A stretch of DNA of 64,000 nucleotides from positions 170 through 64,169 of the forward strand of contig JBQCGU010000072.1 of the NCBI GenBank assembly GCA_051955355.1. Reading direction: 5' to 3'. The notes beneath the pieces were generated by a model that was given only the letters and a program-made list of their open reading frames with translations, searched no databases and was not told the DNA's origin. Positions 1 through 64,000 of this stretch are shown here, in pieces. This DNA is from Solirubrobacteraceae bacterium (GTDB taxonomy: Bacteria > Actinomycetota > Thermoleophilia > Solirubrobacterales > Solirubrobacteraceae). Numbering within the stretch: the first letter of the stretch is position 1; each line of letters begins with the position of its first letter. The translations under genes were made by a program, and so were the position numbers.

Positions 1-240
1 CGGTGCCAGCGACAGCTCGGGATCGGGCTTGCCCTTCGGACGGCCGAGATGCGAGACGAGGATCAGCCGCGCTCCCTTGGAACGCAGCTCTTCGATCGTC
101 GGCAGCGCAGAGACGATGCGGGTGTCGTCCGCCACCACTCGGCTTCCCTGCCTACCGGTGGCGAGCGGCACGTTGAAGTCCACGCGCACGAGCACGCGCC
201 TGCCGCTCACTTCGAGCCCGTCGAGGGTCTTCATCGCCAT
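1..240 (-). CDS. pgk: Phosphoglycerate kinase, N-terminal part (runs off window edge)
   Basis: Manual translation [26 protein letters not shown]...DDTRI...SHLGRP, typical PGK N-terminus; follows gap. Confidence 0.95.
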
Positions 241-277
241 GCTGCGCCCTCGTCCCGCAGGGCCGTCGCCGCAGCGC

Positions 278-1291
<1,014 letters not shown>

Positions 1292-1454
1292 TCAGAGCCT
1301 CCTGTGCAAGAGATGAACAAGGCCGGGCGCAAGCTGTGAGGCCCGGCGTGCGCCGGGAAGGCTAGCAGTGGGCGTCCAGCACGCTCTGGACGGTCGCAGC
1401 CCGGCGCCGCATCGCCGCCGGCGCACGCCGCGAGCGGACGTCGCCCGTGCGCGC

Positions 1455-2393
1455 TCAGGCGTCGCGAGGACGCTTGTCGATATCGCGATGAGTGACGGCG
1501 ACGATCAACTCGTCGCGATCCCCGTAGCGTTTGGCGAGCTGCTCGGCGATCGCCACCGAGCGATGGCGCCCGCCGGTGCACCCGATCGCGATCACCAGGT
1601 GCGACTTGCCCTCCGCCACGTACTGGGGCAGCAGGAAGTCGAGCAGCGAGTGCAGGCGCTCGTAGAACTGCTCCAGGCGCCCGTCCCCCGCCATGTATCG
1701 CACGACGCGCTCGTCATGGCCGGTCAGCTCTCGCAGGCTCGGCTCGTAGTGCGGGTTGGGCAGGAAGCGCACGTCGAATGCGAGGTCCTCGTCGCGCGGC
1801 GGGCCGTGCTTGAAGCCGAAGCTCATGAACGTCAGCGCCAACCGGCCTGTTTGCTGGCGCGGCAGCAGTTCGTCGGCGATCCGCCTACGCAGCGCCGAGG
1901 GCGACATCGCCGAGGTGTCGATCACGATGTCCGCACGCTCGCGCAGCGCCCGCAACAGATCTCGCTCGGAGGCGATGCCGCCGGCGACGTTGCCCTCGCT
2001 CGCCACCGGGTGGCGCCGCCGGGTCTCCTTGTAGCGCGTCACCAGCGCCTGTTCGGAGGCGTCGAGGAACAGCACGCGATGGGCGATATCCAGCGAGCGC
2101 AGCTCGTCGACCACCTCACGCAGCGCCTCGAAGTAGACGCCACCGCGAACGTCGGAGACAACCGCCGCGCGTTCGACCTTCGAACCGGGGTGCATGAACA
2201 GCTCGACGAGCGAGCGGATCATCTCGGGCGGCAGGTTGTCCACGCAGAAGTAGCCCGCGTCCTCGAACACGTTCATCGCGGTGGACTTGCCTGCACCGGA
2301 AAAACCCGTGATCACAACGAGGTCGCGCAGGCTCGACCGCATCCTCCGATCCTCGGAGGATCGCAATGAGCGAAGCGGACGGAAGACAGCCAT
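1455..2393 (-). CDS. rapZ: RNase adapter RapZ (YvcJ P-loop protein)
   Basis: ITGFSGAGKS, CVDNLPP, SFGFKHG, FDVRFLPNP, GCTGGRHRSV; start uncertain (2393 or 2342). Confidence 0.95.
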   Translation of the reverse strand: MAVFRPLRSLRSSEDRRMRSSLRDLVVITGFSGAGKSTAMNVFEDAGYFCVDNLPPEMIRSLVELFMHPGSKVERAAVVSDVRGGVYFEALREVVDELRSLDIAHRVLFLDASEQALVTRYKETRRRHPVASEGNVAGGIASERDLLRALRERADIVIDTSAMSPSALRRRIADELLPRQQTGRLALTFMSFGFKHGPPRDEDLAFDVRFLPNPHYEPSLRELTGHDERVVRYMAGDGRLEQFYERLHSLLDFLLPQYVAEGKSHLVIAIGCTGGRHRSVAIAEQLAKRYGDRDELIVAVTHRDIDKRPRDA

Positions 2394-2454
2394 GCCGCTC
2401 CATTGTGCCGCGCTATGCGGACACGCGCGCCAGCCGCTGTGCGACGCACCCGCG

Positions 2455-4311
2455 TCAGCCCGCGCGGTGCAGGAGCGCATGCACGTCGCGCGCCACCTTG
2501 GCGGGCAGCCCGGGCACCGCCTGAAGCTCCTCGCGCGAGGCCGCCAGGATGGCGTCGGGCGAGCCGAAGTGAGCGATCAACGCGCGCTTGCGCGCCGGGC
2601 CGATGCCCGGCAGCTCGTCGAGCACCGAGCGGGTCATCGCGCGGTCGCGGCGTGTGCGGTGGTGGGTGAGGGCGAAGCGGTGAGCCTCGTCGCGGACGCG
2701 TTGCAGCAACTGAAGCTCCGCGGTGGAGTGGTCGAGCAGCAGCGGCGTGCGTCGGCCTGGGACGAACACCTCCTCGATGCGCTTGGCGAGCGACACCACC
2801 GTCACGCCGCGCTCGCGAAAGCCGCGCAGCGGCTCCATGCCTGCGGCGAGCTGGCCCTTGCCGCCGTCGATCACGACGAGGTTGGGCAGCGCAGCGAAGC
2901 TCGGGTCGTGCGAAGGGTCGTGCGGGGAGATGTCGAGCTGGCGCTCCCATTGCGCATAGCGGCGCGAGAGCACCTCCGCCATCGAGGCGTAGTCGTCCGG
3001 GCCTTCGACGCTGCGGATCTTGAAGCGGCGGTAGTCGGATTTCTTGGGCGCGCCGCCCTCAAACACCACCATCGATGCGACCGTGTGGGTGCCACCGAGG
3101 TTGGAGATGTCAAAGCACTCGATCCGCACAGGCACGGTGTCCAAGCCGAGTGCTGCCTGCAGGCCGTCGAGCGCCTGTGCGCGGTGCTGGTGGCGGCGCT
3201 CCTCGCGCAGCCGCTCACTCTGGAGCGCCAGGCGCGCGTTGCGATAGGCGAGCTCGAGGATGCGCTGCTTGTCGCCGCGCTCGGCAGCGTGCAGCCTCAC
3301 AGGGCCGCCGCGCCGTCGTGAGAGTGCCTCGGCGAGCGCCGGACGCTGGGCAAGCTCGCCCTGGACGACGATCAGCGCCGGGATCGACGTCGGTCCGCCG
3401 TAGTACTGGAGCATGAACTCTTCGCCCACCTCGCCTACGTCGCGCTCGGTCTCGTTGGAGAGGTAGAAGGACTGGCGGTCGGAGAGCACGCCGTCGCGCA
3501 CCTGGAACACCTGGGCATTGGCGTCGGTGTCGTGCAGGGCGATAGCCACTGCGTCGAGCGTTCCCACCGACTCGTTGGCAACGCGCTGGCGCTCCATCAG
3601 CGAACGCACGGAGCGCCACCGGTTGCGCTCCAGCGTCGCCTGCTCGAACTCGAGCTCGGCGGCGGCTGCCTCCATGCGCTCCTGCAACTGGTGCTCGATC
3701 GCGCGGAAGCGCCCCGACAGGAAGTCGACGACGCCGTCGATACTGCGCCGGTACTGCTCCTTGGAGACGTAGCCGACGCACGGAGCCTCACAGCGCTTTA
3801 TGTAGTAGTCCAGGCACGGACTGCCGCTGCGCCGTCCCGGCTCGACGCCGGTGCACGAGCGATACATGAACACCTTGGCGAGCACGTCAAGTGTGGAGCG
3901 CACCCGCTTGGCGCTCGAATATGGGCCGAAGTACAGGCGCCCGGCGCGGTGCTTCTCACGGGTGAAGTACACGCGCGGGAAATCCTCGTCCATCGAGATG
4001 CCGACGAACGGATAGGACTTGTCGTCGCGCAGGCGGATGTTGAAGCGCGGGCGGTACTGCTTGATGAAGCTCTGCTCCGCCAGCAGCGCCTCGGCCTCAG
4101 ATGCCACGACGACGCACTCGATGTGATCGGTGGCGGCCACCATCTCGGCGTGCCCCGGGCTGCTCGGCACCTGAGCCTTGGAGAAGTGCGAAGCCACGCG
4201 CTTGCGCACGGACTTGGCCTTGCCTACGTAGATGACCCTTCCGGAGCGATCGCGGAAGAGGTAGACGCCCGGTTGGTCGGGGAGCTGGCGGCGCTGCTCG
4301 GCGAGGCTCAA
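2455..4311 (-). CDS. uvrC: Excinuclease ABC subunit C
   Basis: LPDQPGVYLF..IYVGKAKS (GIY-YIG), RIECFDISN, IDGGKGQL, RVRDEAHRFA, C-terminal HhH. Confidence 0.97.
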   Translation of the reverse strand: MSLAEQRRQLPDQPGVYLFRDRSGRVIYVGKAKSVRKRVASHFSKAQVPSSPGHAEMVAATDHIECVVVASEAEALLAEQSFIKQYRPRFNIRLRDDKSYPFVGISMDEDFPRVYFTREKHRAGRLYFGPYSSAKRVRSTLDVLAKVFMYRSCTGVEPGRRSGSPCLDYYIKRCEAPCVGYVSKEQYRRSIDGVVDFLSGRFRAIEHQLQERMEAAAAELEFEQATLERNRWRSVRSLMERQRVANESVGTLDAVAIALHDTDANAQVFQVRDGVLSDRQSFYLSNETERDVGEVGEEFMLQYYGGPTSIPALIVVQGELAQRPALAEALSRRRGGPVRLHAAERGDKQRILELAYRNARLALQSERLREERRHQHRAQALDGLQAALGLDTVPVRIECFDISNLGGTHTVASMVVFEGGAPKKSDYRRFKIRSVEGPDDYASMAEVLSRRYAQWERQLDISPHDPSHDPSFAALPNLVVIDGGKGQLAAGMEPLRGFRERGVTVVSLAKRIEEVFVPGRRTPLLLDHSTAELQLLQRVRDEAHRFALTHHRTRRDRAMTRSVLDELPGIGPARKRALIAHFGSPDAILAASREELQAVPGLPAKVARDVHALLHRAG

Positions 4312-4330
4312 GAGACGCTGCTCGGGAGGC

Positions 4331-4690
4331 TCAATAAGTGCGCGAGAAGCGGTAGACCACGACCAGCGCCCACACGGCGGCGGCGAGCATCACGAACCAG
4401 AGCAGCTCGCCGAGCCCGGTTTCCCACATGCGCGGCTGCGCGGCCGCGGTGAAGAAGCCGAGCGCGAGTCCGCCATAGAGCAGCGCACGGTGGCGCTGGC
4501 CGAGGCTGTAGAGGCTGAGCCGGCGTTCGCGGTAGGTCCGGTAGCCGAAGTAGCCGAAGCCCGCGCCGAACACCACCCACAGGGCAGCTGCGAACGCTTC
4601 CGCCACCTGCCCTCCCCCGGGCAGGAACTGCACCGCCGCCGCAATGGCGGCAATGATGGCGATGTTGCGTACGGTGCGCCAGTGCTCCAT
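4331..4690 (-). CDS. Small multi-pass membrane protein of unknown function
   Basis: 119 aa with about four hydrophobic segments; TAGAAT 8 nt before ATG; heads the uvrC-rapZ run. Confidence 0.75.
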   Translation of the reverse strand: MEHWRTVRNIAIIAAIAAAVQFLPGGGQVAEAFAAALWVVFGAGFGYFGYRTYRERRLSLYSLGQRHRALLYGGLALGFFTAAAQPRMWETGLGELLWFVMLAAAVWALVVVYRFSRTY

Positions 4691-4782
4691 GACACTCGAT
4701 TCTAGGCCGCGCGGGCCCTTTGAGCCGCCGCACGACGTGTCCGGCGTTTGCGGAAATGTTTACTCGAAAGTCGAGATTTCTT

Positions 4783-4812
4783 TTCACATGAGCAACCATG
4801 ACTCGCTATACT
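4783..4812 (+). promoter_or_regulatory. Sigma70-type promoter TTCACA-N18-TATACT
   Basis: TTCACA at 4783-4788 and TATACT at 4807-4812 in an intergenic gap with no credible + strand CDS downstream. Confidence 0.55.
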
Positions 4813-4816
4813 CGGC

Positions 4817-4915
4817 GTTGCCCGTTCGACTCCTAACGGGGTCGACTGAGGGTTGGTTGGCAGCCGTCGGGGTACTCGTCACTCAGGTCAGAGAGCCCTG
4901 GCGGCTGTTTTATTT
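4817..4915 (+). ncRNA. Candidate ~100-nt small RNA with intrinsic terminator
   Basis: Promoter upstream; 12-bp stem 4861-4872/4896-4907 (two G-U pairs on +) followed by TTTTATTT 4908-4915; alternative 5' hairpins. Confidence 0.5.
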
Positions 4916-4969
4916 AACGAACGCCACCTCCCTCCTCGACGCAGCCCTCGCAAGCACCTCGGCGCCGAC

Positions 4970-6907
4970 TCAATCGACCAGCGCCGTGAGGCGCTCATAC
5001 GCCGCATCTACCGCCCGCTTGGCGGCTGTGTGACGCGCTTCTGACTTGGCAGCCTCGTACTTGGTGGCCCAGGCAGCCGGATCGGCAAGCTCGTCCTCGA
5101 GCGCTTGCAATGCCGCCTCGGCCTCTTCGACCGCCTTCTCCGCCTTGGCTTGCTCGCGCAGGCGGTTCTTGGAAGGCTCGGCGCGCTTGGGCTTGCCGTT
5201 CGATTCCCCGATTGGCGCGGGCGTCGTTTCGGGCAGCGGCTTGGGAGCTGGGGCACGCGTGCCGGCTCCCGCTGGCGCCTGTCCCTCGGCGCGGCGCTCT
5301 TCGCGCACGCGCACGTACTCCGGCCAGCCACCGACGTAGCTGCGCAGCGAGCGGTCCTCGACAGCGATCGTGCGACTGCCAACCGCGTCGAGCAGGGCAC
5401 GGTCGTGGGAAACGAGCAGCAGCGCGCCTTCAAACGAGCAGAGCGCATCCTCGAGCGCCTCGCGGCTCTCCAGGTCGAGATGGTTGGTGGGCTCGTCGAG
5501 GATCAGCACGTTGGCGCCGGAGTGCACCAACACCGCCAGCGACAGGCGCCGGCGCTCGCCTCCGGAGAGCCCGTCGAGCGGCTTGTCGGCATCCTCGCCG
5601 GAGAAGAGGAAGGCGCCGAGCAGCGCGCGCGCCTTGTTCGGAGTCAGACCGGTGGCACGCTGAGCTGCGTCCACGACGCTCTGCCCCGGCGGCCCGCCCC
5701 GCCCGAGCTCCTCGGCGTGCTGGGAGAGGTAGCCGACCTTCACGTTGTGGCCGGTGCTCAGCTTGCCGCCCGCGAGCGAGCGGCGTCCGGCGAGCGTCTC
5801 GATCAGCGTCGTCTTGCCCGTCCCGTTCGGGCCGACGAGCGAGACGTGCTCGCCGCGCTCCAGCCACAGCTCTGCCTGCTCCAGCAGCGTGACCGGCGGA
5901 TCGCCGATCTGCACCAGACCGTCGCTCAGCTCGAAGATCACCCTGCCTGAGCGCTCGGGGGCCTTGAACGAGAACTCCAGCGCCGTACGGTCGCGCGGGT
6001 CGCGCTCGATGCGCTCGATCTTGGAGAGCTTCTTCAGCCGCGACTGCGCCTGGCGGGCCTTGGTGGCCTTGTAGCGAAAGCGCTCGATGAAGCGCTCCAT
6101 GCGCGCGATCTCCGTCTGCTGCTTGTCGATCGCCCGGCCAAGCGCCAGCTCCCGCGCGGCTTGCTCGCGCCGCCAGCTGTGCCAGCTGCCCGCGAAGAAG
6201 CGCGAGCGGCCGGCCTCGATCTCGAGCACCGCGGTGCCGACAGCCTCCAGAAACCAGCGGTCGTGCGCGACGAGCATCACGGCTGCATCCAGTGCTGTGA
6301 GCGTCTGCTCGAGCCACTCCAGCGACTCGATGTCGAGATGGTTGGTGGGCTCGTCGAGCAACAGCACCTCTGCTCCCGTCGCCAGCGCCCGCGCCAGCGA
6401 AGCACGCGTGAGCTGGCCGCCCGAGAACGTGTCGAGGTTGCGCTCCAGGTCGGCCTCCCCAAAGCCCAAGCCGCGCGTCATGATCGTGGCGCGATCGCGC
6501 CACAGGGAGCCGCCGCGCGCCTCCAGGCGGGCTTGCGCGGCGGCGTAGCGGTTCAGCGTGGCCTCGTCGGTGGCGCCCTCCCCCATGCGCCCCTCCAGCT
6601 CAGCCAGCTCGGCCTCGACCGCAAGCTCCTCGGCGCAGCCGGAGAGCACGTAGTCGCGCAGATTCAGCGCCCGCTCGCGCGGCGGGCGCTGGTCGTGAAG
6701 AGCTATGCGCACGCCCTTGGACACGCTCAGCTCTCCCTTCTCGATCGACTCCTCTCCGGCGAGCATGCGCAGCAGCGTGGTCTTGCCCGCGCCGTTGCGC
6801 CCGGCGATGGTCAGCCGTTCGCCGCGCTCGAGCTTGAACGAGACGCCGCTCAGGAGCGGCTTGCCGGCCATGTCTTTGTGCAGATTGGAGGCGATCAGGA
6901 GAGCCAC
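4970..6907 (-). CDS. ABC-F family ATP-binding protein (ribosome-associated, Uup/YheS-like)
   Basis: Two ABC cassettes (GRNGAGKTT/FSGGQ/LLLDEPTNHLD; GPNGTGKTT/LSGGE), linker, C-terminal coiled coil, no TM; GTG start 6 nt after TACCAT. Confidence 0.92.
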   Translation of the reverse strand: MALLIASNLHKDMAGKPLLSGVSFKLERGERLTIAGRNGAGKTTLLRMLAGEESIEKGELSVSKGVRIALHDQRPPRERALNLRDYVLSGCAEELAVEAELAELEGRMGEGATDEATLNRYAAAQARLEARGGSLWRDRATIMTRGLGFGEADLERNLDTFSGGQLTRASLARALATGAEVLLLDEPTNHLDIESLEWLEQTLTALDAAVMLVAHDRWFLEAVGTAVLEIEAGRSRFFAGSWHSWRREQAARELALGRAIDKQQTEIARMERFIERFRYKATKARQAQSRLKKLSKIERIERDPRDRTALEFSFKAPERSGRVIFELSDGLVQIGDPPVTLLEQAELWLERGEHVSLVGPNGTGKTTLIETLAGRRSLAGGKLSTGHNVKVGYLSQHAEELGRGGPPGQSVVDAAQRATGLTPNKARALLGAFLFSGEDADKPLDGLSGGERRRLSLAVLVHSGANVLILDEPTNHLDLESREALEDALCSFEGALLLVSHDRALLDAVGSRTIAVEDRSLRSYVGGWPEYVRVREERRAEGQAPAGAGTRAPAPKPLPETTPAPIGESNGKPKRAEPSKNRLREQAKAEKAVEEAEAALQALEDELADPAAWATKYEAAKSEARHTAAKRAVDAAYERLTALVD

Positions 6908-6946
6908 GCGAGGATGGTAGGCGCTGATGTAGGATTCGCGCAGCCG

Positions 6947-7216
6947 ATGCGCCGCCTTGCCACAAGCCTGTCGATCGCCCTCCTGCTGCTCGCCCTGAGC
7001 GCGCCGGCTGCCCTGGCGTACAACGACGGGCGCGGCTTCTACGGAGCCACCAACGACAAGGTGGTCACCAACGCGGGCTTCATCCTGATCGTCTTCTTCC
7101 CGTTGTTCGCGCTCGTGATGAGCCTGATCCAGTGGCGACTGGACAAGCGCAAAGAGGCGCGCAAAGCCGCACAGAAAGCGCACGCGATCGACGCGCGCTG
7201 GCGCGGCGGCTGGTAG
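6947..7216 (+). CDS. Small exported/membrane protein (signal peptide, one TM, basic tail ending WRGGW)
   Basis: 89 aa MRRLATSLSIALLLLALSAPAALA-YNDGRGFYG...; fills gap between ABC-F and crotonase. Confidence 0.7.
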   Translation: MRRLATSLSIALLLLALSAPAALAYNDGRGFYGATNDKVVTNAGFILIVFFPLFALVMSLIQWRLDKRKEARKAAQKAHAIDARWRGGW

Positions 7217-7249
7217 GCACGAGCGCTCAGGCCAAGAGCGGACGCTGAG

Positions 7250-8035
7250 TTGCCAGACCCGGCCCAGTCGTCCGCCCTGGTCCGCTACGAGCGCCGCGGC
7301 GCAGCCGCGCTGGTGACGATCGACCGCGAGCAGCGGCGCAACGCCGTCGACGGCCCCACGGCGGCGGCGCTGCACGACGCGTTCGAGCGCTTCGAGACCG
7401 AAGAGGACGCGAGCGCGATGGTGCTCACGGGCGCCGGCGAGCTGGCGTTCTGCGCTGGCGCAGACCTGAAGTCGATCGACACGTTCGCCGACCGCCTGCA
7501 AGCACCCGAAGGCCCGATGGGCTTCACCCGCCTGACGGCGTCCAAGCCGACGATCGCCGCCATCTCCGGCTACGCCCTGGCGGGCGGGTTGGAGCTTGCG
7601 CTGTGGTGCGATCTGCGCATAGCCACCGAGAGCGCCACGCTCGGCTTCCCGGAGCGGCGCTGGGGAGTGCCGCTGATCGACGGCGGCACGCAGAGGCTGC
7701 CGCGGGTGGTCGGCCTGGGACGGGCGCTCGACCTGATCCTCACCGGCCGCCTGGTGAGCGCGGCGGAGGCGCTCGCCATGGGGCTGGTGACCGAGGTGGT
7801 GGCGGACGGCGCGCATCTCGATCGGGCGCTCGCGCTGGCGGAGGGCTTGGCGCGCTTTCCCCAGCAGACGATGCTTGCCGACCGGCGTGCGGCGATCCTC
7901 GGGATGGGCATGAGCCTGCGCGACGGCTTGTCGCTGGAGGCACAGGCGGGTCCCGACACATACGCCCAGGCGGTGGCGGGCGCCGGGCGCTTCGTCGCCG
8001 GGGAGGGCCGCGGCGGCGAGGGCGCGGGCGCCTGA
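7250..8035 (+). CDS. Enoyl-CoA hydratase/isomerase (crotonase) family
   Basis: FCAGADL, AISGYALAGGLELALWCDLRIA, FPERRWGVPLIDGG. Confidence 0.93.
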   Translation: MPDPAQSSALVRYERRGAAALVTIDREQRRNAVDGPTAAALHDAFERFETEEDASAMVLTGAGELAFCAGADLKSIDTFADRLQAPEGPMGFTRLTASKPTIAAISGYALAGGLELALWCDLRIATESATLGFPERRWGVPLIDGGTQRLPRVVGLGRALDLILTGRLVSAAEALAMGLVTEVVADGAHLDRALALAEGLARFPQQTMLADRRAAILGMGMSLRDGLSLEAQAGPDTYAQAVAGAGRFVAGEGRGGEGAGA

Positions 8036-8075
8036 GCAGAGCTATGCTCGGGGTGACCGAGCCCCAGGAGACTCA

Positions 8076-10072
8076 ATGGCATATTTCGTAACAGGAGCCA
8101 CCGGCTTCATCGGACGCCACCTCGTCGAGCGTCTGTTGGAGCGCAAGGGCAAGATCCACGTGCTCGTGCGCTCGGACTCGCACGCGCGGCTGGATGAGCT
8201 GATCGAGCGCTGGGAGCACGCCGGCGACGCGTCGGCCGCCAAGCGCGTCCATCCTGTGATTGGAGACCTGCGCAAGCCGATGCTCGGGCTCGACGAGGAC
8301 CACGTTGCCGAGCTGGCGGGCTCGATCGAGCACTTCTTCCACCTGGCAGCCATATACGACATGACCGCGCCGCCAGAGCTCGACATGGCGGTGAACGTGG
8401 GCGGCACCACCCACGCCGTCGAACTGGCGGCGGCGCTCGGCGCCGGCCACTTCCACCACGTCTCCTCGATTGCGGTCGCCGGCACCTACAAAGGCGTGTT
8501 CAGCGAGGACAGCTTCGACGAGGGCCAGGCGCTGCCCTCGCCCTACCACGCCACCAAGTTCGAGTCCGAGCGGATCGTGCGCGAGCAGTCCTACGTGCCC
8601 TGGCGCGTGTACAGGCCGGCGATCGTGGTGGGCAACTCGCAGACAGGCGAGATGGACAAGGTGGATGGTCCGTACTACTTCTTCAAGGCGATCCAGCGGC
8701 TCAGGCATCTGGTGCCCGAGTGGATGCCGCTCGTCGGGGTGAACCTTGGCAAGACGAACATCGTCCCCGTCGACTGGGTGGCGGCGGCGCTCGACCGGAT
8801 CGCGCACGAGCCCGACCTCGATGGCCGCGCCTTCCACCTCACCTACCCGCGCTCGCAGCGCGTGGATGAGGTGGTGAACGACCTGGCAGCCGCCGCCCAT
8901 GCGCCACGCTTCGCATTGAGCGTCGACAAGCGCGTGCTCGACCTCGTCCCGACGCGTCCCCTCTCGGCGCTGATGCGCATGCCGCCGCTGCGCCAGGCCC
9001 AGCGGGTGACCATGCGCGAGCTGGGCGTGCCCGAGGAGGTGCTCGGCCACGTGGACCTGGTGCCGAGCTTCGACATGCACGAGACCCAGCGCGTGCTCGC
9101 CGGCACCGGCCTTGAGCGCCCGCCGGCGCTGCGCGAGTACGCGGTGCACCTGTGGGACTACTGGGAGCGCGAGATGGAGCCGGGCCTCAGCCGCAACCGC
9201 ACGCTCGGCGCGGCGATCTCCGGCAAGCGCGTGTTGATCACCGGCGCCTCCTCAGGCATCGGCAGGGCGGCTGCGCTGAAGGTGGCGGCGGCAGGCGCCG
9301 TGCCATTGCTCGTGGCGCGCAACGTCGAGAAGCTCGAGGAGCTGCGCGCGCAGATCGTTGCCGCCGGCGGCACCGCGTACGTGTATGCGGCGGACATCTC
9401 CGACATGGATGAGATCGACCGGCTGCTCGAGCGGGTGCAAGCCGACCACCGCACGGTGGACATGCTCGTCAACAACGCCGGCCGCTCGATCCGCCGCTCG
9501 ATCGCGCTGAGCTACAACCGCTTCCACGACTTCGAACGCACGATGCAGATCAACTACTTCGGCGCGGTGAAGCTGATCATCGGCCTGCTCCCGCAGATGC
9601 GCGCACGCGGGTTCGGCCACATCGTGAACGTGTCGACGATCGGCGTGCAAACCAACCCGCCGCGCTTCTCCGCCTACGTGGCGTCCAAGGCGGCGCTCGA
9701 CGCGGTCACCAAGGTGGTGGCGTCCGAGGTGATCGGCGACGGGGTGACGTTCACGACCATCCACATGCCGCTCGTGCGAACCCCGATGATCGCCCCCACG
9801 AAGATCTACGACGCCTTCCCGGCGATCACCCCCGAGGAGGCGGCGGACATGATCACCGAGGCGCTGCGCACCCGCCCGAAGCACATCGGCACTCCCCTGG
9901 GCACGTTCGGCGAGGTCGCCTACGCGCTGGCGCCGCGGGCGGTGGACCGGCTGCTGCACCTCGCCTACCGCGTGTTCCCCGACTCGGCGGCGGCACGCGG
10001 CGAGACCCACGAGGCGGATGAGCGAGTGTCGCTGGAGCAGGTGGCGCTCGCGAACCTCATGCGGGGAGTCCA

Positions 10073-10079
<7 letters not shown>
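8076..10079 (+). CDS. Two-domain SDR oxidoreductase, fatty acyl-CoA reductase-like (AcrA1 type)
   Basis: N-terminal extended SDR (TGATGFIG, YHATK) fused to classical SDR (TGASSGIG, NNAG, YVASK). Confidence 0.88.
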
Positions 10080-10913
<834 letters not shown>

Positions 10914-10921
<8 letters not shown>

Positions 10922-11663
10922 GGCGATCGCTCTCACCTGGCGCCAGTACCGCCTGGAGCGGCGCCTGTTCTGGCGCAATCCGAGCGCGGCGTTCTTCAAC
11001 TTCCTGATGCCGCTCATCTTCCTGGCGTTCTTCGGCGCGATCTTCCACAGCAACCACAAGGACCTGAACGTGATCGTGCCGGGCATCGCGGGGATGGCGG
11101 TGATGTCGACGACGTTCAGCGCGCTGTCGTACAACATCGTGTTCCTGCGCGAGCAGGGCATCCTCAAGCGCATCCGCGGCACTCCGCTGCCCACCACCTC
11201 CTACTTCGGCGGGGTGGCTGCCAATGCGGTCACGAACACCGCCCTTCAGATCGCGATCATCACAGTGGCGGGCAAGCTGTTCTTCGGCTTGCACTGGCCA
11301 CGCGACTGGGTCGAGCTGGTGGTGTTCGTGGTGGCGGGCGTCGTCTGCTTCGCCTCGCTCGGCGTGGCGTTCGCCCACGTGATCCCCAACTTCGAGTCGA
11401 CCGCCGCATACGTCAACGCGGTGTTCCTCCCGATCATCTTCATCTCGGGCGTGTTCTACGACGTCAATCACGTGCCAGCCTTCCTGCGCGACATCGCCGA
11501 GGCGCTGCCCCTGTCGCACCTGATCGACGGCCTGTCCGGCGCGATGGTGAACGGGAGCGGGCTCTCCAAACACGTGGACGCCCTGCTCGTGATCGCCCTG
11601 TGGGGCGCCTTCGGTCTGTTCTTCGCCGTGCGCGGCTTCTCCTGGGAGCAGAAGAAAGAGTGA
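10914..11663 (+). CDS. ABC-2 type permease
   Basis: Six TM segments, REQGILKRIRGTP motif, overlaps ATPase. Confidence 0.9.
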
Positions 11664-12325
11664 ACGAGCTGGCTCCCGACGTGTACATGCTGCGCGGGTT
11701 TCCGCCGAACGCGATCAACGTCTACCTCGTGGGGGACGTGCTCGTAGACGCCGCCACCCGCCAGGCCAAGCGGCGCATCTTCAGGCAGCTGAGCGGGCGC
11801 AAGCTCACAGCGCACGCCCTGACGCACGTCCACCCCGACCACCAGGGATCGAGCCACGCGGTGTGCGAGCGCTACGGCGTCCCGCTGTGGTGCGGCGAGC
11901 GCGACGTGCCCGCCATGGAGATCCCGGGCAAAGTCACCGGCCCGGAGGCGCCCCGCTGGCTCAAACGTGTTCAGGAGCGCTGGTGGGTGGGTCCGCCCCA
12001 TCGAGTGGACCGTGTGCTGCGCGAGGGTGACGAGGTGGCTGGGTTCACCGTGCTCGACACGCCCGGGCACACCCCCGGTCACATCTCCCTCTGGCGCGAA
12101 AGCGACCGCGTGCTGATCCTCGGCGACGTGCTCAACAACATGAACCTGCTCACCGCCGTCCCGGGGTTGCACGAGCCGCCGCCGATGTTCACACCCGACG
12201 TGGCGAGCAACCGCGCGTCGATAGGCAAGCTCGCGGAGCTGCGCCCGGCGCTTGCCTGCTTCGGCCACGGCCCGCCGCTGCGCGACCCGGGCAAGCTCGC
12301 CGACTTCGCCGCGCGACTGCCTTGA
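11660..12325 (+). CDS. Metallo-beta-lactamase fold hydrolase
   Basis: THVHPDHQG, TPGHTPGH, GDVL, FGHG; GTG overlaps permease stop. Confidence 0.9.
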   Translation: MNELAPDVYMLRGFPPNAINVYLVGDVLVDAATRQAKRRIFRQLSGRKLTAHALTHVHPDHQGSSHAVCERYGVPLWCGERDVPAMEIPGKVTGPEAPRWLKRVQERWWVGPPHRVDRVLREGDEVAGFTVLDTPGHTPGHISLWRESDRVLILGDVLNNMNLLTAVPGLHEPPPMFTPDVASNRASIGKLAELRPALACFGHGPPLRDPGKLADFAARLP

Positions 12326-13134
12326 GCGAGAGCATCTTCGTCGAGCAGGACGGCGTGTTCGTCCCCACCGAGCACGCGCGCGGCCCGTGGGACCCGCGGG
12401 CGTTGCACGGCGGCGCCCCAGCTGCGCTGATCGCATCGGTGCTCGAGCGCATCCAGCCCGGCGCGGAGCTGCCATTCGCACGACTGTCGTTCGAGTTCCT
12501 GCGACCGATCCCGATGGCGCCGCTGCGGCTGACGACGAGCATCTCCCGGCCCGGCAAGCGGGTGCAGGCGCTTGAGGCAGAGCTGAGCGCCGACGGGGTG
12601 CCGGTGTGCAGGGCGAGCGCGTTGCGCATAGCCCCCGCACCCGACCAGTTGCCGGAGAGCGCCCTCGCCCAGCTGGACGGCCGCTACGGCGAGGCGCTCG
12701 ACCCGCCGCAGAGCGGCAAGGACATCCACTTCACGCTCGACGGCGACGAGCACAAGAGCTTTGCGGGCAGCGCGATCGAGATGCGCTTCCTGCGCGGCCA
12801 TTCGCTGCGCGGAGAGCCGAGCGGCGCGGCAACCGTGTGGATGAGGTTGCGCCACCCGGTGCTCGCCGAGGAGCAGCCGACGCCGCTCACCCGCCTTGCC
12901 GCGGCGGCTGACTTCGGCAACGGGGTGGCGTTCGTGCTGCCGTTCGACGAATACCTGTTCATCAACGCCGACCTCACCATCTCGCTGGATCGCCGCCCGC
13001 AGGGCGAGTGGATCGCGTTGGACGCGCGCACGCTGCTCCAGCCGGGCGGGATCGGTTGGGCGGAGAGCATCCTCCACGACGAGCGCGGCCCGCTCGGGCG
13101 GGCCACCCAGGCGCTGGTTGTGCAGCGCCGCTAG
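12322..13134 (+). CDS. Thioesterase-like (double hot-dog) protein
   Basis: ARGPWDP..LHGGAP, AAADFGNG, FINADLT. Confidence 0.85.
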   Translation: MSESIFVEQDGVFVPTEHARGPWDPRALHGGAPAALIASVLERIQPGAELPFARLSFEFLRPIPMAPLRLTTSISRPGKRVQALEAELSADGVPVCRASALRIAPAPDQLPESALAQLDGRYGEALDPPQSGKDIHFTLDGDEHKSFAGSAIEMRFLRGHSLRGEPSGAATVWMRLRHPVLAEEQPTPLTRLAAAADFGNGVAFVLPFDEYLFINADLTISLDRRPQGEWIALDARTLLQPGGIGWAESILHDERGPLGRATQALVVQRR

Positions 13135-13172
13135 CGATTTCGCTCGGCGTCGCCGGGCTTCGCGCAGCGCGG

Positions 13173-13469
13173 CTAGGCGCGTGCGGAGGGCGCGACGATG
13201 TCGAACTCGGGCAGGTTCTTGCCCTCCTCGAGCTCGCTCAGCTCCCCCTCACGCTCCTGCAGATAGGCGCGCAGCGCCTTCTCGAGCCCCTTGCCGCGAC
13301 GAAAGCCGTCGAACATCTCGTGCACCGGCAGCTCGGGGTCGTCGAGCCGTGCGACGATCGCCTTCAGCTCCTCATAGCCCTGCTCGAACGTGACGCGCTC
13401 CGGTGCCGCCTCAGGGACGGGTTTGGTGGGCTCGAACAGCTGCCGATCTGGTGAGGGGCTGTCGCTCAT
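13173..13469 (-). CDS. xseB: Exodeoxyribonuclease VII small subunit
   Basis: TFEQGYEELKAIVARLD..L; coupled to xseA by a 4-nt overlap. Confidence 0.75.
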   Translation of the reverse strand: MSDSPSPDRQLFEPTKPVPEAAPERVTFEQGYEELKAIVARLDDPELPVHEMFDGFRRGKGLEKALRAYLQEREGELSELEEGKNLPEFDIVAPSARA

Positions 13470-14764
13470 CGTGTGTCTCCTTGCTCTACGTGTGTGACGG
13501 TCGCGCGGACGACACCGTCGGCGAAGCACAGCCGCAAATCGTCGCTCGGCTGCAGCGAAACAGCGCTCGTGACAGGAGAGCCGTCGTCGCCGAGCGCCAT
13601 CACCCATCCTCGTCCGCGAAAGTCCTTGGCGTCGATCAGAGCACCCGCCGCCGCCACCCGCTCGGCGCGGCGCGACAGGTTGCGCTTTACCGCGGGCGCC
13701 AGCCGCAGCGAGTCGGCTTGCACGCTCGCAAGCTGAGCGTGCGTGCGCCGGCGCAGCTCGCGCAGCGCTTCACCGGAGCGGCGATCGAGCGCGGCGATCA
13801 GGTCCATTCGCTTGCGCGTGATGCGCGAGCGCGAGGCGCTCAGGCGCTCGCCGAGGCGCTCGACGAGATCACGCGGACGGTCGAGCACGCGCGCGAGCGC
13901 AACCCGGTGGCGGTCGAGCTCCTCCACCAGCTCTGCCGCCGAGCGCCTGATGGCAAGCTCTGCTGCCTTCGCAGGCACAGGTGCGAACGCCGCTGCCACG
14001 TGGTCGCAGTTGGGACGATCCTTGGTGTGGCCGATGCTCGTGATCACGGGCACCGCGCAGGCGAAGATGGCACGGCACAGGCGCTCGTCGTCGAACGGCA
14101 TCAAATCCGCTGTCGAGCCTCCGCCGCGTGCGAGCACGATCACGTCCACGTCATCCACCGCCTGCAACCGTCCGAGCGCGTCGATGATCGAGCCGACGGC
14201 GCGCACGCCCTGCACGGAAGCCGGGCAGAAAAGGATGTGTTGCGGCGGGAAGCGGTTGCGCAGCGCCTGGATCACGTCGATGTTCGCGTCGTTGCGAGCC
14301 GCGATCACGCCCACGCGACGCGGAAATGCAGGCAGCGGCTTGCGCCGATCGGGGTCGCACAGCCCGTCGGCACGCAGCCGCGCGAGCGTTTGCGCCCGGC
14401 GGCGCAGCAGCTCCCCCTCGCCGGTGGGGCGCAACCGGTCGATCACGAGCTTTGTCGAGCCGCGCGGCGCGTAGAAGCCGACGCGCTCGTAGTGCGCCTG
14501 CACCAGCTCGCCCTGCTTGGGCAGCGGCTGGCAGGCGGACACACGTCCTCGCCAGATGCACGCGTCGAGGCTGGCGCTCTCGTCGGCGAGCGTCAGGTAG
14601 ACGTGACCTGAGGCGCGATGGACGTTGATCGAGCTCACCTCACCCTCGATCCAGCCGTCGCCGAGTCCCCGCAACGCTCCGTCGATGCGAGCTGCGACCT
14701 GCGAGACGCTGGGCGCCTTGCTGTCGGTTGGGGCCGTCGCGGGTATGTCGGCAAGCTCCGCCAT
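13466..14764 (-). CDS. xseA: Exodeoxyribonuclease VII large subunit
   Basis: WIEGEVS...SGHVYLTL.D OB fold, ARGGGS..DL..FDDE, SIGHTKD, PVPAKAAE. Confidence 0.88.
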   Translation of the reverse strand: MAELADIPATAPTDSKAPSVSQVAARIDGALRGLGDGWIEGEVSSINVHRASGHVYLTLADESASLDACIWRGRVSACQPLPKQGELVQAHYERVGFYAPRGSTKLVIDRLRPTGEGELLRRRAQTLARLRADGLCDPDRRKPLPAFPRRVGVIAARNDANIDVIQALRNRFPPQHILFCPASVQGVRAVGSIIDALGRLQAVDDVDVIVLARGGGSTADLMPFDDERLCRAIFACAVPVITSIGHTKDRPNCDHVAAAFAPVPAKAAELAIRRSAAELVEELDRHRVALARVLDRPRDLVERLGERLSASRSRITRKRMDLIAALDRRSGEALRELRRRTHAQLASVQADSLRLAPAVKRNLSRRAERVAAAGALIDAKDFRGRGWVMALGDDGSPVTSAVSLQPSDDLRLCFADGVVRATVTHVEQGDTR

Positions 14765-14836
14765 GACATCCAAACGCTAGACCGCCGCCCGGCGGCGAGA
14801 CGCAGCGTCGCTCAGCCAGTGCTGCTCTCGGTACGC

Positions 14837-15520
14837 TCAGTCAGCTGCAGCCGGGAACGGGTCGCGCAGCGTGGAGAGCACGTGGTCGGCGCCCGCCTCG
14901 CGCAACTGCTCGACGGTGTAGCGGCCACTTGCCACCGCCACCGAAACGACGCCCACGCCCTCGGCTGCCTCGACGTCAAGGGGCGTGTCGCCCACCACGG
15001 CGATCTTGTCCGGGTCGATGCTCCGGCGGAGCCGCCGCTCGCCGCGCTCGATCGCGATGCGCGTAAGCTCGACGCGGTCCTCCGAGTCAGAGCCGTAGCC
15101 GCCGAGCAGGAAGAAGCGATTCAGCTGACCCCTGCCGAGCTTGGCGTGAGCCGCCGGCTCCAGCCCGCCGCTCGTGATCCCGAGCAGGATGCCTTCACGC
15201 GTGAGCCGTGTCAGCAGCTCAGGCACGCCGTCCAGAACCGTGTAGCCCTCGGAAGCCGCCACGAAGTCGGGCACCACCGCCATGTAGCCGGACATCAGCT
15301 GCGCCAGCTCCCCATCCTGGGGATCGTGCTGCATGACTTCTCCGAAGACATGCCGAGCGATCACCGGGTCGGTCATCCCCGACTTGGAGTACTTGCCGAT
15401 GTCGACACCCGGGTTGGTGAAGAAGCGCTCGAACGCCCATTCCCAGGCGCGCGCACCCGCTCCCCCAGTGTCGACGAGCGTCCCGTCGATGTCGAACAGC
15501 ACCAGCTCGAACGGGGCCAT
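14837..15520 (-). CDS. HAD family hydrolase
   Basis: FDIDGTLVDT motif I, VVGDTPLD motif IV. Confidence 0.9.
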   Translation of the reverse strand: MAPFELVLFDIDGTLVDTGGAGARAWEWAFERFFTNPGVDIGKYSKSGMTDPVIARHVFGEVMQHDPQDGELAQLMSGYMAVVPDFVAASEGYTVLDGVPELLTRLTREGILLGITSGGLEPAAHAKLGRGQLNRFFLLGGYGSDSEDRVELTRIAIERGERRLRRSIDPDKIAVVGDTPLDVEAAEGVGVVSVAVASGRYTVEQLREAGADHVLSTLRDPFPAAAD

Positions 15521-16467
15521 CAGCGAACCATTACGTCCCCGAGCGCATCGTCGATCGCGGCGAGCGTGGCGGCATCGAGCGTGACGCCCGAGGCAGCGGC
15601 GTTTTCGCGGACCTGCTCCGGTTTGCTCGCCCCGATGATCGCCGAAGCGACGTTCGGCTGGCGCAGCACCCAGGCGAGCGCAAGCTGAGCCATCGTCAAT
15701 CCGGCGTCCTCGGCTGTAGGGCGCAGGCGTTGAACGGCTTGGAGCACCGAGTCGTGCATCAACCGGCCGATGAACCCGCTCATGCTCTCGCTCGCCGCGC
15801 GCGAGTCCGGGGGCGGCTGCTCGCCAGGACGGTACTTCCCGGTGAGCACCCCCTGCGCCAGCGGCGACCACACGATCTGGGAGATGTTCTCGCGTTCGCA
15901 CAGCGATATCAGCTCACGCTCGGGCGCCCGCCACAGCATCGAGTACTGCGGCTGGCTCGACACCCAGCGCGTCACGCCAGGCATCTCAAGCGACTCGCGC
16001 ACCTTCTCCACCGGCCACTCGCTGAAGCCGATGTGGCGCGCCTTGCCGGCTTGCACCACTTCGGTGAGCGCCTGCATTGTCTCGGCGAGAGGCGTCTCCT
16101 CGTCGTAGCGGTGGCATTGGTACAGGTCGACGTAGTCCGTGCGCAGGCGCGCCAGCGACGCGTCGATCTGCTTGTGGATCTGCTCTGCCGAGAGCCCACG
16201 GTCGGTGTCCGACATCGGGAAGTACACCTTCGTGGCGAGCACGTACGAGGAGCGGTCATAGCCCGAGAGCACGTCGCCGAGCAGCTCCTCGGCGGCGCCA
16301 CGCCCGTACACGTTCGCGGTGTCGATGAAGTCGATCCCGACCTCGAACGCCGTCCTCACACACGCCGCGGCCTGCTCGCGCGTGACCCCGCCCGAGTAGG
16401 TCAGCCAAGAGCCAAGGCTGATCTCCGAGACTTCGATCCCGCTCGATCCGAGCTTGCGGCGGTTCAC
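15520..16467 (-). CDS. Aldo/keto reductase
   Basis: FIDTANVYG, LATKV, DYVDLYQCH, GFSEW, WSPLAQGVLTGKY. Confidence 0.95.
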   Translation of the reverse strand: MNRRKLGSSGIEVSEISLGSWLTYSGGVTREQAAACVRTAFEVGIDFIDTANVYGRGAAEELLGDVLSGYDRSSYVLATKVYFPMSDTDRGLSAEQIHKQIDASLARLRTDYVDLYQCHRYDEETPLAETMQALTEVVQAGKARHIGFSEWPVEKVRESLEMPGVTRWVSSQPQYSMLWRAPERELISLCERENISQIVWSPLAQGVLTGKYRPGEQPPPDSRAASESMSGFIGRLMHDSVLQAVQRLRPTAEDAGLTMAQLALAWVLRQPNVASAIIGASKPEQVRENAAASGVTLDAATLAAIDDALGDVMVR

Positions 16468-16528
16468 CGCGCGAAGGCTACCCGGTGGCGGCGAAGCACA
16501 AGCGCGCTCAGGCGAGCACTACAGGCGA

Positions 16529-16819
16529 TCAGGCGGCAACGAGAAGCTCGGCCATCTCGTCAGCGCTGCGCGTTTCCACCATCTCCGGGAAAGTGACGGT
16601 CAGCCGTCCCTCCCGTTCCAGAATCAGGCGGGGCGCGAAGATGGTCAAGCCCGCGATCCGATTTGTGCCAAGCGCATAGTGGATAGCGTGACCCTCTGGG
16701 GTGGGATCTGCCTCGGCCGGCTCTGGCTCCCCGACGCTCAAGAAGAGCATGTCGTTCTCAGCGTCGTAGTGGGCTTGGTGAAAGACCACTGGGCCGATTC
16801 TCAGATTGACGGCTTCCAT
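16529..16819 (-). CDS. DUF2283-like protein (putative antitoxin)
   Basis: HYDAENDMLFLS...IAGLTI pattern of DUF2283-type proteins; overlaps upstream toxin-like gene. Confidence 0.65.
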   Translation of the reverse strand: MEAVNLRIGPVVFHQAHYDAENDMLFLSVGEPEPAEADPTPEGHAIHYALGTNRIAGLTIFAPRLILEREGRLTVTFPEMVETRSADEMAELLVAA

Positions 16820-17124
16820 GACGGTGGGTCCTTTCGACGCGCGAACGCGGTGATGATGCGTGCCGGAACCTGTTCATAGCTTACGACCACCATCAGCCAA
16901 TTGCTCGGGCCGACGCCTCGAGCAAAGTAGTGAACCCCATCCGGATACCTCGGATCGGGTTCGGAGTGGTCTGCGGCGGCGATAGCTCCGAGAACCCCAG
17001 GAGTGAGCGATTGCATCTCGGGATGCTCAACAACCACCTTACTTCGCCATATCCGCTCGAGCAGCACTACTCGTCTGCCCGCAGAATCGGTGACTTCGTC
17101 AAAGACGGGCTCGATGTCTTGCAC
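16801..17124 (-). CDS. Putative RelE/BrnT-like nuclease toxin (DUF4258-like)
   Basis: 107 aa, HPEM, VVVSY...RIITAF; precedes DUF2283-like gene. Confidence 0.55.
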   Translation of the reverse strand: MQDIEPVFDEVTDSAGRRVVLLERIWRSKVVVEHPEMQSLTPGVLGAIAAADHSEPDPRYPDGVHYFARGVGPSNWLMVVVSYEQVPARIITAFARRKDPPSWKPSI

Positions 17125-17175
17125 ACCGCTTCAGGATGCACACGACCTGCACGCAAACTGAAATCAGCGGCAGGC

Positions 17176-20100
17176 CTAGCGCCTTCTCCCCGCGGCGAAG
17201 CTCTGGACCGGGGGAGCGACTGCGCGCATGCTCGCTCCCACCTGCGCGCCATCGCCGTCTTGGGCGTCTTCGACACCATCCTGCTCGGCGTCGCCTCCCT
17301 TGGACGCGCCCGCCCCGTGCCCTGGCAAAGCGGTGGGCAGGCGGCGTACGCGTGCAGGGGGCGCGGTGCGGGCGTCTTCGTCGTCTGCTGGCGAGAGGAA
17401 GCGCTCCAGTGCAGCCAGCTCGTGGACAACCACGTTGATTACGCCCGAGGAGATCTCCAGGCGGCCGCGGGCGAGCCGCAGCGGCTCGGCGCGGGCGAGC
17501 GGCAGGTGGCGCTCGTAGATGCGCTCGGGGACGATCAGGTTGATCGCTCCCCACTCGTCCTCGAACAACAGAAACATCACTCCCTTGGCGGTGCCCGGTC
17601 GCTGGCGGGCGATCACGAGTCCCGCGACCGTCACCGAGCAGCCGCTCGGAAGGCGCGGAAGCTGAGCGCTGGTGGTGAGCATGCGAGCGCTCAGACGAGG
17701 ACGCAACGCCGCCATCGCGTGATCGGCGGCGGTTACGCCGCTCGTGGCGTAGTCGGCGATCAGCCGCTCCCAGCGCCCGAGCGGACGCAGCTTGGGCGTG
17801 TCGGGCACGTCGAGTGGCAGCGCAAGCTGCGTCTCCTCTCCCACCCGCTCCCCCGAGGCTGCCACTCCCAACTGCCAAAGGGCCATGCGCCTGCGCGCAT
17901 GCGCGTCCGCCGAAGACTCTGCGCCAATGAGCCCGTCGCAGGCGCCCGACCAGGCGAGCTGTTCGAGCGTCGGGCGGCTGAGCGCCACCCGTCCCGCCAA
18001 GTCGCCGAGGTCGCGGAAGAGGTGACCACGCTCGCGCTCTGCCACGAGCGCCTCAACCTCGGATGCCTTCGCCCCCTTGACGTAGCCCAGCCCGAGGCGG
18101 ACGGCGCCCTGCTCCACCGTGCAACGCACCTGCGAGGTGTTGACATCCAAGCCCAGCACCGCGATCCCGCGGCGTTGGGCCTCGTGGATCAGGCTGTCCG
18201 GGGCATAGAAGCCCATCGGCTGCTCGTTCAACAGCGCGCACAGGAACTCCTCGCCGTAGTGGACGCGCAGCCAGGTGGATTGGTAGGCCAGCAAACCGAA
18301 CGCGGCTGCATGGGCCTTGGGGAAGCCGAAGCCCGCAAAGCCCGACACCATCTTCCACACCCGCTCGGCTGTTGCCTGATCGGCGCCGGAGCAGCGCATC
18401 GCGCCCGTGATGAAGCGCTCGCGGTTGCGCTCCATCGCCTCCTGCGAGCGCTTGCGGCTCATCGCCCGGCGCAAGCCGTCGGCATCGCCCGCGGTGAAGC
18501 CGGCGAATGCTTCTGCCACCTGCATCACCTGGTCTTGGAAGATGATCGTGCCGAGCGTCTCCTTCAACACCGGCTCGAGCGCCGGATGCTCGTAGGGAGG
18601 CTCATAGCCGGGGTCTTGCAGCTGGCGGGTGCGCCGCTCGATGTAGGGGTTCACCGCCCCTCCCTGGATCGGTCCGGGCCGCACGATCGCCACCTGAACC
18701 GTGAGGTCGTCGAGGGTGCCCGGGCGGGTGCGGTGCAGCGACTGCATCTGAGCGCGGCTCTCGATCTGGAACACGCCGACGGTGTCCGCCGCGCGGATCG
18801 CATCGAACGTGTCCTCGTCGGCGAAGTCGATCCGCGACAGGTCGACGCGCTCGTTGCGGGTGCGGGCGATTTCCTCGACACAGCGTTCCACCGCCGAGAG
18901 CATCCCCAGCCCGAGCAGGTCGATCTTCAAAAAGCCCGCATCCGCGCACGAGTCCTTGTCCCACTGCACCATCTGCCTGCCCTCCATCGCCGCGGGCGCC
19001 ACCGGACAGCAGTCGACCAGCGGTCTGGTGGACACCACCATCCCGCCCGGATGCTGGGAGAGATGGCGGGGCAGCCCGTACGCCTGCTCAACCAGGCGTT
19101 CGAGCCAGCGCCAGCGCACGGAGCGCCCGGCGCCGCTGTTTGGGGGGCCGAGCACGGAGTCGATGTCGAGCTGTGCGCCTCTCCCCCAGCTGTCGGCGGT
19201 GCGCGCCACGCGCTCTATCTCCCCGGGCGGCAGCCCGAGCACCTTGCCCAGCTCGCGGATCGCCCCGCGCGCTCGGAACGTCGGAAAGGCAGCCACCAGC
19301 GCGGCGCGATCCGACCCGAAGCGCTCGTGCACGCGCGGGATCAGCACCTCGCGGATCTCGCGGGGGAAGTCGAGGTCGATGTCGGGCAGGCCGCCCAGGT
19401 CTTCGTGCAGGAAGCGTCCCAGCAGCAGCCCGTTGGCAACCGGGTCGATGTGTGAGAGGCCGGTGAGGTAGCAGACGATCGAGGACACCGAGGAGCCCCG
19501 TCCGCGCCCGGGTGCGAGCAGGGCGCGTGCGGAGTCCGGCCCACGCACCTCCACCGCCACCTCGCGCGCGAGCTCGAGCATCTCGTGGTGCAGCAGGAAG
19601 AAGCCCGCCAAGCCGAGGCGCTCGATGACGCGCAGCTCGTCCTCCAAGCGCGCCTGCGCCTGCTCGCGTAAGCGCGAGTTGGAGAGCGGATAGAGCACCT
19701 CCAACCGCGCCCAGCACAGCTGCGCCAGCCGCCGCGGCGTGCTCGGGTCCTCCGAGCCCGGATAGCTGTATCCAAGGCTCTTGGTCAGGTCGAACGACAG
19801 CTGCTCGGCGAGCAGCAGCGTCTCGCGCACCGCCTCGGGATGATCGTCGGCGAAGCGGTTTGCCATCGCCTGCGGAGAGCTCATCACGTGCGAGCAGTTG
19901 CCGCGCCGCAGCGGCTCTGAGGCGTCGAGTGTCGTGTGGTGGCGCAGCGCCACGAACGCGTCCTGAAGCGGCGCGCGCGCTGATGTGTGGGTGTGAACGT
20001 TGCCGGTGGCCACGCACCTCGCGCCCACCCGCCTGGCGAGCGCGGCGAGCGTCCGGTTGCGTGCCCGGTCGTGGCGGGCGTATGGGCGTTGCAGCTCCAC

Positions 20101-20568
20101 GCGCACCCGCTCCGGACCGAAGGCGTCGAGCAGCGTTCGCACGGTGGGCTCGTCGTGCACGCCCTGCCGAGCGCACCCGGTCAGGCACACGAGCCCCTCG
20201 GAGTGGGCGACCACGGTGCGCGGATCGACAGCCGGCTCTCCCCGTCCTCGCCCCTCGCGCGTGCCTGCGTGAGCGGCGGTGACGATCCGGCAGAGGTTGC
20301 TCCATCCGCGCGCGTCTTGCACGAGCAGCGTCAGGTGACGCCCGTCGCTCAAATCGATCTCCGCTCCATGGATCGCCCGCACGCCCATGGGGGGAGCGGA
20401 CTGGGCCAGCTCCATCGAGCCCGACAGCGAGTTGTGATCGGTGAGCGCAAGCGCCTGGTAACCGAGTTGCGCCGCTCGATGGGCAAGCTCGTCCGGCAGC
20501 GACACGCCGTCGAGGAACGAGTAGGCGGAGTGGCAGTGCAGCTCTACGTACGGCGGAGTGCCCGCCAT
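17176..20568 (-). CDS. dnaE2: Error-prone DNA polymerase III alpha (DnaE2/ImuC)
   Basis: YVELHCHSAYSFLDG PHP, GRGRGSSVSS, PDIDLDF, SQHPGG, KIDLLGLGML, GFPKAHA, QRPGTAKG. Confidence 0.95.
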   Translation of the reverse strand: MAGTPPYVELHCHSAYSFLDGVSLPDELAHRAAQLGYQALALTDHNSLSGSMELAQSAPPMGVRAIHGAEIDLSDGRHLTLLVQDARGWSNLCRIVTAAHAGTREGRGRGEPAVDPRTVVAHSEGLVCLTGCARQGVHDEPTVRTLLDAFGPERVRVELQRPYARHDRARNRTLAALARRVGARCVATGNVHTHTSARAPLQDAFVALRHHTTLDASEPLRRGNCSHVMSSPQAMANRFADDHPEAVRETLLLAEQLSFDLTKSLGYSYPGSEDPSTPRRLAQLCWARLEVLYPLSNSRLREQAQARLEDELRVIERLGLAGFFLLHHEMLELAREVAVEVRGPDSARALLAPGRGRGSSVSSIVCYLTGLSHIDPVANGLLLGRFLHEDLGGLPDIDLDFPREIREVLIPRVHERFGSDRAALVAAFPTFRARGAIRELGKVLGLPPGEIERVARTADSWGRGAQLDIDSVLGPPNSGAGRSVRWRWLERLVEQAYGLPRHLSQHPGGMVVSTRPLVDCCPVAPAAMEGRQMVQWDKDSCADAGFLKIDLLGLGMLSAVERCVEEIARTRNERVDLSRIDFADEDTFDAIRAADTVGVFQIESRAQMQSLHRTRPGTLDDLTVQVAIVRPGPIQGGAVNPYIERRTRQLQDPGYEPPYEHPALEPVLKETLGTIIFQDQVMQVAEAFAGFTAGDADGLRRAMSRKRSQEAMERNRERFITGAMRCSGADQATAERVWKMVSGFAGFGFPKAHAAAFGLLAYQSTWLRVHYGEEFLCALLNEQPMGFYAPDSLIHEAQRRGIAVLGLDVNTSQVRCTVEQGAVRLGLGYVKGAKASEVEALVAERERGHLFRDLGDLAGRVALSRPTLEQLAWSGACDGLIGAESSADAHARRRMALWQLGVAASGERVGEETQLALPLDVPDTPKLRPLGRWERLIADYATSGVTAADHAMAALRPRLSARMLTTSAQLPRLPSGCSVTVAGLVIARQRPGTAKGVMFLLFEDEWGAINLIVPERIYERHLPLARAEPLRLARGRLEISSGVINVVVHELAALERFLSPADDEDARTAPPARVRRLPTALPGHGAGASKGGDAEQDGVEDAQDGDGAQVGASMRAVAPPVQSFAAGRRR

Positions 20569-20571
20569 CGC

Positions 20572-20871
20572 TCACCCCCCTTGCGTGAACCAGCCGCCGG
20601 CGCAGATGTCGTGGAAGACCACCAGGTTGCGCCCCTGCTCGCCCACCAGCTCCCAGTAGCGACGGCGCAGCGGGCGATCGCTCCACCAGCGGTCTTCCAC
20701 GAGCCACGACTCGCGCACCGCCTCCACTCGTTCCCCGTTCACCTCGCACGGCGTCATGGCGTGCGCCCGGATGCGCGCCGGGCGAGGCAGGTTGAGCGCG
20801 CGCGCCCCTCCCTTGCCCGCGGGGGCGGTGTTCGCACGTGAGCGAGGTCGGCTGGCCACGACAGCGCTCAC
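20572..20871 (-). CDS. Small protein resembling the ImuB C-terminal tail (DUF6504-like)
   Basis: ESWLVEDRWWSDRPLRRRYWE; GTG start overlaps imuB TGA (GTGA). Confidence 0.7.
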   Translation of the reverse strand: MSAVVASRPRSRANTAPAGKGGARALNLPRPARIRAHAMTPCEVNGERVEAVRESWLVEDRWWSDRPLRRRYWELVGEQGRNLVVFHDICAGGWFTQGG

Positions 20872-22049
20872 CTCGATACGGGGGTGAGCACCACCCGTCG
20901 CTCGGGCACGCGCGAATCGGGGTCTATGAACACAGCGCGCAGCGCTCCCTCCGGCCCCGCCACGGCGCGCACCTGACTGACGGCCTCCCCCAAGCGCTCG
21001 CGCCGCATCACACCGTCCTCTTCGAGCAGCGCCCGCTGCTCGCCCGCCGGCGGGCCGAAGCGCTCCACGCACAACCCCAGCGCGCGCACCGGTGCCGGCA
21101 CCAGAGGCAGGCGCAGCGACAGCGCAAGGCGGATGCGCTGCGGGTCCGACAGCGCTTGGCGCAGCACCACACGCTCGTGCCAGGTGCCCTCCCCCACCAG
21201 ACGCGCCGACAGCCTCAGCGCGCGCAGCGTCCTGCCGCGACGCTCCGGGCGCGCGATCAGGCGGTCGACGAGCACGCCGAGCACCCGTTCGAGCATCTCC
21301 CCGGAGCTCGCGTCCCCCACCTCCAGGGTCTCCTCCAAGCACTCCTGCACCGAGCGCGGCTGCAGCGGGCTGTCCTCTCCGCGCGCCAGCCGATGAGCGA
21401 TCGTGCCCTGCTCGCCGAAGCGGTCGCACAGCGCGTCGCCTCCCAGGGCAGCCAGCTCCCCGAGCGTGCGCACGCCCAGCCGCGTGAGCGGCTCAACCAG
21501 CTCCTGCGTGTGTGCCCGAAAGCCGAGCAGCATCACCGGTTGGGCCCTCAGGTAGTCGCCGAGCTGTCCTTGATCGACGATGCGAATCCGTCGAGCAGAG
21601 GCGGCGAACGCCGCCGCCATCGCACAGAAACGGGTGGGACCCGCCCCTATGCGTGCCGGACGCCCAAGCGCCCTGCGAGCGGCGACGATCGCGCCTCGCT
21701 CCGAGCCGTGGATACCCCTCAGACCCTCGGCTTGGAAGTATGCGAGCCCGGGGTGAGCCGGCTCGACGGCTGCGCCGATCCCTTCGAGCGCCGCCAGCAC
21801 CGCCTCCCAGGCATCCGCCACCGCCAGTGGGTCGGCAGGCAGCAGACGCAAGCCGGGGCAGCGGGCAAGCGCCTCCCCCAGCGCCATCCCAGCTCTCACC
21901 CCGTGGGCTTCTGCCGCGCCTGACACCTCCCCGATGCGCAGATCTGAGCCACCCGCCGGAGCGAGCGCCAACGGAGCCTGCGCCAGCTCCTCAGAGCCGC
22001 CTGCGGCGGTGATCAGCTCAAAGCGCGGGATGTGGGTGCACACCACCAT
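20868..22049 (-). CDS. imuB: ImuB-like catalytically dead Y-family polymerase
   Basis: Y-family layout (GVRAGMALGEALARCP) without the catalytic acidic motifs; directly upstream of dnaE2. Confidence 0.85.
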   Translation of the reverse strand: MVVCTHIPRFELITAAGGSEELAQAPLALAPAGGSDLRIGEVSGAAEAHGVRAGMALGEALARCPGLRLLPADPLAVADAWEAVLAALEGIGAAVEPAHPGLAYFQAEGLRGIHGSERGAIVAARRALGRPARIGAGPTRFCAMAAAFAASARRIRIVDQGQLGDYLRAQPVMLLGFRAHTQELVEPLTRLGVRTLGELAALGGDALCDRFGEQGTIAHRLARGEDSPLQPRSVQECLEETLEVGDASSGEMLERVLGVLVDRLIARPERRGRTLRALRLSARLVGEGTWHERVVLRQALSDPQRIRLALSLRLPLVPAPVRALGLCVERFGPPAGEQRALLEEDGVMRRERLGEAVSQVRAVAGPEGALRAVFIDPDSRVPERRVVLTPVSR

Positions 22050-22052
22050 ATA

Positions 22053-22066
22053 CGAACGTATGTTCG
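22053..22066. promoter_or_regulatory. LexA (SOS) box CGAAC-GTAT-GTTCG
   Basis: Match to the Gram-positive consensus CGAAC-N4-GTTCG, 3 nt from imuB ATG, inside a longer near-palindrome and overlapping a TACGTT -10 candidate. Confidence 0.9.
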
Positions 22067-22098
22067 CATATGGCGGGGCGCCCGCAACAGACAGTCGG

Positions 22099-23226
<1,128 letters not shown>

Positions 23227-23244
23227 TTTTCTACTCCTGACGGC

Positions 23245-23312
23245 GCTCGCTGGCGCCTTGCGGTTCGGAGGTTCTGGCTGACCCGAACCGCTCCTGCGGG
23301 ACTCAAGCGAGC
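23245..23312 (-). promoter_or_regulatory. Structured 5' leader of the DEAD-box helicase gene
   Basis: Nested inverted repeats 23245-23251/23306-23312 and 23260-23268/23283-23291 just upstream of RBS. Confidence 0.45.
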
Positions 23313-23421
23313 TAACCTCGCGGCCGAAGGTGTCGACCGCTGCCGCAGAAGGTAGCAGACCCTTGTCCGCAGGGACCGCCCAGCCCAACGCGAGGCAGTG
23401 CCGATTGGCGGGTGCACCAGC

Positions 23422-24351
23422 TCAGTCCATCCCCAGCGGACCGCTTGCCGATCCGCTGAGGAACTGGCGCACGAACGGGTTCTCCGAGGAGAACATCCGC
23501 TCGGCGTCCCCCGCCTCGACGATGCGCCCGCGCCAGAGCAGGGCGATGTACTCGCCGATCCGTCGCGCCGAGGCGATGTCGTGGGTGACGACGATGTAGG
23601 TGCCGCCGTTGGCTTCGTGCATCTCCTTGATGAGTTCGCACAAGAGCGCCGTGCGCACCGGATCAAGGCCCGAGTCGGGCTCGTCGAAGATCACCACATC
23701 CGGCTCGGTGACTAGCGCGCGCGCGAAGCCGGCGCGCTTGCGCATCCCGCCCGACAGTTGCGAGGGGAAGACGTCGATCGCGTGGCCGAGGCCCACATCC
23801 ACCAGGCGCTGGGTGACCACCTCGGCGATCTCGCCCTCGCGCATGTCGGTGTGCTGACGCAAAGGAAACGCCACGTTGTCGAACACCGACATCGAACCGA
23901 ACAGCGCGCCGTCCTGAAAGAGCACGCCGATCCGCTGGCGCAGCTTCAGCAGATCGGGCATCGTCAGCTTGGGGACGTGCTTGCCGAGCACTTCGATGTC
24001 GCCCGAGTCGGGGAACATCAAGCCGATCAGGTGCTTGATGAGCACGCTCTTGCCCGTGCCCGAAGGACCGAGCACGACGGTGACCGTGTCGTCGGGAATA
24101 GCGACGTTGAGGCCGTTGAGCACCGGGATGCCCGCCAGGCGCTTGACCACGTCGGTGCAGCGGATCGACCACTCGCGGTCAGTCGAGGAGCCGCTCAGGT
24201 CGAGCTCGCTGGAGTGGTATTGGAACTCCTCCTGCGCCTCCCCGTGGCTGTCCGGCGTCAGAGCATCCTCGAAGGGCTCTGGCGTCTCCCCAGCGTCGGC
24301 GCGGCTCGAGTCAGCGCTGTCCACGGCGCAGATACTAGTCCGAGCAGCCAT
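23422..24351 (-). CDS. MlaF/Mkl (MceG)-like ABC ATPase
   Basis: GPSGTGKS, LFQDGALFGSMSVFDNVAFPL, SGGMRKRAG, FDEPDSGLDP; near Mce cluster. Confidence 0.92.
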   Translation of the reverse strand: MAARTSICAVDSADSSRADAGETPEPFEDALTPDSHGEAQEEFQYHSSELDLSGSSTDREWSIRCTDVVKRLAGIPVLNGLNVAIPDDTVTVVLGPSGTGKSVLIKHLIGLMFPDSGDIEVLGKHVPKLTMPDLLKLRQRIGVLFQDGALFGSMSVFDNVAFPLRQHTDMREGEIAEVVTQRLVDVGLGHAIDVFPSQLSGGMRKRAGFARALVTEPDVVIFDEPDSGLDPVRTALLCELIKEMHEANGGTYIVVTHDIASARRIGEYIALLWRGRIVEAGDAERMFSSENPFVRQFLSGSASGPLGMD

Positions 24352-24367
24352 CTGCAATCAATCCCCG

Positions 24368-24387
24368 CTACATAAAGATTTATGTAG
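24368..24387. promoter_or_regulatory. Perfect inverted repeat CTACATAAA-GA-TTTATGTAG, candidate operator
   Basis: 9-2-9 palindrome between divergent ATPase and TetR genes. Confidence 0.6.
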
Positions 24388-24402
24388 TAGGCGGTACCTC
24401 AC

Positions 24403-24432
24403 TTGACATTCCGAGGCTGAGCGGTCTACGAT
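24403..24432 (+). promoter_or_regulatory. Sigma70-type promoter TTGACA-N18-TACGAT for TetR gene
   Basis: Consensus -35 at 24403-24408, -10 at 24427-24432. Confidence 0.55.
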
Positions 24433-24559
24433 CGAACGCAGAGGCAATCATCACGGCTGGGAAGCAGCGCTGAGACCGACGCACAGCCCGCCCGAAGCAA
24501 GCGTTGGAGGACGCGGTTCGCAAGGCACACGCTATGCCCCAGCCGAACTGGGAGGCGGC

Positions 24560-25243
24560 ATGTTCCACGACAGGCACTTCGCGGACGGAGACGGAGTCCC
24601 CGCGGAGGCCCCTCCCCAGGCATCCACGCTGACCGTCGCACAGCGAGGCGATCCCCGCCGACGGATGCTCGACGCGATGATCCACACGGTGGCCCTGCGC
24701 GGTTATGAGCGCGCAACCGTCAGCCGCATGCTCACCTACGCCGAGCTGCCCGAGGCTGTTTTCAGCGAGCACTTCACCGACAAGCACGACTGCTTCATGC
24801 AGGCGCTCGACGAGCTGATCACCAGCGCCGAGCGCGCGGCGATCGAGCACTTCGCCCTGCCCGTGCCGTGGCGTGAGCGGGTGAGGGACGCGCTGGGCAG
24901 TCTCGTCGACGCCCTCGTCTGCAACGAAGATGCAGCCAGGGTGCTGTTCGTCGAGATGCTCGCCGCCGGACCAGCCGCCCTGGAGCGCCAGCACCAAGCG
25001 CTAGAGCTGTTCACCTCGCTCGTCGAGCAGGGCCGCTCGTTGGCGCCCCACGCCGACCAACTTGCACCGCAGACCTCCGAAGCGATTGTCGGGGGGATCG
25101 CTTCGATCCTGCACCGGCGGGCGCTGCAGGGAGAAGTCGCGCAGCTTCCGACACTGCTCCCCGAGCTTGTCTACTTCGTACTGCTGCCTTACCTGGACCA
25201 GAGTGAGGCGATGAGCGCCGCAGAGCTGCCCACGGCGGCCTAG
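24560..25243 (+). CDS. TetR/AcrR family regulator
   Basis: RRRMLDAMIHTVALRGYERATV...F.EHF..K..CF; RBS GGGAGG. Confidence 0.85.
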   Translation: MFHDRHFADGDGVPAEAPPQASTLTVAQRGDPRRRMLDAMIHTVALRGYERATVSRMLTYAELPEAVFSEHFTDKHDCFMQALDELITSAERAAIEHFALPVPWRERVRDALGSLVDALVCNEDAARVLFVEMLAAGPAALERQHQALELFTSLVEQGRSLAPHADQLAPQTSEAIVGGIASILHRRALQGEVAQLPTLLPELVYFVLLPYLDQSEAMSAAELPTAA

Positions 25244-25553
25244 CGGCATCTTCCAGGCACTAGCCGACTTCTTGCGGGACGACCTCCTTGACGCTTAAAG
25301 GTGGCCGGCTCACTCTGTAACCACCGTGTCTGAGTAGGGCTTCGGTGGCAGTCGACCCAGCCCCGGAATTCCACCCAGAGGCCGTCGAGAGATCTCATGC
25401 CACTCGATAAGCAACCTCGAGACAAGACACGAAGCCCCGTTCCAGATGTCGATACGACCTTCGTCCAGGCGGCTTGCATCTTTGACCACTCCCGGATTAC
25501 TATCTTCATGCGTTCTAATTCTTAGGACGATTCGAAAGTCAAAGGAGGTCGTC

Positions 25554-25913
25554 ATGAAGCGCCTACTGTCGCTTCTCTTGCCGGCTGCCGCCACAGTAAT
25601 CGCACTTACTTGCATATCTGTGCCGGCAGCCTCTGCCAGCTGGGAAGGTGGATGTGAAAAATGCACCAAAATCAGTGGACCCAATGAAACCCTCGATATA
25701 ACCAGCACCGAAAATATGTCCGGAAAAGGCGTGTGTGCCATTCTCTGGAAATACAACGGTGGCACAAACTATAACGTTGAACAGGAAGTGTGTGGCGCAG
25801 AAGCCACGCTCGCCGTCGCCAAAATACCGAGCACAATCACCGGACATGGCGAGGGTGAAGCATGGTTCCGTGAATTCACGTACAGGCTCTTACTATTTCA
25901 GTGGATACAATAG
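25554..25913 (+). CDS. Small secreted Cys-containing protein, low GC, unknown function
   Basis: RBS AAGGAGGT; signal peptide ending ASA; mature part with 4 Cys; AT-rich codon usage. Confidence 0.75.
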   Translation: MKRLLSLLLPAAATVIALTCISVPAASASWEGGCEKCTKISGPNETLDITSTENMSGKGVCAILWKYNGGTNYNVEQEVCGAEATLAVAKIPSTITGHGEGEAWFREFTYRLLLFQWIQ

Positions 25914-26569
25914 CCATGATAAAGCTAAGACTAAACATGCAATCGATACTCTCGAAAAACAGTGGCAGCCGCCTCATGCGGCGCGTCTCGGCCGTAGGCA
26001 TCGTCATAGCCGTCGGCATATTCGGTTCGTTTGCCTATGCAAGTGTTGGGCATAAGGCGGCGACGACATTCAAGAACGAAAAGAGCCAGTCGCCGCCTTC
26101 TGCGCATTTTTCAGTGCTAACGCACCCTCCGCATTGGGCGCAGCGAATAGTAGGCGTGAGCAGTGACCGCCGGTCGCCTCATGCCATCCTTGCATCGACA
26201 CTCGATGGCAGCGAGCTATACGTGTCCGAAGAAATCAGTACCGCGTCCGGCGAACAACTCGTTTGCCTCACGGTGCAGGAAGCCAACGGAGCCACGAGCC
26301 ACGTATGCGCTTTACGCAGCGACGCCGAGCAGCACGGGCTCGTTGTAAAGGACGCTAGCCGCACAGCTACTGGTCTCCGTACTAGGGTCGACATGCTAAT
26401 GCCGGACGGCACTAGTGACATCAGCGTCACTGGTAATCACGAACGACGCACGATTGCGTTGCACAATAATGTCGCCCAAACAGAGATCGGTCACGTCGAA
26501 TCAGTGACATATACCCTTCCCGACGGCGCAGTAAGAACCGTACTCATCCCATCCGGCGCGGAAGAATAA
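25901..26569 (+). CDS. Membrane-anchored/secreted protein, low GC, unknown function
   Basis: N-terminal hydrophobic segment, 2 Cys, PDG motifs; start may be 25916 or 25937. Confidence 0.7.
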   Translation: MDTIAMIKLRLNMQSILSKNSGSRLMRRVSAVGIVIAVGIFGSFAYASVGHKAATTFKNEKSQSPPSAHFSVLTHPPHWAQRIVGVSSDRRSPHAILASTLDGSELYVSEEISTASGEQLVCLTVQEANGATSHVCALRSDAEQHGLVVKDASRTATGLRTRVDMLMPDGTSDISVTGNHERRTIALHNNVAQTEIGHVESVTYTLPDGAVRTVLIPSGAEE

Positions 26570-26583
26570 TCAACTGCAGCATA

Positions 26584-26624
26584 GGGCTGGCTAGGTCCGG
26601 CAGCGTTACCGACCTAGCCAGCCC
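26584..26624. terminator. 14-bp perfect hairpin between convergent genes
   Basis: GGGCTGGCTAGGTC / GACCTAGCCAGCCC with 13-nt loop. Confidence 0.75.
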
Positions 26625-26730
26625 CAGTTGGTAGTCGTCGATCCCACTGAACCGATCGTGCTCTCCACTGTCACTGGTGCAAACGCCCTATCGAGCTGGC
26701 TCCGGGCGGCGTCAACTCCCAACCCAACGC

Positions 26731-28242
26731 TTACTTGAACGGCGTCGCGTGTGGGAACTGGCTGGTCTGGCCGTTGAACGCGAACGGACCCTGCTGCTTG
26801 CACGGCGGAGCGGGCACTTCATTGGTGGCGCTGCCAGGCCGGTTGGCGACGTGGTAGTTGAGCAGCAGCTGTATCGCTTCCTTGAGTTCCTGGCTGACCG
26901 GTTCGCTCGATTCGTCGCTCAGCGCGGGTGCTGAGTCTGAGCACGAGCGGCTGTCGAACACCGGGAGGCCACTCGCGAGCTGGTTGAAGGTGCCAGGCAG
27001 CGGATAGGCGTTGGCGCGGTTGGTGCCGATGCGCTGCTGGTAGATGGACAGTCCTTCGGGGGTGAACACGTTCATGACCCGCAGGAAATGTTGAGGCCCT
27101 CCGCCGGTGACGTTCCCGTTTTTTTCGTGTGGCTGGCTGGCAGCCGTGGCATTCGCGAACAGCGCTTCGAGCTCTGGCACGTACATGCTCGTGTAAGCCA
27201 GGAACGGGTTGAAGTTGTGAAGCACCGGGTCGAGTGCCGCCAGCACCGGCTCGGTGAGCTTTGTGAACTGCTTGACGGTTGGCAATCCCTTCTTGGCCGC
27301 CTTCGTGAATCGTCCGAGCGAGGTCAGGAAGGCGTCGAACTGAGGCGCAAACGGCTTCGTCGCCTCGAGCAGCGGCGCCAGCTGTTCCTCGGCGGGACGG
27401 ATCTGGTCGAGCAGCGGCACCGCATCGGTGGCGAAGCTGTCGAGACTGCGCAACGCCGTGCGCGAGTTGCGCTCGAAGGGCGGCAGCAGTTGGAAGGCGT
27501 GCGCAAACGCCTGGCTGGCTTGAGCGGCGCCGTGAATCGCGTGCTCGCCGTTGGCGAACAGGCCACGGAACTGCCCCTCGCGTTCGGTGAGCGCGTCGAA
27601 CACGGTACCTGTGTTGTGGATCGAGGCACGCAGCGCGCCCTCCTGGGCGTCGAGCACCGTGACCAGCTTGTTGGCCGATTCGACGAACGGCAGCAGCGAG
27701 CCGAACGAGGCGTTGATCTGTTCGCCGCGGTGATTGAAGCTTTCGGCGAGCGACTGCATCCACACCTGGAACGACTTGCGCGTCTTGGTGTCGAACGCCG
27801 CCAGGACGTCGTCGAGCGTCACCGACGGTTCGACCTGGATGTTCGGCAGCTGGCCTTCGTCTTTCAGCGGCGGCGCCGCGCGGCTCTCAGGGATCAGTTG
27901 AACATAGGTCTCTCCGAGCAGCGTCTTCTGGCGGAGGATCGCGTGCATGTCCGAGCGGATCGGCGCGTACTTGCTGGCGATTTCGATCGTGGCGTGGGTG
28001 CGGCCGTCTTTGCCCAGCTTGAGGCTCACGACATGGCCAACGGGCACACCGCTGATGCGCACATCGGACTGTTCTGCCAGCAGAAGCGTGCGCGGGAAGG
28101 CGATCGTGAAGCGGTAGCTCTTGGACTTCAACGGAACCGGGCCGCCGAAGGACTCCCACATGAAGAGCAGCAGCCCGAAGCAGCTGAGCGCGAACAGAAC
28201 GATCACGAGCAGGTTGCCGAGCGTGGGGGCGCGCTTTTGCAT
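26731..28242 (-). CDS. MCE/MlaD family protein
   Basis: N-terminal TM, SDVRISGVPVGHV, RQKTLLGETYVQL, long helical region. Confidence 0.92.
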   Translation of the reverse strand: MQKRAPTLGNLLVIVLFALSCFGLLLFMWESFGGPVPLKSKSYRFTIAFPRTLLLAEQSDVRISGVPVGHVVSLKLGKDGRTHATIEIASKYAPIRSDMHAILRQKTLLGETYVQLIPESRAAPPLKDEGQLPNIQVEPSVTLDDVLAAFDTKTRKSFQVWMQSLAESFNHRGEQINASFGSLLPFVESANKLVTVLDAQEGALRASIHNTGTVFDALTEREGQFRGLFANGEHAIHGAAQASQAFAHAFQLLPPFERNSRTALRSLDSFATDAVPLLDQIRPAEEQLAPLLEATKPFAPQFDAFLTSLGRFTKAAKKGLPTVKQFTKLTEPVLAALDPVLHNFNPFLAYTSMYVPELEALFANATAASQPHEKNGNVTGGGPQHFLRVMNVFTPEGLSIYQQRIGTNRANAYPLPGTFNQLASGLPVFDSRSCSDSAPALSDESSEPVSQELKEAIQLLLNYHVANRPGSATNEVPAPPCKQQGPFAFNGQTSQFPHATPFK

Positions 28243-28245
28243 CTG

Positions 28246-29745
28246 CTAGCGCCCCCCTCCGCCGCTGCCGGCAAGACGTGCGAAGGCGCTGCTCTTCGAC
28301 GCCAGCAATCCGTTAGCCCCGCTGGCGCTGGAGCTTGAGCCCACACGACTGGCTGAGGCTTTGCTCGAGCTGGATGTGGCTGCCGGAGCCTTCAGACCGA
28401 ATTGAACGCATTCTTCACCTGTGGGCGGTTTGAGTAGGGCCACGGCGACCTTGACAGAGCTATTCACCGCCCCAACCGCTTTGAGGAGCGGGAGCACTTC
28501 ACAATTGAGATAAGCGAGTGTGCGTCCGACCGGACCGTGAGCATCGGCCGTGCTCAGCACGCTGTTGAGGTCGTGGTTGGCCCAGTCGAGGAAGAACATG
28601 AAGCCGCCCTGCTTCGGCCCTGGGTTGTAACCGAGCTCGTTGAAGAATTCGTTGAACACGGTGAAGCTCGTCACCAGCTCGGGGGCCGCTTCGGCGAACT
28701 GCTTCAGCGTCGGCTTGAACTGGTTGAAGATCGGCTGCACCCGGCGTGCGAACGGCCCGATTTCGTTCTTGAAGATCGGGGCTGTGTGCCGGAACAGCGG
28801 ACGCGAGGCTTCCTCGGCCGGAGCCACCGCCTTGGCCCATGGCTCGAGTGCCTTGAGTGTCGGCCCTGTGACTTCGGAGGCCGCGGCCAGCTTGCCCAGG
28901 CCGCTGCGCGTCTTTGCAAGCGCGCCGGGCAGCAGGTGCAGCGTGCTCTGCAGCGCCTGATCCTGTTCGGCGAACGTCTTGAAGACTGTGTTTGAAGCCT
29001 TGATCAGCTGCGCCAGTTCGGTGTCCTTGCCGCCAACGGCATTCATGACGAGCTGGAAGTTGTGGACCGAGCGTTCGATGTTGCGGCTGCGCAGCTGGAG
29101 CTGGCTGGTGATCTCACGGATATAGCGGGCGATCGGATCGAAGCGCTTGAACGTCGCCGACAAGTTGGAGGCGTTGCCCTTCAGGCCTTCGCCAGCACCG
29201 GCGAGCAGCTCCTGCAAATAGGCGCGCGTTTCGCCGTCGAGTGCCGAGAGGAATTCGTCGAAGTTGACGTTCGGCGCGGTCTGGGCGAGCGGCAGTCTGT
29301 AGCCGCCCGGTATGCGTCCAGCCGATGGCGTGCCGGGATCTATCTCCACGGTCATGTCGTTCAACTGTGTCTTGGGGCGCAGTAGAGCTGTGGCGTTGCG
29401 ATAGATGTAGTGCGCGTACCTGGGCGTCAGGTTCATCGTCACGAGCGCGTTGCCCTGATGCTGTTCCACGCGCGCGATTTCACCGATCTTCGCGCCGGCG
29501 ATCGTCACAGCCTGTCCCTGACCGGGCGTGAGCGCCTGCCCCGTCTCGAAGTCGCCCGTAAGCGTGTAGTAGCTCTTGCCCACGATGGGCACCCAACCGG
29601 GCAGCGACAGGCGCTCCTGAGTGAGGATGTAGCCGCCGACGAGCACGGCAAGCACGATCATCGCCACGACAGAGATGAACGCCGTGCGGTAACGCGCGAT
29701 CTGATCGCGAATGCCACGCTCGCCGTGGGACTGAGTCGCCATCAT
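28246..29745 (-). CDS. MCE/MlaD family protein
   Basis: TM, GQAVTIAGAKIGEI, LRPKTQLNDMTVEIDPG. Confidence 0.92.
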   Translation of the reverse strand: MMATQSHGERGIRDQIARYRTAFISVVAMIVLAVLVGGYILTQERLSLPGWVPIVGKSYYTLTGDFETGQALTPGQGQAVTIAGAKIGEIARVEQHQGNALVTMNLTPRYAHYIYRNATALLRPKTQLNDMTVEIDPGTPSAGRIPGGYRLPLAQTAPNVNFDEFLSALDGETRAYLQELLAGAGEGLKGNASNLSATFKRFDPIARYIREITSQLQLRSRNIERSVHNFQLVMNAVGGKDTELAQLIKASNTVFKTFAEQDQALQSTLHLLPGALAKTRSGLGKLAAASEVTGPTLKALEPWAKAVAPAEEASRPLFRHTAPIFKNEIGPFARRVQPIFNQFKPTLKQFAEAAPELVTSFTVFNEFFNELGYNPGPKQGGFMFFLDWANHDLNSVLSTADAHGPVGRTLAYLNCEVLPLLKAVGAVNSSVKVAVALLKPPTGEECVQFGLKAPAATSSSSKASASRVGSSSSASGANGLLASKSSAFARLAGSGGGGR

Positions 29746-31244
29746 TCGCTCCCGTCCGCCGGACCCTGGGAGAGCGGGCCGTTGAAGTCAGGGACCTTCT
29801 GCGTGTAGCAGGGCACGAGCGGCTTATAGGGAGGCTCGCTCGCTGGGAAGGCCGGACGTGTGCCTTCCGGAGTGTCGGCGGTGTGTGCCAACAGCCTGAA
29901 GCCGGCGCGCGTTTTCTCGCCGACGACAGAGGCTGGACGCGAGCGAAGCGTCTGGGTGCCGGTGCTGATGAGGAAGCGCGGCATCAGGCCGTTGCCGTCG
30001 AAGTTCTCGCCTGTGCCGGCGAAGCCCACCATCGCCTCCCAGAATTCCTTGTAGTTTTCGACACCCGAGGTGTTCGGTCCGTCCTGAAGCTTGGCGTTGC
30101 CCGACGGGAAGATGACGTTCGTGAAGCACTTGGCGAGCGCATCCCCCTGCTTGAAGAGCGAGTTCTGTGCGTTGACGATCTGAGCGAGCGTCGGCGAGGC
30201 GGCGCTCAGGCTCTTAGCCAGCCCGCCGAGCTCGCTCGGCGTCAGGGTTGCCTTCACTTGTTCTATCCACGGGAGCGCCGCAGCGATCGTCGAGGGCAGC
30301 TGTTCGACTCCGGGGACGAGGTCGAGCGAGAACGCGCGGATCGACGGTGCCGCCGCGTTGAAGCCCGTGAATGCGCGGCGGGCGTTGCGCAGCGTCCCCG
30401 GCAGCTCGGCGACCGCTGCGCTCACGCTGCTCGACTGAGCGGCGAAGGCGCCGAGGAAAGTGTTGAAGTTGGCGACCAATTCGCCGAGCTGCTGCTCGTG
30501 CACGTTGAGCGCCGCCGTGAAGCGCCCGACGCCGGCGACCAGCTTGGAAAGGTCGTGCTGTTCGACGCCGCCAAGCGCCTGGTTGACGACCGCGCCGCCC
30601 CTCAGGCCTTCCGGCGCTTCGATGTACGACTTTTTCAACGCCTGCGCGGCGTTCAGCCCGCGCACCGCCGGGTTCTGTTCGGCGTCCTGTTCGGGCGTCG
30701 GCTTCTGCGTGAGCGCCTTGCCGTATTCAGCCAAGAACGTCTGCAGGTTGGCGCGCGTGTCGGTGTTGAGCGCGTCGAGCACCTGGTCGAGCTGCACCGG
30801 ATCGGATGTCTGGGTGATCGGGATCGTGTGGCCGGAGGAGACGGTGGGCGCTGAGGGTGTGCCGGGCTGCAGTTCGACGAACCAGTTGCCTTCCAGAAAC
30901 GTGCGCGGTCGGATCTTCAGTGTGGCGTCCGAGTGAATCGGCAGGCCGGCGCCTGAGATTTCCATCGTCACCACGCCCGCATTGCCCTCGCGCTGGACCG
31001 ACTTGACGACACCGACGTCGACGCCCGCGACGCGCACGGGCGACTTCGGGCTGATGTTCAGGGCGCTCTGGAACACCGCGTTGAGCCGATAGCCGTGCGT
31101 GAACGGGACGCGCTTGGTGAAACCGAAATAGACGACGACCGCCACGATGGCAAGGACGACCAGCCCGAAGCGGACGGGGTTGGAGCGCTGAAGCTCGGGG
31201 ACGGGCAGCTCCTGGTAGCGCCGCCACCAGCGCACGCGGCTCAT
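29742..31244 (-). CDS. MCE/MlaD family protein
   Basis: TM, SPVRVAGVDVGVV, IRPRTFLEGNWFVELQPG. Confidence 0.92.
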   Translation of the reverse strand: MSRVRWWRRYQELPVPELQRSNPVRFGLVVLAIVAVVVYFGFTKRVPFTHGYRLNAVFQSALNISPKSPVRVAGVDVGVVKSVQREGNAGVVTMEISGAGLPIHSDATLKIRPRTFLEGNWFVELQPGTPSAPTVSSGHTIPITQTSDPVQLDQVLDALNTDTRANLQTFLAEYGKALTQKPTPEQDAEQNPAVRGLNAAQALKKSYIEAPEGLRGGAVVNQALGGVEQHDLSKLVAGVGRFTAALNVHEQQLGELVANFNTFLGAFAAQSSSVSAAVAELPGTLRNARRAFTGFNAAAPSIRAFSLDLVPGVEQLPSTIAAALPWIEQVKATLTPSELGGLAKSLSAASPTLAQIVNAQNSLFKQGDALAKCFTNVIFPSGNAKLQDGPNTSGVENYKEFWEAMVGFAGTGENFDGNGLMPRFLISTGTQTLRSRPASVVGEKTRAGFRLLAHTADTPEGTRPAFPASEPPYKPLVPCYTQKVPDFNGPLSQGPADGSE

Positions 31245-32791
31245 TTGCGCTTCCCTTTCTTCTTGTTCGGGTGCGCCAGTTCGACCGCTTCTTTGCCGAG
31301 GTCTTCGAGCGTCTTCTGGGGGTACGTTTCGCCGAAGCGGTCTTGGTTGCGACCGGTCTTGTCGTAAGCCTTGCCGGAGGCGGGGGCGTTGCCGATCACC
31401 GTCTTGCCTTGGACGTACTGCTCGTTGCCCGCTTCGCAGACACTCGATCCCACCTTCGGATAGGGGTTGGCGTGCAGGTGATTGTCTTCGATTTTTTCGC
31501 CTGAGCCGTTCTTATCGAACGATGTGCTGTTCGCCGGCGCCGACGCGGGGATCCCCTCGTTGTTGGGATTCACTTCGTTTGCCGCCCCGGTGGGCGAGCC
31601 GGCCGGAGCAAGCAGCGGTGCGGCGCGAGCGAGCGTGCCCACGCCGATGCTCTCGGACAGCAGGTTGGAGATGTTGCGGAAGGCGAGAGTGCCGTAGTTG
31701 CAGTCGACCTGCGCGTTCCTCAAGCCGGTCACGAGGGGGGTGCCGAGCGTGACGGTGTGCGTGAGGTCTTCGAGCGTGGTCTGAACGATGGGGTTCTGAG
31801 CGAAGGCTCCGAGTGCCTTGGACGCTTCGGCGACATCCCTGTTGAGGGCGGTCGCCTCGCGCAAATTGACGGCGCCGACCGCGAACGCATGCCCGATCGG
31901 TTGGGCGGTGGTGCGCAGCGCTTCCGCACCAGGACGCAGCAGGCGCATGAACTCGGTGCTCTTTTCCACGAAAGGAGCCTCGAAGGGCAGCGAGTGCGTG
32001 GCCTGGCGCAGAGATGCCGGCCCTTCGACAATCGCTTCTTCGAGCGATGGAGCGACGCTGGCCCACGCGGCGAAGAACGCATCAAGGTCGCTGTAGAACC
32101 CGGCCTGAGCGTGTGCGACCGGGGCCACTTCTGTGGCTGCACGGTCAAGGGCAACCCACAGCTCGTGGAAGCCCGTCTGCGGCGAGGCCAGGTTGTGCAG
32201 CACGGGAATGGCCTTGTTGACGAGAGGGCGCAGCTCGGCGAGCGTTTCGTTCAATTCGATGCCGCGTCCAGCCAGCCCGTTGCCGAAGGTGGTGGAGTTG
32301 ACCTGCGCGGCTTCCCGCGTCTTCTTGTCGAACATGCCGAACAGCTGGTCGATGTCGACCGGTTCGCGCGTGTGCGACAGCGGGATCGTGGCGCCCGCTT
32401 TGAGCGTCTGCGCCGAGCTGCCCTTCGACAGGGACAGGTACTTCAACCCGATCGGCGAGACCGACTGCACTACCGCGGTCGTGTCGGCGGGCAGCGGTTC
32501 GACACCCTTTTCGAGCTTCAGGTGGGCGATCGCGGTCACCCGTCCTGTGGATGAGTCCTCGTGCGGGCTCAACGACCCCACCATGCCGACACGCGTGCCG
32601 GCGATCTTCACCTGGCTGCCCGGCTGCACGCCCGAGGCGTTCGGCAGCTGCACGCTGATGTCGTACGTCGGCGTGAACGGCAGGCCGTTGTTCGCGTTGT
32701 AGGAGAGGTAGACGGCGACGACCGCAATCAGCGTCGTGATCGCCCCTATCAGAAGCGGGCTGCCGGCGAGCGATGTGGAGCGGCGATTCAT
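31241..32791 (-). CDS. MCE/MlaD family protein
   Basis: MNRRSTSLAGSPLLIG TM, GSQVKIAGTRVGMV, SPIGLKYLSL. Confidence 0.92.
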   Translation of the reverse strand: MNRRSTSLAGSPLLIGAITTLIAVVAVYLSYNANNGLPFTPTYDISVQLPNASGVQPGSQVKIAGTRVGMVGSLSPHEDSSTGRVTAIAHLKLEKGVEPLPADTTAVVQSVSPIGLKYLSLSKGSSAQTLKAGATIPLSHTREPVDIDQLFGMFDKKTREAAQVNSTTFGNGLAGRGIELNETLAELRPLVNKAIPVLHNLASPQTGFHELWVALDRAATEVAPVAHAQAGFYSDLDAFFAAWASVAPSLEEAIVEGPASLRQATHSLPFEAPFVEKSTEFMRLLRPGAEALRTTAQPIGHAFAVGAVNLREATALNRDVAEASKALGAFAQNPIVQTTLEDLTHTVTLGTPLVTGLRNAQVDCNYGTLAFRNISNLLSESIGVGTLARAAPLLAPAGSPTGAANEVNPNNEGIPASAPANSTSFDKNGSGEKIEDNHLHANPYPKVGSSVCEAGNEQYVQGKTVIGNAPASGKAYDKTGRNQDRFGETYPQKTLEDLGKEAVELAHPNKKKGKRK

Positions 32792-32792
32792 C

Positions 32793-34199
32793 TCATGGGA
32801 CCTGCGTGGGGTCGCAGCCGAGCGAACCGTTGTCGGTGAACGGCGATGAGCCATCGGGCGCCGGCTGGGTTGCCGCGCCGGGACAGCGACGCAGCTGGTG
32901 GGTCTTGAGGCCCTGCAGCACACGCTGCGGGTTGGCCGGCTTGAGCGTGTTGCCTTCGAGCTGGAAGTCTGGGAATATCGCGCCGCTGCGGACGTAGTGG
33001 CCGCTGGAGTCGTAGTAGGACGATCCCTGGCCGAACGTTCGGATCAGGCCCTCGAAATCAGGGGCGTAGGGACCGAAGAAGGCGGTCACGGGCAGCGATT
33101 CTTCCAGTGAGCGCACGCTGTTAGGCGAAGCGCTGGAGAGCGTCTTTGCGAGCCCCGGCAGAGCGAGCGCAACTTCGGTGAGGTCGTTGTTGGCACCGGG
33201 ACGTTCGATCGCTTGGCTGAACTCGCGCAGCACCGGGGTGGATGCGGTCACCAGGCCGTGCAATCCGGCGAAGAACGACGCAAGGTTCTTGGTGCCGGGC
33301 TTGGAGACATCCACGAGCTTGCGCAGCGCCGCCAGCGTGCCGGGCAGCTGCTGAAACGTGCGGTTGCCTTCATGCAGAGTCGCCGGCAGTTCCTGCAATC
33401 CGCGCGTGAGGCTCGACTCCTGCGAGCCAATCGCCGCGAACGTCGTGTTGGCGTTGCTCACCAGTTGGGTGAGTTCGGTATGGCGAGCGGCCAGCGTGGT
33501 TGTCGCCTTGGCAGATTCGACGAGGAACCGTTCGAGCGAGGGGGTTTCGCGCGCAAGCTCGGCAAGCACGTGGGTGAACGAGCTCAGCGCCGGCGGGAAG
33601 TAGAGCGAGTCGGTCTGCAGGGCCGATTCGGCCCCCGCGTACTGTTCGCCCGAGCCTTGGAGGAACTGCTGAAGGCCCTTGCGCGTACGTTCGTTGAAGA
33701 CGTTGAAGAGTTGGTCGAGGTTGACAGCACCACGGATCTGGCTGCCTTCCAGCGTGGCGCCCGAGCGCAGCGCCGGGCGGTTGTTTGGTCCGGGCGTGAG
33801 CGCGATGTAGCGATTGGCGACCGTTGCCAGGGACGGCACGCGTATTTCGGCGCCCGTACCCTCGTGCAGCGGAGTGAGCGACGGGTCGACATGGATCGTC
33901 ACACGCGCCCGGTCGTCGGAGGTGAGCTCGATGTCGGTGATCGTGCCCACGCGCGTGCCGCCCACCTGGACTTCGTCTCCGCGCACGAGTTCGCTCGCTT
34001 CGGGGAAGACGAGCTGATAGGTGGCTCCTTTGCTGCCACCGAGCACAAGCGCCAGCACGAGCAGGGCCACGACGGCAAGAGCCCCCGCAGCAGCAAGCCG
34101 GGCTACGCTCGCTCGGTTCGGTCCTGGCCCGGCTTTTGCCGAGCGCTCCAGCGGAGCGCTCGGTCCCCCGGGCGGAGTAGGCGGTGCAGCGGTTGCCAT
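32793..34199 (-). CDS. MCE/MlaD family protein
   Basis: TM, GDEVQVGGTRVGTI, VANRYIALTPG. Confidence 0.92.
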   Translation of the reverse strand: MATAAPPTPPGGPSAPLERSAKAGPGPNRASVARLAAAGALAVVALLVLALVLGGSKGATYQLVFPEASELVRGDEVQVGGTRVGTITDIELTSDDRARVTIHVDPSLTPLHEGTGAEIRVPSLATVANRYIALTPGPNNRPALRSGATLEGSQIRGAVNLDQLFNVFNERTRKGLQQFLQGSGEQYAGAESALQTDSLYFPPALSSFTHVLAELARETPSLERFLVESAKATTTLAARHTELTQLVSNANTTFAAIGSQESSLTRGLQELPATLHEGNRTFQQLPGTLAALRKLVDVSKPGTKNLASFFAGLHGLVTASTPVLREFSQAIERPGANNDLTEVALALPGLAKTLSSASPNSVRSLEESLPVTAFFGPYAPDFEGLIRTFGQGSSYYDSSGHYVRSGAIFPDFQLEGNTLKPANPQRVLQGLKTHQLRRCPGAATQPAPDGSSPFTDNGSLGCDPTQVP

Positions 34200-34201
34200 T
34201 G

Positions 34202-36193
34202 TTAGCCGCGACCTCCATTCGATGCGCTCCCGGCGTGGTCAGGGATCGCTGCGGGCGAGGGCTTGTCGGTCACGTTCGGATCGGGGATCTGTCCGAGCCG
34301 AGCGATCAGCTTGACCCATTGGGCCGGTGAGAGCCCACCGCTGACGACGGACGAGATACGCGCCTGGTGAGCGCCGTGCAATCCGTAGGAGACGCGAATC
34401 CGGTGGGGATGACCGGGGATCACGACTACGTTGCTCGCCTTTGGCAGGCCCGCCGGGCCTGAGATCGTCAGGGGCTGCATCGTGCCTTGGAGCGTCAACA
34501 GCCTCTGCACGGCGCTCACCGCAATCAAGGAAGCGTTGCCATTCGCGCCCACGACGGCCACCCGGCTGATCGCCGAGATGCTCACGGCGCTGCCCGAGTT
34601 GCAGCTGCCTGCGCTGACCGTGGGTGCGAGCCCGGAAGAAGCCATGAACTGCAGAACGGTAAGCACGCGCCGGTCGACACGTCCGTCCGCGACGAGGCGT
34701 CGCTCGCACGCGGGAACCACGATGTCGCGCTCGCGCGCGATCTGGCGCTCCAGCCGGGCCTTGGACTCGAGCAACGCTTGACCGGCAGTCGGGAGAGCCA
34801 TCTGCGCTGCGCCGCTCTGGCTGCTGATCCTGATCGCCGAACTGCTCTGCAGCTTCACCCAGCCGTCGAGCACCGGCTTGGGGTCTATCAGCGGAGCATC
34901 GGGTCCAGCGGGCTTGACCTGGAAGAGCATGTGCGGCTGCGCCGCCGAGCCGCCGTCGGTGGCGAGATGGCCGAGCACCGTGCCGGCGATGACCTGGACG
35001 CCGTCGTTGAGCGGATGCAGCGAGAAGCGCTTGCGTCCTTCGAGCACCGGATAGAGCCTCGCCAACTCGCCGAGTTGGCCATACGTGTACGTGTTGCCGT
35101 AGGCGTCTACGAGCGTCACATAGCGGCCGAGATCGGCGGATTCGCCCATGCTCGCTACGCGCCCGTCCTGAACGGCGATCACAGGAGCGTCCGATTGCGA
35201 GTAGATCGTCGTGCCGACGAGCGTCTTGCCTGTGCTCGTCGTCGAGAAGCCATCGTCGTAGTGAGACGGTGCGTACACAGGGAAGCGCGCTTCGCTGAGA
35301 CCGGTGACCGCGCCCAGGAGTTGCGGCGGGGTGCCGCCGAGCAGACGGGCGCGCAGCATGACCGAGTTGACGTACGCCTTGGAGTGGTTGTACGCGAATA
35401 CGGCTGTACGGATGTCGTGCGCGCCACCGGCATCCTTGAGGTACCGCGCGGCGGCGAAGATGGCGTCTGCCGGGTTGTAGGGGTCCTTGAAGCCGTCGTT
35501 GTTGACGTCGACCCCGAACTGGCTCCACTCGACCGGCAGGAACTGCATCCACCCCTCCGCGCCGGCGCTCGAGAGGTTGAGGTCGCGCCCGTAGTCGGTC
35601 TCGACTTCGTTGATCGCTGCGAGCACCTGCCATGGGATGCCGTACGCGGCTCCCGCCGCCTGGTAGATGGGCAACAGGAACGGCGGGATGCTGAAGCTGT
35701 TGATGAAGAAGCTCGGCACTCCGCCCATGGAATCCGACAGCGATGGTGGGAGTGCCGGTGTGAGCGTCCCGGGAGTGAGCGCCAGCGCGTGCGCGAGCGC
35801 CCTGCCGGCGGCCTTGGAGCCGCTCGCGGAGCCCGATCGCGACTGCGCCGGGCGGGACGGCTCGGCTGTAGTCGCGTTGCCCTGAGACGAAGCAGTTTCG
35901 CCACTGTTGGGCTGGGGGCGTTGCCCGAGGGCTGCGGGGGTGGGCGATGGGGTTGTCGTCGCTTGCGTGGTCGTGACGGTTTGCGGTGGCGCCCCGGGTT
36001 CGGTGGGCGCCGTTGTTTGGGCTGCGCCCGGCGGGGGAGTCGGAGTCGAAGTTGTGGTCGGGCCGGCAGAAGCTTCTGCGGAAGACCCGGGAGCGGATTC
36101 GTCGGCGAACGCGAAGGCCGCCGGCTGCAGCGCGATAGCCGCCGACACACCAGCCGTGAGGATCGTCTGTATGAGAAGCCGTTGCCGCGCCAT
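34202..36193 (-). CDS. Secreted lytic transglycosylase with degenerate M23-like domain
   Basis: Signal peptide, T/P-rich linker, AINEVETDYG...GWMQF, DAIFAAARYL; M23-like segment with YGQL and HMLF in place of YAHL and HLHF. Confidence 0.85.
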   Translation of the reverse strand: MARQRLLIQTILTAGVSAAIALQPAAFAFADESAPGSSAEASAGPTTTSTPTPPPGAAQTTAPTEPGAPPQTVTTTQATTTPSPTPAALGQRPQPNSGETASSQGNATTAEPSRPAQSRSGSASGSKAAGRALAHALALTPGTLTPALPPSLSDSMGGVPSFFINSFSIPPFLLPIYQAAGAAYGIPWQVLAAINEVETDYGRDLNLSSAGAEGWMQFLPVEWSQFGVDVNNDGFKDPYNPADAIFAAARYLKDAGGAHDIRTAVFAYNHSKAYVNSVMLRARLLGGTPPQLLGAVTGLSEARFPVYAPSHYDDGFSTTSTGKTLVGTTIYSQSDAPVIAVQDGRVASMGESADLGRYVTLVDAYGNTYTYGQLGELARLYPVLEGRKRFSLHPLNDGVQVIAGTVLGHLATDGGSAAQPHMLFQVKPAGPDAPLIDPKPVLDGWVKLQSSSAIRISSQSGAAQMALPTAGQALLESKARLERQIARERDIVVPACERRLVADGRVDRRVLTVLQFMASSGLAPTVSAGSCNSGSAVSISAISRVAVVGANGNASLIAVSAVQRLLTLQGTMQPLTISGPAGLPKASNVVVIPGHPHRIRVSYGLHGAHQARISSVVSGGLSPAQWVKLIARLGQIPDPNVTDKPSPAAIPDHAGSASNGGRG

Positions 36194-36196
36194 AGC

Positions 36197-37741
36197 TCAG
36201 TTGCCAAGCAGGTAGTTGAGCAGCATTCCGCTTGCTTCGGACCCTTCTTCGGATGGCGCGTAGTAGGTCGTGCCGGACGCGGCGCCGCCGACGGGCTGCG
36301 TGGTGGTGGCCGTACCGGATGCCGGAGCGGCGCCGGTCGTGCCGGCTTCTCCAGGCAGGGGACCCGGGTACTTGGCCACCGCCTGCGCGGGGGACATCCC
36401 GTTCAGGATCGCGAGCGTGCGGGCCATCACGAGACTCGTGCTGCGATCGCTCGCCACTCTGGCGGCCGAGCCTTCTCCGCCGATGAATTTGCCGTTGCAG
36501 TTTCCCGGCGTGATCCGATAGGTCAGGCAGTTGGGGTATGCCTGGATATCGGCGCGCAAGAAGTGGCCAAGCGAGTCGTAGCCGTTCTCAACCCCGCCGC
36601 CGAGGTAGATGAAGTCGAGCAGGCGCTCCAAACCGCCCGTTTTGCGGAAACTGCCGAGCGCTTCAGAGAGGTTGCCGGCGAACGGCTTGGCGGCTGCCCC
36701 CAGGGCCTTCGTGCGTGTGAGCAGCGGCTGCACGTGTTCGATCGCTGGACCGGCGACCTTCGTGCTCTTGCCGAGCGAGGTGAAGAACGCTTCGGCGGAC
36801 TTGGAGAAGCCGGGGATGTGCTGGAAGGCCTGGGTCAGGCCGGGCGCAGCGACGCCCAGATCGCGCAGCGTCGGTGTCGTCTGATCGGCGAAGCGTCCGA
36901 GCCGTTCCATAGCCGGTCCCAACTGGCGCAGGAAGGCGGGGAAGTCGGCGAAGTTCTGGGCGAGCGCACCGCGATGGCGGGCGGTGGCCTGCGCGAGCGT
37001 GTTGCTCTGCGTGATGAAGTCGGCGAGCTTGCCGCGTTCGGCGGCAAGCGGCGCGAGCGCGCGGTCGGATTCGACCGCCAGGCTGGTAAGCACATGGTTC
37101 TCGCTCGCGAGGATCGAGAGCACCGCTTCGAGTTCCTGCAGCGCCGGGTTGGCGCGGCGGATGAGCGCGTTCAAGTCCTTGCCGCGGCCGGCAAACGTGG
37201 CGCCCAGCTCGTTGAGGATGATCGTCAGGCGCTGTCGCTCGGGCAGGCGGTTGATGTCGCTGATCAGATCGGGGTCGACCGGGCTGTGCGTTTTCGTGAC
37301 CGGAAGCAGCCACTCCCCTGCTCCTTCCTGCCCGGAAGGAATCTTCTTCAGCGCTGGCGGCAGCGGGGTGCCTTCCACGCGCGGTTGGGTGGGCAGACAG
37401 TCGACGAACTTCTCGCCGATCAGCGCCTGCGGGCGGACCTGGCAGCTGGCGTCGGTGCGGAAGTTCTGGAAGCCGGGGTTGGAGATCCCGATCACAACGG
37501 CTGCCTTGCCCTGCGGCGTGGGCGTGACCGATTGCACGCTGCCAACCTTGACCCCGTCGATCTTGACGTCCTCCCCGGCGATCACGTTGCCCGCGTTGTC
37601 GAAGATCGCACGTACTTCGTAGCCGCCGCTCGACCCACCGGCGGAGGTGGCGAGCACGACGACGAGGGCGAGCGCGAGCACGCCGGCGGCACCGGCGATG
37701 GCAGGAGCCCATCTCCTCCAACTTGCGCTCTTCGTCTTCAA
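36197..37741 (-). CDS. MCE/MlaD family protein
   Basis: TM, GEDVKIDGVKVGSV, RPQALIGEKFVDC; TTG start with GGAGG RBS inferred. Confidence 0.9.
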   Translation of the reverse strand: MKTKSASWRRWAPAIAGAAGVLALALVVVLATSAGGSSGGYEVRAIFDNAGNVIAGEDVKIDGVKVGSVQSVTPTPQGKAAVVIGISNPGFQNFRTDASCQVRPQALIGEKFVDCLPTQPRVEGTPLPPALKKIPSGQEGAGEWLLPVTKTHSPVDPDLISDINRLPERQRLTIILNELGATFAGRGKDLNALIRRANPALQELEAVLSILASENHVLTSLAVESDRALAPLAAERGKLADFITQSNTLAQATARHRGALAQNFADFPAFLRQLGPAMERLGRFADQTTPTLRDLGVAAPGLTQAFQHIPGFSKSAEAFFTSLGKSTKVAGPAIEHVQPLLTRTKALGAAAKPFAGNLSEALGSFRKTGGLERLLDFIYLGGGVENGYDSLGHFLRADIQAYPNCLTYRITPGNCNGKFIGGEGSAARVASDRSTSLVMARTLAILNGMSPAQAVAKYPGPLPGEAGTTGAAPASGTATTTQPVGGAASGTTYYAPSEEGSEASGMLLNYLLGN

Positions 37742-37887
37742 CCCGATCGTTCCCTCCACCTTTGGACGAGATTGGGGCGGCTTCGCCTCACTTCGGCGAC
37801 GCCGCCCCGATCCCTCTTGCTGCGACGCTGCCCCATGCCACTGGAGCACAGGGCAGCGTATTGCTTATTGCCTACGGCGGGGTGACC

Positions 37888-38751
37888 CTATTTCTTGGGG
37901 CAGGGCACCTTGACCGTCTTGGTCACCTTTTCCCATGTGGATTCGGCGCCTGCACCGAACCACATTTCGCCCTTGCCTGGGAAGCCCCCCTTCGGGCACT
38001 TACGCGGGATGGTGCCAAGCGAGACCAGTTTGCCTTTGACCTTGCGAGCGGCACCGATCGTGACGGTCGCGGATTCGGAGCTTCCGTCGGGAGCACCCTG
38101 CACCGTTTCGATCAACGGAACGTCGGTGACGAACTTCCGACCGAAGAGGCCGCTGGCCGCCTGGAATTTGCCGGCGAAGGGCAATTCGATCACGGTCGGC
38201 GTCACGCCTTCGAGGTAGAAGTTCAGGCCACCGCCAGGGGCGAAGTAGGCCTGGACCTTGACCGCCTCTGCCACGCGCGTACCGCCGAAGCTCACCACGC
38301 CGCAACCTTCGCTGGCGCCGCCGGCAAGCGGTTTCGACGGAGGACACGCTTCGGGGGCGACCTGAGGCGCGTGGCCGGCGGGGCTGGCAAGGGAGCCCGC
38401 GGGGCACTTTTCCGGTTCGTGGTTTTCGAGGGTACGCAGCGAGCACGTCGGGAAGCCCGTGGTGTGAATCCCCACGCCCTTCGGCAGCCAAACGGCGACA
38501 CGCCGGAGAGGAGCGGGGAATCCGCCGTATTCGGTGCCTTTGATCAGAAACTTCGTTTCAAGCGACGCCGGGGCGCCGAGGAAATTGCCCGTATGAGGCC
38601 AGAAGCCGGCTTTCGGTTTGGCCGGGTTCTTTAGGACGGGCAGGATCTTGACGTGAACCGTGACTGTGGGCGCCGCGAGCGCGGACGCCGGAAGACCCAA
38701 AGCCAGTGCGGCGAGGCCGAGCATGGCCAGTCGGGTGGATGCTCTGCGCAT
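37888..38751 (-). CDS. Secreted beta-rich protein of unknown function heading the Mce operon
   Basis: RBS AGAGGAG; signal peptide ending ALA; several Cys (FPTC, EKCP, RKCP, VPCP). Confidence 0.8.
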   Translation of the reverse strand: MRRASTRLAMLGLAALALGLPASALAAPTVTVHVKILPVLKNPAKPKAGFWPHTGNFLGAPASLETKFLIKGTEYGGFPAPLRRVAVWLPKGVGIHTTGFPTCSLRTLENHEPEKCPAGSLASPAGHAPQVAPEACPPSKPLAGGASEGCGVVSFGGTRVAEAVKVQAYFAPGGGLNFYLEGVTPTVIELPFAGKFQAASGLFGRKFVTDVPLIETVQGAPDGSSESATVTIGAARKVKGKLVSLGTIPRKCPKGGFPGKGEMWFGAGAESTWEKVTKTVKVPCPKK

Positions 38752-38786
38752 CGAGTTCTCTCTCCTCTTTTGATGGACAGGTCCGC

Positions 38787-38861
38787 CTCGATCCGGGTAG
38801 CTCCGGAGCCTTGACGGCCCGGCGACATCGAGATCCCCGAGTTCTCAGCGACCCGGAGAAC
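38787..38861 (-). promoter_or_regulatory. Structured leader upstream of Mce operon
   Basis: 11-bp bulged stem 38787-38797/38818-38832, hairpin 38841-38846/38856-38861, TAACCT -10 at 38885-38880. Confidence 0.4.
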
Positions 38862-38950
38862 AGTGGCGATTTGTTTCAAAGGTTAGCGAATCGGCCCGTC
38901 GCTTCAAGCCATAAGCAGCTCGCGCAGGTGCATCGAGCGGGGGTCTTTGA

Positions 38951-38968
38951 TGTGGCGGTAGCGCCACA
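38951..38968. terminator. Hairpin downstream of purM
   Basis: TGTGGCG-GTAG-CGCCACA flanked by CTTT/AAAG. Confidence 0.5.
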
Positions 38969-38994
38969 AAGAGGCATAGGCAGGCCACTAAGGC

Positions 38995-40116
38995 TCAACT
39001 GGAGCCTGAGAAGTCGAGCTCCGCACTACCGTAAACGACATCCACGGGCTCGACGATGACCTGCCTTGGGCCTTGCTCGACGATTCCGCCGACAAGCGCC
39101 TGCAGACCGATTCGCTCGGCTGCATCCACCACTCGCTGCCCGCTGCCGGCGCGACAATAGATCGCATAGCCGCTGCCCATGTTGAACGTGCTGTATGCCG
39201 AGTGCCGGTCGAGCCCCGCCTCATCCACGAGGAACTGCAGCACCTCGGGCACCGGCGGCAGCGATTGGATGCGGTAGGTGAGCTCGTTGGGCGGGCGCAT
39301 CAGCTTGAGCAGGCCGTGGCCGGTGATGTGGCTGATGTAGCCGATCTCGATCTCCTGCTCGATCAGCGCCTGGATCAGCCTGACGTACATGACCGACGGG
39401 TCGAGCAGAGCCTCTCCGAACGTGCGCCCGCTCGGCAGCGCGGTTGCGTATCCCGCCGGCAGCCGCTCGGCGACGAGCCGGGCAAGCGAGGCGCCGTTGG
39501 CGTGCAGCCCCGCCGAGGCGACGAGCACGATCTCGTCTCCCGCCACCAGACCTTCGCCGAAGATCGGCGGTTGTCCCACGGGCACCGCACCGACGGCGGC
39601 GCCGGCGAGCTCGATGTCCCGCTCGCTCACCAGGCCCGCCAGCGAGGGCGACTCGCCTCCCCCCCACGCGCAGCCGGCGTCCAGGCAGGCGCGCTGCCAG
39701 CCGTCGAGCAGCGCCTGCGCGCGCTCCTGCTCGGCATACCACTCCGAGGCGCCGGTGGCGAAGTAGGCGTTGACGACGAGCGGGAGCGCGCCGACGCAGC
39801 AGAGGTCGTTGAGGATGGCGGCAACCGTGTCGTAGGCGACATCCGCGAAACGGTTGATCCCCTGCGCCTCGAGCACTTGGCGGGCGATCACCGACTTCGT
39901 GCCCAAGCCCTCGACCACGAAGGCGAGATGACGTCCGTCGAGCTCGAACACGAACGCCGGCTCCCCGCGCGAGGCGTCGATCGCACGCCCGCCGCGAGCG
40001 GCGAGCAGCGAGGAGGTGGCGAGCGCCATCGCGATCGCCCCGCGCTTGCCCTCGTCCAACGTCGAGTAGTCGACGCCTGCCGCCTTGTAGCTGACAGTGC
40101 TGGCGTTGTCGGTCAT
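38995..40116 (-). CDS. purM: Phosphoribosylformylglycinamidine cyclo-ligase (AIR synthetase)
   Basis: [47 protein letters not shown]. Confidence 0.88.
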
Positions 40117-40160
40117 CCGCGATGATCCTATCCGCCGACCCGCCCGCGAAAGGAGCCGCG

Positions 40161-41369
40161 ATGGACTTCAAGCCAAGCGAGCGCTGCCAAGCGCTCATCG
40201 AGCAGCTCACGCAGTTCATGGACGATCACGTCTATCCGGCCGAGCCGACCTACGAGCAACAGCTGCACGACTCCGGCGATCCGCACCATCAGCCGGGGGT
40301 CATGGAGGAGCTCACGGAGAAGGCCAAGTCGGCAGGCTTGTGGAATCTGTTCCTGCCCGACGCCGAGCGCGGGGCAGGGCTGTCGAACACCGACTACGCA
40401 CCGCTTGCGGAGATCCTCGGGCGCAGCCACATCGCCTCTGAGGCGTGCAACTGCTCGGCACCGGACACGGGCAACATGGAGGTGCTGCACCAGTTCGGCT
40501 CTCCAGAGCAAAAGAACCAATGGCTTGACCCTCTACTGGAGGGTGAGATTCGCTCTTCGTTTGCGATGACCGAGCCGGATGTGGCGTCGTCGGACGCCAC
40601 CAACATCTCATTGCGCATCGAGCGCGACAGCAACGACGGGTATGTGCTCAACGGACGCAAGTGGTGGATCTCAGGGGCGCTTCACCCCCACTGCCGGATC
40701 ATGATCGTGATGGGCAAGACAGACCCGAACGCCCCGCGCCACCGCCAGCAGAGCATGATCCTCGTGCCCATCGACACGCCCGGCGTGACGATCGTGCGCG
40801 GCCTGCCCGTGTTCGGCTACCAAGACCAGGAGGGCCACGCGGAAATCCTCTTCGAGGATGTGCGTGTGCCGGCGTCGAACCTGATCGCCGGCGAGGGCGA
40901 TGGCTTCATGATCGCCCAAGCACGCCTCGGCCCCGGACGCATCCACCACTGCATGCGCTCGATCGGAGCAGCCGAGCGGGCGCTGGAGGCGATGTGCCGG
41001 CGCGCGGCGCAGCGCACGACCTTCGGCCAGCCGGTGGCTGCACGCGCGAACATTCAGGACTGGATCGCCGAGTCGCGCGTTGAGATCGAGATGGCGCGCC
41101 TGCTCACCCTCAAGGCGGCGTGGCTGATGGACACGGTGGGCAACCGTCAGGCGCGCATGGAGATCTCCGCGATCAAGGTGGCGGCCCCCAACATCGCGCT
41201 GAAGGTGGTTGACCGGGCGATCCAGGTGCACGGCGGCGGGGGGGTGTCAGACGACTATCCGCTCGCCTCCGCCTACGCCCACCTGCGCACGCTGCGCCTG
41301 GCGGACGGCCCCGACGAGGTGCACAAGCTCAGTATCGCTCGCCGGGAGCTCGCTCCGTATCTAGCTTGA
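40161..41369 (+). CDS. Acyl-CoA dehydrogenase
   Basis: [50 protein letters not shown]. Confidence 0.95.
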
Positions 41370-42117
41370 GGCTGTAGAGCACAGCGGCCACCGAGGTGGC
41401 CAGATTCAGGCTTGAGACTCCCGCGCGCATCGGCAGGCTCACACAGGCGTCGGCTCTGGCGAGCAACCGCTCGCTGCAGCCGGCCCGCTCGGTGCCGAAC
41501 GCGAGGATCGCGCGCCGGGGGATCTCGCGCGGCTGCAGCGGGTGGCCCTGCGGGTCGAACGCCAGCAGCGGCCGGCCACCGGCTGGCGGCAGCTCGGCGA
41601 TGCGAGCCACGGGCAGCGCGAAGTGAAGGCCAGCGGCGCCGCGCACTGCAACCGGGTCCCACGGGTCCTGACGTCCGGTGGTCAGCACCCCGGCAGCGTC
41701 GGCGGCAGCCGCCACACGGATGACGGCGCCGAGGTTCCCGAAGTGGCGAGGGTCCTCGAGCAGCACGATCGGCGCCTCGCGCTGGTCGTCGAGCAGCGCC
41801 TGCGGGTTTGCGGGCGCCCGACGGGCGATGCTCACCACCCCCGTATGCGGCACATACGGGCCGAGCTGCTTGAACGCCTCCTCGGGCAGCGTCACCAGCA
41901 GCGATCGCACACGCCCGCCCAGATCCGGCGCGAGCCCCTCAGCCAATCGCTCGATCTCCTCGACGTCGACGCACGCCACCAGCTCCACGTCCGCCCCGAA
42001 GCGCAACGCGTGCTTGAGGGCGTGAAAGCCCTGCAGCACCACGAGCTCGCCGTCTCGGCGTGCTCGATGGAAGCGTCGGACGACGCTCGACGGATCGCTG
42101 CCCGGCACGGTCGGCAC
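41329..42117 (-). CDS. TrmH/SpoU family RNA methyltransferase
   Basis: [38 protein letters not shown]; GTG start inferred. Confidence 0.88.
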
Positions 42118-42251
42118 GGCGGTGAGTCTACGGCGAGCTGAGCGGCGTGGGCAGGGCCGCAAGGCGTCAGCTGAGCATGTCCGAGCGTGTGAACCAGGCG
42201 GGTGGCGGCTTCGCCGGGAGCGAGTGCCGCTGCGCCGCGGCGGACCGCTTC

Positions 42252-43592
42252 CTACGGTTGAGCGAGCGCGACCTCGGCCTCGATTCCCGCCTCGGGAGTG
42301 AGCAGGATCGCACCCTCGCCGTGGGTGTATGCCTGCTCGCCATGCTGCACGACGTCCATTCCGAGCGCCTCCTCGTGCGCCGAGACGCGCAACGGCATCA
42401 GCACCCCGAGCAGCTTGAGGATGGCGAACGTGCCGGCGAATGCGTACGCCGGCGCGGCACACACGGCGATCGTCTGCCAGAGCAGCTGACTGGGATGCCC
42501 ATAGATGATGCCGTTCGACAAGCCGTTCCAAGACTGCTGGGCGAAGAAGCCGATGAACAGGACGCCGGTGAGACCCGCCAGACCGTGGGCGGCGAGCACG
42601 TCGAGCGTCTCGTCCAGACGCGTGCGCGGGCGCCACATGATCATCGCGTAGCTCGGCAGAGCAGCCAGGGCGCCGAGCCCCATCGCCCAGCCCGGGCTCA
42701 CGTAACCGGCGGCGGGGGTTATCCCCACGCAGCCGACGACGATGGCGGTTGCCGCGCCGATCGCGGTGACGCGCCCGTCGCGCAGCAGGTCGAGCACGAA
42801 CCACACCACGAGCGTGCACGCCGGTGCGAGCAGCGTGTTGACGAACGCGAGGATGCTCGGATTGCCAACCGAGTAGCCGCTGCCGCCGTTGAACCCGAAC
42901 CACCCGAACCACAGCAGGCCGGCGCCCAGCAGCGCATAGACGGCGTTGTGCGGGAGCACCGCCTGGCGGCCATAGTCCTTGCGCGCCCCGACGACGGTGG
43001 CGGCGGCAAACGCCGAGAAGCCGGACGCCATCTCGACGGGCACTCCTCCGGCAAAGTCGAGTGTGCCGTGCTGCGCGAGCCAACCCCCTCCCCACACCCA
43101 GTGGGCGAGCACGGGGTAGATGAGCACCGACCAGAGCGCCATGAAGACGAGAAACGCGCTGTAGCGCATGCGCTCGACCACCGCCCCGGAGACGAGCGCG
43201 GCGGTGATGATGCAGAACGTGGCCTCGAACGCGAAGAACAGCAGCTGCGGGATGGCGGTGTGCGGCCTTGGCGCGAAGCCGACTCCACGCAGGAAGGCGT
43301 GACCGAGACCGCCGACGAACCCGTTGCCGGTGTCGAACGCAAGCGAGTAGCCGACGGCGGCCCAGGTCACCGTCGCCACGCCGAGCGCGCCGGCGCTCAT
43401 CATGAACGTGTTGAGCGTGTTCTTGGAGCGCACCAAGCCCGCGTAGAAGAGACCGAGCGCCGGGGTCATCATCAGCACGAGCGCGGTCGCCGCGAGCATC
43501 CACGCCGTGTCGCCCGGGCTGATGTGGCTGGTCAAGGCTCCGCTCGCGGGCACGACGCTCGCCAGTCCAGAGATCGCCATCGCGTTCGTCAT
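42252..43592 (-). CDS. amtB: Ammonium transporter
   Basis: GLFYAGLV, LDFAGG, WFGWFGFNGGS, many TM segments. Confidence 0.95.
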   Translation of the reverse strand: MTNAMAISGLASVVPASGALTSHISPGDTAWMLAATALVLMMTPALGLFYAGLVRSKNTLNTFMMSAGALGVATVTWAAVGYSLAFDTGNGFVGGLGHAFLRGVGFAPRPHTAIPQLLFFAFEATFCIITAALVSGAVVERMRYSAFLVFMALWSVLIYPVLAHWVWGGGWLAQHGTLDFAGGVPVEMASGFSAFAAATVVGARKDYGRQAVLPHNAVYALLGAGLLWFGWFGFNGGSGYSVGNPSILAFVNTLLAPACTLVVWFVLDLLRDGRVTAIGAATAIVVGCVGITPAAGYVSPGWAMGLGALAALPSYAMIMWRPRTRLDETLDVLAAHGLAGLTGVLFIGFFAQQSWNGLSNGIIYGHPSQLLWQTIAVCAAPAYAFAGTFAILKLLGVLMPLRVSAHEEALGMDVVQHGEQAYTHGEGAILLTPEAGIEAEVALAQP

Positions 43593-43599
43593 CGCGGCA

Positions 43600-43953
43600 T
43601 CATGGTTTGACGGGGGTGACGGCGTCGCGGTCGGTGTCGCCGGTGCGGATGCGCACGACTTCCTCGAGCCCCACCACGAAGATCTTGCCGTCACCGACTT
43701 CTCCGGTGCGCGCGCCCTGGCAGAGGGCGTCGATCGTCGGCTGAACGAAATCCTCAGAAACGGCGATCTCGAAGCGAACCTTCTCGGCGAGCTCCATCTT
43801 CACGGTGGTGCCGCGATAGGTCTCGACGCGATCGAGCTCACCCCCGTGGCCCTGCACACGGCTCATCGACAGCCCGCGCACGTCAGCGCGATACAAGGCC
43901 TCGAGCACGTCGTTGGCCTTCTCAGGACGGATGATCGCGATGATCAGCTTCAT
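43600..43953 (-). CDS. glnK: P-II nitrogen regulator
   Basis: MKLIIAIIRP, T-loop ETYRG, RTGEVGDGKIFV, RIRTG; upstream of amtB. Confidence 0.93.
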   Translation of the reverse strand: MKLIIAIIRPEKANDVLEALYRADVRGLSMSRVQGHGGELDRVETYRGTTVKMELAEKVRFEIAVSEDFVQPTIDALCQGARTGEVGDGKIFVVGLEEVVRIRTGDTDRDAVTPVKP

Positions 43954-44119
43954 GCAGGGCATTCTGCCAGCAACCCTGCGAGCAGGGAGCGTGCGGGTCG
44001 CCGCCTCAATACACCGCACCAGCCAATTGTTCTATTGACCAGAATTTAGGCCCGCGCTAGCTTGGGATCACAAGGCGCTGTACGACCCGCGGCGCACCCG
44101 CGGCGAAAGGAGCTGCTCG

Positions 44120-45358
44120 ATGGATCCCTCAACCAAGACCCTCAGACGGTGGGTTGTATGGATGGCTCTCTTTGCCGTGCTGCTGCTCGCAACCACGGCG
44201 CTGTTCGCGGCGATCGACTCCGGGCAAGCCCGCGCAGACGGACCCGGCGAAGGCTCACCTTGGACTGTCAGCCTCGGCGACTCCTACATCTCCGGCGAGG
44301 CGGGTCGCTGGGCGGGCAACACGAACGAAAGCTCCTCAGAGGTGGATGCGCTCGGCGAAACAGCGTACTTCGACAACTCCACCGACACAGGCGAAACGAT
44401 CCCCGGGTGTCACCGCTCGAAGTCCGCCGAGGTGTACATCGGAGGGGGCGTCAGCGGGGAGAACCTCGCATGCTCTGGCGCCAAGACATACTCGTTCGCC
44501 TCCGAAGAAGGCTTCAAGCCCGGCTTGGACTTCTACGACGTCGAAGGCCACGAAGGCCAAGCGTTGATGCTCGAAAAATTCGCGCGCACGCACGACGTGA
44601 AGCTGGTGGCGATCTCCATCGGCGGCAACAACTTCAACTTCGGAGCGATCGTCCAGCGTTGCGTCGAAGACTTCCTGTTCACACCCGAATGGTGGCCTGC
44701 ATACTGCAGTGAAGAAGAAGAAGTGACCAACAACTTCACTTCAACCAATGTCGCAACCCAGAAAGCGGCGATCAAGGGTGCCATCGAAAACGCCGCCAAG
44801 GCGATGTCCAACGCCGGATATACGAGCGCGGGGTACACGATCCTCGTGCAGGACTACCCATCTCCGATCCCGCTCGGGGCAGGCTTCCGCTACGAACAGA
44901 AAGGCTATACCCGCCAGGAAGTGGGCGGCTGCGGCTTCTGGAATCACGACGCCGACGAAGCCGACACGACGATGCTTGCGACGATCGACAGCACCGTGCT
45001 CAAAGCGGCTGAAGAAGCAGGACTGGCGAACGTGAAGACGATGGACATCTCCTCGGCGTTCGACGGTCGGCGCCTGTGCGAGACCGGCGTAGGCTTGCTC
45101 GAGGAAAAGGGACTGACCTCGTGGAAACAGACGGGCGCGGTGAACGAGACCGAGTGGATCAGCCAGGTGCGCACGCTGACCACATTGTTCCCACCGTATG
45201 AGGCACAGGAAGACATGCACCCCAACTACTGGGCGCAGCTCGCGTTGCGCGACTGCCTGACTCAGGCTTACAACGGCGGGACGCCGAAGGGCGGCACTTG
45301 CTCGATCTCAGGCGAAGGGCTCAACGCAAAAGGCGAGCCGAACATGCTCTTGCACTGA
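44120..45358 (+). CDS. Secreted SGNH/GDSL hydrolase
   Basis: Signal peptide, LGDSYISGE (block I), GGNN (block III), DMHPN (block V); RBS AAGGAG. Confidence 0.88.
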   Translation: MDPSTKTLRRWVVWMALFAVLLLATTALFAAIDSGQARADGPGEGSPWTVSLGDSYISGEAGRWAGNTNESSSEVDALGETAYFDNSTDTGETIPGCHRSKSAEVYIGGGVSGENLACSGAKTYSFASEEGFKPGLDFYDVEGHEGQALMLEKFARTHDVKLVAISIGGNNFNFGAIVQRCVEDFLFTPEWWPAYCSEEEEVTNNFTSTNVATQKAAIKGAIENAAKAMSNAGYTSAGYTILVQDYPSPIPLGAGFRYEQKGYTRQEVGGCGFWNHDADEADTTMLATIDSTVLKAAEEAGLANVKTMDISSAFDGRRLCETGVGLLEEKGLTSWKQTGAVNETEWISQVRTLTTLFPPYEAQEDMHPNYWAQLALRDCLTQAYNGGTPKGGTCSISGEGLNAKGEPNMLLH

Positions 45359-45401
45359 CCGTAAGCCGTGCGGCGGGGCCGGAGGTGCCGATCGCTCCAG
45401 C

Positions 45402-45860
45402 TCAGCGCCCGAGCGTTCGGACGATCTCGCGTCCGCGCGTGCGCAGGTCGGCGAGCAGCTGGCGTATGCCGGCAAGTCCGCTTCGCAGCGGTTCGTCGCC
45501 AACCTCCACGGGCAGCATCGAGTCCTGAAGCTCCGCCAAGGTGGCGTCGGCTTTCGCGGCTCGCTCGACAGCACGCTCGATCGACCCCTTGGGCGTGGCG
45601 GACGGTGCCACCTGAGGCGCGGCGTCGAACGTCCGGCGCGGCAACCCGCAGCGCTCGGCAAACGCCGTGTGCAGACTCTTTGCCCGGCCATAGGCTGCCT
45701 GCACGGGCTGAAACAGCGTCTCTTCGAGTCGCTCGGCGGCGTGGTTGTCGAGATGCTCGTAAGCCTCACTCAGCTCAGCAAGCGCAATTCCAACCTCCTG
45801 GGCTGCGAGTGCGAGGGCATCTAGGATCTGCTGCCTGCCCTCTTCTGCGGTGTAAGTCAT
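45402..45860 (-). CDS. Hypothetical helical protein
   Basis: 152 aa MTYTAEEGRQQIL...; ATGA overlap with cupin gene. Confidence 0.7.
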   Translation of the reverse strand: MTYTAEEGRQQILDALALAAQEVGIALAELSEAYEHLDNHAAERLEETLFQPVQAAYGRAKSLHTAFAERCGLPRRTFDAAPQVAPSATPKGSIERAVERAAKADATLAELQDSMLPVEVGDEPLRSGLAGIRQLLADLRTRGREIVRTLGR

Positions 45861-46351
45861 GCTGAGGGCGGCGGTCCGTGGCGGACGACGCCGAGCTCGC
45901 TCTCGACCGCCTCCAGCCGCTCCACCGATACCCGCGGCCCCTCCGCCGGCGGCTGAAGACACGGCCAGGCGGCGGGCTCTGAGAGCGCACGCACGTAGCG
46001 CTCTATTCCAGCCGGAGTGGAGAGCATGAGCATCCGAGCCGTGTCTGACAGCACCCTGAACGAGTGAGGCGTGCCGCCGGGCGCAAACACGACCGCTCCC
46101 GTACGGCAAAGCTCGGAGCGATCCTCGACCCACACCGTCACTTCGCCATCCAGAACATAGAACGTCTCATCCTGAGGGTGCGAATGAAGCGGTGGCGAGG
46201 CACCCTTTGGGAGGACGATTTCAACCACGGCGAACCGCTCACCCGTCTGCTCGCCATCGAGCAAGACCCGCGAGAACGTGCCCAGGAACCACAGGCCCTC
46301 GGCTTCGCTGACAACCAACGGTTCCACGTCCCGACGCTCTTTGCTCTCCAC
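45857..46351 (-). CDS. Cupin domain protein
   Basis: PPLHSHPQDETFYVLDGEV, PGGTPHSF. Confidence 0.9.
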   Translation of the reverse strand: MESKERRDVEPLVVSEAEGLWFLGTFSRVLLDGEQTGERFAVVEIVLPKGASPPLHSHPQDETFYVLDGEVTVWVEDRSELCRTGAVVFAPGGTPHSFRVLSDTARMLMLSTPAGIERYVRALSEPAAWPCLQPPAEGPRVSVERLEAVESELGVVRHGPPPSA

Positions 46352-46445
46352 ACCCGCCTCCGCTCACCAGGGTATTGCACGAAAGCTACCAGTCGCCAGC
46401 CGGCAAGCCAGCCACCGGCGGCGACGAACATGCGCATCCGACCGA

Positions 46446-46547
46446 TCACCCTGGAGGCCGGACCCCCAGGGCGTACCCGATGGCAAAACCGACGCCGAAC
46501 GCGGTGAGAACCAGCGAGGCGATCGCGACTGCAGCCAAGATGCTCAT
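46446..46547 (-). CDS. 33-aa single-TM peptide MSILAAVAIASLVLTAFGVGFAIGYALGVRPPG
   Basis: GAAGGAG RBS 6 nt before ATG; entirely hydrophobic; below the ORF-track cutoff. Confidence 0.55.
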   Translation of the reverse strand: MSILAAVAIASLVLTAFGVGFAIGYALGVRPPG

Positions 46548-46776
46548 GCAACTCTCCTTCTTCGAGGCTCGGGCCTGCCGCGCCGGCGTGCCCAGAACGT
46601 TTTCAGAGCCACATCGAAGTCAAGCCCTCAGCTCCACGGAACATTTCAACGTCACATCTTCTCTAGAGGTTTTCCCGTTGCTGACTGCATATCGGCGCCA
46701 TCGTATGTAACGTTTGACGTGATGCAACCAACGCCGTCAAAGCGCAGCGCTGCAACTCGCGACCGATAGCGTCGGA

Positions 46777-47190
46777 ATGGGTCGGCGCCCATACATCGAA
46801 GGCGAGTCTTGGTGCTGCTCCGGTTGCAGGAGCAGGAGCTCTCGGTATGCCGCCTGGGAAACGCATCGCGGCGGCCCGCTGTGCGGCAATTGCATGAGTC
46901 TGGACACATACCACCAGATGCTCGCCGCAGGGCAGCCGTGCGACGGAGGGTGCGGCCGCAGAGTGATCGATCTCCGTCGGCGAGGTCAAGTCATCGTTGC
47001 CTGCTGCGCCCAATGCCGTCGTATCGCACGCGCTGGGCGGCGCAGGCAGGAAGCTGGGGTCCCTCGCACGAGGAGATGCGCGGTCTGCAAGCGCTGCTTC
47101 CGATGTGCCCGATCCAACCGTCGCTACTGCTCCGGTCGCTGCCGAGTTCGCGCCTATCGGGGCCGTGCGAACGCCACCGGTGGCAGATAG
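46777..47190 (+). CDS. Cys-rich multi zinc-finger protein
   Basis: 16 Cys in 137 aa as CxxC-type pairs; ends CAVC...YCSGRCRVRAYR; TAGCGT just upstream. Confidence 0.65.
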   Translation: MGRRPYIEGESWCCSGCRSRSSRYAAWETHRGGPLCGNCMSLDTYHQMLAAGQPCDGGCGRRVIDLRRRGQVIVACCAQCRRIARAGRRRQEAGVPRTRRCAVCKRCFRCARSNRRYCSGRCRVRAYRGRANATGGR

Positions 47191-47449
47191 CCTCCCGAGC
47201 TCAGACGCGCCGCCCCCGAGTGGCGATGCCGCGCGCATTGTGGCGGATATGACCTTTGCGGTTCTGTTGTCGTCGTCGGAGCCGCCAGCGCGACCCGACC
47301 GGGACACTCGCCCTGCTGGCCATAAGCGAGGCACGAGCCCCGCGCTGATATTTCCGCGAAAACGTGAGGACGATGAAGAGGATCGGGCCGATGACCCTAT
47401 AAACCAATCAGTGGAACCATGCGACCAGAGGCAGCTAGAGTACGGGGAT

Positions 47450-48379
47450 ATGCGGGCAAAGCCCACACGAGGCATACGCCGTTTCGGAGCTTTCTGTGCA
47501 ATCTTCGCGGTCTTCAGCTTCCCGTGTTGTACGCAAGCTGTGGCCGATTTGCCAGCGTGCGAAGCCAAGAACCCAACCATAGATAGTGTGAGAGCCGAGG
47601 GAGTGACGATGACGGGCGTAGACCTCGAAGCCCAGATCAATCCCCAAGGCAACGAAACCACCTACGAGTTCTTGAGCGTCTGGCGAGAGATGAAACCCAG
47701 GGAACGAGGAGAACCACTCGCCGCCGACTCACCGGCACAAGAAGGCCATATTGGCGCGGGTTATAGCGATGTGACGGTCAGCGCGTTCCTGTCTGGCCTG
47801 CAACCAGGCTACACCTACTGGTTTGAAGTCGTGGCGACAAGCCTCGGCAACAGCACGAGATCTACGGTGGCGGTGCCCTACTTCGACCCGAATTGGTACG
47901 ACAGCGGATACGCGGAAGGACCGCCCTACGTGCCCACCCCAGACCGCGCGGGATGCGCCAGCGAATCTGGAAACCTTGCAGCAGCAGAAACGGTGCGTAA
48001 ACAGCGATAATTATAAGCTGAAGACGCCACAGCTAACCACGCAGAAGAAGCGGCCCTGAAGCGATCTACCGAAAAACACCGAGCGGGAACTCCTCCAGCC
48101 AGCTGCAAAGTACCGGGCGTGCTGGGCAGGACGCTGAGCGTCGCTCGACGTGCGATTGTTCGTGCACACTGTCGGCTGGGACGACCGCGATGCCCAGCGC
48201 GCTACCGCGGCGCACTTATCATCACCGGACAGACCCCCCACCAAGGCAGCATGCTCCGCAATGGAGCGTTAGTGAAGCTCGTGCTCGGACCCGTCCACAA
48301 GCGCCACCATCACAGCCCGCGGGCCAAGCGCAGCCAAGCACTGACCGGGTCGGAGCGGAGCAACCGCTACTTCTCGTAG
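47450..48379 (+). pseudogene. Secreted FN3-like plus PASTA-like protein interrupted by two in-frame TAA codons
   Basis: FN3-like INPQGNETTYEF...GLQPGYTYWFEVVA; TAA at 48008 and 48014; same frame continues to CKVPGVLGRTL..ARRAIVRAHCRLG...QTP..G...V.LVLG. Confidence 0.7.
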
Positions 48380-48627
48380 TGATAGCGAGCCTGGAGCACC
48401 ACCAGATCCTCGCCGAGCACCTGGTAAACAAGCCGGTGCTCCTCATTGATGCGCCGTGACCAGGCGCCAGCGATCCCGTACTTGAGCGCCTCCGGCTTGC
48501 CGATCCCGTTCGTTGGATCACGCAGCGCATCATCGAGTAGTCGATTGATGCGCCTGACGAGCGCACGGTCAGCCCGCTGCCAGTAGGTGTAATCCTCCCA
48601 GCCCTGCGGGGTGAAGACGAGCCTCAC
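48367..48627 (-). CDS. yoeB: Txe/YoeB family toxin
   Basis: WEDYTYWQ, GIGKPEALKY, WSRRINEEHRLVY, RYHY. Confidence 0.95.
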   Translation of the reverse strand: MRLVFTPQGWEDYTYWQRADRALVRRINRLLDDALRDPTNGIGKPEALKYGIAGAWSRRINEEHRLVYQVLGEDLVVLQARYHYEK

Positions 48628-48872
48628 GCCCGGTCGAGCTGACGCTCGGCCGTGTCGCCGCGCTCCGCCGCCTCTGCGGCATCAAGCAGACGGCGCGCAT
48701 TCGCTGGCGAGCGGAACAGATAGGCGGTCTCCTGCCAGGCTGCGTAATCGTCCGCCGACATCAACACGGCGTTGCCGCGCTTGGATGTGATCTCGATTGG
48801 CGCACGATCGTCGTTGACCTGCTCGATCAACGGGAAGAGAGCCCGTCGCGCCTCGCTAGCTGTGATCGCCAC
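48624..48872 (-). CDS. yefM: Phd/YefM family antitoxin
   Basis: ITASEARRALFPLI, AVLMSADDY..WQET.YL..SPANA.RL. Confidence 0.95.
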   Translation of the reverse strand: MAITASEARRALFPLIEQVNDDRAPIEITSKRGNAVLMSADDYAAWQETAYLFRSPANARRLLDAAEAAERGDTAERQLDRA

Positions 48873-48888
48873 CGTCGTGTCCTTTCAC

Positions 48889-48912
48889 CTGGTACCAGAT
48901 ATCGTACCAGAT
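48889..48912. promoter_or_regulatory. Candidate YefM operator (paired GTAC cores, 12-bp spacing)
   Basis: CTGGTACCAG palindrome 48889-48898; GGTACC 48891 and CGTACC 48903; upstream of yefM RBS. Confidence 0.6.
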
Positions 48913-49258
48913 GGCTGGTCCAGTTGTCTGCTCGCCGAAAGACGACGACGAGATGGCCGATTCGCGATCGTCCCCCCTCCGCGCAGTAAAACCAGCATCG
49001 AGGGTGGCTCTAGACACCCACGCGATGGAGGACGGCGAAGGCCCTTCGCGCTTTGTCTCATGCAGTCGGAGGCCGACCCACCTATCGACAGCATAACAGT
49101 GGCGTCCATCTGTCGAAACAGTATCGACAACCGTCAGAATCGTTCGATCATCGCCATTCTCGCCTTGCGTCGACGCTTCCCCAGGTGCCACCTGTTGGGC
49201 TGGTACAAGAGCAGATTAGCGCTGACACGATGTAAGTTTTGTGTGCTAGAGTCTTGGC

Positions 49259-49699
49259 ATGCCTTCCGCGTCAAGCCAGAAGGCCCGTAAGGGCGACCCC
49301 TTCAGCGTTCGCTTCACGCTGCCGACCGACCGCGTGGTCGCGGAGGAGGCGAGACGTACTCACCGCTCCAAGAGCGCCGTGGTCGAGTTGCTCGCGGAGG
49401 AGGCTGTGCGCACACGGCGGTTTGCGGGAATCGGATTCCGCGGCGAGGACGCAGCGCGCCGTCCGTGGGTGGTCGGCTCCGGTCTGGACGTTTGGGAGAT
49501 CGTCCAAATGGTTGAGGACTTCGGTTCGCTCGAGCGACTCCTGGCAGAGACGCAGCTCACCGAGCGCCAGGTGCGCCTCGCGCTCGCCTATCGCGAAAGC
49601 TATCCCGACGAGGTAGCCGAGGCGATCAGGCAAAACCGCCGCACCGTCGAGGAGTGGCACGAGCTATATCCGTTCGTCGAGTTCTCCACCGCGACATAA
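49259..49699 (+). CDS. RHH plus DUF433-type antitoxin (VapB45-like)
   Basis: N-terminal SVRF..RSKSAVV; RPWVVGSGLDVWEIV; QVRLALAY..YPDE. Confidence 0.8.
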   Translation: MPSASSQKARKGDPFSVRFTLPTDRVVAEEARRTHRSKSAVVELLAEEAVRTRRFAGIGFRGEDAARRPWVVGSGLDVWEIVQMVEDFGSLERLLAETQLTERQVRLALAYRESYPDEVAEAIRQNRRTVEEWHELYPFVEFSTAT

Positions 49700-49705
49700 C
49701 CACGC

Positions 49706-50056
49706 TTGCGCCTGCTGCTCGACGCAAATCTTTCGCCAAGGGGCGTTGCTATCCCCCTGCGCGAGCGAGGCCATGACATCCTTGCGCTCGCCGAGGACTC
49801 TGTCTACGAGGGACTGCCGGATCCTCAGGTGCTCGAACTGGCCGCTGACGAGCAGCGCATTCTCATAACCCGCAACAGCCGCGACTTCGCGCCGCTTGCG
49901 CGCCAGTGGGCCGAAGCCCAAAGATCGCACGCCGGCCTGGTCCTCATATGGACCCTCGACCACAGCCAGTTCTCCCAGATAGTCACCGGTGTAGAACGCC
50001 AACTCGCACAGCGTCCGACGCAGGAGCAGTGGCAAGACATAACCGTTGCGTTCTGA
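49706..50056 (+). CDS. DUF5615/Mut7-like PIN toxin (VapC45-like)
   Basis: MRLLLDANLS, PDPQVL, RILITRNSRDF. Confidence 0.85.
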   Translation: MRLLLDANLSPRGVAIPLRERGHDILALAEDSVYEGLPDPQVLELAADEQRILITRNSRDFAPLARQWAEAQRSHAGLVLIWTLDHSQFSQIVTGVERQLAQRPTQEQWQDITVAF

Positions 50057-50195
50057 TGCCGTACAAGCGTGAAGCAGCTATGACATATTTGCCCTCTACT
50101 TGACCCGCCGGCGTCGACACACCCCACCAAGACTCGTCACTCGACGGTGGCTGATAGCCCTGCGAATCGTGCACGGAAGCCGCTTCCCTGACGAA

Positions 50196-50696
50196 TCAGC
50201 TGCTCAAGACGACACCGAACCGCTCATCGAATGCTGTGCGCTCCTCGACGGCGACGGCCTGTGCAAAACGGCTCGCCGTGACGGTGAAGCGATCGAGGAA
50301 GCCAACGCTTCCGAGCAGCACCAGGCTGTAGCTGTGCCAGCCCTGCACGAAGCCGACCTGCGCCTCCCATTCCTGGTACTCGTGTAGCGAGCCGTCGCGT
50401 GGGTGCAGGCGCAGCGATACGGTCTTGTAGCGCGCCATCAGCGCGTGGCCGCCGACCGCGTGCGGCGTTTCGCCCTCGTTGTCTGCCAGGTCGATCCCGA
50501 GCTGTTCGGCCAGCAGGTCGCTTGCGAGTACCGCATCGGCGCCAGTGTCGACCAGTCCTTCCAGCAGCGTCGTGTTCTGCTCGCCGCAGACGAGCGACAC
50601 GTACACGAACGGCCGGAACACGGGCTCGCCAAGCCGTGTGGACTGGGGGTCCTCCCGGTAGGGATAGAGCCAGGGAAGCGGCTGCGGCTCAGCCAA
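50196..50696 (-). CDS. Retropepsin-like aspartyl protease
   Basis: GLVDTGADAVL and LLGSVGFL; TTG start overlaps upstream stop by 8 nt. Confidence 0.8.
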   Translation of the reverse strand: MAEPQPLPWLYPYREDPQSTRLGEPVFRPFVYVSLVCGEQNTTLLEGLVDTGADAVLASDLLAEQLGIDLADNEGETPHAVGGHALMARYKTVSLRLHPRDGSLHEYQEWEAQVGFVQGWHSYSLVLLGSVGFLDRFTVTASRFAQAVAVEERTAFDERFGVVLSS

Positions 50697-50880
50697 GGCC
50701 GACGTGGACCGGCTCATCGGCGTACGGGACGCGACCGCGCACGGCGATGTGGTCACGGCCCTTGGCCTTTTCGAGCACCACGCGCGGGTCCTTGTCGGCG
50801 ATGACGATCTTGCCGGTGCGCGCGTCGATGGCGACGTACTTGCCCTCGTAGCCCTTGAAGTTTGTGCGAATCGGCTGCAT
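50689..50880 (-). CDS. DUF5678-like small protein
   Basis: 63 aa YEGKYVAID..GKIVIADKD...LEKA; TACACT and GAGGA upstream. Confidence 0.7.
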   Translation of the reverse strand: MQPIRTNFKGYEGKYVAIDARTGKIVIADKDPRVVLEKAKGRDHIAVRGRVPYADEPVHVGLG

Positions 50881-51123
50881 GGAAGCGATCTTCCTCAGTG
50901 TACCGGGGCCTGCGGTCGGCATCTTGGGTACTAAAAGCCTCGGAGTTCGGTGGCTTTGGGCCTGGACTTGACCTTCGGCGCGGGTCGAGCTAGACGTTCG
51001 GGTCGTCCAAGCAAACAGCGGCCCGGCGACGCGGTTCAGGCGCCGCCGAGCCTTGCGACACCAAAGGGGTGGCCTTCGGTGCCGCGCGACATACGGTATC
51101 CCCGCGAAGCTTGGGGGAAAGCT

Positions 51124-51405
51124 GTCCTCCAGGCCCAAGAGGCCGAGCTGAGCCTGCAAACACCCAACCCCGCCGCACAGCCGCCCACGCCCGCGGAACT
51201 CGCCACCGTCGCCCAGGAGATCGAGCGCATCATCGCCGACGCCGAGCCACAACAAGCCAAGGCGCTCCTGCGCCTGCTCATCGCAGAACTGCGCGTCAAC
51301 GGCAAGGCCGACATCCAGCCCACCTACCGCATCATCGCCCCCGACCACGCCCTCACGGCCGGGGTTTGCGCAACGTCTGGAAAAGTGGAGACGGCGGGCG
51401 CGTAA
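51124..51405 (+). pseudogene. C-terminal remnant of a large serine recombinase
   Basis: KALLRLLIAELRV...PTYRI...VCATSGKVETAG ending in the antisense tmRNA 3' sequence; no catalytic domain upstream; left edge approximate. Confidence 0.6.
51384..51398. repeat. att-like direct repeat, tmRNA 3'-end copy
   Basis: AGTGGAGACGGCGGG identical to 53636-53650. Confidence 0.85.
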
Positions 51406-51477
51406 GAGGCGCAATCGTCAATGCTCGCCTCAAATCCACGTGGTTGTGCTCCCCTGGTGCGACCCGCGCTAGCGACG

Positions 51478-51702
51478 CTAGAGCTGCTGACGCAGCTCCT
51501 CGCGACTGATCCCCGCGTCCCGCATGATGCCGTTGAGCGTTCCGCGCTTGAGTTCGCGGTGCAGCGGCACGACAAGCAGCGCCGAGTGATCCGGATGTTT
51601 GAGGCTGACATGGCTGCCGCGCTGACGCACCGACTCCCAGCCCAGCTTGTGAAGGACGTTGACGAGTTGCGAGCCGGATACGACCGGCAGCCGCTCGCTC
51701 AC
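51478..51702 (-). CDS. hicA: HicA family toxin
   Basis: GWESVRQRGSHVSLKH, VVPLHRELKRGTLNGI. Confidence 0.92.
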   Translation of the reverse strand: MSERLPVVSGSQLVNVLHKLGWESVRQRGSHVSLKHPDHSALLVVPLHRELKRGTLNGIMRDAGISREELRQQL

Positions 51703-51923
51703 GCGGGCACAGGCAGCCTGCGCCGCACGACGTTCCCGCCGAGCGACCTGCCTTCCTCACGCAAGCTCTCCACGTAGAGGCCCAGGGCCTCACGGGCGTT
51801 GTCCGTGGCTTCCTCGATGTCCTCGCCCTGCGTGTGCAGGCCGGGAAGGTCGGGGGCGTACACGTGGTACCCACCCTCGTCTTGAGGCTCGAACACGAAC
51901 TCGATCTCGCGCTGGTCGGCCAT
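51699..51923 (-). CDS. hicB: Short HicB family antitoxin
   Basis: EGGYHVYAPDLPGLHTQGEDIEEA..NAREAL; no C-terminal DNA-binding domain. Confidence 0.9.
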   Translation of the reverse strand: MADQREIEFVFEPQDEGGYHVYAPDLPGLHTQGEDIEEATDNAREALGLYVESLREEGRSLGGNVVRRRLPVPA

Positions 51924-52011
51924 ACGCTCAGGATACCGCCGCGCGGCAACAAGACCTCTCGACAACAAGCGACCACCTCCTCGTTCCGGCTCTCAGGAGA
52001 CGCCACGCCGG

Positions 52012-52929
52012 TCATGCGCTGCCCCTCTCCGTCTCTGGCGCGTCAGTCACGGGCGCGAGCCGACGGACGTTGCCCGCATAGGCCCGCTTGAGCCGCTCCC
52101 GCGCGCTCGCCTCGGACGGATGACCGTAAGTGGACATCACCAACGCACCGCCATCGGTATGCCCCAACTGCACCGCAACGTCCGCATGCGACACGCCCAG
52201 TTCGAGCAAATGCGTAGCGCAGAAGTGCCGCAGCTCGTAGAAGTCCATCTCCGGACGACCGAAGGCCGTGCGAACCGGACGCCAGTAATAGAGGTGGCTG
52301 CCCTTCGAGAAGCGACGGCCGCGCGGAGTCGTGAACAGCCACAGCACGTCTACGCGCGCGGGCACGTCCGCCAACGCTTCTCGGGCCGGTGGCGGCAGGA
52401 TCACCGTCCGTACACGACCGTTCTTGGGCAGCTTGACCTGCCCGGTGCCGTCAAGGTTCTGGCGAATCGTTACCTCGTCCCGGCTCACGTCCCACCGTTC
52501 GAGCGCATACAGCTCGCCGGGCCGCAAACCCACATAGGCAGCGAACAGGACCATCGCCCTGAATGTCAAGCCAAACGCACCGAGGCAGTCGAGCGCACAG
52601 TCCGCCAGTTGGTGAAGCTCAGCCTCGCTCAACGCGATCAAATCCTTTCGACCGCGCGGCTGCTCTAGGCGCAGATTCGAGAACGGGTTCGGCCCAGGAT
52701 GCAAGCCGTCGTTGATCGCATCAGTGAACATCGCTCGTACCACGCGGACGTTCGACTGCGGCTGGCTCAAGGCCCGGCGGCGCGCGGTCGGCTTGTCCAG
52801 ACCTCGCAACGGCACACGCGCGAAGTCGTCACGGAATCGCCGAATCGCATAGCGATTCGTCCTCTGTGACGCCGCAGTTGGCCTCGGATAGTCGCTGAGC
52901 CACCGCTGCGCGAAGTCCCCGCAGGTCTC
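52012..52929 (-). pseudogene. Tyrosine recombinase/integrase, N-terminus missing
   Basis: GLRPGE, KLPKNG, YELRH, QLGH, TYGH; recognisable sequence begins abruptly at ETCGDFAQRW, upstream lies the rep frame. Confidence 0.8.
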
Positions 52930-52944
52930 AAATCCACGAACAAA

Positions 52945-53450
52945 GCAGTCCCATACGCGAGCACCGGATGGACGTGCAAGACACGGCGCGCCTGTATCTC
53001 CCACACCCGCGCAACCAACCACACCGACCCCTTCCCCACTCGCCTGACCGTCTCCTGATACGCGCGCCGGTGAAGCCGCCTCCACCGATCCGCAGCCGAG
53101 CGATTCCACTCGCGCGCCTCGACACCGCGCACACGGCAGCCAAGCTGGCCCGAATGCTCGTGCTCCCCGAGTCCGGCACAGACGTGCTCATCCCACGGCA
53201 GCGCGTCCGCGCCGGGAGCGGTGACGGCGCTCAACAAGATCTTGCCCTCAAGCACCTCCAGGTTGCGAAACAGCTTCTGGCGCTGGTCGCCCGCCCACAC
53301 CGGGCCATACTCGGGACACCGCCGCGACCGACACACGTCCCCACGGCCATACAGCGGCCGCCCGCAACTGCGGCAGCGCCGCGTCAAGTGCCCGCCGAGC
53401 AGCGATCCGGTGCGGCGTCGAGCCATCATCGGTCGATCAGCCGCGCGCAC
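52945..53450 (-). pseudogene. Truncated RepSA-like HUH rolling-circle replication initiator
   Basis: CRSC...CRSRRCP, VTAPG, WN..A..RW.R, WEIQARRVLHVH (HVH at 52968-52976); breaks off before catalytic Tyr; GGGAG RBS before GTG 53450. Confidence 0.65.
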
Positions 53451-53477
53451 AGCCCTCTCCCTCGCCTTTGGGTGGCA

Positions 53478-53517
53478 TGCGACCCAAATCGACCCGACGT
53501 GCGACCGCTCTGCGACC
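53478..53517. repeat. TGCGACC direct repeats at ~11-bp spacing (arm-site or iteron candidates)
   Basis: TGCGACC at 53478, 53500, 53511, variant TCGACC at 53489; another TGCGACCC at 51458 near the other att. Confidence 0.55.
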
Positions 53518-53634
53518 GCAACCTCTGTGCGCCCCCGCAAATCGGCGGTTTTTCGTTCGCCGCCCTTCGCGCCGCTGCGCAAGGCTTTCCCCTGCACTGG
53601 AGCGCTTTTCGCGCCCCTCCGCTTCAAACCGAAC

Positions 53635-53998
53635 TAGTGGAGACGGCGGGAATCGAACCCGCGTCCGCGATTGCGTGAAGATGGCTTCTACGAGCGTAGC
53701 CGGCGCTCTGATCTCATCCCCCGCTAGCCTCGCCGGCCGGGTTGCGGGGGACCAGTCTTCTCAGCTTTCCCCGGATCGGCGAAGACGGACCTCACCGGGT
53801 GAGCCTGCTATCTGATCCCGAGGATCCCCGCCGCAGGCGAGCGGGGCTCGAGACCTCATGCCTGGTTTCTAATCAGGCAGCGAGGGCGTACTCGTGAGAG
53901 TCCGCACTTATTGTTTTCCCGGGAGTTTTACGAGGCCACCCGGGACCTCGACTCGCAACCATCCACACGAACCAACCGCGTCGAAGCCTGTCGTCCCC
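53635..53998 (-). ncRNA. ssrA: tmRNA, tag (A)DSHEYALAA
   Basis: 5' GGGGACG pairs with 3' CGUCUCC-A; T arm GGGUUCGAUUCCC; tag frame 53905-53873; CCA not fully encoded. Confidence 0.97.
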
Positions 53999-54369
53999 GT
54001 GGATGTTGTCAATCCAGTCTAGCGGCCCACACCATCCGGCGGGCAGGCGCAACGGAGAGCAGCACGTGAACGGACCGCGCTGTGGACGACCGCAGTGACC
54101 CGGTAGGTAGGACCGCAGATACAAGCCGACGCGGTCCCGGGCCGCTTGAGGAACCCTCTTCGGTCGGCCTTTCGGCCTTCCGTTCGGGTGGCGCGGCCTT
54201 ACACCTCTTGGCCTCGCTCTTTGCGGCTCGGGGGCCGCGTCTGAATTCAAAGCTACGCCTCTGCGAGCTGCTCGTCAAGAGCGATCGCGTAGTTCTCCGC
54301 GCACGTTCCGAAGAAAGCCGAACGCAACCGTGGGAAGGGAGCAACGGGGGCTGGTGGCACAATGGGTAG

Positions 54370-55260
54370 ATGGAGCCAGAGCTGCCGATCGCACCCGCCC
54401 ACCCAATACCCCCCGATCCCTTCGCCGGCGGCGCGAACAGCGACGCGTTCGGGTCCAGTAGGCGGCCACTCCACAAGCGCCTGGGAGCGGCGCTTGCCGG
54501 GCTGGGAGCGCTTGCCGCCAAGTTCGGCGCCTATCTGAAGGGAGCGGTGCTGCTGCTGCCCAAGCTGAAGCTCCTCACAACCGCCGGTACGGCGTTGGTG
54601 TCCGTAGCCGCCTACTCGCTGTTCTGGGGCTGGCAGTTTGCGGCAGGGTTCGTGGTGCTGCTGTTCGTGCACGAGATGGGTCACGTCATCCAGCTCCGGC
54701 GGGAGGGCATCAACGCGTCCACACCGATGTTCATCCCCTTCTTCGGAGCGCTCATCACGTCGCGCTCGCTCGGCGACAACGCATTGGCGGAGGCGCGCGT
54801 CGGCTTGGCTGGCCCGGTGCTCGGATCGCTCGGCGCAGCGGTTTGCATGGGCGTCGCGGAAGCCACCGGCAGCGACTTCTTCCGGGCGCTCGCGTATGTC
54901 GGCTTCTTGATCAACCTGTTCAACCTCCTTCCCGTGCTGCCCCTCGACGGCGGGCGCGCGATGGCGGCGATGGCGCCGTGGATGTGGTTCGTGGGGTTCG
55001 CCGCCCTGATTCCGCTGCTGTTCTTGGTGCGCGGCGGCTTCGTAATCGTGGCGATCCTGGTGCTCGGAGCATTCGAGATGCGCCGTCGCTGGCGGCTGCG
55101 CAAGAGCGGCTCGCTCGAGCAGGCCGCCTACTACCGGGTGACGCCGCGCCACCGCCTGATGGTGGCGACTGCGTACGTCGGACTGATCGTCGTGCTCGCC
55201 CTCGGCATGGACGCCACGCACGTGCTCTCGAGCGCCGGGCACAGCTTCCGCTCCCTGTAG
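54370..55260 (+). CDS. Site-2 protease (M50)
   Basis: HEMGH, AGP, NLLPVLPLDGGR, multiple TM. Confidence 0.93.
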   Translation: MEPELPIAPAHPIPPDPFAGGANSDAFGSSRRPLHKRLGAALAGLGALAAKFGAYLKGAVLLLPKLKLLTTAGTALVSVAAYSLFWGWQFAAGFVVLLFVHEMGHVIQLRREGINASTPMFIPFFGALITSRSLGDNALAEARVGLAGPVLGSLGAAVCMGVAEATGSDFFRALAYVGFLINLFNLLPVLPLDGGRAMAAMAPWMWFVGFAALIPLLFLVRGGFVIVAILVLGAFEMRRRWRLRKSGSLEQAAYYRVTPRHRLMVATAYVGLIVVLALGMDATHVLSSAGHSFRSL

Positions 55261-55368
55261 CCCTCCTCGCTCCAGCCAGGCAGGCAAAGCGACACAAGGC
55301 CACAGGCTGTAGGGTTAGCGACCGACCGTCCAAAGATCCAGATCGCACCGGGGAAGGAAACGAGAGAG

Positions 55369-55818
55369 ATGGCAGGCAGGCGACTGCTCGGAGTGCTGCT
55401 CGCAGTCGGCGCGCTGACGAGTGCAGGGTGTGGCGAATCCGCCAAGCCGCTCACACGCGCCCAACTGCTGCGCAGAGCAGACACGATCTGCCGCAAGCTC
55501 AACAAGAAGCTCTCATCCACCACGGTCAAGACAGAGAACGACCTGGTGCGTCAGCTGCCGAAACTGGCCGGCTACGAGCAGGAAAGCCTCGCTCAGCTGA
55601 GCAAGCTCATCCCTCCGACAAAGCTTGCAGAAGACTGGAAAATGATCATCGCGGGGGCTCAGACGATCGCCGACGACGTCGCCAAGCTCGGCGAATACGC
55701 GAAGGCGAAAAACCTGAAGGCTGCCCATGCGGTGGTTGCGGAGATCGGAAAAGTAGGGCAGCGCACGACGGTGATCGCCAAGCGCGACGTCTTCACCGAC
55801 TGCGCCAAGGTCGCCTGA
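55369..55818 (+). CDS. Lipoprotein of unknown function
   Basis: Lipobox LTSAG-C; helical mature domain. Confidence 0.75.
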   Translation: MAGRRLLGVLLAVGALTSAGCGESAKPLTRAQLLRRADTICRKLNKKLSSTTVKTENDLVRQLPKLAGYEQESLAQLSKLIPPTKLAEDWKMIIAGAQTIADDVAKLGEYAKAKNLKAAHAVVAEIGKVGQRTTVIAKRDVFTDCAKVA

Positions 55819-55836
55819 GGGCAGAAACCCTCAGGC
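55813..55836. terminator. 9-bp hairpin between convergent lipoprotein and smpB
   Basis: GCCTGAGGG-CAGAAA-CCCTCAGGC. Confidence 0.65.
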
Positions 55837-55875
55837 ACCGGGCGGGGGCGCGCCGAGAGGGGCGTGTTCAGCCGA

Positions 55876-56355
55876 TCAACGCCGGGCTTCGCGCAATCCG
55901 CGTTCCATGTCGCGCTTGGACTCCCGCTCGCGGATCGCCTGACGCTTGTCATAGAGATCCTTTCCGCGAGCCAACGCGATCTCCACCTTCGCGTGCGCAC
56001 CGCGAAAGTACACGCGCGTGGGCACGAGCGTGAGCCCCCGCTCGGACACCCGCGCCGTCAGCCGCACGATCTCCGAGCGATGCAACAGCAGCTTGCGCGG
56101 ACGCTCGGGGTCGTGGTTCTCGCGCGACGCCGGCAGATACGGAGGTATGTGGACCGAGTGCAACCACAGCTCGCCATCTCGGACCGTGGCGTACCCGTCC
56201 TTCAGCTGAGCGCCAGACCCACGCAGCGCCTTGACCTCGGTCCCCTGCAGGACGATTCCGCACTCGATTCGCTCGAGCAACTCGTATCGGTAGAAGGCGT
56301 AGCGATTGCTCGCCACGTCGCCCGCACCCAGCTTTCGCTTCTTCGTCTTTGCCAT
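55876..56355 (-). CDS. smpB: SsrA-binding protein
   Basis: GIVLQGTEVKALR, RPRKLLLHR, LTLVP, GKDLYDKRQ. Confidence 0.97.
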   Translation of the reverse strand: MAKTKKRKLGAGDVASNRYAFYRYELLERIECGIVLQGTEVKALRGSGAQLKDGYATVRDGELWLHSVHIPPYLPASRENHDPERPRKLLLHRSEIVRLTARVSERGLTLVPTRVYFRGAHAKVEIALARGKDLYDKRQAIRERESKRDMERGLREARR

Positions 56356-56368
56356 CGCGCCCCCGAGC

Positions 56369-58057
56369 CTAGTGCGAGCGGACGTCCGCCGGCTCCAGAT
56401 CCACCCGTCCGCGGGTGGCGTCCACGCGCAACGCTCTCACCGAGATCCGATCGCCCAACCGCAGCACCGCCCCCGAGCGCTTTGCGCGCAGCATCGTGCG
56501 CTGCTCGTTCAGCTCCCACCAGTCGCTCATGCGCCCCTCGGCTGAGCGCATGAGACGCAGAGGGATCATCCCCTCATACAGCGGCTCCGGGCCGAACACG
56601 ACGAATGCCCCTCCCGACACCAAACCGGTCACCTCACCTGCAAACACCCGATCGAAGCCCTCCTCGAGCAGCTGTCGCTCCAGGTGAAAGCAAGCTGCGA
56701 TGTCGTCGGCGTCGCGCTCGATCATCGCCGCCTCACGCTCACGCTCGGACGCCCATTCGCCCAGGTCCGCCAGCTTGCGCATGCTCGGTGGACGCTCCGG
56801 GAAGCCAAGCGTCGAGAGCAACGCGCGGTGGCACACCAAGTCTGGATAGCGGCGGATCGGCGAAGTGAAGTGGCAGTAGCACGCCGAATGCAGCCCCGCG
56901 TGCCCAAGGTTGGCGGGTGAGTAGTAGGCCTGCTTGAGCGAGCGCAACACGAGTGAGCTGAGCGCGATCCGACCATGGCCGGCACGCCGCACGTGGGCGT
57001 CGACGCGCCGCGATATCTCTCCCACCAGATCCGCCGCCTGCTCGGTGGTCAAGGTGTTGGGGATTGGCGGCGTGGGCACCTCAAGTGACGCCAGCTGCTC
57101 GACGAGCGCCAGGATGCGCTGTGGGTCAGGACGCTCGTGAACCCGATAGAGGCAGCCGACTCCCTGCTCGAACAGATGCGCGGCGACCGCTTCGTTGGCG
57201 GCGATCATCAGGTGCTCGATCAGGCGGTGGGACTCGGTGTGAACGCGCGCGTGTATCGCCTTCACTTCCCCGTCTTGGTCGAACTCGAATTCGGGCTCCT
57301 CGGAGTCGATCACGAGCGCTCCCGAGCGCTCGCGCTTCTCGGCAAGCTCAGCCGCCGCCGCGCGCGCCGCCTGCAACGAGGAGCCCCACGGGTCTGAGGC
57401 GGTGTCGGTGCCGGCGAAGATGCGATCTACCTGCTCGTAATCGAGGCGCATGTTGGAGCGGATCACCGAGCGATAGAACCGACGTGAGACGATTTGCGCG
57501 CCCTGGAGCTCCATCTCCACCGTCACCGTCAGGCGGTCTGAGCCGGGCACGAGCGAGCAGGCGTTGCTCGAAAGCGCGTGCGGGAGCATCGGCTCGACCG
57601 CTCCCGGCACATACACGCTCGTCGCGCGCCTGCGCGCCTCGACATCTACGGCGGAGCCCTGAGGCACATGCGCGGACACGTCTGCGATGTGCACCCACAC
57701 GCGTGTGCGTCCGTCAGGAAGGTGCTCAGCCGAGATGGCATCGTCGAAGTCGCGTGCGGTTGAGGGGTCGACCGTGAACGTCACCAGCTCGCGCAGGTCC
57801 GCCCTCCCCTCATGGCTGCGCTTGCAAGCCGCCGAGCGTTCGGCTTCGCGCTCCACCTCGCCCTCGAACCCGCGTTGCAGCCCACGCTCGCGCATCAGTC
57901 CCTCCAGCGTGTCGCGCGCGGTGTGCGAGCGAGCCTTTGGAGGCCAAACCACACGTGCGTCGGTGCTCGCCCGCTTGGGTGGGCGCCTCGCGTGCTTGCC
58001 CGGCGCGCCGCGCTGCTGACGGCTGCCGCTCGAGCGGCTGCGACGCGGTGCGCTCAC
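56369..58057 (-). CDS. rnr: RNase R/RNB family exoribonuclease with short N-terminus
   Basis: TVDPSTARDFDDAIS, HIADVS, HFTSPIRRYPDL, C-terminal S1. Confidence 0.88.
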   Translation of the reverse strand: MSAPRRSRSSGSRQQRGAPGKHARRPPKRASTDARVVWPPKARSHTARDTLEGLMRERGLQRGFEGEVEREAERSAACKRSHEGRADLRELVTFTVDPSTARDFDDAISAEHLPDGRTRVWVHIADVSAHVPQGSAVDVEARRRATSVYVPGAVEPMLPHALSSNACSLVPGSDRLTVTVEMELQGAQIVSRRFYRSVIRSNMRLDYEQVDRIFAGTDTASDPWGSSLQAARAAAAELAEKRERSGALVIDSEEPEFEFDQDGEVKAIHARVHTESHRLIEHLMIAANEAVAAHLFEQGVGCLYRVHERPDPQRILALVEQLASLEVPTPPIPNTLTTEQAADLVGEISRRVDAHVRRAGHGRIALSSLVLRSLKQAYYSPANLGHAGLHSACYCHFTSPIRRYPDLVCHRALLSTLGFPERPPSMRKLADLGEWASEREREAAMIERDADDIAACFHLERQLLEEGFDRVFAGEVTGLVSGGAFVVFGPEPLYEGMIPLRLMRSAEGRMSDWWELNEQRTMLRAKRSGAVLRLGDRISVRALRVDATRGRVDLEPADVRSH

Positions 58058-59244
58058 TTGACCTTCGCCGCGAGCGTGCGCAGCGCGACTTCGAGCCCGC
58101 GTTCGCCATCCACGCCGTGCGCGACGGTCACTTCCGGCGCGATGCCAGCGCCCTCGCTCACCCCGGAGCCACCGAGATTGCGCCCGTTCGGCGTGAAGTA
58201 CTCCCCCACCGTCAGCTTGATCGCCCCTCCCCCGGCGAGCGGCTCCAGCTCCTGAAATACGCCCTTGCCGTACGTGTGCACCCCGACGACGGTCGCCCGA
58301 CGATGGTCTTGCAATGCAGCCGTGACTATCTCAGACGCCGATGCGGTGTCGTGATCCACCAGCACCACCACCGGGATCGAACCCGAGATCGCATCGCCGC
58401 TGGCGCGCAGCACCACCGTCGGTTGGGAGCGCCCCCGCGTGGTGACGATCGTGCCGGAGCGGATGAACGTGCTAGCCACCGCCTGCGCCTCGTCGACGAG
58501 CCCGCCCCCGTTGGCGCGCAGGTCGAGCACGATTCCGCGCGCGCCATGGCGCAGCAGGTCGTCGATCGCCGCCCGCAGCTGAATATGGGCGCCTTCGCTG
58601 AACGTCGCCAGGTAGGCCCAACCGAGCTTGACGCCGTGCCACGCGCGCAGCTCGGACGCCACAACCGGCTCGGAGATGGTGGCGCGCGTCACGGTCACTC
58701 TGCGCTCGCCGCCATGAGGGTCGCGAAGCGTCAAGCGCACGTCTGTGCCCGGGCGACCCTTGATAAGGCCTGTAGCGGTCGTCGACCGCAGCCCGCGCAG
58801 GGGACGTCCGTTGACTGCCACGATCAGCTCTCCCTGCTTGAGCCCTGCACGCTGCGCAGGCGAGGAGTCGAACACGCGCACCACTTCCAAACCCGCCGGC
58901 TTGGGGTCGACGCTCACGCCGATCCCCGCGAAGCTCGCCGGGCGGTTGAACTCCTGCAGCGCCTGGGGGCTCAGGTATGAGCTGTAAGGATCGTGCAGGC
59001 TCGCCAGCATCCCGGCAATCGAAGACGAGGCAAGCGACGAACGCGACACGCGCCGGTAGTAGTCGTGCGTCACGCGGTCGATCGCTTCGCTCACAGAACG
59101 GGTGTCGTTGTCGGCGACGAACAGTTTCTGAGCGAAGCCCGGAAGGTGTTCGGGATGTCCGCCAAGCCAGACTCCGCCGAGGAGCAGCAGGAGCGCAAGC
59201 AACACCAGTGGGAGCAGCAGTTGCGCCGGCTTGCGGGAGGACAC
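58054..59244 (-). CDS. S41 carboxy-terminal protease (CtpA-like)
   Basis: PDZ, LDLRANGGG, ASASEI, TYGKG; GTG start inferred. Confidence 0.92.
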   Translation of the reverse strand: MSSRKPAQLLLPLVLLALLLLLGGVWLGGHPEHLPGFAQKLFVADNDTRSVSEAIDRVTHDYYRRVSRSSLASSSIAGMLASLHDPYSSYLSPQALQEFNRPASFAGIGVSVDPKPAGLEVVRVFDSSPAQRAGLKQGELIVAVNGRPLRGLRSTTATGLIKGRPGTDVRLTLRDPHGGERRVTVTRATISEPVVASELRAWHGVKLGWAYLATFSEGAHIQLRAAIDDLLRHGARGIVLDLRANGGGLVDEAQAVASTFIRSGTIVTTRGRSQPTVVLRASGDAISGSIPVVVLVDHDTASASEIVTAALQDHRRATVVGVHTYGKGVFQELEPLAGGGAIKLTVGEYFTPNGRNLGGSGVSEGAGIAPEVTVAHGVDGERGLEVALRTLAAKVK

Positions 59245-59261
59245 CCCTCCCAGCCTAAGGG

Positions 59262-60155
59262 TCAGACCCGCAGGAAGCGGCGCAGCGACAAACCGGAGCC
59301 GGCTGCCGACACGGCGATCGCGCACGCCATCAGGACGATGACGAGCAAGCGGAAGTCGAGCATCGCGGGTTGCGAGATCAGCTTGACCGTCCCGGCGAGC
59401 GGGTCGATGAGCGTGATCTTCGCGAGGAACAGCAGCCCGATTGCCAGCACCCCACCGAGCGCCCCGAGGAACAAGCCCTCGATCACGAACGGCCAGCGGA
59501 TGAACCAATCGGTGGCGCCCACGAGCTTCATCACCTCCACCTCCCGCCGGCGCGAGAACAGCGACAAGCGGATCGTGTTGGAGATCAGGAGCACCGACGC
59601 CGCGATCAACAGCGCCGCCAGCAGCGCCATCGTCAGCTTGACGATGCGCGTGGCGGAGAGGATCTTGTTGGTTTGCGCCTGGCGATTCTGCACGTCGGCG
59701 ATCGCCGAGTCGCTCACCAGCCGCACGCCCATGGGGCTCGACTGGTCGAGCTCGGCGCGCAGCGCCTCCGCATGATCGGGGTCCTCTGGCGTGATCCGGA
59801 AGATGTCGGGCAGCGGGTTGTAGCCGATCAGCGCGAAAGCCTGCGGGTTGAGCTTGCGCTCCTGCTCATAGCCCTTCTGCTTGGACACGAATTCGATGTG
59901 ACCCACATAGCGGGCGTGCACGAGCTCGGCGCGCACGCGAGCGACGTCAGCCGGGCTGGCAGTGGTGTTGAGGTCCACATCCACGAGCACGCGCCCGCGG
60001 ATCGAGTTGGCGGCGCCGTTGGTGGCTTGCACCACCGGGATGAACACACCGAGCACGAGCGTGGTGACGAGCACACACGACAGGGCGGCGAAGCTCGGAG
60101 CGGGGTTGCGCTTGACCGAGCGGAGCGCCTCCTTGAGGAAGAACCCGATTCTCAT
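59262..60155 (-). CDS. ftsX: Cell division permease FtsX
   Basis: NTIRLSLFSRRREVEVMKLVGAT.WFIRWPF. Confidence 0.95.
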   Translation of the reverse strand: MRIGFFLKEALRSVKRNPAPSFAALSCVLVTTLVLGVFIPVVQATNGAANSIRGRVLVDVDLNTTASPADVARVRAELVHARYVGHIEFVSKQKGYEQERKLNPQAFALIGYNPLPDIFRITPEDPDHAEALRAELDQSSPMGVRLVSDSAIADVQNRQAQTNKILSATRIVKLTMALLAALLIAASVLLISNTIRLSLFSRRREVEVMKLVGATDWFIRWPFVIEGLFLGALGGVLAIGLLFLAKITLIDPLAGTVKLISQPAMLDFRLLVIVLMACAIAVSAAGSGLSLRRFLRV

Positions 60156-60952
60156 TTCATTTCGCGGCGCAGGCGCTCGCCGAGATCGGAGGTGGTTTCG
60201 TCCTGGGCATACCCACCCGTGGCCTCGTCGCGGATGATCCGCCCGCGCTTGAGCTCGATCACGCGCCGGCGCATCTTGTTCACCATCTCGGAGTCGTGCG
60301 TCGCCACGATCACGGTGGTGCCGGCGCGGTTGATCCGGTAGAGCAGCTGCATGATCCCGATCGAGGTCTCCGGATCGAGATTGCCGGTGGGCTCGTCGGC
60401 GAGCAGCAGCGGCGGATGGGAGGCAAACGCGCGCGCCACCGCGACGCGCTGCTGCTCACCGCCGGAGAGCTGATGCGGGTAGTTGTGCAGCTTGGTTGAA
60501 AGCCCGGTGAGCCGCAGAATGTCGGGAAGCGCCGTGCGGATCTGCTTGCGTGAGGCACCTGTCACCTGCAGGGCGTAGGCGATGTTGTCGTACACCGTGC
60601 GAGTGGGCAGCAGCTTGAAATCCTGAAACACCACGCCGATGTTCCGTCTGTAGTACGGCACGCGACGTCGCTCGATCTCCTCCAACGAACGCCCCGCCAC
60701 GCGAATCAACCCCTCGGTGGGCTCTATCTCCTTGATGAGCAGGCGCATGATCGTCGACTTGCCCGACCCGGTGGACCCCACGAGGAACACGAACTCCTGA
60801 CGGTCGATCGCAAACGTCGCGCGCTCGAGGCCGGTGTCGCCCGAGTCATACAGCTTGGACACGCCGCGGAACTCGATCACCGTGTTGGCGTTCGGTGCGT
60901 GCGCGGGGCGCGCAGGCGCGGGCACGGCATGGGAGTCTGCGGTCAGGTGCAT
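60152..60952 (-). CDS. ftsE: Cell division ATPase FtsE
   Basis: [38 protein letters not shown]. Confidence 0.95.
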
Positions 60953-61097
60953 ACGCTGCGCCGCCCGGCGACGCCCGGCTTGATGGGTTTGGCGGCCTGC
61001 ATTCAGTGGAGACATGGGCGCGCACAGTAGCGGCAGAACGCCGAGAACAGCGCAGGTTCTCGTGCATGCAAGCCAGATTGCAATAGGGTGGCACGCC

Positions 61098-62348
61098 ATG
61101 GCGAGCATCGCGATGAGCACTGTCGAGGGCAATGGCCTGCCGATCCACTTGGTGGAGCTCCCGGGCACGCGTGCGCTGACGGTGCTCGTGGCTTTCGACG
61201 CCGGGGCGCGCACCGAGCAAGCCGATGAGAACGGGATGGCGCACTTCCTCGAGCACCTCGTGTTCAAGGGCGGTGAGAAGTACCCCACCTACAAGGAGAT
61301 CAACGAGACCGCCGAGCGGCTCGGCGGGGTGCTCAACGCGTACACCAGCCACGACCTGGTTGCCTTCCACATCACCGTTCGCGCCGAGTCGGCGGCTGCC
61401 GCGATCGACTTGCTGAGCGACTTCGTCGCGCAGCCGAAGATCGACCAGGAGGAGCTCGACCGCGAGCGCGGAGTGGTGATTCAGGAGATCAATCGCGCCT
61501 ACGACCAACCTTCGGTGGTGGCGGAGTACCTGATCGACAAGGCGGCGTTCGGCGAGCACCCGCTCGGGCGCACCGTGCTCGGGCCTGAGGAGAACCTGCG
61601 CAGCTTCACTCGCGACGCGATAGTGCAGTTCAGGCAGCGCCGCTGGTCGGGGGCTCGGGGCGGAGCGTTCCTGGTGGGCAATCTCGAGCACCTGCCCGAG
61701 AAGTCTCAGTTGCATGAGATGTTCGGACGCTTCCCTGCCCTGCCCGAGCCCGAGCCGTATGTGCCAGCGCCGCGCTTCGACCCTCAGACGCTGGTCGAGC
61801 AGCGAGACACCAACCAGTCGCATCTGCGCATGATCTACCGACCGAACGTCGACGTGGCGGACGCTGGGCAGCGCGCCGCGCTCGCCATCTACTCCACGCT
61901 GCTCGGCGGCTCGATGGGCTCGCGCCTGTTTGAAGAGATCCGCGAGAAGCGCGGGCTGTGTTACTCGGTGTACGCCACCGCTCATGCGTTCGCCGACGTG
62001 CCGATCCTGCAGCTCGGCTCGGGGTTGGAGTCGGCGAAGTGCGTGGAGGCGTACAGCCGCATGCGTGAGATCGTCGACGAGCTGCGCGACTCGGGACCGA
62101 CCGAGGAGGAGGTGCAGCGCGCCCGCGCGTATGCCGCCGGCCGGATGGTGCTGGCGTTCGAGAACACGAATGCTGTCGCCCGCTATGGCGCCTCACAGCG
62201 GATCGTCTACCGCGAGGACATCGACCCGGACAGGGCGATCTCGGCGCTCGACGCGGTCACCTTCGACCAGGTCGCCGAGGTGGCTGGGAACGTGGCCGAC
62301 CATCTCGCCGTCGCCTGCGTCGGCCCGCACAGCGAGGGCGACTTCTAG
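61098..62348 (+). CDS. M16 (pitrilysin/MPP-like) zinc peptidase
   Basis: GMAHFLEHLVFKG, NAYTS, SRLFEEIREKRGLCYSV. Confidence 0.94.
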   Translation: MASIAMSTVEGNGLPIHLVELPGTRALTVLVAFDAGARTEQADENGMAHFLEHLVFKGGEKYPTYKEINETAERLGGVLNAYTSHDLVAFHITVRAESAAAAIDLLSDFVAQPKIDQEELDRERGVVIQEINRAYDQPSVVAEYLIDKAAFGEHPLGRTVLGPEENLRSFTRDAIVQFRQRRWSGARGGAFLVGNLEHLPEKSQLHEMFGRFPALPEPEPYVPAPRFDPQTLVEQRDTNQSHLRMIYRPNVDVADAGQRAALAIYSTLLGGSMGSRLFEEIREKRGLCYSVYATAHAFADVPILQLGSGLESAKCVEAYSRMREIVDELRDSGPTEEEVQRARAYAAGRMVLAFENTNAVARYGASQRIVYREDIDPDRAISALDAVTFDQVAEVAGNVADHLAVACVGPHSEGDF

Positions 62349-63382
62349 CCGATCGCAACCATGCGGTCGATTGGCACCCGCGCCCGCTCGGCGACCTCGG
62401 GCGCAACGCGCACCTCGTGGCGCATCTCGCGCAGGCAGTCGCGCAGCTTCGGCAGCGTGATCATCTTCATGAACACGCAGCTCGCCTCGGCGTTGGCCGG
62501 GATGAACTCCACGTCGGGAGCAGCCATCTGGAGCGGGTAGAGCATTCCCACCTCGGTCGCCACGATCGCCTCGCGGCGCTGCTCGGGCTGCCCCGCAGCG
62601 TCTTTCTCGGCATCGTCCGCGTAGCGGAGCATCCCGCCCGTCGAGAGCATGTGCACACCCTCGGAGGCGACATCGCCGGACGCCACGTACTCCATGACGC
62701 TCGTCGTGCACCCGCACTCGGGATGGATCAGGAAGTCGGCGCCCGGGTGCGCGGCGCGGGTGGCTTCGATGTCGGAGGGCCGGATGGAGGCGTGGACGTG
62801 GCACTCCCCGTCCCACACGTGCATGCGCTTGCCGAGCTCCTTCTCGACGTATGCGCCGAGCCACATGTCCGGGCCGAACAGGATCTCGGTGTCGGAGCCG
62901 TGGGTGTCGTAGATGTGGCGCGCCACGTCGACCGCGTTGGCGGACGTGCAGCAGTAGTCGGTGAGCGCCTTCACCTCGGCGGTGGTGTTCACGTACATCA
63001 CCACCACGCCATCCGGATAGCGCTGCCGCCATGCCTTCAGCTGCTCGGCGTCGATCGACGCCGCCAACGAGCAGCCGGCGTCGAGATCCGGGATCAGAAC
63101 GGTCTTGTCCGGGCAGAGGATCGACGCGGTCTCTGCCAGGAAGTGCACACCGCACAAGGCGATCACCTCGGCTTGCGACTCAGCCGCTTGGCGGGAGAGG
63201 CCAAGTGAATCGCCCACGTAGTCAGCGACCTGCTGAACCTCGGGCACCTGATAGTTGTGGGCGAGGATGACGGCGTTGCGCTCGGCGGCGAGAGCGCGCA
63301 CCTCGTCCTGAAGCTCGATGATCTGCTGTGAGGAGAGCGGCGCGTCGGGCGCGAGCGTTGGCATCATGGGCAGCGACTGCAT
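62345..63382 (-). CDS. nadA: Quinolinate synthase
   Basis: ILAHNYQ, GDSL, CGVHF.AE, AGCSLA, YVNT, CCTSANA, CHVH, HPEC. Confidence 0.96.
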   Translation of the reverse strand: MQSLPMMPTLAPDAPLSSQQIIELQDEVRALAAERNAVILAHNYQVPEVQQVADYVGDSLGLSRQAAESQAEVIALCGVHFLAETASILCPDKTVLIPDLDAGCSLAASIDAEQLKAWRQRYPDGVVVMYVNTTAEVKALTDYCCTSANAVDVARHIYDTHGSDTEILFGPDMWLGAYVEKELGKRMHVWDGECHVHASIRPSDIEATRAAHPGADFLIHPECGCTTSVMEYVASGDVASEGVHMLSTGGMLRYADDAEKDAAGQPEQRREAIVATEVGMLYPLQMAAPDVEFIPANAEASCVFMKMITLPKLRDCLREMRHEVRVAPEVAERARVPIDRMVAIG

Positions 63383-63524
63383 GGAAATCCAGTCTATCCC
63401 GGCGCGTACTCTGTGCTTCGAGCGCTCAGCGCGGGGTCCCGCGGAGAGCACGGTGCTCTCCGCGAGCGGTGAACGCCAGGCTCCATGCCCCTGGCCACGG
63501 GGGTGGCATATCCTGTGCGCCGCC

Positions 63525-64000
63525 GTGTTTACAGAGGATGAGCTGCTGGCGCTTGTCGAAGGCGCACTGAGGGAGGATGTGGGGGACGGAGACGTCACCA
63601 CGAACGCTACGGTCGCCCCAGATGCGCGCGCCTGTGCCTCGATAACGCAAAAGGCGCCGGGAGCGATCTTCGGGCTGGATGCCGCGGAAGCCGTCTTCAT
63701 GACGCTCGACCCCGGCGCCCGCTGCCAACGCCTGGTTCAGGAGGGGAGCTGGCGCGGCGAAGGCGGTCCCGTGCTTTGTGTGCAAGGCACCACGCGCGCC
63801 CTGTTGACCGCGGAGCGCACCGCGCTCAACTTTCTCGCCCGCCTGTCCGGAGTCGCCACGATGTCGGCGCTCGCCGCCCGCGCCGTCGAGGGCACGAACG
63901 CTGTGGTGCTCGATACGCGCAAGACCACGCCGGGGTTGCGAGCACTGGAGAAGGCGGCGGTGGCTGCCGGCGGCGCCGCGAATCATCGTGTCGGCCTCTA
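63525..64000 (+). CDS. nadC: Nicotinate-nucleotide pyrophosphorylase, partial at window edge
   Basis: Manual translation ALREDVGDGDVTT...LLTAERTALNFL.RLSGVAT...LDTRKTTPGLR.LEK.AV.AGG..NHR. Confidence 0.95.
   Translation, partial: MFTEDELLALVEGALREDVGDGDVTTNATVAPDARACASITQKAPGAIFGLDAAEAVFMTLDPGARCQRLVQEGSWRGEGGPVLCVQGTTRALLTAERTALNFLARLSGVATMSALAARAVEGTNAVVLDTRKTTPGLRALEKAAVAAGGAANHRVGL

What the first reader, a model, noticed from the sequence alone, without database searches (positions are those of the whole stretch)
4763..4915. Stand-alone sRNA candidate with promoter, switchable folds and terminator
Seen: TTCACA-N18-TATACT promoter. The ~100-nt transcript ends in a 12-bp stem plus U-tract whose G-U pairs work only on +. 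The 5' part has two mutually exclusive hairpins (4821-4826/4835-4840 vs 4826-4833/4838-4845). A GACTGAG/CTCAGGTC pairing competes with the terminator. A CTCGA-AAG-TCGAG palindrome lies upstream of the -35. No credible + strand gene follows, so this is not a normal riboswitch. Inference: an unannotated trans-acting sRNA transcribed divergently from the uvrC-rapZ-gap run; RapZ is a known sRNA adaptor in enterobacteria.
Basis: partly seen in the sequence, partly recalled or inferred. Interest (0 to 1): 0.65.

Follow-up and report, generated by a model that had tools for sequence, protein, structure and literature searches.

The report
Small RNA antisense to secreted-protein gene leaders
The stretch encodes a real, previously undescribed ~95-nt small RNA of uncultured soil Solirubrobacteraceae. 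Its most conserved parts are the mirror image of a conserved leader in front of a family of secreted-protein genes, so it most likely controls those genes by RNA-RNA pairing.

Summary
A TTCACA-N18-TATACT promoter (4783-4812) precedes a two-domain RNA (about 4820-4912, + strand) that ends in a long hairpin plus U-tract.

- **Distribution:** A covariance model finds full-length copies in 44 of 121 same-genus genomes, up to 6 per genome. It finds none in 73 other genera of the order, and there is no Rfam match.
- **Structure:** 95% of cells pair and 19 of 30 pairs show compensatory changes. In the 15 syntenic orthologues there are 69 G·U and 0 A·C cells, so the + strand is the RNA.
- **Promoter:** Every copy has a -10 box at the same distance.
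The "switchable" alternative pairings and the upstream palindrome are peculiar to this genome. The RapZ link has no support.
- **New finding:** The apical hairpin (ACUCGUC…AGGUCAGAGAGC) and the linker (CUGAGGGUUGGUUG) are the reverse complement of a conserved ~125-nt 5' leader. This leader precedes a family of ~200-aa secreted, Cys-rich proteins of unknown fold, the first genes of low-GC surface-protein operons.
- **Support for pairing:** Predicted sRNA-leader duplexes reach -38 to -52 kcal/mol; none of 400 random genome segments is as low as any of these. sRNA, leader and protein family co-occur.
- **Likely origin:** In some relatives the sRNA gene sits right beside such an operon.

Best reading: a trans-acting antisense sRNA. 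No expression data could be obtained.

The parts
4783..4812 (+). Promoter: -35 TTCACA (4783-4788), 18-nt spacer, -10 TATACT (4807-4812)
   Evidence: Consensus scan, 10/12 match, 1 found against 0.0 in shuffles. The 14 syntenic orthologues have CGCTATACT (TATAAT, TATGCT or TACACT in one each), and most show TTCACC 18 nt upstream. Every paralogue has a TAnnnT box ending 0-3 nt before model position 1.
4820..4853 (+). 5' domain: P1 (4820-4823 with 4850-4853, closed by G·U) enclosing hairpin P1a (4826-4833 with 4838-4845). The transcript probably starts at G4817-G4820.
   Evidence: MFE fold. All 5 P1 pairs and 5 of 7 P1a pairs show compensatory changes among 32 homologues.
4846..4859 (+). Linker block CUGAGGGUUGGUUG, partly unpaired. 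It is the reverse complement of CAACCAAGCCUCAG, which lies just upstream of the Shine-Dalgarno sequence in the secreted-protein leaders (13 of 14 against the C90 leaders).
   Evidence: GAGGGTTGGTTGG is invariant in the six sequences aligned, and GGGTTGG is kept in most paralogues. Duplex energy of the linker alone is not above background.
4859..4909 (+). P2 long hairpin: 15-bp stem, 1x1 A/A internal loop, invariant CUC/GAG 3-bp cap and a 13-nt loop GUCACUCAGGUCA (4878-4890). Blocks ACUCGUC (4874-4880) and AGGUCAGAGAGC (4885-4896) are antisense to the leader hairpin.
   Evidence: 9 of 15 stem pairs have compensatory changes and the cap never varies. There are 69 G·U and 0 A·C cells in the 15 group-A RNAs. 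Duplex energies with leaders of the window genome are -45.4, -44.0, -36.3 and -35.2 kcal/mol, against a background mean of -26.1, sd 3.2, minimum -39.
4908..4915 (+). U-tract TTTTATTT completing an intrinsic terminator that works on the + strand only
   Evidence: Sequence. Group-A orthologues keep CTGT(T/C)TTT. On the - strand the hairpin is followed by CCAACCAACCC, with no U-tract.
4763..4775 (.). CTCGA-AAG-TCGAG palindrome upstream of the -35. Probably not part of the element.
   Evidence: Present here but absent from all orthologous loci.
4331..4690 (-). Neighbour, not part of the RNA: a 119-aa membrane-protein ORF without family match. It is probably leaderless (TAGAAT 8 nt before the ATG) and is followed by uvrC, rapZ and gap.
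   Evidence: ORF list and Pfam/NCBIfam scans. The same ORF flanks the RNA in the syntenic orthologues.
4970..7816 (-). Neighbour: convergent ABC-F ATPase gene whose stop codon lies 55 nt beyond the RNA's 3' end
   Evidence: Pfam ABC_tran x2 plus ABC_tran_Xtn. Synteny is kept in orthologues.

Best explanation
Window 4820-4912 (+) encodes a ~95-nt non-coding RNA. It is transcribed from its own housekeeping-type promoter and ended by an intrinsic terminator. It belongs to a family confined to one genus of uncultured soil Solirubrobacteraceae.

The family is homologous, in reverse orientation, to the conserved 5' leader of a multigene family. These genes encode ~200-aa secreted, Cys-rich, all-beta proteins and open low-GC operons that also encode very large secreted proteins and a collagen-repeat protein.

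Proposed mechanism (inferred, not shown):
1. The sRNA acts in trans as an antisense regulator of these leaders.
2. Its apical loop (…AGGUCA…) first kisses the complementary loop (…UGACCU…) of the leader hairpin.
3. Pairing then spreads over ACUCGUC/GACGAGU and AGGUCAGAGAGC/GCUCUCUGACCU.
4. The linker GAGGGUUGGUUG can pair with the CCUC-containing box just upstream of the Shine-Dalgarno sequence.
5. This changes translation and/or stability of the operon mRNAs. The direction of the effect is unknown.

The sRNA gene probably arose by inverted duplication of a leader. In some relatives it still lies beside such an operon. In this genome it is an unlinked copy between ABC-F and the uvrC-rapZ-gap run.
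For: **A real RNA gene**
- Promoter. The -10 box is conserved in all 32 copies at a fixed distance.
- Fold z-score is -4.8.
- The model finds it in 44 of 121 genus genomes, always full length.
- 95.1% of cells pair and 19 of 30 pairs are compensatory, with 0 of 500 shuffles as good. Slid controls pair 35-49%.
- G·U against A·C is 69:0 in group A and 50:16 in the other copies.

**Antisense homology to leaders**
- The model hits the reverse strand of leaders (39.1 bits at E 1e-5, down to 25.9 bits at E 1.7e-4).
- In the leader hairpin, G·U pairs valid only on the gene strand outnumber A·C 29 to 7.
- A TTGACA-17-TAnnnT promoter lies 56-60 nt upstream of the leader core in 4 leaders.

**Complementarity**
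- Window sRNA apical part against leaders of its own genome: -45.4, -44.0, -36.3 and -35.2 kcal/mol, with 0, 0, 2 and 3 of 400 random segments as low.
- Unlinked pairs in G087, G033, G091, G017 and G032: -38 to -52.5 kcal/mol, with 0 of 400 as low. Paralogous genes lacking the leader core score at background.
- Cofold favours the heterodimer by 6.5-8.8 kcal/mol.

**Co-occurrence**
- The protein family is in 14 of 81 genomes, and 13 of these are RNA-positive (Fisher p 6e-6).
- The leader core GCGCTCTCTGACC is in 11 of 15 group-A genomes against 20 of 106 others (p 4e-5). For two or more copies it is 9 of 15 against 3 of 106 (p 8e-8).

**Origin and co-variation**
- In G004, G023 and L052 the sRNA gene abuts a leader-bearing gene.
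- In G023 the two are identical in antisense over 22 nt.
- sRNAs with CGGAG (G004, G072, G096) sit beside leaders with CUCCG or GUCCG, and the G023 sRNA with CAGAG beside a leader with CUCUG.
Against:
- The centre of the loop is not complementary in the unlinked group-A pairs. The sRNA has AUUC or ACUC where the leader has 2-4 unrelated bases, so pairing is 12 + 7 bp with an internal loop.
- The linker block alone is not better than background (z -1.4).
- Co-occurrence and shared sequence variants are confounded by phylogeny and, for adjacent copies, by gene conversion.
- 4 of 15 group-A genomes show no exact leader core. These are incomplete MAGs or carry diverged leaders.
- Predicted Shine-Dalgarno accessibility changes inconsistently: 0.50 to 0.46, 0.45 to 0.55 and 0.42 to 0.79. 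The sign of regulation cannot be inferred.
- The G023-type copies have few strand-informative pairs (2-4 G·U against 1-2 A·C), so their transcribed strand is less certain.
Confidence: 0.6

Rival explanations
1. It is a genuine stand-alone sRNA, but its similarity to the leaders is only a relic of its origin. It acts on other targets through its loop, or it binds a protein.
For: A 14-nt perfect complement to the loop centre (CGUCACUCAGGUCA) lies directly at the ribosome-binding site of a putative lipoprotein gene on contig C15. The CUC/GAG cap and loop are invariant, as expected for a recognition surface of any kind.
Against: One 14-mer hit is about what chance gives (my estimate is about 0.2 expected). 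The blocks kept identical between unlinked sRNAs and leaders are the most conserved part of both RNAs. Duplex energies with leaders are far beyond background in six genomes. A protein would not normally recognise both a hairpin and its reverse complement.
Confidence: 0.2
2. The element works mainly in cis at its own locus. Convergent transcription, or the strong hairpin, blocks read-through from ABC-F into the 119-aa ORF, uvrC and rapZ. The RNA product itself does nothing.
For: It lies 55 nt after the ABC-F stop codon and upstream of the next - strand genes. The hairpin also folds on the - strand (-34.6 kcal/mol). In the other orthologues the stem is fully Watson-Crick on both strands.
Against: The - strand has no U-tract. 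In the window the stem has two G·U pairs that become A·C on the - strand, and P1 and the stem base add more (69:0). Paralogues keep the same RNA in unrelated contexts. The 5' domain and promoter would then be unnecessary, yet they are conserved.
Confidence: 0.08
3. It is a non-functional remnant or a dispersed repeat: a decayed inverted copy of a leader, or a MITE-like element that happens to carry promoter-like and terminator-like sequences.
For: The sequence is multi-copy, occurs in both orientations and is associated with low-GC islands.
Against: The 14 syntenic orthologues are about 81-83% identical to the window over the RNA (measured for five), while the flanks do not align. Compensatory substitutions keep the helices. 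There are no terminal repeats or target duplications. The short copies sit at a fixed distance from homologous start codons, so they were duplicated with their genes.
Confidence: 0.05
4. It is a RapZ-dependent GlmZ/GlmY-like sRNA.
For: Only proximity: a rapZ-like gene lies 2.3 kb away.
Against: No Rfam match even at E <= 10. The uvrC-rapZ linkage is a general actinobacterial and firmicute feature. Other family members are not near rapZ. Most same-genus genomes lack the RNA (77 of 121).
Confidence: 0.02

Closest known systems
Trans-encoded base-pairing sRNAs that start with loop-loop kissing at two sites (OxyS-fhlA in E. coli), and anti-antisense activators such as DsrA/RprA-rpoS. This comparison is from my own knowledge.
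   Same: It is a stand-alone ~100-nt RNA with its own promoter and intrinsic terminator. It has two separate blocks complementary to one mRNA leader, one of them hairpin loop against hairpin loop and one close to the ribosome-binding site. One sRNA is predicted to serve several mRNAs.
   Different: There is no sequence or Rfam relationship. The lineage is actinobacterial, where Hfq is generally absent (from my own knowledge, not tested here). Complementarity is much longer (12 + 7 + ~13 nt) because the sRNA is a reversed homologue of the leader itself. The targets are paralogous genes sharing one leader.
Cis-antisense control RNAs that pair hairpin to hairpin (CopA/CopT of plasmid R1, RNA I/RNA II of ColE1, Sok/hok and other type I antitoxins). 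This comparison is from my own knowledge.
   Same: A hairpin in the regulator is the exact mirror of a hairpin in the target leader, so a 6-7-nt loop-loop kiss can nucleate an extended duplex.
   Different: In this window the RNA gene does not overlap its presumed targets and lies on other contigs. No toxin-like small ORF or replicon is involved. In relatives the gene is adjacent and divergent, not overlapping.
Sibling, multicopy sRNA families (Qrr1-5, LhrC1-5, PrrF1/2, OmrA/B). This comparison is from my own knowledge.
   Same: There are several paralogous copies per genome, sometimes in tandem or close pairs, sharing an invariant recognition motif while the stems co-vary.
   Different: The distribution is limited to one genus of uncultured Solirubrobacteraceae. 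Part of the apparent 'copies' are really the target leaders on the other strand.
Plant microRNA genes born by inverted duplication of their target genes (model of Allen et al. 2004, from my own knowledge)
   Same: Regulator and target share ancestry in opposite orientation. Putative intermediates, with the regulator next to the target, coexist with unlinked trans copies.
   Different: It is bacterial, has no Dicer-type processing, and the homology is to the 5' leader rather than the coding sequence.

Membership tests
Any described RNA family (Rfam 15) | Match to a curated covariance model | tested here: not met
   The window has only tmRNA at 53635-53998. Region 4600-5050 gives no match even at E <= 10. 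The leader region has only noise hits far below their gathering scores.
Bacterial stand-alone trans-acting sRNA | Own promoter and own terminator, with no co-directional downstream gene | tested here: met
   Promoter. The -10 box is conserved in 32 copies. Hairpin plus U-tract is seen in the window and its 14 orthologues. The downstream gene is convergent.
Bacterial stand-alone trans-acting sRNA | Conserved secondary structure supported by covariation on one strand | tested here: met
   95.1% of cells pair and 19 of 30 pairs are compensatory, with 0 of 500 shuffles as good. G·U against A·C is 69:0.
Bacterial stand-alone trans-acting sRNA | Non-coding | tested here: met
   There is no AUG or GUG in the RNA. 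The only ORF (TTG, 4853-5044) runs through the terminator, and its frame is broken by 1-nt indels in the loop among homologues.
Bacterial stand-alone trans-acting sRNA | Detectable discrete transcript | not testable with these tools
There are no cultured representatives.
Bacterial stand-alone trans-acting sRNA | Conserved complementarity to mRNA targets near the translation start | tested here: met
   Leaders of the secreted-protein family give duplexes of -35 to -52 kcal/mol, far beyond background, in 6 genomes. This is computational evidence only.
GlmY/GlmZ-RapZ circuit | GlmZ/GlmY-type RNA structure | tested here: not met
   No Rfam GlmY or GlmZ hit.
GlmY/GlmZ-RapZ circuit | Consistent genomic or functional link to rapZ | tested here: not met
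   Paralogues lie beside DegT/LeuA and secreted-protein operons.
Riboswitch / cis-regulatory 5' leader | Regulated gene downstream on the same strand | tested here: not met
   None in the window or in the 14 syntenic loci.
Intrinsic terminator of the convergent ABC-F gene | Hairpin followed by a U-tract on the - strand | tested here: not met
   The - strand hairpin is followed by CCAACCAACCC. It has A·C mismatches in the window and a weaker fold.
Cis-antisense RNA (plasmid copy control, type I toxin-antitoxin) | Overlap with the target gene on the opposite strand | tested here: not met
   No leader-bearing gene lies near 4763-4915. The predicted targets are on contigs C90, C17, C39 and C93.

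The most novel reading that the evidence does not exclude
This is a bacterial sRNA family that arose by inverted duplication of its own target's 5' leader. Several stages are still visible in one genus:
- leader only;
- leader plus an adjacent, divergently transcribed mirror copy that has gained a promoter;
- an unlinked trans copy, as in this window.

Together these form a dedicated hairpin-against-hairpin control circuit for an island of surface and secreted-protein operons of unknown function.
Probability: 0.5. Interest if true: 0.7.

Novelty: new member of a known kind. Interest (0 to 1): 0.58.

Why it matters
- Almost nothing is known about RNA regulation in Thermoleophilia/Solirubrobacterales, which are abundant but largely uncultured soil actinobacteria. 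My only search, for 'Solirubrobacterales' together with 'small RNA', returned one unrelated paper.
- The work gives a well-supported new RNA family and a concrete predicted regulon: a conserved leader on a multigene family of secreted proteins with no known fold or domain.
- It also gives an unusually legible picture of how a trans-acting sRNA can be born from the leader it regulates.
- The predicted pairing blocks are short and exact, so the hypothesis can be tested directly in vitro or with reporter fusions without culturing the organism.

Tried and rejected
- **Rfam:** gathering and permissive scans found nothing.
counted on 32 homologues and rejected at 34% and 54% paired.
- **Upstream palindrome:** not conserved.
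- **Coding potential:** rejected because of loop indels and the lack of an AUG or GUG.
- **Riboswitch, ABC-F terminator, RapZ partner:** rejected on the evidence given in the membership rows.
- **SRP-RNA-like loop (CAGGUCAG):** considered from memory and dropped without a dedicated search. The RNA is multicopy, is missing from two thirds of the genus, and did not hit the SRP models.
- **Naive 10-11-mer antisense scan of the whole genome:** dominated by GC-rich stem matches and not informative by itself. It did lead to the leaders.
- **Linker-only duplex energies:** not significant.
- **Pattern scan of 185,579 species genomes:** Only Solirubrobacterales and Solirubrobacteraceae MAGs matched.
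- **Secreted protein family:** no Pfam or NCBIfam match. An AlphaFold model (pLDDT 78, all-beta) has no PDB neighbour at E <= 0.001.
- **Shine-Dalgarno accessibility with and without the sRNA:** gave no consistent direction.

Full report
**Setting.** The window is contig C72 of a 2.6-Mb, 68% G+C MAG. This fits: every true homologue of the element in named genomes is a Solirubrobacterales or Solirubrobacteraceae MAG. The finding lies in the 279-nt spacer between two minus-strand genes. One is an ABC-F ATPase gene (4970-7816). The other is a 119-aa membrane ORF (4331-4690), which is followed by uvrC, a rapZ-like gene and gap.

**The observation.** The only sigma-70-like promoter in 4300-5300 is TTCACA-N18-TATACT at 4783-4812 on the + strand, against 0.0 expected in shuffles. 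Downstream, the + strand folds into two domains:
- P1 (4820-4823 with 4850-4853) encloses P1a (4826-4833 with 4838-4845).
- P2 is a 15-bp stem (4859-4873 with 4895-4909), with a 3-bp CUC/GAG cap and a 13-nt loop.
- P2 is followed by TTTTATTT.

The fold energy is -50.4 kcal/mol (z -4.8). The minus strand folds at -34.6 kcal/mol (z -2.9). No + strand gene follows.

**Conservation and structure.** BLAST finds 81-83% identical matches in five same-genus genomes. Each match runs from the -10 box to the U-tract, while the flanks do not align.

A covariance model built from these six sequences finds full-length matches in 44 of 121 genomes of the genus, with up to six per genome. A second model, built from 32 copies, finds nothing in the 73 other genera sampled from the order. 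Rfam has no match even at E <= 10.

On the 32-sequence alignment:
- 95.1% of cells form standard pairs, and 19 of 30 pairs show changes on both sides.
- No shuffle out of 500 reaches these values, and slid controls pair only 35-49%.
- The 15 syntenic 'group A' RNAs (the window plus 14 orthologues lying between the same membrane ORF and ABC-F) contain 69 G·U and 0 A·C cells. The remaining copies contain 50 and 16. The + strand is therefore the RNA.
Group A mostly keeps TTCAC(C/A)-N18-TATACT.

One-nucleotide indels in the loop, and the absence of AUG or GUG, exclude a coding function.

**What did not hold.**
- The alternative 5' hairpin (4821-4826/4835-4840) pairs 6/6 only in this genome and 34% overall.
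- The GACTGAG/CTCAGGTC pairing reaches 54% overall.
- The CTCGAAAGTCGAG palindrome is absent from the orthologues.
- Nothing links the RNA to RapZ. Other family members sit next to a DegT aminotransferase and LeuA, or next to secreted-protein genes.

**The unexpected part.** Weak model hits and a motif scan of the window's own genome revealed 'short copies'. These keep GAGG(N)UUGG and the apical ..CUCGUC….AGGUCAGAGAG... Each short copy begins a few bases from the Shine-Dalgarno sequence and start codon of a gene on the opposite strand.

These genes encode a family of 195-245-aa proteins:
- They have a signal peptide, (E/Q)WL, GTVGPG and NLPW motifs and conserved cysteines. The window genome has about ten hits.
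- They have no Pfam or NCBIfam match.
- An AlphaFold model (pLDDT 78) is all-beta and has no PDB neighbour.
- On contig C90 such a gene opens a low-GC operon that also encodes 779-aa and 1015-aa secreted proteins and a collagen-repeat protein. A second copy of the leader and gene follows.

Aligning the regions upstream of these genes shows a conserved ~125-nt leader on the gene strand. In order, it contains:
1. A hairpin, GGGCYGG..GCG-CUC-UCUGACCUAnGAC-GAG-UGC..CYGGCC.
2. Two AAGCCUCGG boxes.
3. The sequence AACCAAGCCUCGG.CGAGGGAAAGG, and then the ATG.

In four leaders a TTGACA-17-TAnnnT promoter lies 56-60 nt upstream of the core. In the leader hairpin, G·U pairs that work only on the gene strand outnumber A·C 29 to 7. 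The 'short copies' are therefore mRNA leaders, and the sRNA is their mirror image:
- ACUCGUC (4874-4880) and AGGUCAGAGAGC (4885-4896) are exact complements of the leader's GACGAGU and GCUCUCUGACCU.
- CUGAGGGUUGGUUG (4846-4859) matches CAACCAAGCCUCAG at 13 of 14 positions.

**Tests of the pairing idea.**
- *Duplex energy, own genome.* The apical 30 nt of the window sRNA give -45.4, -44.0, -36.3 and -35.2 kcal/mol with four leaders of its own genome. The background of 400 random genome segments has mean -26.1, sd 3.2 and minimum -39.0.
- *Duplex energy, other genomes.* In five other genomes, where sRNA and leaders are hundreds of kilobases apart, the values are -38 to -52.5 kcal/mol, and none of 400 random segments is as low. 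Paralogous genes that lack the leader core score at background.
- *Cofolding.* The heterodimer is favoured by 6.5-8.8 kcal/mol.
- *Co-occurrence.* The protein family is detected in 14 of 81 genomes, 13 of them RNA-positive (p 6e-6). The leader core GCGCTCTCTGACC occurs 65 times in 31 of 121 genomes, against 10 for the reversed control. It is present in 11 of 15 group-A genomes against 20 of 106 others (p 4e-5). Nine of the twelve genomes with two or more copies are group-A genomes (p 8e-8). These tests are not corrected for phylogeny.
- *Clustering.* Leaders cluster in 23-70-kb islands in G062, G092, G113 and G033.
- *Adjacency in relatives.* In G004, G023 and the MAG behind L052, the sRNA gene lies next to a leader-bearing gene and diverges from it. 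In G023 the two are complementary over 22 nt.
- *Shared variants.* sRNAs with CGGAG (G004, G072, G096) sit beside leaders with CUCCG or GUCCG, and the G023 sRNA with CAGAG beside a leader with CUCUG.

**Interpretation.** Shown:
- a conserved, structured, strand-specific RNA gene with promoter and terminator;
- its reverse-orientation homology and strong complementarity to a conserved leader of a secreted-protein gene family;
- their co-occurrence.

Inferred: the RNA is made and binds those leaders. Binding would begin with an AGGUCA/UGACCU loop-loop kiss and extend from there. Pairing of the linker with the CCUC box near the Shine-Dalgarno sequence would then alter translation or stability.

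The consensus leader fold pairs the first CCUCG box with the CGAGG of the ribosome-binding region. Activation by an anti-antisense route is therefore conceivable, but computed Shine-Dalgarno accessibility gives no consistent direction.

The arrangement in relatives suggests that the sRNA arose by inverted duplication of a leader that gained a promoter. The window's copy would then be a relocated trans-acting descendant.

**Limits.**
- The loop centre is not complementary in the unlinked pairs.
- The G023-type copies have few strand-informative pairs.
- Gene conversion could explain shared variants in adjacent copies.

I put about 0.9 on 'real sRNA gene family' and about 0.6 on the antisense-to-leader mechanism.

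Noticed in passing
Window genome contig C90:1465-9940 (loci L168, L182). Related genes on C17, C39, C93, C95, C76 and C34.: This is a low-GC (55-62%) operon type. A conserved leader is followed by a ~195-aa secreted Cys-rich all-beta protein with (E/Q)WL and NLPW motifs and no Pfam, NCBIfam or PDB neighbour. Next come 779-aa and 1015-aa secreted proteins and a collagen-repeat protein. The family gives about 10 hits in this genome and clusters in 23-70-kb islands in relatives.
   Followed up: partly
Window genome contig C15, minus strand, about 68452-68465: A 14-nt perfect complement to the sRNA loop centre (UGACCUGAGUGACG) lies directly upstream of GGGGG-GTG, the start of a putative lipoprotein (..LVTSAVAC lipobox). 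It is a possible extra target, but compatible with chance.
   Followed up: partly
L010 1430-1475, and the same place in L012, L028, L029, L030 and L037 (G023, G139, G094, G003): A perfect 12-bp palindrome, CCCCAGATGCGC-cgaa-GCGCATCTGGGG, abuts the -10 box of the sRNA copy. It may be an operator or an upstream terminator. About 55 nt downstream of the same copies, TTGACA-N16-TAAGAC lies on the opposite strand and looks like the decayed promoter of a former leader.
   Followed up: partly
L058 4100-5418 (MAG MFD01138.bin.1.16), and similar pairs in G002, G139 and L084: Two sRNA copies are transcribed divergently, 1.3-2 kb apart. The DNA between them has reduced G+C and no convincing ORF.
   Followed up: no
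window 4691-4712: The 119-aa membrane ORF appears to be leaderless: TAGAAT lies 8 nt before its ATG. Further upstream, a CCGGCGTTTGCGG motif in the window corresponds, in inverted orientation, to CCGCAAnnnCCGG in the orthologous loci. It could be an operator between the divergent promoters.
   Followed up: no
window 53635-53998 (-): A tmRNA gene, the only Rfam match in the window (184.8 bits).
   Followed up: no
window 4970-7816 (-): The ABC-F ORF reads 948 aa from the first ATG, but the ABC domains start near residue 320. The true start is probably internal, or there is a long N-terminal extension.
   Followed up: no

Follow-up and report, generated by a model that had tools for sequence, protein, structure and literature searches.

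The current Mce literature does not address the question of how the roughly 20-nm needle of these transporters is placed across the peptidoglycan. The 2026 Mce review describes a YrbEAB-MceA-F-MceG architecture and makes no mention of peptidoglycan or hydrolases (PMC13492129), and in a full-text literature search we found no paper that ties mce operons to lytic transglycosylases or murein hydrolases. The question is raised here by a 64-kb stretch of Solirubrobacteraceae DNA (the window) in which, according to an earlier note, an mce operon carries a lytic transglycosylase gene but no YrbE permease genes. The coordinates and gene order given in that note were correct; the operon occupies 26731-38751 on the minus strand and consists of SEC287, MCE#1, a gene for a 663-aa murein hydrolase, and MCE#2-#6 (Table 1). 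The tight coupling that it described holds from MCE#1 onward, where the junctions through to MCE#6 measure, in order, +3, +2, +1, -4, -4, and +3 nt; the hydrolase gene thus sits between MCE genes at +3 and +2 nt, that is, inside the operon. Terminator-like sites in the region showed no excess (10 seen versus 11.4 expected), and we infer that the hydrolase is co-transcribed with the mce genes. A search among RNA runs found none containing this sequence.

Table 1. Positions, in the window, of the operon and its conserved neighbours.
Feature	Position	Strand	Basis
SEC287, secreted 287-aa protein, operon leader	37888..38751	-	RBS, ATG, and signal peptide read
MCE#1, MceB-like, single-pass	36197..37849	-	Pfam MlaD, TIGR00996
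Three-module secreted murein hydrolase (SLT)	34202..36193	-	Pfam SLT_2, SLT, Peptidase_M23
MCE#2, MceA-like, single-pass	32793..34199	-	Pfam MlaD 50 bits
MCE#3, MceC-like	31241..32791	-	ATG at 32791, 1 nt past MCE#2 stop
MCE#4, MceD-like	29742..31244	-	Start overlaps MCE#3 stop by 4 nt
MCE#5, MceE/F-like	28246..29745	-	Start overlaps MCE#4 stop by 4 nt
MCE#6, MceF-like	26731..28242	-	Pfam MlaD 59 bits
Mkl/MceG (MlaF-family) ABC ATPase	23422..24357	-	NCBIfam MlaF; matches canonical Mkl
TetR-like regulator gene, divergent from ATPase gene	24560..25243	+	Homology to PF00440-bearing neighbours in relatives
Acyl-CoA dehydrogenase, conserved divergent neighbour	40122..41369	+	Pfam ACAD domains

All six MCE proteins scored above the Pfam MlaD (PF02470) gathering score, MCE#1 with 45 bits, and all match NCBIfam TIGR00996; each has one N-terminal transmembrane (TM) helix and a single MCE domain as defined by Pfam. 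The true start of MCE#1 is probably a TTG near 37741. Compared with canonical subunits, MCE#1 resembles MceB (best phmmer scores of 102, 93, and 94 bits; other subunits at most 73), MCE#2 resembles MceA (122, 129, and 119 bits; other subunits at most 74), and MCE#6 resembles MceF (131, 146, and 138 bits). The six mutually distinct paralogues map one-to-one on canonical MceA-F with the exception of MCE#5, whose scores lie ambiguously between canonical MceE and MceF, and the two genes that flank the hydrolase gene are in swapped order, the MceB-like gene coming first and the MceA-like gene second. On sequence grounds, six different single-pass MCE proteins would be expected to assemble as a heterohexamer, with the ring and helical needle that are usual for Mce systems.

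The protein encoded between them does carry a lytic transglycosylase (LT) domain, as the earlier note's naming of the gene implied; this domain is of the MltB type and has its catalytic Glu, and the protein also carries M23 and C-terminal domains that had been overlooked. A signal peptide together with a linker rich in Pro and Thr makes up residues 1-140; then come the LT domain with catalytic E198 (approximately 141-310), a degenerate LytM/M23 domain (approximately 311-445), and a conserved C-terminal domain that appears to be a degenerate LAS/M15-like module (approximately 446-663). The LT domain matches Pfam SLT_2 (PF13406) with 53 bits, against a cut-off of 24.3, and SLT with 36.5 bits. 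Around the catalytic Glu its AINEVETDYGR aligns to IGVETRWGR of Slt35 (the VET motif), and E198 is invariant across 21 hydrolase homologues. The stretch from the Glu to GAxG(W/Y)xQF is much shorter than in MltB. Mean pairwise identity among these 21 homologues is 88% in the LT domain and 74%, 62%, and 41% in the other parts.

The middle domain matches Pfam Peptidase_M23 (30.5 bits, cut-off 28.7), and Foldseek returned lysostaphin, LytM, and EnvC at probability 1.0 from an underlying model of low confidence (AF2, pLDDT 42 for the hydrolase); the fold matches also included EnvC, DipM, and SpoIIQ, whose LytM domains are degenerate. The M23 zinc ligand HxxxD is absent, the position reading (V/A)G(T)TIY in the 21 homologues, and the HxH ligands are replaced by PH(M/I/L)(L/V)FQ; since zinc ligands have been lost in 21/21 homologues, we call this LytM domain degenerate. 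The C-terminal domain matched nothing in Pfam or the PDB, and its putative LAS/M15 (VanY)-like character is assigned by motifs only. A Conexibacter homologue encoded outside any mce operon keeps the motifs SEHSSGNAVD and DHADHIH and gives a weak Extensin-like_C match (E=0.054), whereas this SxHxxGxAxD plus HxH-type metal site is missing in the window protein and in the other embedded homologues. Among the three modules, only the MltB-type LT keeps its catalytic residues, and the LytM and LAS-like modules probably serve for docking or for binding peptidoglycan.

The earlier note had proposed a distinct Mce architecture and had staked it on conservation of the SLT gene within the mce operons of relatives. 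That conservation was found: the MCE-hydrolase-MCE core is kept in 75/76 and 73/75 testable Solirubrobacterales MAG loci, and its order persists where identity falls to 45-75% for the hydrolase and to 37% for SEC287. The note's guess at the lineage was right: the relatives are Solirubrobacterales MAGs, of the class Thermoleophilia, a lineage that is not known to make mycolic acids. Other Solirubrobacterales have canonical mkl-yrbEA-yrbEB-mceA-F operons, and these operons of the same order show what the present one would derive from. A single rearrangement in an ancestor may lie behind all of the embedded loci, in which case their conservation reflects retention and not repeated origin, and synteny in a collinear region is weaker functional evidence than the raw counts suggest.

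A single origin would also suit an explanation that we regard as unlikely, in which an ordinary autolysin of growth or turnover landed between mce genes once and has been co-expressed ever since without a role in the transporter, its removal being prevented because it would break the operon. The collinearity of the whole neighbourhood in relatives is consistent with one such inherited event, and no such gene occurs within 10 kb of other canonical Solirubrobacterales loci. Furthermore, the homologue in the Conexibacter MAG is a solitary gene at a distance of about 8 kb from a canonical mce operon, which indicates that this family of enzymes can function independently. However, the embedded copies have lost the metal ligands of both the LAS/M15-like and LytM modules while the LT domain has been held at the identity given above, a selective loss that looks like specialisation. 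In addition, the hydrolase gene has kept its 2-3 nt spacing to the gene on either side, and the flanks rearrange (some loci lack the TetR-like gene, SEC287 occurs in duplicate, and PurM and ACAD exchange places) where the core does not.

Just downstream of the operon lie two genes that the earlier note missed and that relatives also have, encoding an Mkl/MceG-type ATPase and a TetR-like protein. The ATPase gene is 2.4 kb downstream on the same strand, and it follows the last MCE gene in 68/68 embedded-type loci with enough flank. Its product matches NCBIfam MlaF best, with 205 bits (next family 155; the equivalog cut-off, 441, is not reached), and scores 379 and 371 bits against Mkl of canonical Conexibacter and Paraconexibacter operons, relative to a self-score of 690. 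We believe that this Mkl/MceG ATPase is likely the motor of the system. The TetR-like gene, found at about half of the related loci, is homologous to PF00440-bearing genes in the same position in loci L002 and L003; the window copy itself matched neither Pfam nor NCBIfam. A sigma-70-like promoter match (10/12 positions) was located at 24403-24432, and a TM ORF of 151 aa, seen in the window alone, occupies 25310-25765. The acyl-CoA dehydrogenase gene adjoins the locus in most relatives; a tie to lipid catabolism is possible, and its membership in the system is uncertain. An ACAD gene is also found upstream of one canonical operon, L091.

The permease is a separate matter. A six-frame search of the 64-kb window with the MlaE/YrbE HMM (PF02405, --max) gave a best value of only E=3.8, and there was no match in L002, L003, and 79/80 related loci (within 10 kb), although the same HMM recovers yrbEA/B of control loci at E<1e-99. 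A six-frame TM screen of the window found only five polytopic ORFs; the Pfam scan covered four of these, identifying an ABC-2 permease, AmtB, an M50 peptidase, and FtsX, and the fifth is a 142-aa ORF at 4334-4759. A comparison with the hypothetical genes that follow canonical operons gave no homologue here, and in such comparisons no Mam/Mas-like or MMPL gene was seen after the operon. The earlier note's claim that YrbE permeases are lacking therefore stands for the window and for the 10 kb around 79 relatives, but it was overstated beyond these, as a bona fide Mkl/MceG linked to the operon means that a permease is to be expected somewhere. Most likely, a YrbE-type permease is unlinked and encoded elsewhere.

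That these genomes are without any MlaE/YrbE, and the machine truly permease-less, seems to us improbable. In such a machine the MCE TM helices or an unrecognised membrane protein would couple to Mkl, or else the MCE needle would be a passive conduit resembling Pqi or Let with the nearby ATPase incidental. The absence of yrbE from the searched regions agrees with this, as does the finding that, among the best 120 matches to each of two Solirubrobacterales YrbEB queries (at least 57% identity), none lay on operon-bearing contigs, more than a dozen of which are chromosome-sized. Yet a YrbE that had diverged from canonical forms as far as the present MCE proteins have (about 100-140 bits) would lie outside the best 120, the conserved Mkl implies a transmembrane partner, and no PqiA/LetA-like polytopic ORF was detected near the operon by the TM screen. 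Moreover, in the Actinomycetales genomes surveyed by Casali and Riley, Mkl, DUF140/YrbE, and Mce always occur together (PMC1810536). An extended form, which we hold to be just as improbable, is that in genomes without MlaE/YrbE the Mkl/MceG ATPase and MCE needle use a new membrane module and that LT-dLytM is a stoichiometric seventh subunit; if true, the module would be the six MCE TM helices themselves or an unrecognised unlinked protein, and the seventh subunit would thread the needle through the monoderm wall. We prefer the unlinked YrbE-type permease.

The operon leader, SEC287, has a signal peptide cleaved between ALA and AP and four invariant Cys residues, and it matched nothing in Pfam, NCBIfam, or PDB sequences. 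It is present in 70/72 testable relatives, with additional copies in some. Its AF2 model (pLDDT 89.9) is all-beta with apparently two sandwich domains; against the PDB this fold gave nothing at E<=0.001, the weak best matches being Gram-positive pilins. This secreted protein of two beta-sandwiches would be an accessory to the transporter; the earlier note suggested that it might be a tip, receptor, or cargo. The SEC287 family comprises 542 representative clusters, and the fusion of some members to surface Ig-like domains (Big_3_5) is in keeping with an envelope-building or export machine, which would move lipids or other hydrophobic compounds outwards or tether membrane to wall, with the hydrolase and SEC287 as wall-remodelling partners and not assembly aids. 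Mla, Pqi, and Let are known MCE systems whose task is the upkeep of envelope lipids and not the feeding of the cell (PMC13492129), and in Streptomyces an mce mutation changes the properties of the envelope (PMC3552289). Against this reading, Casali and Riley, 2007 found that Mkl ATPases fall in an importer clade (PMC1810536); the neighbouring acyl-CoA dehydrogenase and TetR-type regulator also fit substrate catabolism. We consider an outward-facing machine very improbable, the least probable of the explanations weighed here.

The interpretation that we lean towards, with modest confidence, is a lineage-specific variant of the Mce transporter, with a co-translated transglycosylase to open or anchor the wall for its needle. 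The system would be an actinobacterial Mce ABC transport variant for hydrophobic substrates in soil Solirubrobacterales, powered by the linked Mkl/MceG ATPase and probably regulated by the TetR-type repressor. The secreted murein hydrolase would be translated from the middle of an mRNA shared with the MCE genes and would cut or hold open the thick wall at the site of needle assembly. We propose this wall-opening role on the basis of synteny, tight coupling, and the intact catalytic Glu, and by analogy with the dedicated transglycosylases of flagella and of type III and type IV secretion systems.

A transglycosylase hard-wired between mce genes throughout a lineage leads to the testable proposal that Mce assembly needs local remodelling of the wall, at least where the wall is thick, and the clustering of an ATPase and a hydrolase without a permease hints at how a transporter crosses such a wall. 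The bearers of the operon are abundant, uncultured Solirubrobacterales of soil and rhizosphere. Given this abundance, the system may matter for the scavenging of lipids in soil.

The present operon shares with the actinobacterial Mce systems, such as Mce1 and Mce4 of Mycobacterium and the clusters of Streptomyces and Solirubrobacterales, six single-pass MCE proteins with long helical regions encoded in a packed operon, an Mkl/MceG ATPase, and nearby TetR-type and acyl-CoA dehydrogenase genes. In contrast to the canonical arrangement, the two YrbE genes expected immediately upstream of the mce genes are missing here, mkl is downstream where it is canonically upstream or unlinked, a murein hydrolase gene separates a leading MceB-like gene from the MceA-like gene, and a secreted beta-sandwich protein heads the operon. 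In MlaFEDB, PqiABC, and LetAB, similarly, the MCE domain provides hydrophobic cargo with a ring or tunnel, and Pqi and Let are MCE systems that function without MlaE. However, these are homohexamers with an MlaE or PqiA/LetA partner encoded next door, of which there is no counterpart here, and PqiABC and LetAB have proteins with multiple MCE domains where each of the present proteins has one.

Dedicated LTs include VirB1 of type IV secretion, EtgA and IpgF of type III secretion, and FlgJ and SltF of flagella; they serve secretion or motility, for the most part in diderms, and as a rule are small family-1 enzymes with a single domain. Like them, the present enzyme has an intact catalytic Glu and is encoded within the operon of a machine that crosses peptidoglycan. 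Unlike them, it is MltB-like (SLT_2), comes with a long Pro/Thr linker and a pair of degenerate peptidase modules, and belongs to a lipid-transporter operon in a presumed monoderm, where its role in assembly is putative. Its middle domain, a LytM fold without a complete zinc site, is reminiscent of EnvC, NlpD, DipM, and SpoIIQ, in the last of which the degenerate LytM domain is a structural element of a channel across the envelope; in contrast to these proteins, the domain is here fused to a transglycosylase predicted to be active. Finally, a plasmid of Streptomyces sp. NBC_00467 (NZ_CP107895) carries an SLT_2-type LT gene two genes upstream of mkl-yrbEAB-mceA-F. This gene lies outside the operon, with a sigma-factor gene in between, and encodes a single-domain protein of 339 aa of which 83 residues align with the present enzyme at 42% identity. 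Although it is one cluster, it hints that the association of LTs with mce genes may be wider than the lineage described here.

The Mce operon that the earlier note had claimed is borne out in its gene content at the position given in the table: the gene for SEC287, a secreted protein of 287 amino acids, is followed by one MCE gene, the gene for a 663-aa hydrolase and five further MCE genes. The window has a GC content of ~67% and comes from a rhizosphere metagenome. All six MCE proteins (MCE#1 to MCE#6 in operon order) score above the gathering cut-off of Pfam MlaD, match TIGR00996 ('MCE family protein') and carry a single N-terminal transmembrane helix. From MCE#1 to MCE#6, the hydrolase gene included, the junctions are +3, +2, +1, -4, -4 and +3 nt, and terminator-like sites across the operon region are in no excess over shuffled sequence. 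By best phmmer score MCE#1, 5' of the hydrolase gene, is MceB-like and MCE#2, 3' of it, is MceA-like; the remaining genes run C, D, E, F, with MCE#5 scoring between canonical MceE and MceF, and matches of the window proteins to their canonical counterparts reach only ~100-145 bits. Judged by these assignments, an ancestral operon of six mce genes has been rearranged at its 5' end.

Coordinates of the features discussed in the text
Feature	Position	Strand	Remark
Polytopic ORF	4334-4759		142 aa
Thioester-reductase/SDR fusion, ABC-2 exporter pair, acyl-CoA thioesterase	7914-13134		Grouped genes
Error-prone DnaE2 gene	17176-20571		NCBIfam, 943 bits
ImuB-like Y-family polymerase gene	20868-22049
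DEAD-box helicase gene	22099-23388
Soluble ABC ATPase gene	23422-24357	minus	Same strand as operon, 2.4 kb downstream of it
TetR-like gene	24560-25243	plus	Between ATPase gene and operon
Two orphan ORFs	25310-26569	minus; plus	151 aa with N-terminal TM helix (minus); 222 aa (plus); stretch GC 0.61
Mce operon	26731-38751	minus	Eight closely spaced genes
Hydrolase gene	34202-36193	minus	Between MCE#1 and MCE#2
SEC287 gene	37888-38751	minus	Good RBS, ATG start, cleavable signal peptide
amtB-glnB pair and ftsE-ftsX pair	42252-44019 and 59262-61288		Ordinary housekeeping genes
Stretch of lower GC (0.62-0.66)	44000-54000		~10 kb, by tmRNA and integrase genes
Phage-type integrase gene	52012-53109	minus	Adjoins tmRNA gene
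tmRNA gene	53637-53998	minus	Integrase gene right beside
SmpB gene	55876-56355	minus

The placement of the hydrolase gene inside the operon is conserved. The database holds >7,900 hydrolase homologues, the named ones being from Solirubrobacteraceae MAGs, and scanning a single genome for each species gave 539 confirmed stretches, of which the best 80, all from Solirubrobacterales MAGs, were analysed. Among these 80, and as ordered by hit envelopes, an MceB-like gene lies immediately 5' of the hydrolase gene in 75 of 76 testable loci and an MceA-like gene immediately 3' in 73 of 75, which supports the earlier note's reading of a distinct Mce architecture. In embedded-type loci the ATPase gene lies downstream wherever there is enough flank (68/68), and SEC287 is present in 70 of the 72 that could be tested. 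Two relatives share the full order of an acyl-CoA dehydrogenase (ACAD) gene, a PurM-like gene, SEC287, MCE, hydrolase, five MCE, TetR, ATPase and ImuB-like genes. Assembly chimerism was rejected, as the identical order recurs in ~75 independent MAGs. Because these genomes are collinear in this region, the counts are probably the product of a single ancestral event that was retained. The flanks vary in the presence of TetR, in SEC287 duplications, in PurM/ACAD order and in the helicase insertion of the window, while the MCE-hydrolase-MCE core and its 2-3 nt junctions stay constant; this retention is notable all the same. In a rival explanation the hydrolase would be a hitch-hiking autolysin.

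The description of the embedded protein as a lytic transglycosylase holds for its SLT/SLT_2 domain and falls short for the whole, which has several modules. Behind the signal peptide and a linker of ~110 residues rich in Pro and Thr come the SLT/SLT_2 domain, then the Peptidase_M23 domain, and last a conserved stretch of ~220 residues, the C-terminal domain. In alignment, the segment AINEVETDYGR falls on IGVETRWGR, the part of E. coli Slt35 that contains the catalytic Glu, and the corresponding E198 is invariant in 21 homologues. Mean pairwise identity is 88% in the transglycosylase domain, 74% in the LytM part, 62% in the C-terminal part and 41% in the linker. None of the 21 homologues retains the zinc ligands of M23: HxxxD is absent and PHxLFQ stands in place of HxH. 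The M23 part is a degenerate LytM domain. The AF2 model built from 21 close homologues is of low confidence (pLDDT 42) and the LytM fold is the sole one recovered; Foldseek still finds it, with EnvC, DipM and SpoIIQ among the matches. Pfam and PDB searches gave no match for the C-terminal domain. In the Conexibacter homologue this domain contains SEHSSGNAVD and DHADHIH, which are LAS/M15 (VanY-like) signatures, and motifs of this type are lost in the window hydrolase and the other embedded copies. By motif reading, the transglycosylase is the only intact active site.

Gene calls from databases should be read with caution in this clade, since ORFs of its long-read MAGs are often split or merged. 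The database protein for the window hydrolase (P0005, 508 aa) begins at an internal Met and has lost the signal peptide. Another, P0100 (1079 aa; locus L015, MAG CAVXTI01), was considered as a fusion protein and rejected: it consists of the hydrolase and a frameshifted MceA tail, the tail of the preceding MCE being joined to the hydrolase through an out-of-frame stretch. Cases of this kind are common among the long-read MAG loci.

SEC287 has no Pfam or NCBIfam match and no sortase motif. Its family comprises 542 representative clusters with four invariant cysteines, and some members are fused to bacterial Ig-like domains. A confident all-beta AF2 model (pLDDT 89.9) apparently consists of two sandwich domains; no PDB structure matched it at E<=0.001, the weak best matches being Gram-positive pilins and integrin Ig-like domains, and a profile searched against PDB sequences gave no match. 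One MAG has three tandem copies (L081, 4952-7937), and in five loci (L041, L048, L052, L060 and L065) a second, diverged copy lies upstream of the PurM-like gene.

The earlier note listed SEC287, the MCE genes and the hydrolase correctly and overlooked the ATPase and TetR-like genes downstream. The best NCBIfam match of the ATPase is MlaF (205 bits; next family 155 bits), and against Mkl, the MlaF-family ATPase of canonical mce operons, it scores 379 and 371 bits with same-order proteins (self-score 690). The ImuB-like and DnaE2 genes lie beyond the ATPase gene in relatives as in the window; the DEAD-box helicase gene inserted between them and the ATPase gene in the window was not detected at the corresponding position in related loci. 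The two orphan ORFs between the TetR-like gene and MCE#6 have no family match and occur in none of the 80 related loci, and their stretch looks like a window-specific insertion.

The claim that the window lacks yrbE/mlaE stood up to a dedicated search. An HMM built from E. coli MlaE and from YrbEA/B of Pseudonocardia and Streptomyces plasmids, which retrieves its own members at E<1e-99, found nothing better than E=3.8 in the window. A six-frame hydropathy screen of the 64 kb gave five polytopic ORFs; four were identified by Pfam (ABC-2 permease, AmtB, M50 peptidase and FtsX), the fifth being the 142-aa ORF. Two candidates for a hidden permease were rejected: SEC287 is YrbE-sized and has a signal peptide only, and the gene upstream of it is PurM-like and does not encode a membrane protein. 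No yrbE match was found in 79 of the 80 related loci, L070 being the exception. Two YrbEB proteins from Solirubrobacterales served as further queries against the protein database. Among the best 120 matches to each, all with at least 57% identity, none lay on an operon-bearing contig (>12 of these are chromosome-sized), and comparison of WGS prefixes with the 80 loci gave only L070 as shared; where genomic context was looked up, it was always a canonical operon in another assembly. This excludes a canonical-type yrbEB on operon-bearing contigs, provided that the word-based candidate filter dropped no matches, and a divergent, system-specific yrbE pair may still be compatible with the results. 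Because the conserved Mkl implies a membrane partner, and Casali and Riley (PMC1810536) always found Mkl, DUF140/YrbE and Mce together in the Actinomycetales genomes of their survey, the permease is most likely encoded unlinked. A genuinely permease-less machine, with no YrbE/MlaE at all in operon-bearing genomes, strikes us as improbable.

L070, a Conexibacter MAG, has a stand-alone hydrolase homologue (43% identity), not embedded, with a canonical mkl-yrbEA-yrbEB-mceA-F-MMPL operon ~8 kb downstream. Paraconexibacter and several further Solirubrobacterales assemblies likewise have canonical operons; therefore the order possesses a standard Mce system, of which the window operon, by its sequence, is a divergent derivative. 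Whereas Mam genes follow mycobacterial mce operons, an MMPL-family transporter gene directly follows the canonical operons of L087, L089 and L090. In L006 (Streptomyces sp. NBC_00467 plasmid NZ_CP107895, 3674-15601) an SLT_2-type transglycosylase gene is found near the mce cluster, two genes upstream of a canonical mkl-yrbEAB-mceA-F with a sigma-factor gene in between. The transglycosylase-mce association may thus be wider than Solirubrobacterales, and looser in L006.

Elsewhere in the window, the lower-GC stretch probably represents a genomic island that integrated at ssrA. The gene group at 7914-13134 may form a cluster for lipid modification that has no relation to the mce operon, its thioester-reductase/SDR fusion possibly being a fatty acyl reductase.

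We propose the following model. The six MCE proteins would assemble a ring and needle like those of Mce1 (PMC13492129), and the linked Mkl would power transport. As to direction, a rival reading makes the operon an export or envelope-maintenance machine; Mkl ATPases group with importers (PMC1810536), and the TetR-like and adjacent ACAD genes fit lipid uptake and catabolism. In full-text literature searches, no paper combined 'mce operon' with 'lytic transglycosylase' and none dealt with Mce systems of Thermoleophilia; peptidoglycan goes unmentioned in a 2026 review of Mce systems (PMC13492129). In our model the hydrolase would come from the shared message, between the two first subunits, and would cleave glycan strands locally, letting the needle cross the thick wall, while the LytM and LAS-like modules, both dead, would bind peptidoglycan or act in docking. 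For this inferred wall-opening role, VirB1, EtgA and FlgJ are analogues. SpoIIQ offers a parallel for the LytM part: its LytM domain, degenerate like that of the hydrolase, serves as a structural component of a channel across the envelope.

Follow-up and report, generated by a model that had tools for sequence, protein, structure and literature searches.

The pair under study consists of two short genes on the minus strand of a 64,000-nt stretch of DNA from a Solirubrobacteraceae bacterium, the whole of which is referred to here as the window. The upstream gene (50689-50880, minus strand) is an ORF with an ATG start that encodes a DUF5678-like protein of 63 aa, beginning MQPIRTNFKGYEGKY and ending VHVGLG*. 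The downstream gene (50196-50696, minus strand) is an ORF with a TTG start that encodes a single-domain retropepsin-like aspartic protease of 166 aa. The two genes share 8 nt, TTGGCTGA (50689-50696, minus strand), the protease beginning at a TTG that falls within the terminal codons, stop included, of the small gene.

The pair lies within an island adjoining the tmRNA gene (48367-53998, according to Pfam and to gene and RNA calls), which is considered as context only and not as part of the module. The island holds YoeB/YefM genes (48367-48872, minus strand), a DUF433 gene with a DUF5615 (PIN-like) gene (49259-50056, plus strand), HicA/HicB genes (51478-51968, minus strand), a tyrosine integrase (52012-53109, minus strand) and the tmRNA itself (53637-53998, minus strand). 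Pfam confirmed YefM/YoeB, DUF433/DUF5615 and HicAB as three TA pairs around the pair, in agreement with an earlier note on this DNA, which had described the pair as flanked by recognisable toxin-antitoxin (TA) systems. The GC content of the window is 0.60-0.66 from approximately 43.6 to 53 kb, versus 0.68-0.69 outside, and for the island no second copy could be detected of the att site or of the 3' end of the tmRNA.

The catalytic motif of the protease, D50-T-G-A53 (50538-50549, minus strand), is read from the codons GAC ACT GGC GCC, and the surrounding LVDTGA (residues 48-53) fits the clan AA motif, i.e., hydrophobic-hydrophobic-D-[TS]-G-[AS]. The retropepsin hydrophobic-hydrophobic-Gly motif is found as L127-L-G129 (50310-50318, minus strand), in a region with the family consensus LLGQxGFFD and an invariant G129, and a conserved GG pair occupies the flap position at residues 82-83. 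The core is preceded by an N-terminal extension of approximately 22 residues with a PWLYPY..ED motif and is followed by a C-terminal helix (FDERFG). The D, T and G of DTGA are invariant in 22/22 close homologues, and among the distant and the metagenome members D[ST]G is retained in 25 of 28 and 52 of 53, respectively. The gene presents a dN/dS of 0.20, which reflects purifying selection.

The AlphaFold2 model of the protease presents a pLDDT of 87.8 and a pTM of 0.82. Its top Foldseek matches are retropepsins, with E-values from 5e-5 to 1e-3: Rickettsia APRc (5c9f, E = 4.8e-5) is the best, and the FIV and RSV proteases and Ddi1 come next. When the family profile was compared with PDB sequences, only retropepsins were matched. 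In terms of Pfam, the protease scored 23.5 bits against Asp_protease_2 (cut-off 24.3) and 21.2 bits against gag-asp_proteas (cut-off 28.2); against TIGR02281 it scored 16.4 bits (cut-off 57.95), and a PF13650 match is precomputed on several homologues. The N-terminus (MAEPQPLPWLYPYREDPQ...) holds no hydrophobic signal-like stretch, as judged by inspection rather than by a predictor, and the protease is predicted from its sequence to be cytoplasmic, with neither signal nor membrane segment. With the motifs read, the model matching retropepsins and the signal absent by inspection, the description first given, that of a cytoplasmic single-domain aspartyl protease with DTGA, LLG and no signal peptide, holds. 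Retropepsins are active as homodimers in which each subunit provides one catalytic Asp, and by analogy with all retropepsins the protease presented here should work as a homodimer as well.

A fold kept for binding and not for catalysis, i.e., a pseudo-protease scaffold, is very improbable. Such a scaffold would accommodate the three 50%-identity cluster representatives in which the catalytic Asp is replaced (P0197 and P0198 by Ala, P0229 by Gly), yet D[TS]G is retained in the close, distant and metagenome members at the rates given above, and the window protein itself has DTGA, the flap GG pair and LLG intact.

In comparison with APRc (RC1339 of Rickettsia conorii, PDB 5c9f), the best structural match, the protease shares a single-lobe fold with TM-scores of 0.53-0.64, the D-[TS]-G motif and a presumed homodimer. 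APRc is membrane-embedded (PMC4140852), whereas the protease of the pair has no evident signal or membrane segment, is approximately 16% identical to APRc, carries the PWLYPY extension of some 22 residues and is encoded beside a dedicated small partner gene. The likeness to the retroviral proteases (HIV-1, FIV, RSV and HTLV-1) lies in DTGA, the Gly-rich flap and the hydrophobic-hydrophobic-Gly motifs, and in the comparison with PDB sequences the family profile aligns to residues 7-35 of HIV PR.

The small protein of the window matched DUF5678 (PF18929) in the Pfam scan with an E-value of 7e-4 and 19.8 bits, which is below the curated gathering cut-off of 23.2 bits; the match spans profile positions 1-34 of 49. 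When relatives were compared with the same profile, the small protein of locus L084 scored 30.5 bits, above the cut-off, those of L086, L089 and L097 scored 22.0, 21.6 and 17.4 bits, respectively, and that of L095 gave no match. Given that the distant member L084 exceeds the cut-off, the DUF5678 label is correct at the family level, and it is at this level that the earlier call of a 63-aa DUF5678-like gene is right.

The AlphaFold2 model of the small protein (pLDDT 80.5) has strands at residues 15-19, 25-29 and 45-50 and a helix at residues 32-39, from which a compact beta-beta-alpha-beta domain and, after it, an unstructured C-terminal tail are predicted. Foldseek returned nothing significant for this fold, the best E-values being 1.0 in the PDB and 0.09 in BFVD, and no ubiquitin-like or antitoxin chains are among the matches listed. 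No sequence relatives were found in the PDB, and Pfam detected no HTH, RHH, AbrB or Phd domain; by Pfam, PDB/BFVD fold comparison and sequence comparison, the small protein presents no recognisable DNA-binding domain or effector fold. The palindromes upstream of its gene are short and non-conserved only. As is the case with the protease, the small gene is under purifying selection (dN/dS of 0.17).

Codons 56-63 of the small gene (50692-50715, minus strand) encode the octapeptide EPVHVGLG-COOH, a tail conserved in the relatives found via the protease, where it is near-invariant as EPxxVGLG-COOH and mostly EPELVGLG, loci without gene overlap included. Since the tail is kept where the two genes stand 8-35 nt apart, the overlap of the reading frames does not account for it. 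The tail region has a low pLDDT in the model, consistent with a flexible acidic segment. A degenerate 27-nt DNA pattern, corresponding to EPELVG[LF]G plus stop codon, was used to scan metagenomes, and the protease lies downstream in 62 of the approximately 66 intact small genes found by this pattern with enough downstream sequence. This near-invariance is a concrete structural reason to think that the small protein may inhibit the protease or be its substrate. The one lineage with Ala in place of the catalytic Asp (P0198, P0197) has lost the canonical VGLG tail as well, whereas the singleton with the D-to-G change retains it. A coupling of the tail to the catalytic Asp is suggestive only, being based on one evolutionary event and with the D-to-G singleton contrary to it.

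At the junction of the two genes, CTTGGCTGA, the last 8 nt of the small gene, its TGA stop included, begin with the TTG of the protease. The 8-nt overlap that had been noted in the window is identical in 65 of 81 related loci, and where the TTG is missing an in-frame ATG appears 4 codons upstream. Translational coupling of the small gene and the protease via the overlap is predicted from this arrangement. Contigs from RNA-labelled soil runs cross the junction.

The claim that the small gene has its own promoter fared less well. A sigma-70 consensus scan upstream of the gene returned no promoter, leaving as indirect evidence conserved -10-like and Shine-Dalgarno-like elements and an upstream hairpin. 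The former are a tentative candidate -10 (TACACT, 50897-50902) and a Shine-Dalgarno-like GAGGAAG (50890-50896), together at 50890-50904 on the minus strand, and close relatives in differing contexts retain a GGTACACTG...GGAG motif upstream of the gene. The hairpin, found in a terminator scan, is terminator-like, with 13 pairs and a T-rich tail (51020-51052, minus strand), and stands between hicAB and the pair; the pair would thereby be insulated from hicAB as a separate transcription unit. On the other side, 8 nt past the protease stop, the palindrome GGAAGCCGCTTCC (50175-50187, minus strand) is a possible weak terminator stem, with no T run after it and absent from the terminator scan.

The arrangement invites comparison with retroviruses, given that here too an acidic peptide closes the coding sequence that immediately precedes the protease, as in the transframe/p6* region. 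The HIV transframe peptide upstream of PR inhibits PR. The upstream product of the pair is, however, a distinct protein that terminates at a stop codon of its own, translation of the protease begins at a separate start, no Gag, reverse transcriptase or retroviral integrase accompanies the pair, and its host is bacterial. A literal version of the parallel, in which the pair is a Gag-Pro-like frameshift fusion or the remnant of a retroelement, draws on the retroviral-type fold and on the protease frame, which is +1 to the small ORF and, in the window, remains open for as many as 20 codons on the 5' side of the gene. This version is barely credible: many loci have a stop 2 codons upstream of the TTG, or the TTG as the sole in-frame start, an ATG takes over where the TTG is lost, the genes stand apart in distant relatives, no reverse transcriptase or retroviral-type integrase recurs among the neighbour families listed, and no viral relatives were found in the phage collection or in viral contigs. 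With in-frame stops, a TTG of its own and a compensating ATG, the frameshift or Gag-Pro fusion is refuted as far as sequence allows.

The earlier note had named conservation of the pair as a test. Among 82 related loci, 81 have the small gene immediately before the protease, and it also adjoins protease relatives of only 30-45% identity in Solirubrobacterales and Acidimicrobiales; in distant relatives, the gap between the genes is 8-35 nt. The pairwise distances of the small gene and of the protease correlate (r = 0.82). These values indicate that the small gene and the protease are an obligate, co-inherited unit, which is more than chance adjacency.

The genes around the related loci were called with a codon-usage model, and the 80 loci considered present 52 different contexts. 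In addition, eight genomes hold 2-3 copies of the pair. The pair hence behaves as a mobile cassette of Actinomycetota (Solirubrobacterales, Acidimicrobiales). One context is common to 23 genomes, which shows long vertical inheritance besides mobility. Neighbour families were judged qualitatively from lists of the top 25 families, among which the frequent ones are PIN, TacA, Fic, DUF6290, Xre-type HTH, transposases, BrxC/D, ResIII and the TOTE primase; genes more than 6 kb from the pair are mostly housekeeping, and certain contexts are plainly metabolic, e.g., glycosyltransferases and gyrA. Searches by tblastn found no relatives of the protease in plasmid and phage collections or of the L084 small partner in plasmids, a protease pattern scan of viral contigs likewise returned none, and PHROGs gave no match for the pair.

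An alternative reading of this distribution is that of a non-toxic housekeeping or regulatory protease assisted by the small protein in the role of cofactor, chaperone or substrate-delivery adaptor, with ordinary regulated proteolysis as the function of the pair, the presence in islands being due only to the ease with which small gene pairs move. The UBL domain of Ddi1 and RimB acting with RimK offer comparisons for such an adaptor. The chromosomal context common to 23 genomes, the metabolic neighbourhoods at certain loci and the purifying selection on both genes all agree with it, as does RimB, the cytoplasmic bacterial retropepsin that has been characterised, which works as a regulator and not as a toxin (PMC12239564). 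However, the number of contexts, the multi-copy genomes, the TA and mobile-element neighbours and the occasional decay are atypical of housekeeping genes, and neither a RimK-like nor any other conserved third partner is among the neighbour families listed. On balance, we consider this alternative unlikely.

The two comparisons deserve a closer look. Ddi1 joins a UBL and a retropepsin (RVP) domain; the RVP is among the structural matches of the protease, and the combination of a small alpha/beta module with a retropepsin is similar. Ddi1 is, however, a single eukaryotic polypeptide, and the small protein has no significant ubiquitin-like fold match. RimB/RimK and RloA of Pseudomonas resemble the pair in that their proteases belong to the clan AA peptidases of bacteria. 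The cytoplasmic RimB shortens C-terminal tails that are acidic (poly-Glu) (PMC12239564), and the partner tail of the pair is likewise acidic and C-terminal. In contrast, the Pfam scan of the protease gave Asp_protease_2 and gag-asp_proteas only and no RimB family, no ATP-grasp family (RimK/RloC) is among the neighbours listed, and RloA is secreted.

Losses within the family were considered as well. Among 68 loci with an intact protease, none was without an intact small gene, and only a few intact small genes without a protease were found (L109, L162 and L172, from the metagenome tail matches). In nine loci the protease is decayed and the small gene intact, and the reverse is seen in none. On a per-nucleotide basis, approximately 3.4 loci with only the small gene broken would be expected versus the zero seen, and many of the assemblies are from Nanopore reads, in which frameshifts may be errors; this asymmetry is a weak sign that the protease may be toxic.

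The same losses bear on another alternative, that of a substrate or maturation pair. According to it, the small protein would be a dedicated substrate rather than an inhibitor; the protease would trim the tail, e.g., EPEL|VGLG between L and V, and the small protein, once activated, released or destabilised, would be the real effector or regulator. Retropepsins cut between hydrophobic residues in extended sites of 7-8 residues; a near-invariant eight-residue C-terminal motif suits a recognition site as well as it suits an inhibitor, and the pairing is obligate. The small domain, however, has no recognisable effector or DNA-binding fold, and small genes are found intact without a protease (L109, L162, L172) or beside decayed ones, which fits a protective partner better than a precursor in need of processing. 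This alternative is also regarded as unlikely.

The remaining alternative is abortive infection. The small protein would respond to a sign of infection (host shut-off, or a protease or inhibitor made by the phage) and would free the protease to kill or arrest the cell. Certain loci adjoin BREX BrxC/D, ResIII, TOTE primase and Z1-domain genes. In addition, with PADLOC (PADLOC-DB v2), 6 of 28 members of the protease family matched the retropepsin-like B genes of candidate systems, namely PDC-M08B with an E-value of 0.003 and PDC-M52B with a best E-value of 5e-4. These matches are weak and likely reflect just a shared fold. PDC-M52 and PDC-M08 are multi-gene cassettes proposed from genomic context (guilt-by-embedding), and the similarity of their B components to the protease is a weak HMM similarity; the scores are far from membership, and both systems are themselves candidates only. 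The small protein matched no PADLOC model, and most neighbours among the families listed are not defence genes. A dedicated anti-phage role is given rather low odds.

Set against these alternatives, the reading we prefer, to which we assign a probability of roughly 40%, is that the tail fills the substrate cleft of the protease, a cytoplasmic retropepsin, and that the small protein serves as its inhibitor or pseudosubstrate within a selfish toxin-antitoxin-like cassette. The eight-residue tail would lie in the substrate groove beneath the flaps, eight residues being the peptide length a retropepsin cleft takes (P4-P4'). It would act as a competitive inhibitor or a slowly cut pseudosubstrate and would keep the protease silent. 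If the small protein were lost, whether through degradation, titration or a halt in its synthesis, the protease would become able to cut cellular or invading proteins, and genetically the pair would behave as a selfish module similar to type II TA systems and possibly to abortive infection systems. Physical binding, the tail-in-cleft geometry, inhibition and toxicity are what we infer here.

A protein precedent for the proposed geometry exists in yeast, where IA3, a small and partly disordered cytoplasmic protein, inhibits proteinase A from within its active-site cleft. The proposed tail-in-cleft model resembles this pair, and the IA3-proteinase A complex (1dp5) is among the fold matches of the protease, through its protease chain. 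In contrast to the tail proposed here, IA3 targets a two-lobed pepsin-type enzyme via an induced helix, shows no genetic linkage with that enzyme and does not resemble the small protein in sequence.

In comparison with type II TA systems (MazE-MazF, Phd-Doc, YefM/YoeB and HicAB), the pair presents two small, adjacent, co-directional and overlapping genes that are inherited together, with the putative protector first, as well as mobility, multiple copies and a location in islands and other variable or mobile regions. Some type II antitoxins, e.g., those of MazE-MazF and Phd-Doc, block the active site of the toxin with a tail, and a flexible, neutralising C-terminal tail is what is proposed here. 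The trait absent from the pair is an antitoxin DNA-binding domain with autoregulation: most type II antitoxins carry such a domain, whereas none was recognised in the small protein by Pfam, fold or sequence. No known type II toxin that is a retropepsin was found in the literature searches.

The earlier note had proposed an uncharacterised protease-based TA or anti-phage module with the small protein as inhibitor, substrate or sensor. The obligate unit, its many contexts and multiple copies and the near-invariant tail favour the module and an interacting partner, whereas the anti-phage part found weak PADLOC matches only and no PHROGs match. A stronger form of the preferred reading would make the pair the founding example of a TA/abortive-infection class, in which a cytoplasmic retropepsin effector is checked by an octapeptide pseudosubstrate in its cleft and freed by loss of the small protein or by its displacement by a phage factor, as a bacterial counterpart of the restraint of retroviral protease by a peptide encoded just upstream. 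We regard this form as doubtful. Should the inhibitor model fail, the pair still stands as an unannotated gene family, widespread and well defined, in soil Actinomycetota.

Study of the retropepsin-like proteases of bacteria has been limited to a few of them, according to a 2025 paper; those met in our searches are APRc, RimB and RloA, none of which is described with a dedicated protein partner in the literature searched. Similarly, literature searches on DUF5678 and on retropepsins or aspartic proteases with toxin-antitoxin, anti-phage or conflict systems returned no description of the pairing. The pair would hence be an undescribed protease/inhibitor module of a toxin-antitoxin-like kind. 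If the preferred reading is true, aspartic proteolysis would be a new effector chemistry in toxin-antitoxin and defence biology, the small protein would offer a retropepsin inhibitor that is natural, genetically encoded and based on a peptide tail, and part of the DUF5678 family would gain a function.

The near-invariant tail also provides a simple search handle for the family. Of the metagenome matches to the 27-nt degenerate pattern, 70 of 76 belong to the family, which corresponds to a specificity of approximately 92%, and the pattern is almost diagnostic of the family in metagenomes.

The small DUF5678-like gene (63 aa, ATG start, MQPIRTNFKGYEGKYVAIDARTGKIVIADKDPRVVLEKAKGRDHIAVRGRVPYADEPVHVGLG) extends from 50880 to 50689 on the minus strand, followed on the same strand by the protease gene (166 aa, 50696 to 50196), whose TTG start is nested in the small gene's last codons. 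The junction in the window sequence, CTTGGCTGA, contains an overlap of 8 nt, in agreement with the earlier note. The two protease motifs named there, DTGA (residues 50-53; 50538-50549, minus strand) and LLG (residues 127-129; 50310-50318, minus strand), were read directly from the sequence, and inspection of the protease revealed neither a signal peptide, as claimed, nor a membrane segment. Both Pfam matches are sub-threshold: the small protein reaches 19.8 bits against DUF5678 (E 7e-4, cut-off 23.2), and the protease 23.5 bits against Asp_protease_2 (E 9.6e-5, cut-off 24.3).

At 65% identity or more, protein searches yielded 305 clusters for the protease and 73 for the small protein; every organism named by a source belongs to Solirubrobacteraceae. 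When one genome was scanned per species, 80 loci emerged, nearly all from Solirubrobacterales. The small gene lies directly 5' of the protease in 81 of 82 loci, the sole exception being truncated by a contig end, and the 8-nt overlap is kept in 65 of the 81. Among members at 30-45% identity, a gene of 64-87 aa is immediately upstream in every context looked up, and source names of related members include Acidimicrobiales; in one of these related loci, L084, it scores 30.5 bits, above the DUF5678 cut-off. Median dN/dS is 0.17 for the small gene and 0.20 for the protease, which reflects purifying selection on both, and the pairwise distances of the two genes correlate (r = 0.82). The pair is real and far beyond chance, and the pairing is obligate and old; the lack of conservation that would have refuted the note's proposal is not seen. 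A Gag-Pro-type frameshift fusion was considered and rejected: many loci have no in-frame start other than the TTG, or else carry a stop codon two codons before it; the TTG has become TGG or TCG in seven loci, each with an in-frame ATG four codons upstream (MSxW...); and the genes of distant relatives are 8-35 nt apart. The arrangement is, as read from these sequences, one of translational coupling of two separate proteins.

The AlphaFold2 model of the protease, built from an alignment of 22 homologues, has a pLDDT of 87.8 and a pTM of 0.82. Its best PDB match is the Rickettsia retropepsin APRc (5c9f, E 4.8e-5), although identity to APRc is only about 16%; further structural matches are FIV protease, RSV protease and the Ddi1 RVP domain. 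When a profile of 28 divergent members was compared with all PDB sequences, retropepsins were the only matches, and profile positions 29-63 correspond to HIV-1 protease residues 7-35, catalytic triad included. Model and profile indicate that the protein is a genuine retropepsin-type protein, and motif and predicted fold place it in clan AA, with scores just below the curated sequence cut-offs. In the family profile, the N-terminal extension is about 22 residues long and carries a conserved PW[LVI][YF]PY..ED motif; the other features are LRP, LVD[TS]G[ASC][DE], a flap with GIGG or GG, LLGQxGFFDxFTVT, and a C-terminal helix with FDxRFG. Among 1.84 billion representative proteins searched with a profile, only 644 relatives reached E ≤ 1e-3, so the family is distinct and modest in size. 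A relation to RimB/RloA was rejected, the protease having no Pfam match to that family and the pair no ATP-grasp neighbour. The B genes of PADLOC's PDC-M52 and PDC-M08, candidate systems proposed through guilt-by-embedding, match the protease weakly.

At only about 25-45% identity to one another, the small partners found via their proteases nevertheless have like endings, which conform to a near-invariant C-terminal octapeptide, EPxxVGLG. Directly before the stop codon the window protein has DEPVHVGLG, and related loci have GEAELVGLG (L083), EEPEMVGLG (L084), SEPELVGLG or DEPELVGLG (L086, L089 and L095) and TESELVGLG (L097). Since the motif is kept where the genes do not overlap, the protease reading frame does not account for this tail. 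A 27-nt degenerate pattern for EPELVG[LF]G plus a stop codon was searched in 241 million metagenome records; 70 of the 76 evaluated matches were small-protein homologues and six were chance, and the tail is therefore almost diagnostic of the family. The protease family followed in 62 of the 70; two had no downstream room, three were intact orphans and three were remnants. Modelled with AlphaFold2 (pLDDT 80.5), the small protein forms a beta-beta-alpha-beta unit at residues 15-50, and low confidence at the C-terminus suggests that the last residues are flexible. No significant structural match to this model was found in the PDB or BFVD, and no sequence relative in the PDB.

In retropepsins, the cleft accommodates about eight residues of an extended peptide. 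The invariant element of the partner has exactly eight, is C-terminal and, by the model, is flexible. In the most economical model, the small protein would dock on the protease via its globular domain, and its tail would occupy the cleft of the protease dimer, acting as inhibitor or as a slowly turned-over pseudosubstrate. A physical link between partner and protease through the tail is likely, judging from the conserved endings. The same fit bears on a rival explanation, in which the small protein is a dedicated substrate and the two genes form a maturation pair. Another rival, a pseudo-protease scaffold, has to be set beside the active-site residues: D[TS]G is kept in 22 of 22 close, 25 of 28 distant and 52 of 53 metagenome members. 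One lineage (protease cluster representatives P0198, loci L201-L202, and P0197, L203) has the catalytic Asp replaced by Ala; there the partner ends in DEPTRIY or shows no canonical tail, and the protease C-terminus has diverged too. A singleton Asp-to-Gly variant (P0229, L204) keeps the partner tail DEPLRVGLG and the 8-nt overlap, and hence the correlation between tail and active site comes from one evolutionary event only.

The toxin-antitoxin flanks described in the note are present: YefM/YoeB (48367-48872), DUF433 with the PIN-like DUF5615 (49259-50056) and HicA/HicB (51478-51968), all by Pfam. A tyrosine integrase gene (52012-53109, minus strand) adjoins the 3' end of the tmRNA gene ssrA (53637-53998, minus strand; tag ADSHEYALAA). 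GC content is 0.60-0.66 over approximately 43.6-53 kb (about 9-10 kb) against 0.68-0.69 outside, and this stretch holds the module and no fewer than three TA pairs. Given the GC drop and these surroundings, the pair lies within an island adjoining ssrA; a search for a second att copy (the tmRNA 3' end) found none, so the island's far border is undefined or decayed. The opposite strand carries, between hicA and the pair, a 108-aa ORF (51079-51405, plus strand) with good coding statistics and no Pfam match. The 160 nt 5' of the small gene, inside this ORF, are common to locus L003, whose downstream flank differs. As to the claim that the small gene has its own promoter, a consensus scan upstream of it found no sigma-70 promoter, and the claim is not established. 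A terminator-like hairpin between hicAB and the pair (51020-51052), TACACT resembling a -10 element (50897-50902) and GAGGAAG (50890-50896) ahead of the ATG, all on the minus strand, and a motif GGTACACTG...GGAG also found 5' of close relatives' genes in unrelated contexts indirectly favour the pair as a separate transcription unit. Close relatives appear to be transcribed in soil, because soil and compost runs labelled as RNA (X21, X22, X26 and X30) contain contigs, 95-99% identical to the window, that span both genes and the junction (50573-50957), weak evidence with DNA carry-over possible.

Across the 80 genome loci, 52 unrelated contexts were distinguished, one of them common to 23 genomes, and eight genomes carry two or three copies of the pair. 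Frequent Pfam families among the four nearest genes of the 52 representative contexts are HTH_3 (10), transposases (5), PIN (4), Fic (4), TacA (2), DUF6290 (2), NikA (2), BrxC/D (2), ResIII (2) and TOTE primase, against mainly housekeeping genes and serine recombinases beyond 6 kb, a qualitative comparison of families among the best 25 listed per set. Further contexts are metabolic, adjoin gyrA or hold tandem integrases. An enrichment near TA and defence genes may be suggested in qualitative terms, with PIN, Fic, TacA and BrxC/D near and mainly housekeeping genes far, yet some contexts are metabolic. An abortive-infection defence system is a rival explanation to be weighed against these neighbours, as is a regulatory protease that has an adaptor and is not toxic. 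No relatives were found in plasmid, phage or viral-contig collections.

Both genes are intact in 68 of the 80 loci, the protease alone is broken in nine, both are broken in three, and the small gene alone in none, against about 3.4 such cases expected on a per-nucleotide basis. Many genomes are Nanopore assemblies, so some frameshifts are possibly errors; the asymmetry lends weak support to TA-like behaviour. Two of the nine protease-only breaks (L071, 10001-10384; L081, 10001-10390) are independent in-frame deletions of about 35 residues across the flap region that leave DTGA and the C-terminal half in place, next to an intact small gene. Given the tail model and the cassette-like genetics, the best reading is a toxin-antitoxin-like module (probability about 0.4), with the retropepsin as putative effector and the small protein as its presumed inhibitor. 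The proposal of a protease-based TA or anti-phage module with a small partner is partly supported: module status and mobility stand (81 of 82 loci, 52 contexts) and a physical link through the tail is likely, while toxicity and defence are putative. The closest functional analogies would be the yeast pair of proteinase A and its inhibitor IA3, and antitoxins that block the toxin active site by a C-terminal tail. Literature searches found nothing on DUF5678, nor on a retropepsin as TA toxin or defence effector. Few bacterial retropepsins have been characterised so far, according to a review in one paper, and another paper reports that in Sulfolobales small retropepsin proteins occur close to type III CRISPR loci.

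In the context common to 23 genomes, a Peptidase_M29/formiminotransferase block lies on one side of the pair, and on the other the opposite strand carries two overlapping small genes (L041, 10492-10985, minus strand; 81 and 84 aa, no Pfam match), which may be another TA-like pair. In a sub-clade (L004-L010 and L018), a conserved segment of about 110 nt downstream of the protease stop travels with the module across different contexts; it holds a convergent 25-codon ORF (MGDTGHSANRADGAEFEGWALDVGA), is absent from the window, and may represent a small third gene, a recombination site or a 3' UTR. Several genomes carry orphan small-gene copies, partial protease copies or a second complete pair within 10 kb of the main pair (L013, ~15003-15176; L073, 7910-8095; L012, 14661-14840; L065, 7110-7319; L030, 16743-17423). 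In L089 (577-3772), a distant copy of the module has three tyrosine-recombinase genes in tandem upstream of it. The otherwise identical loci L090 and L091 have the same module and lack these genes, which suggests a recent insertion in L089.
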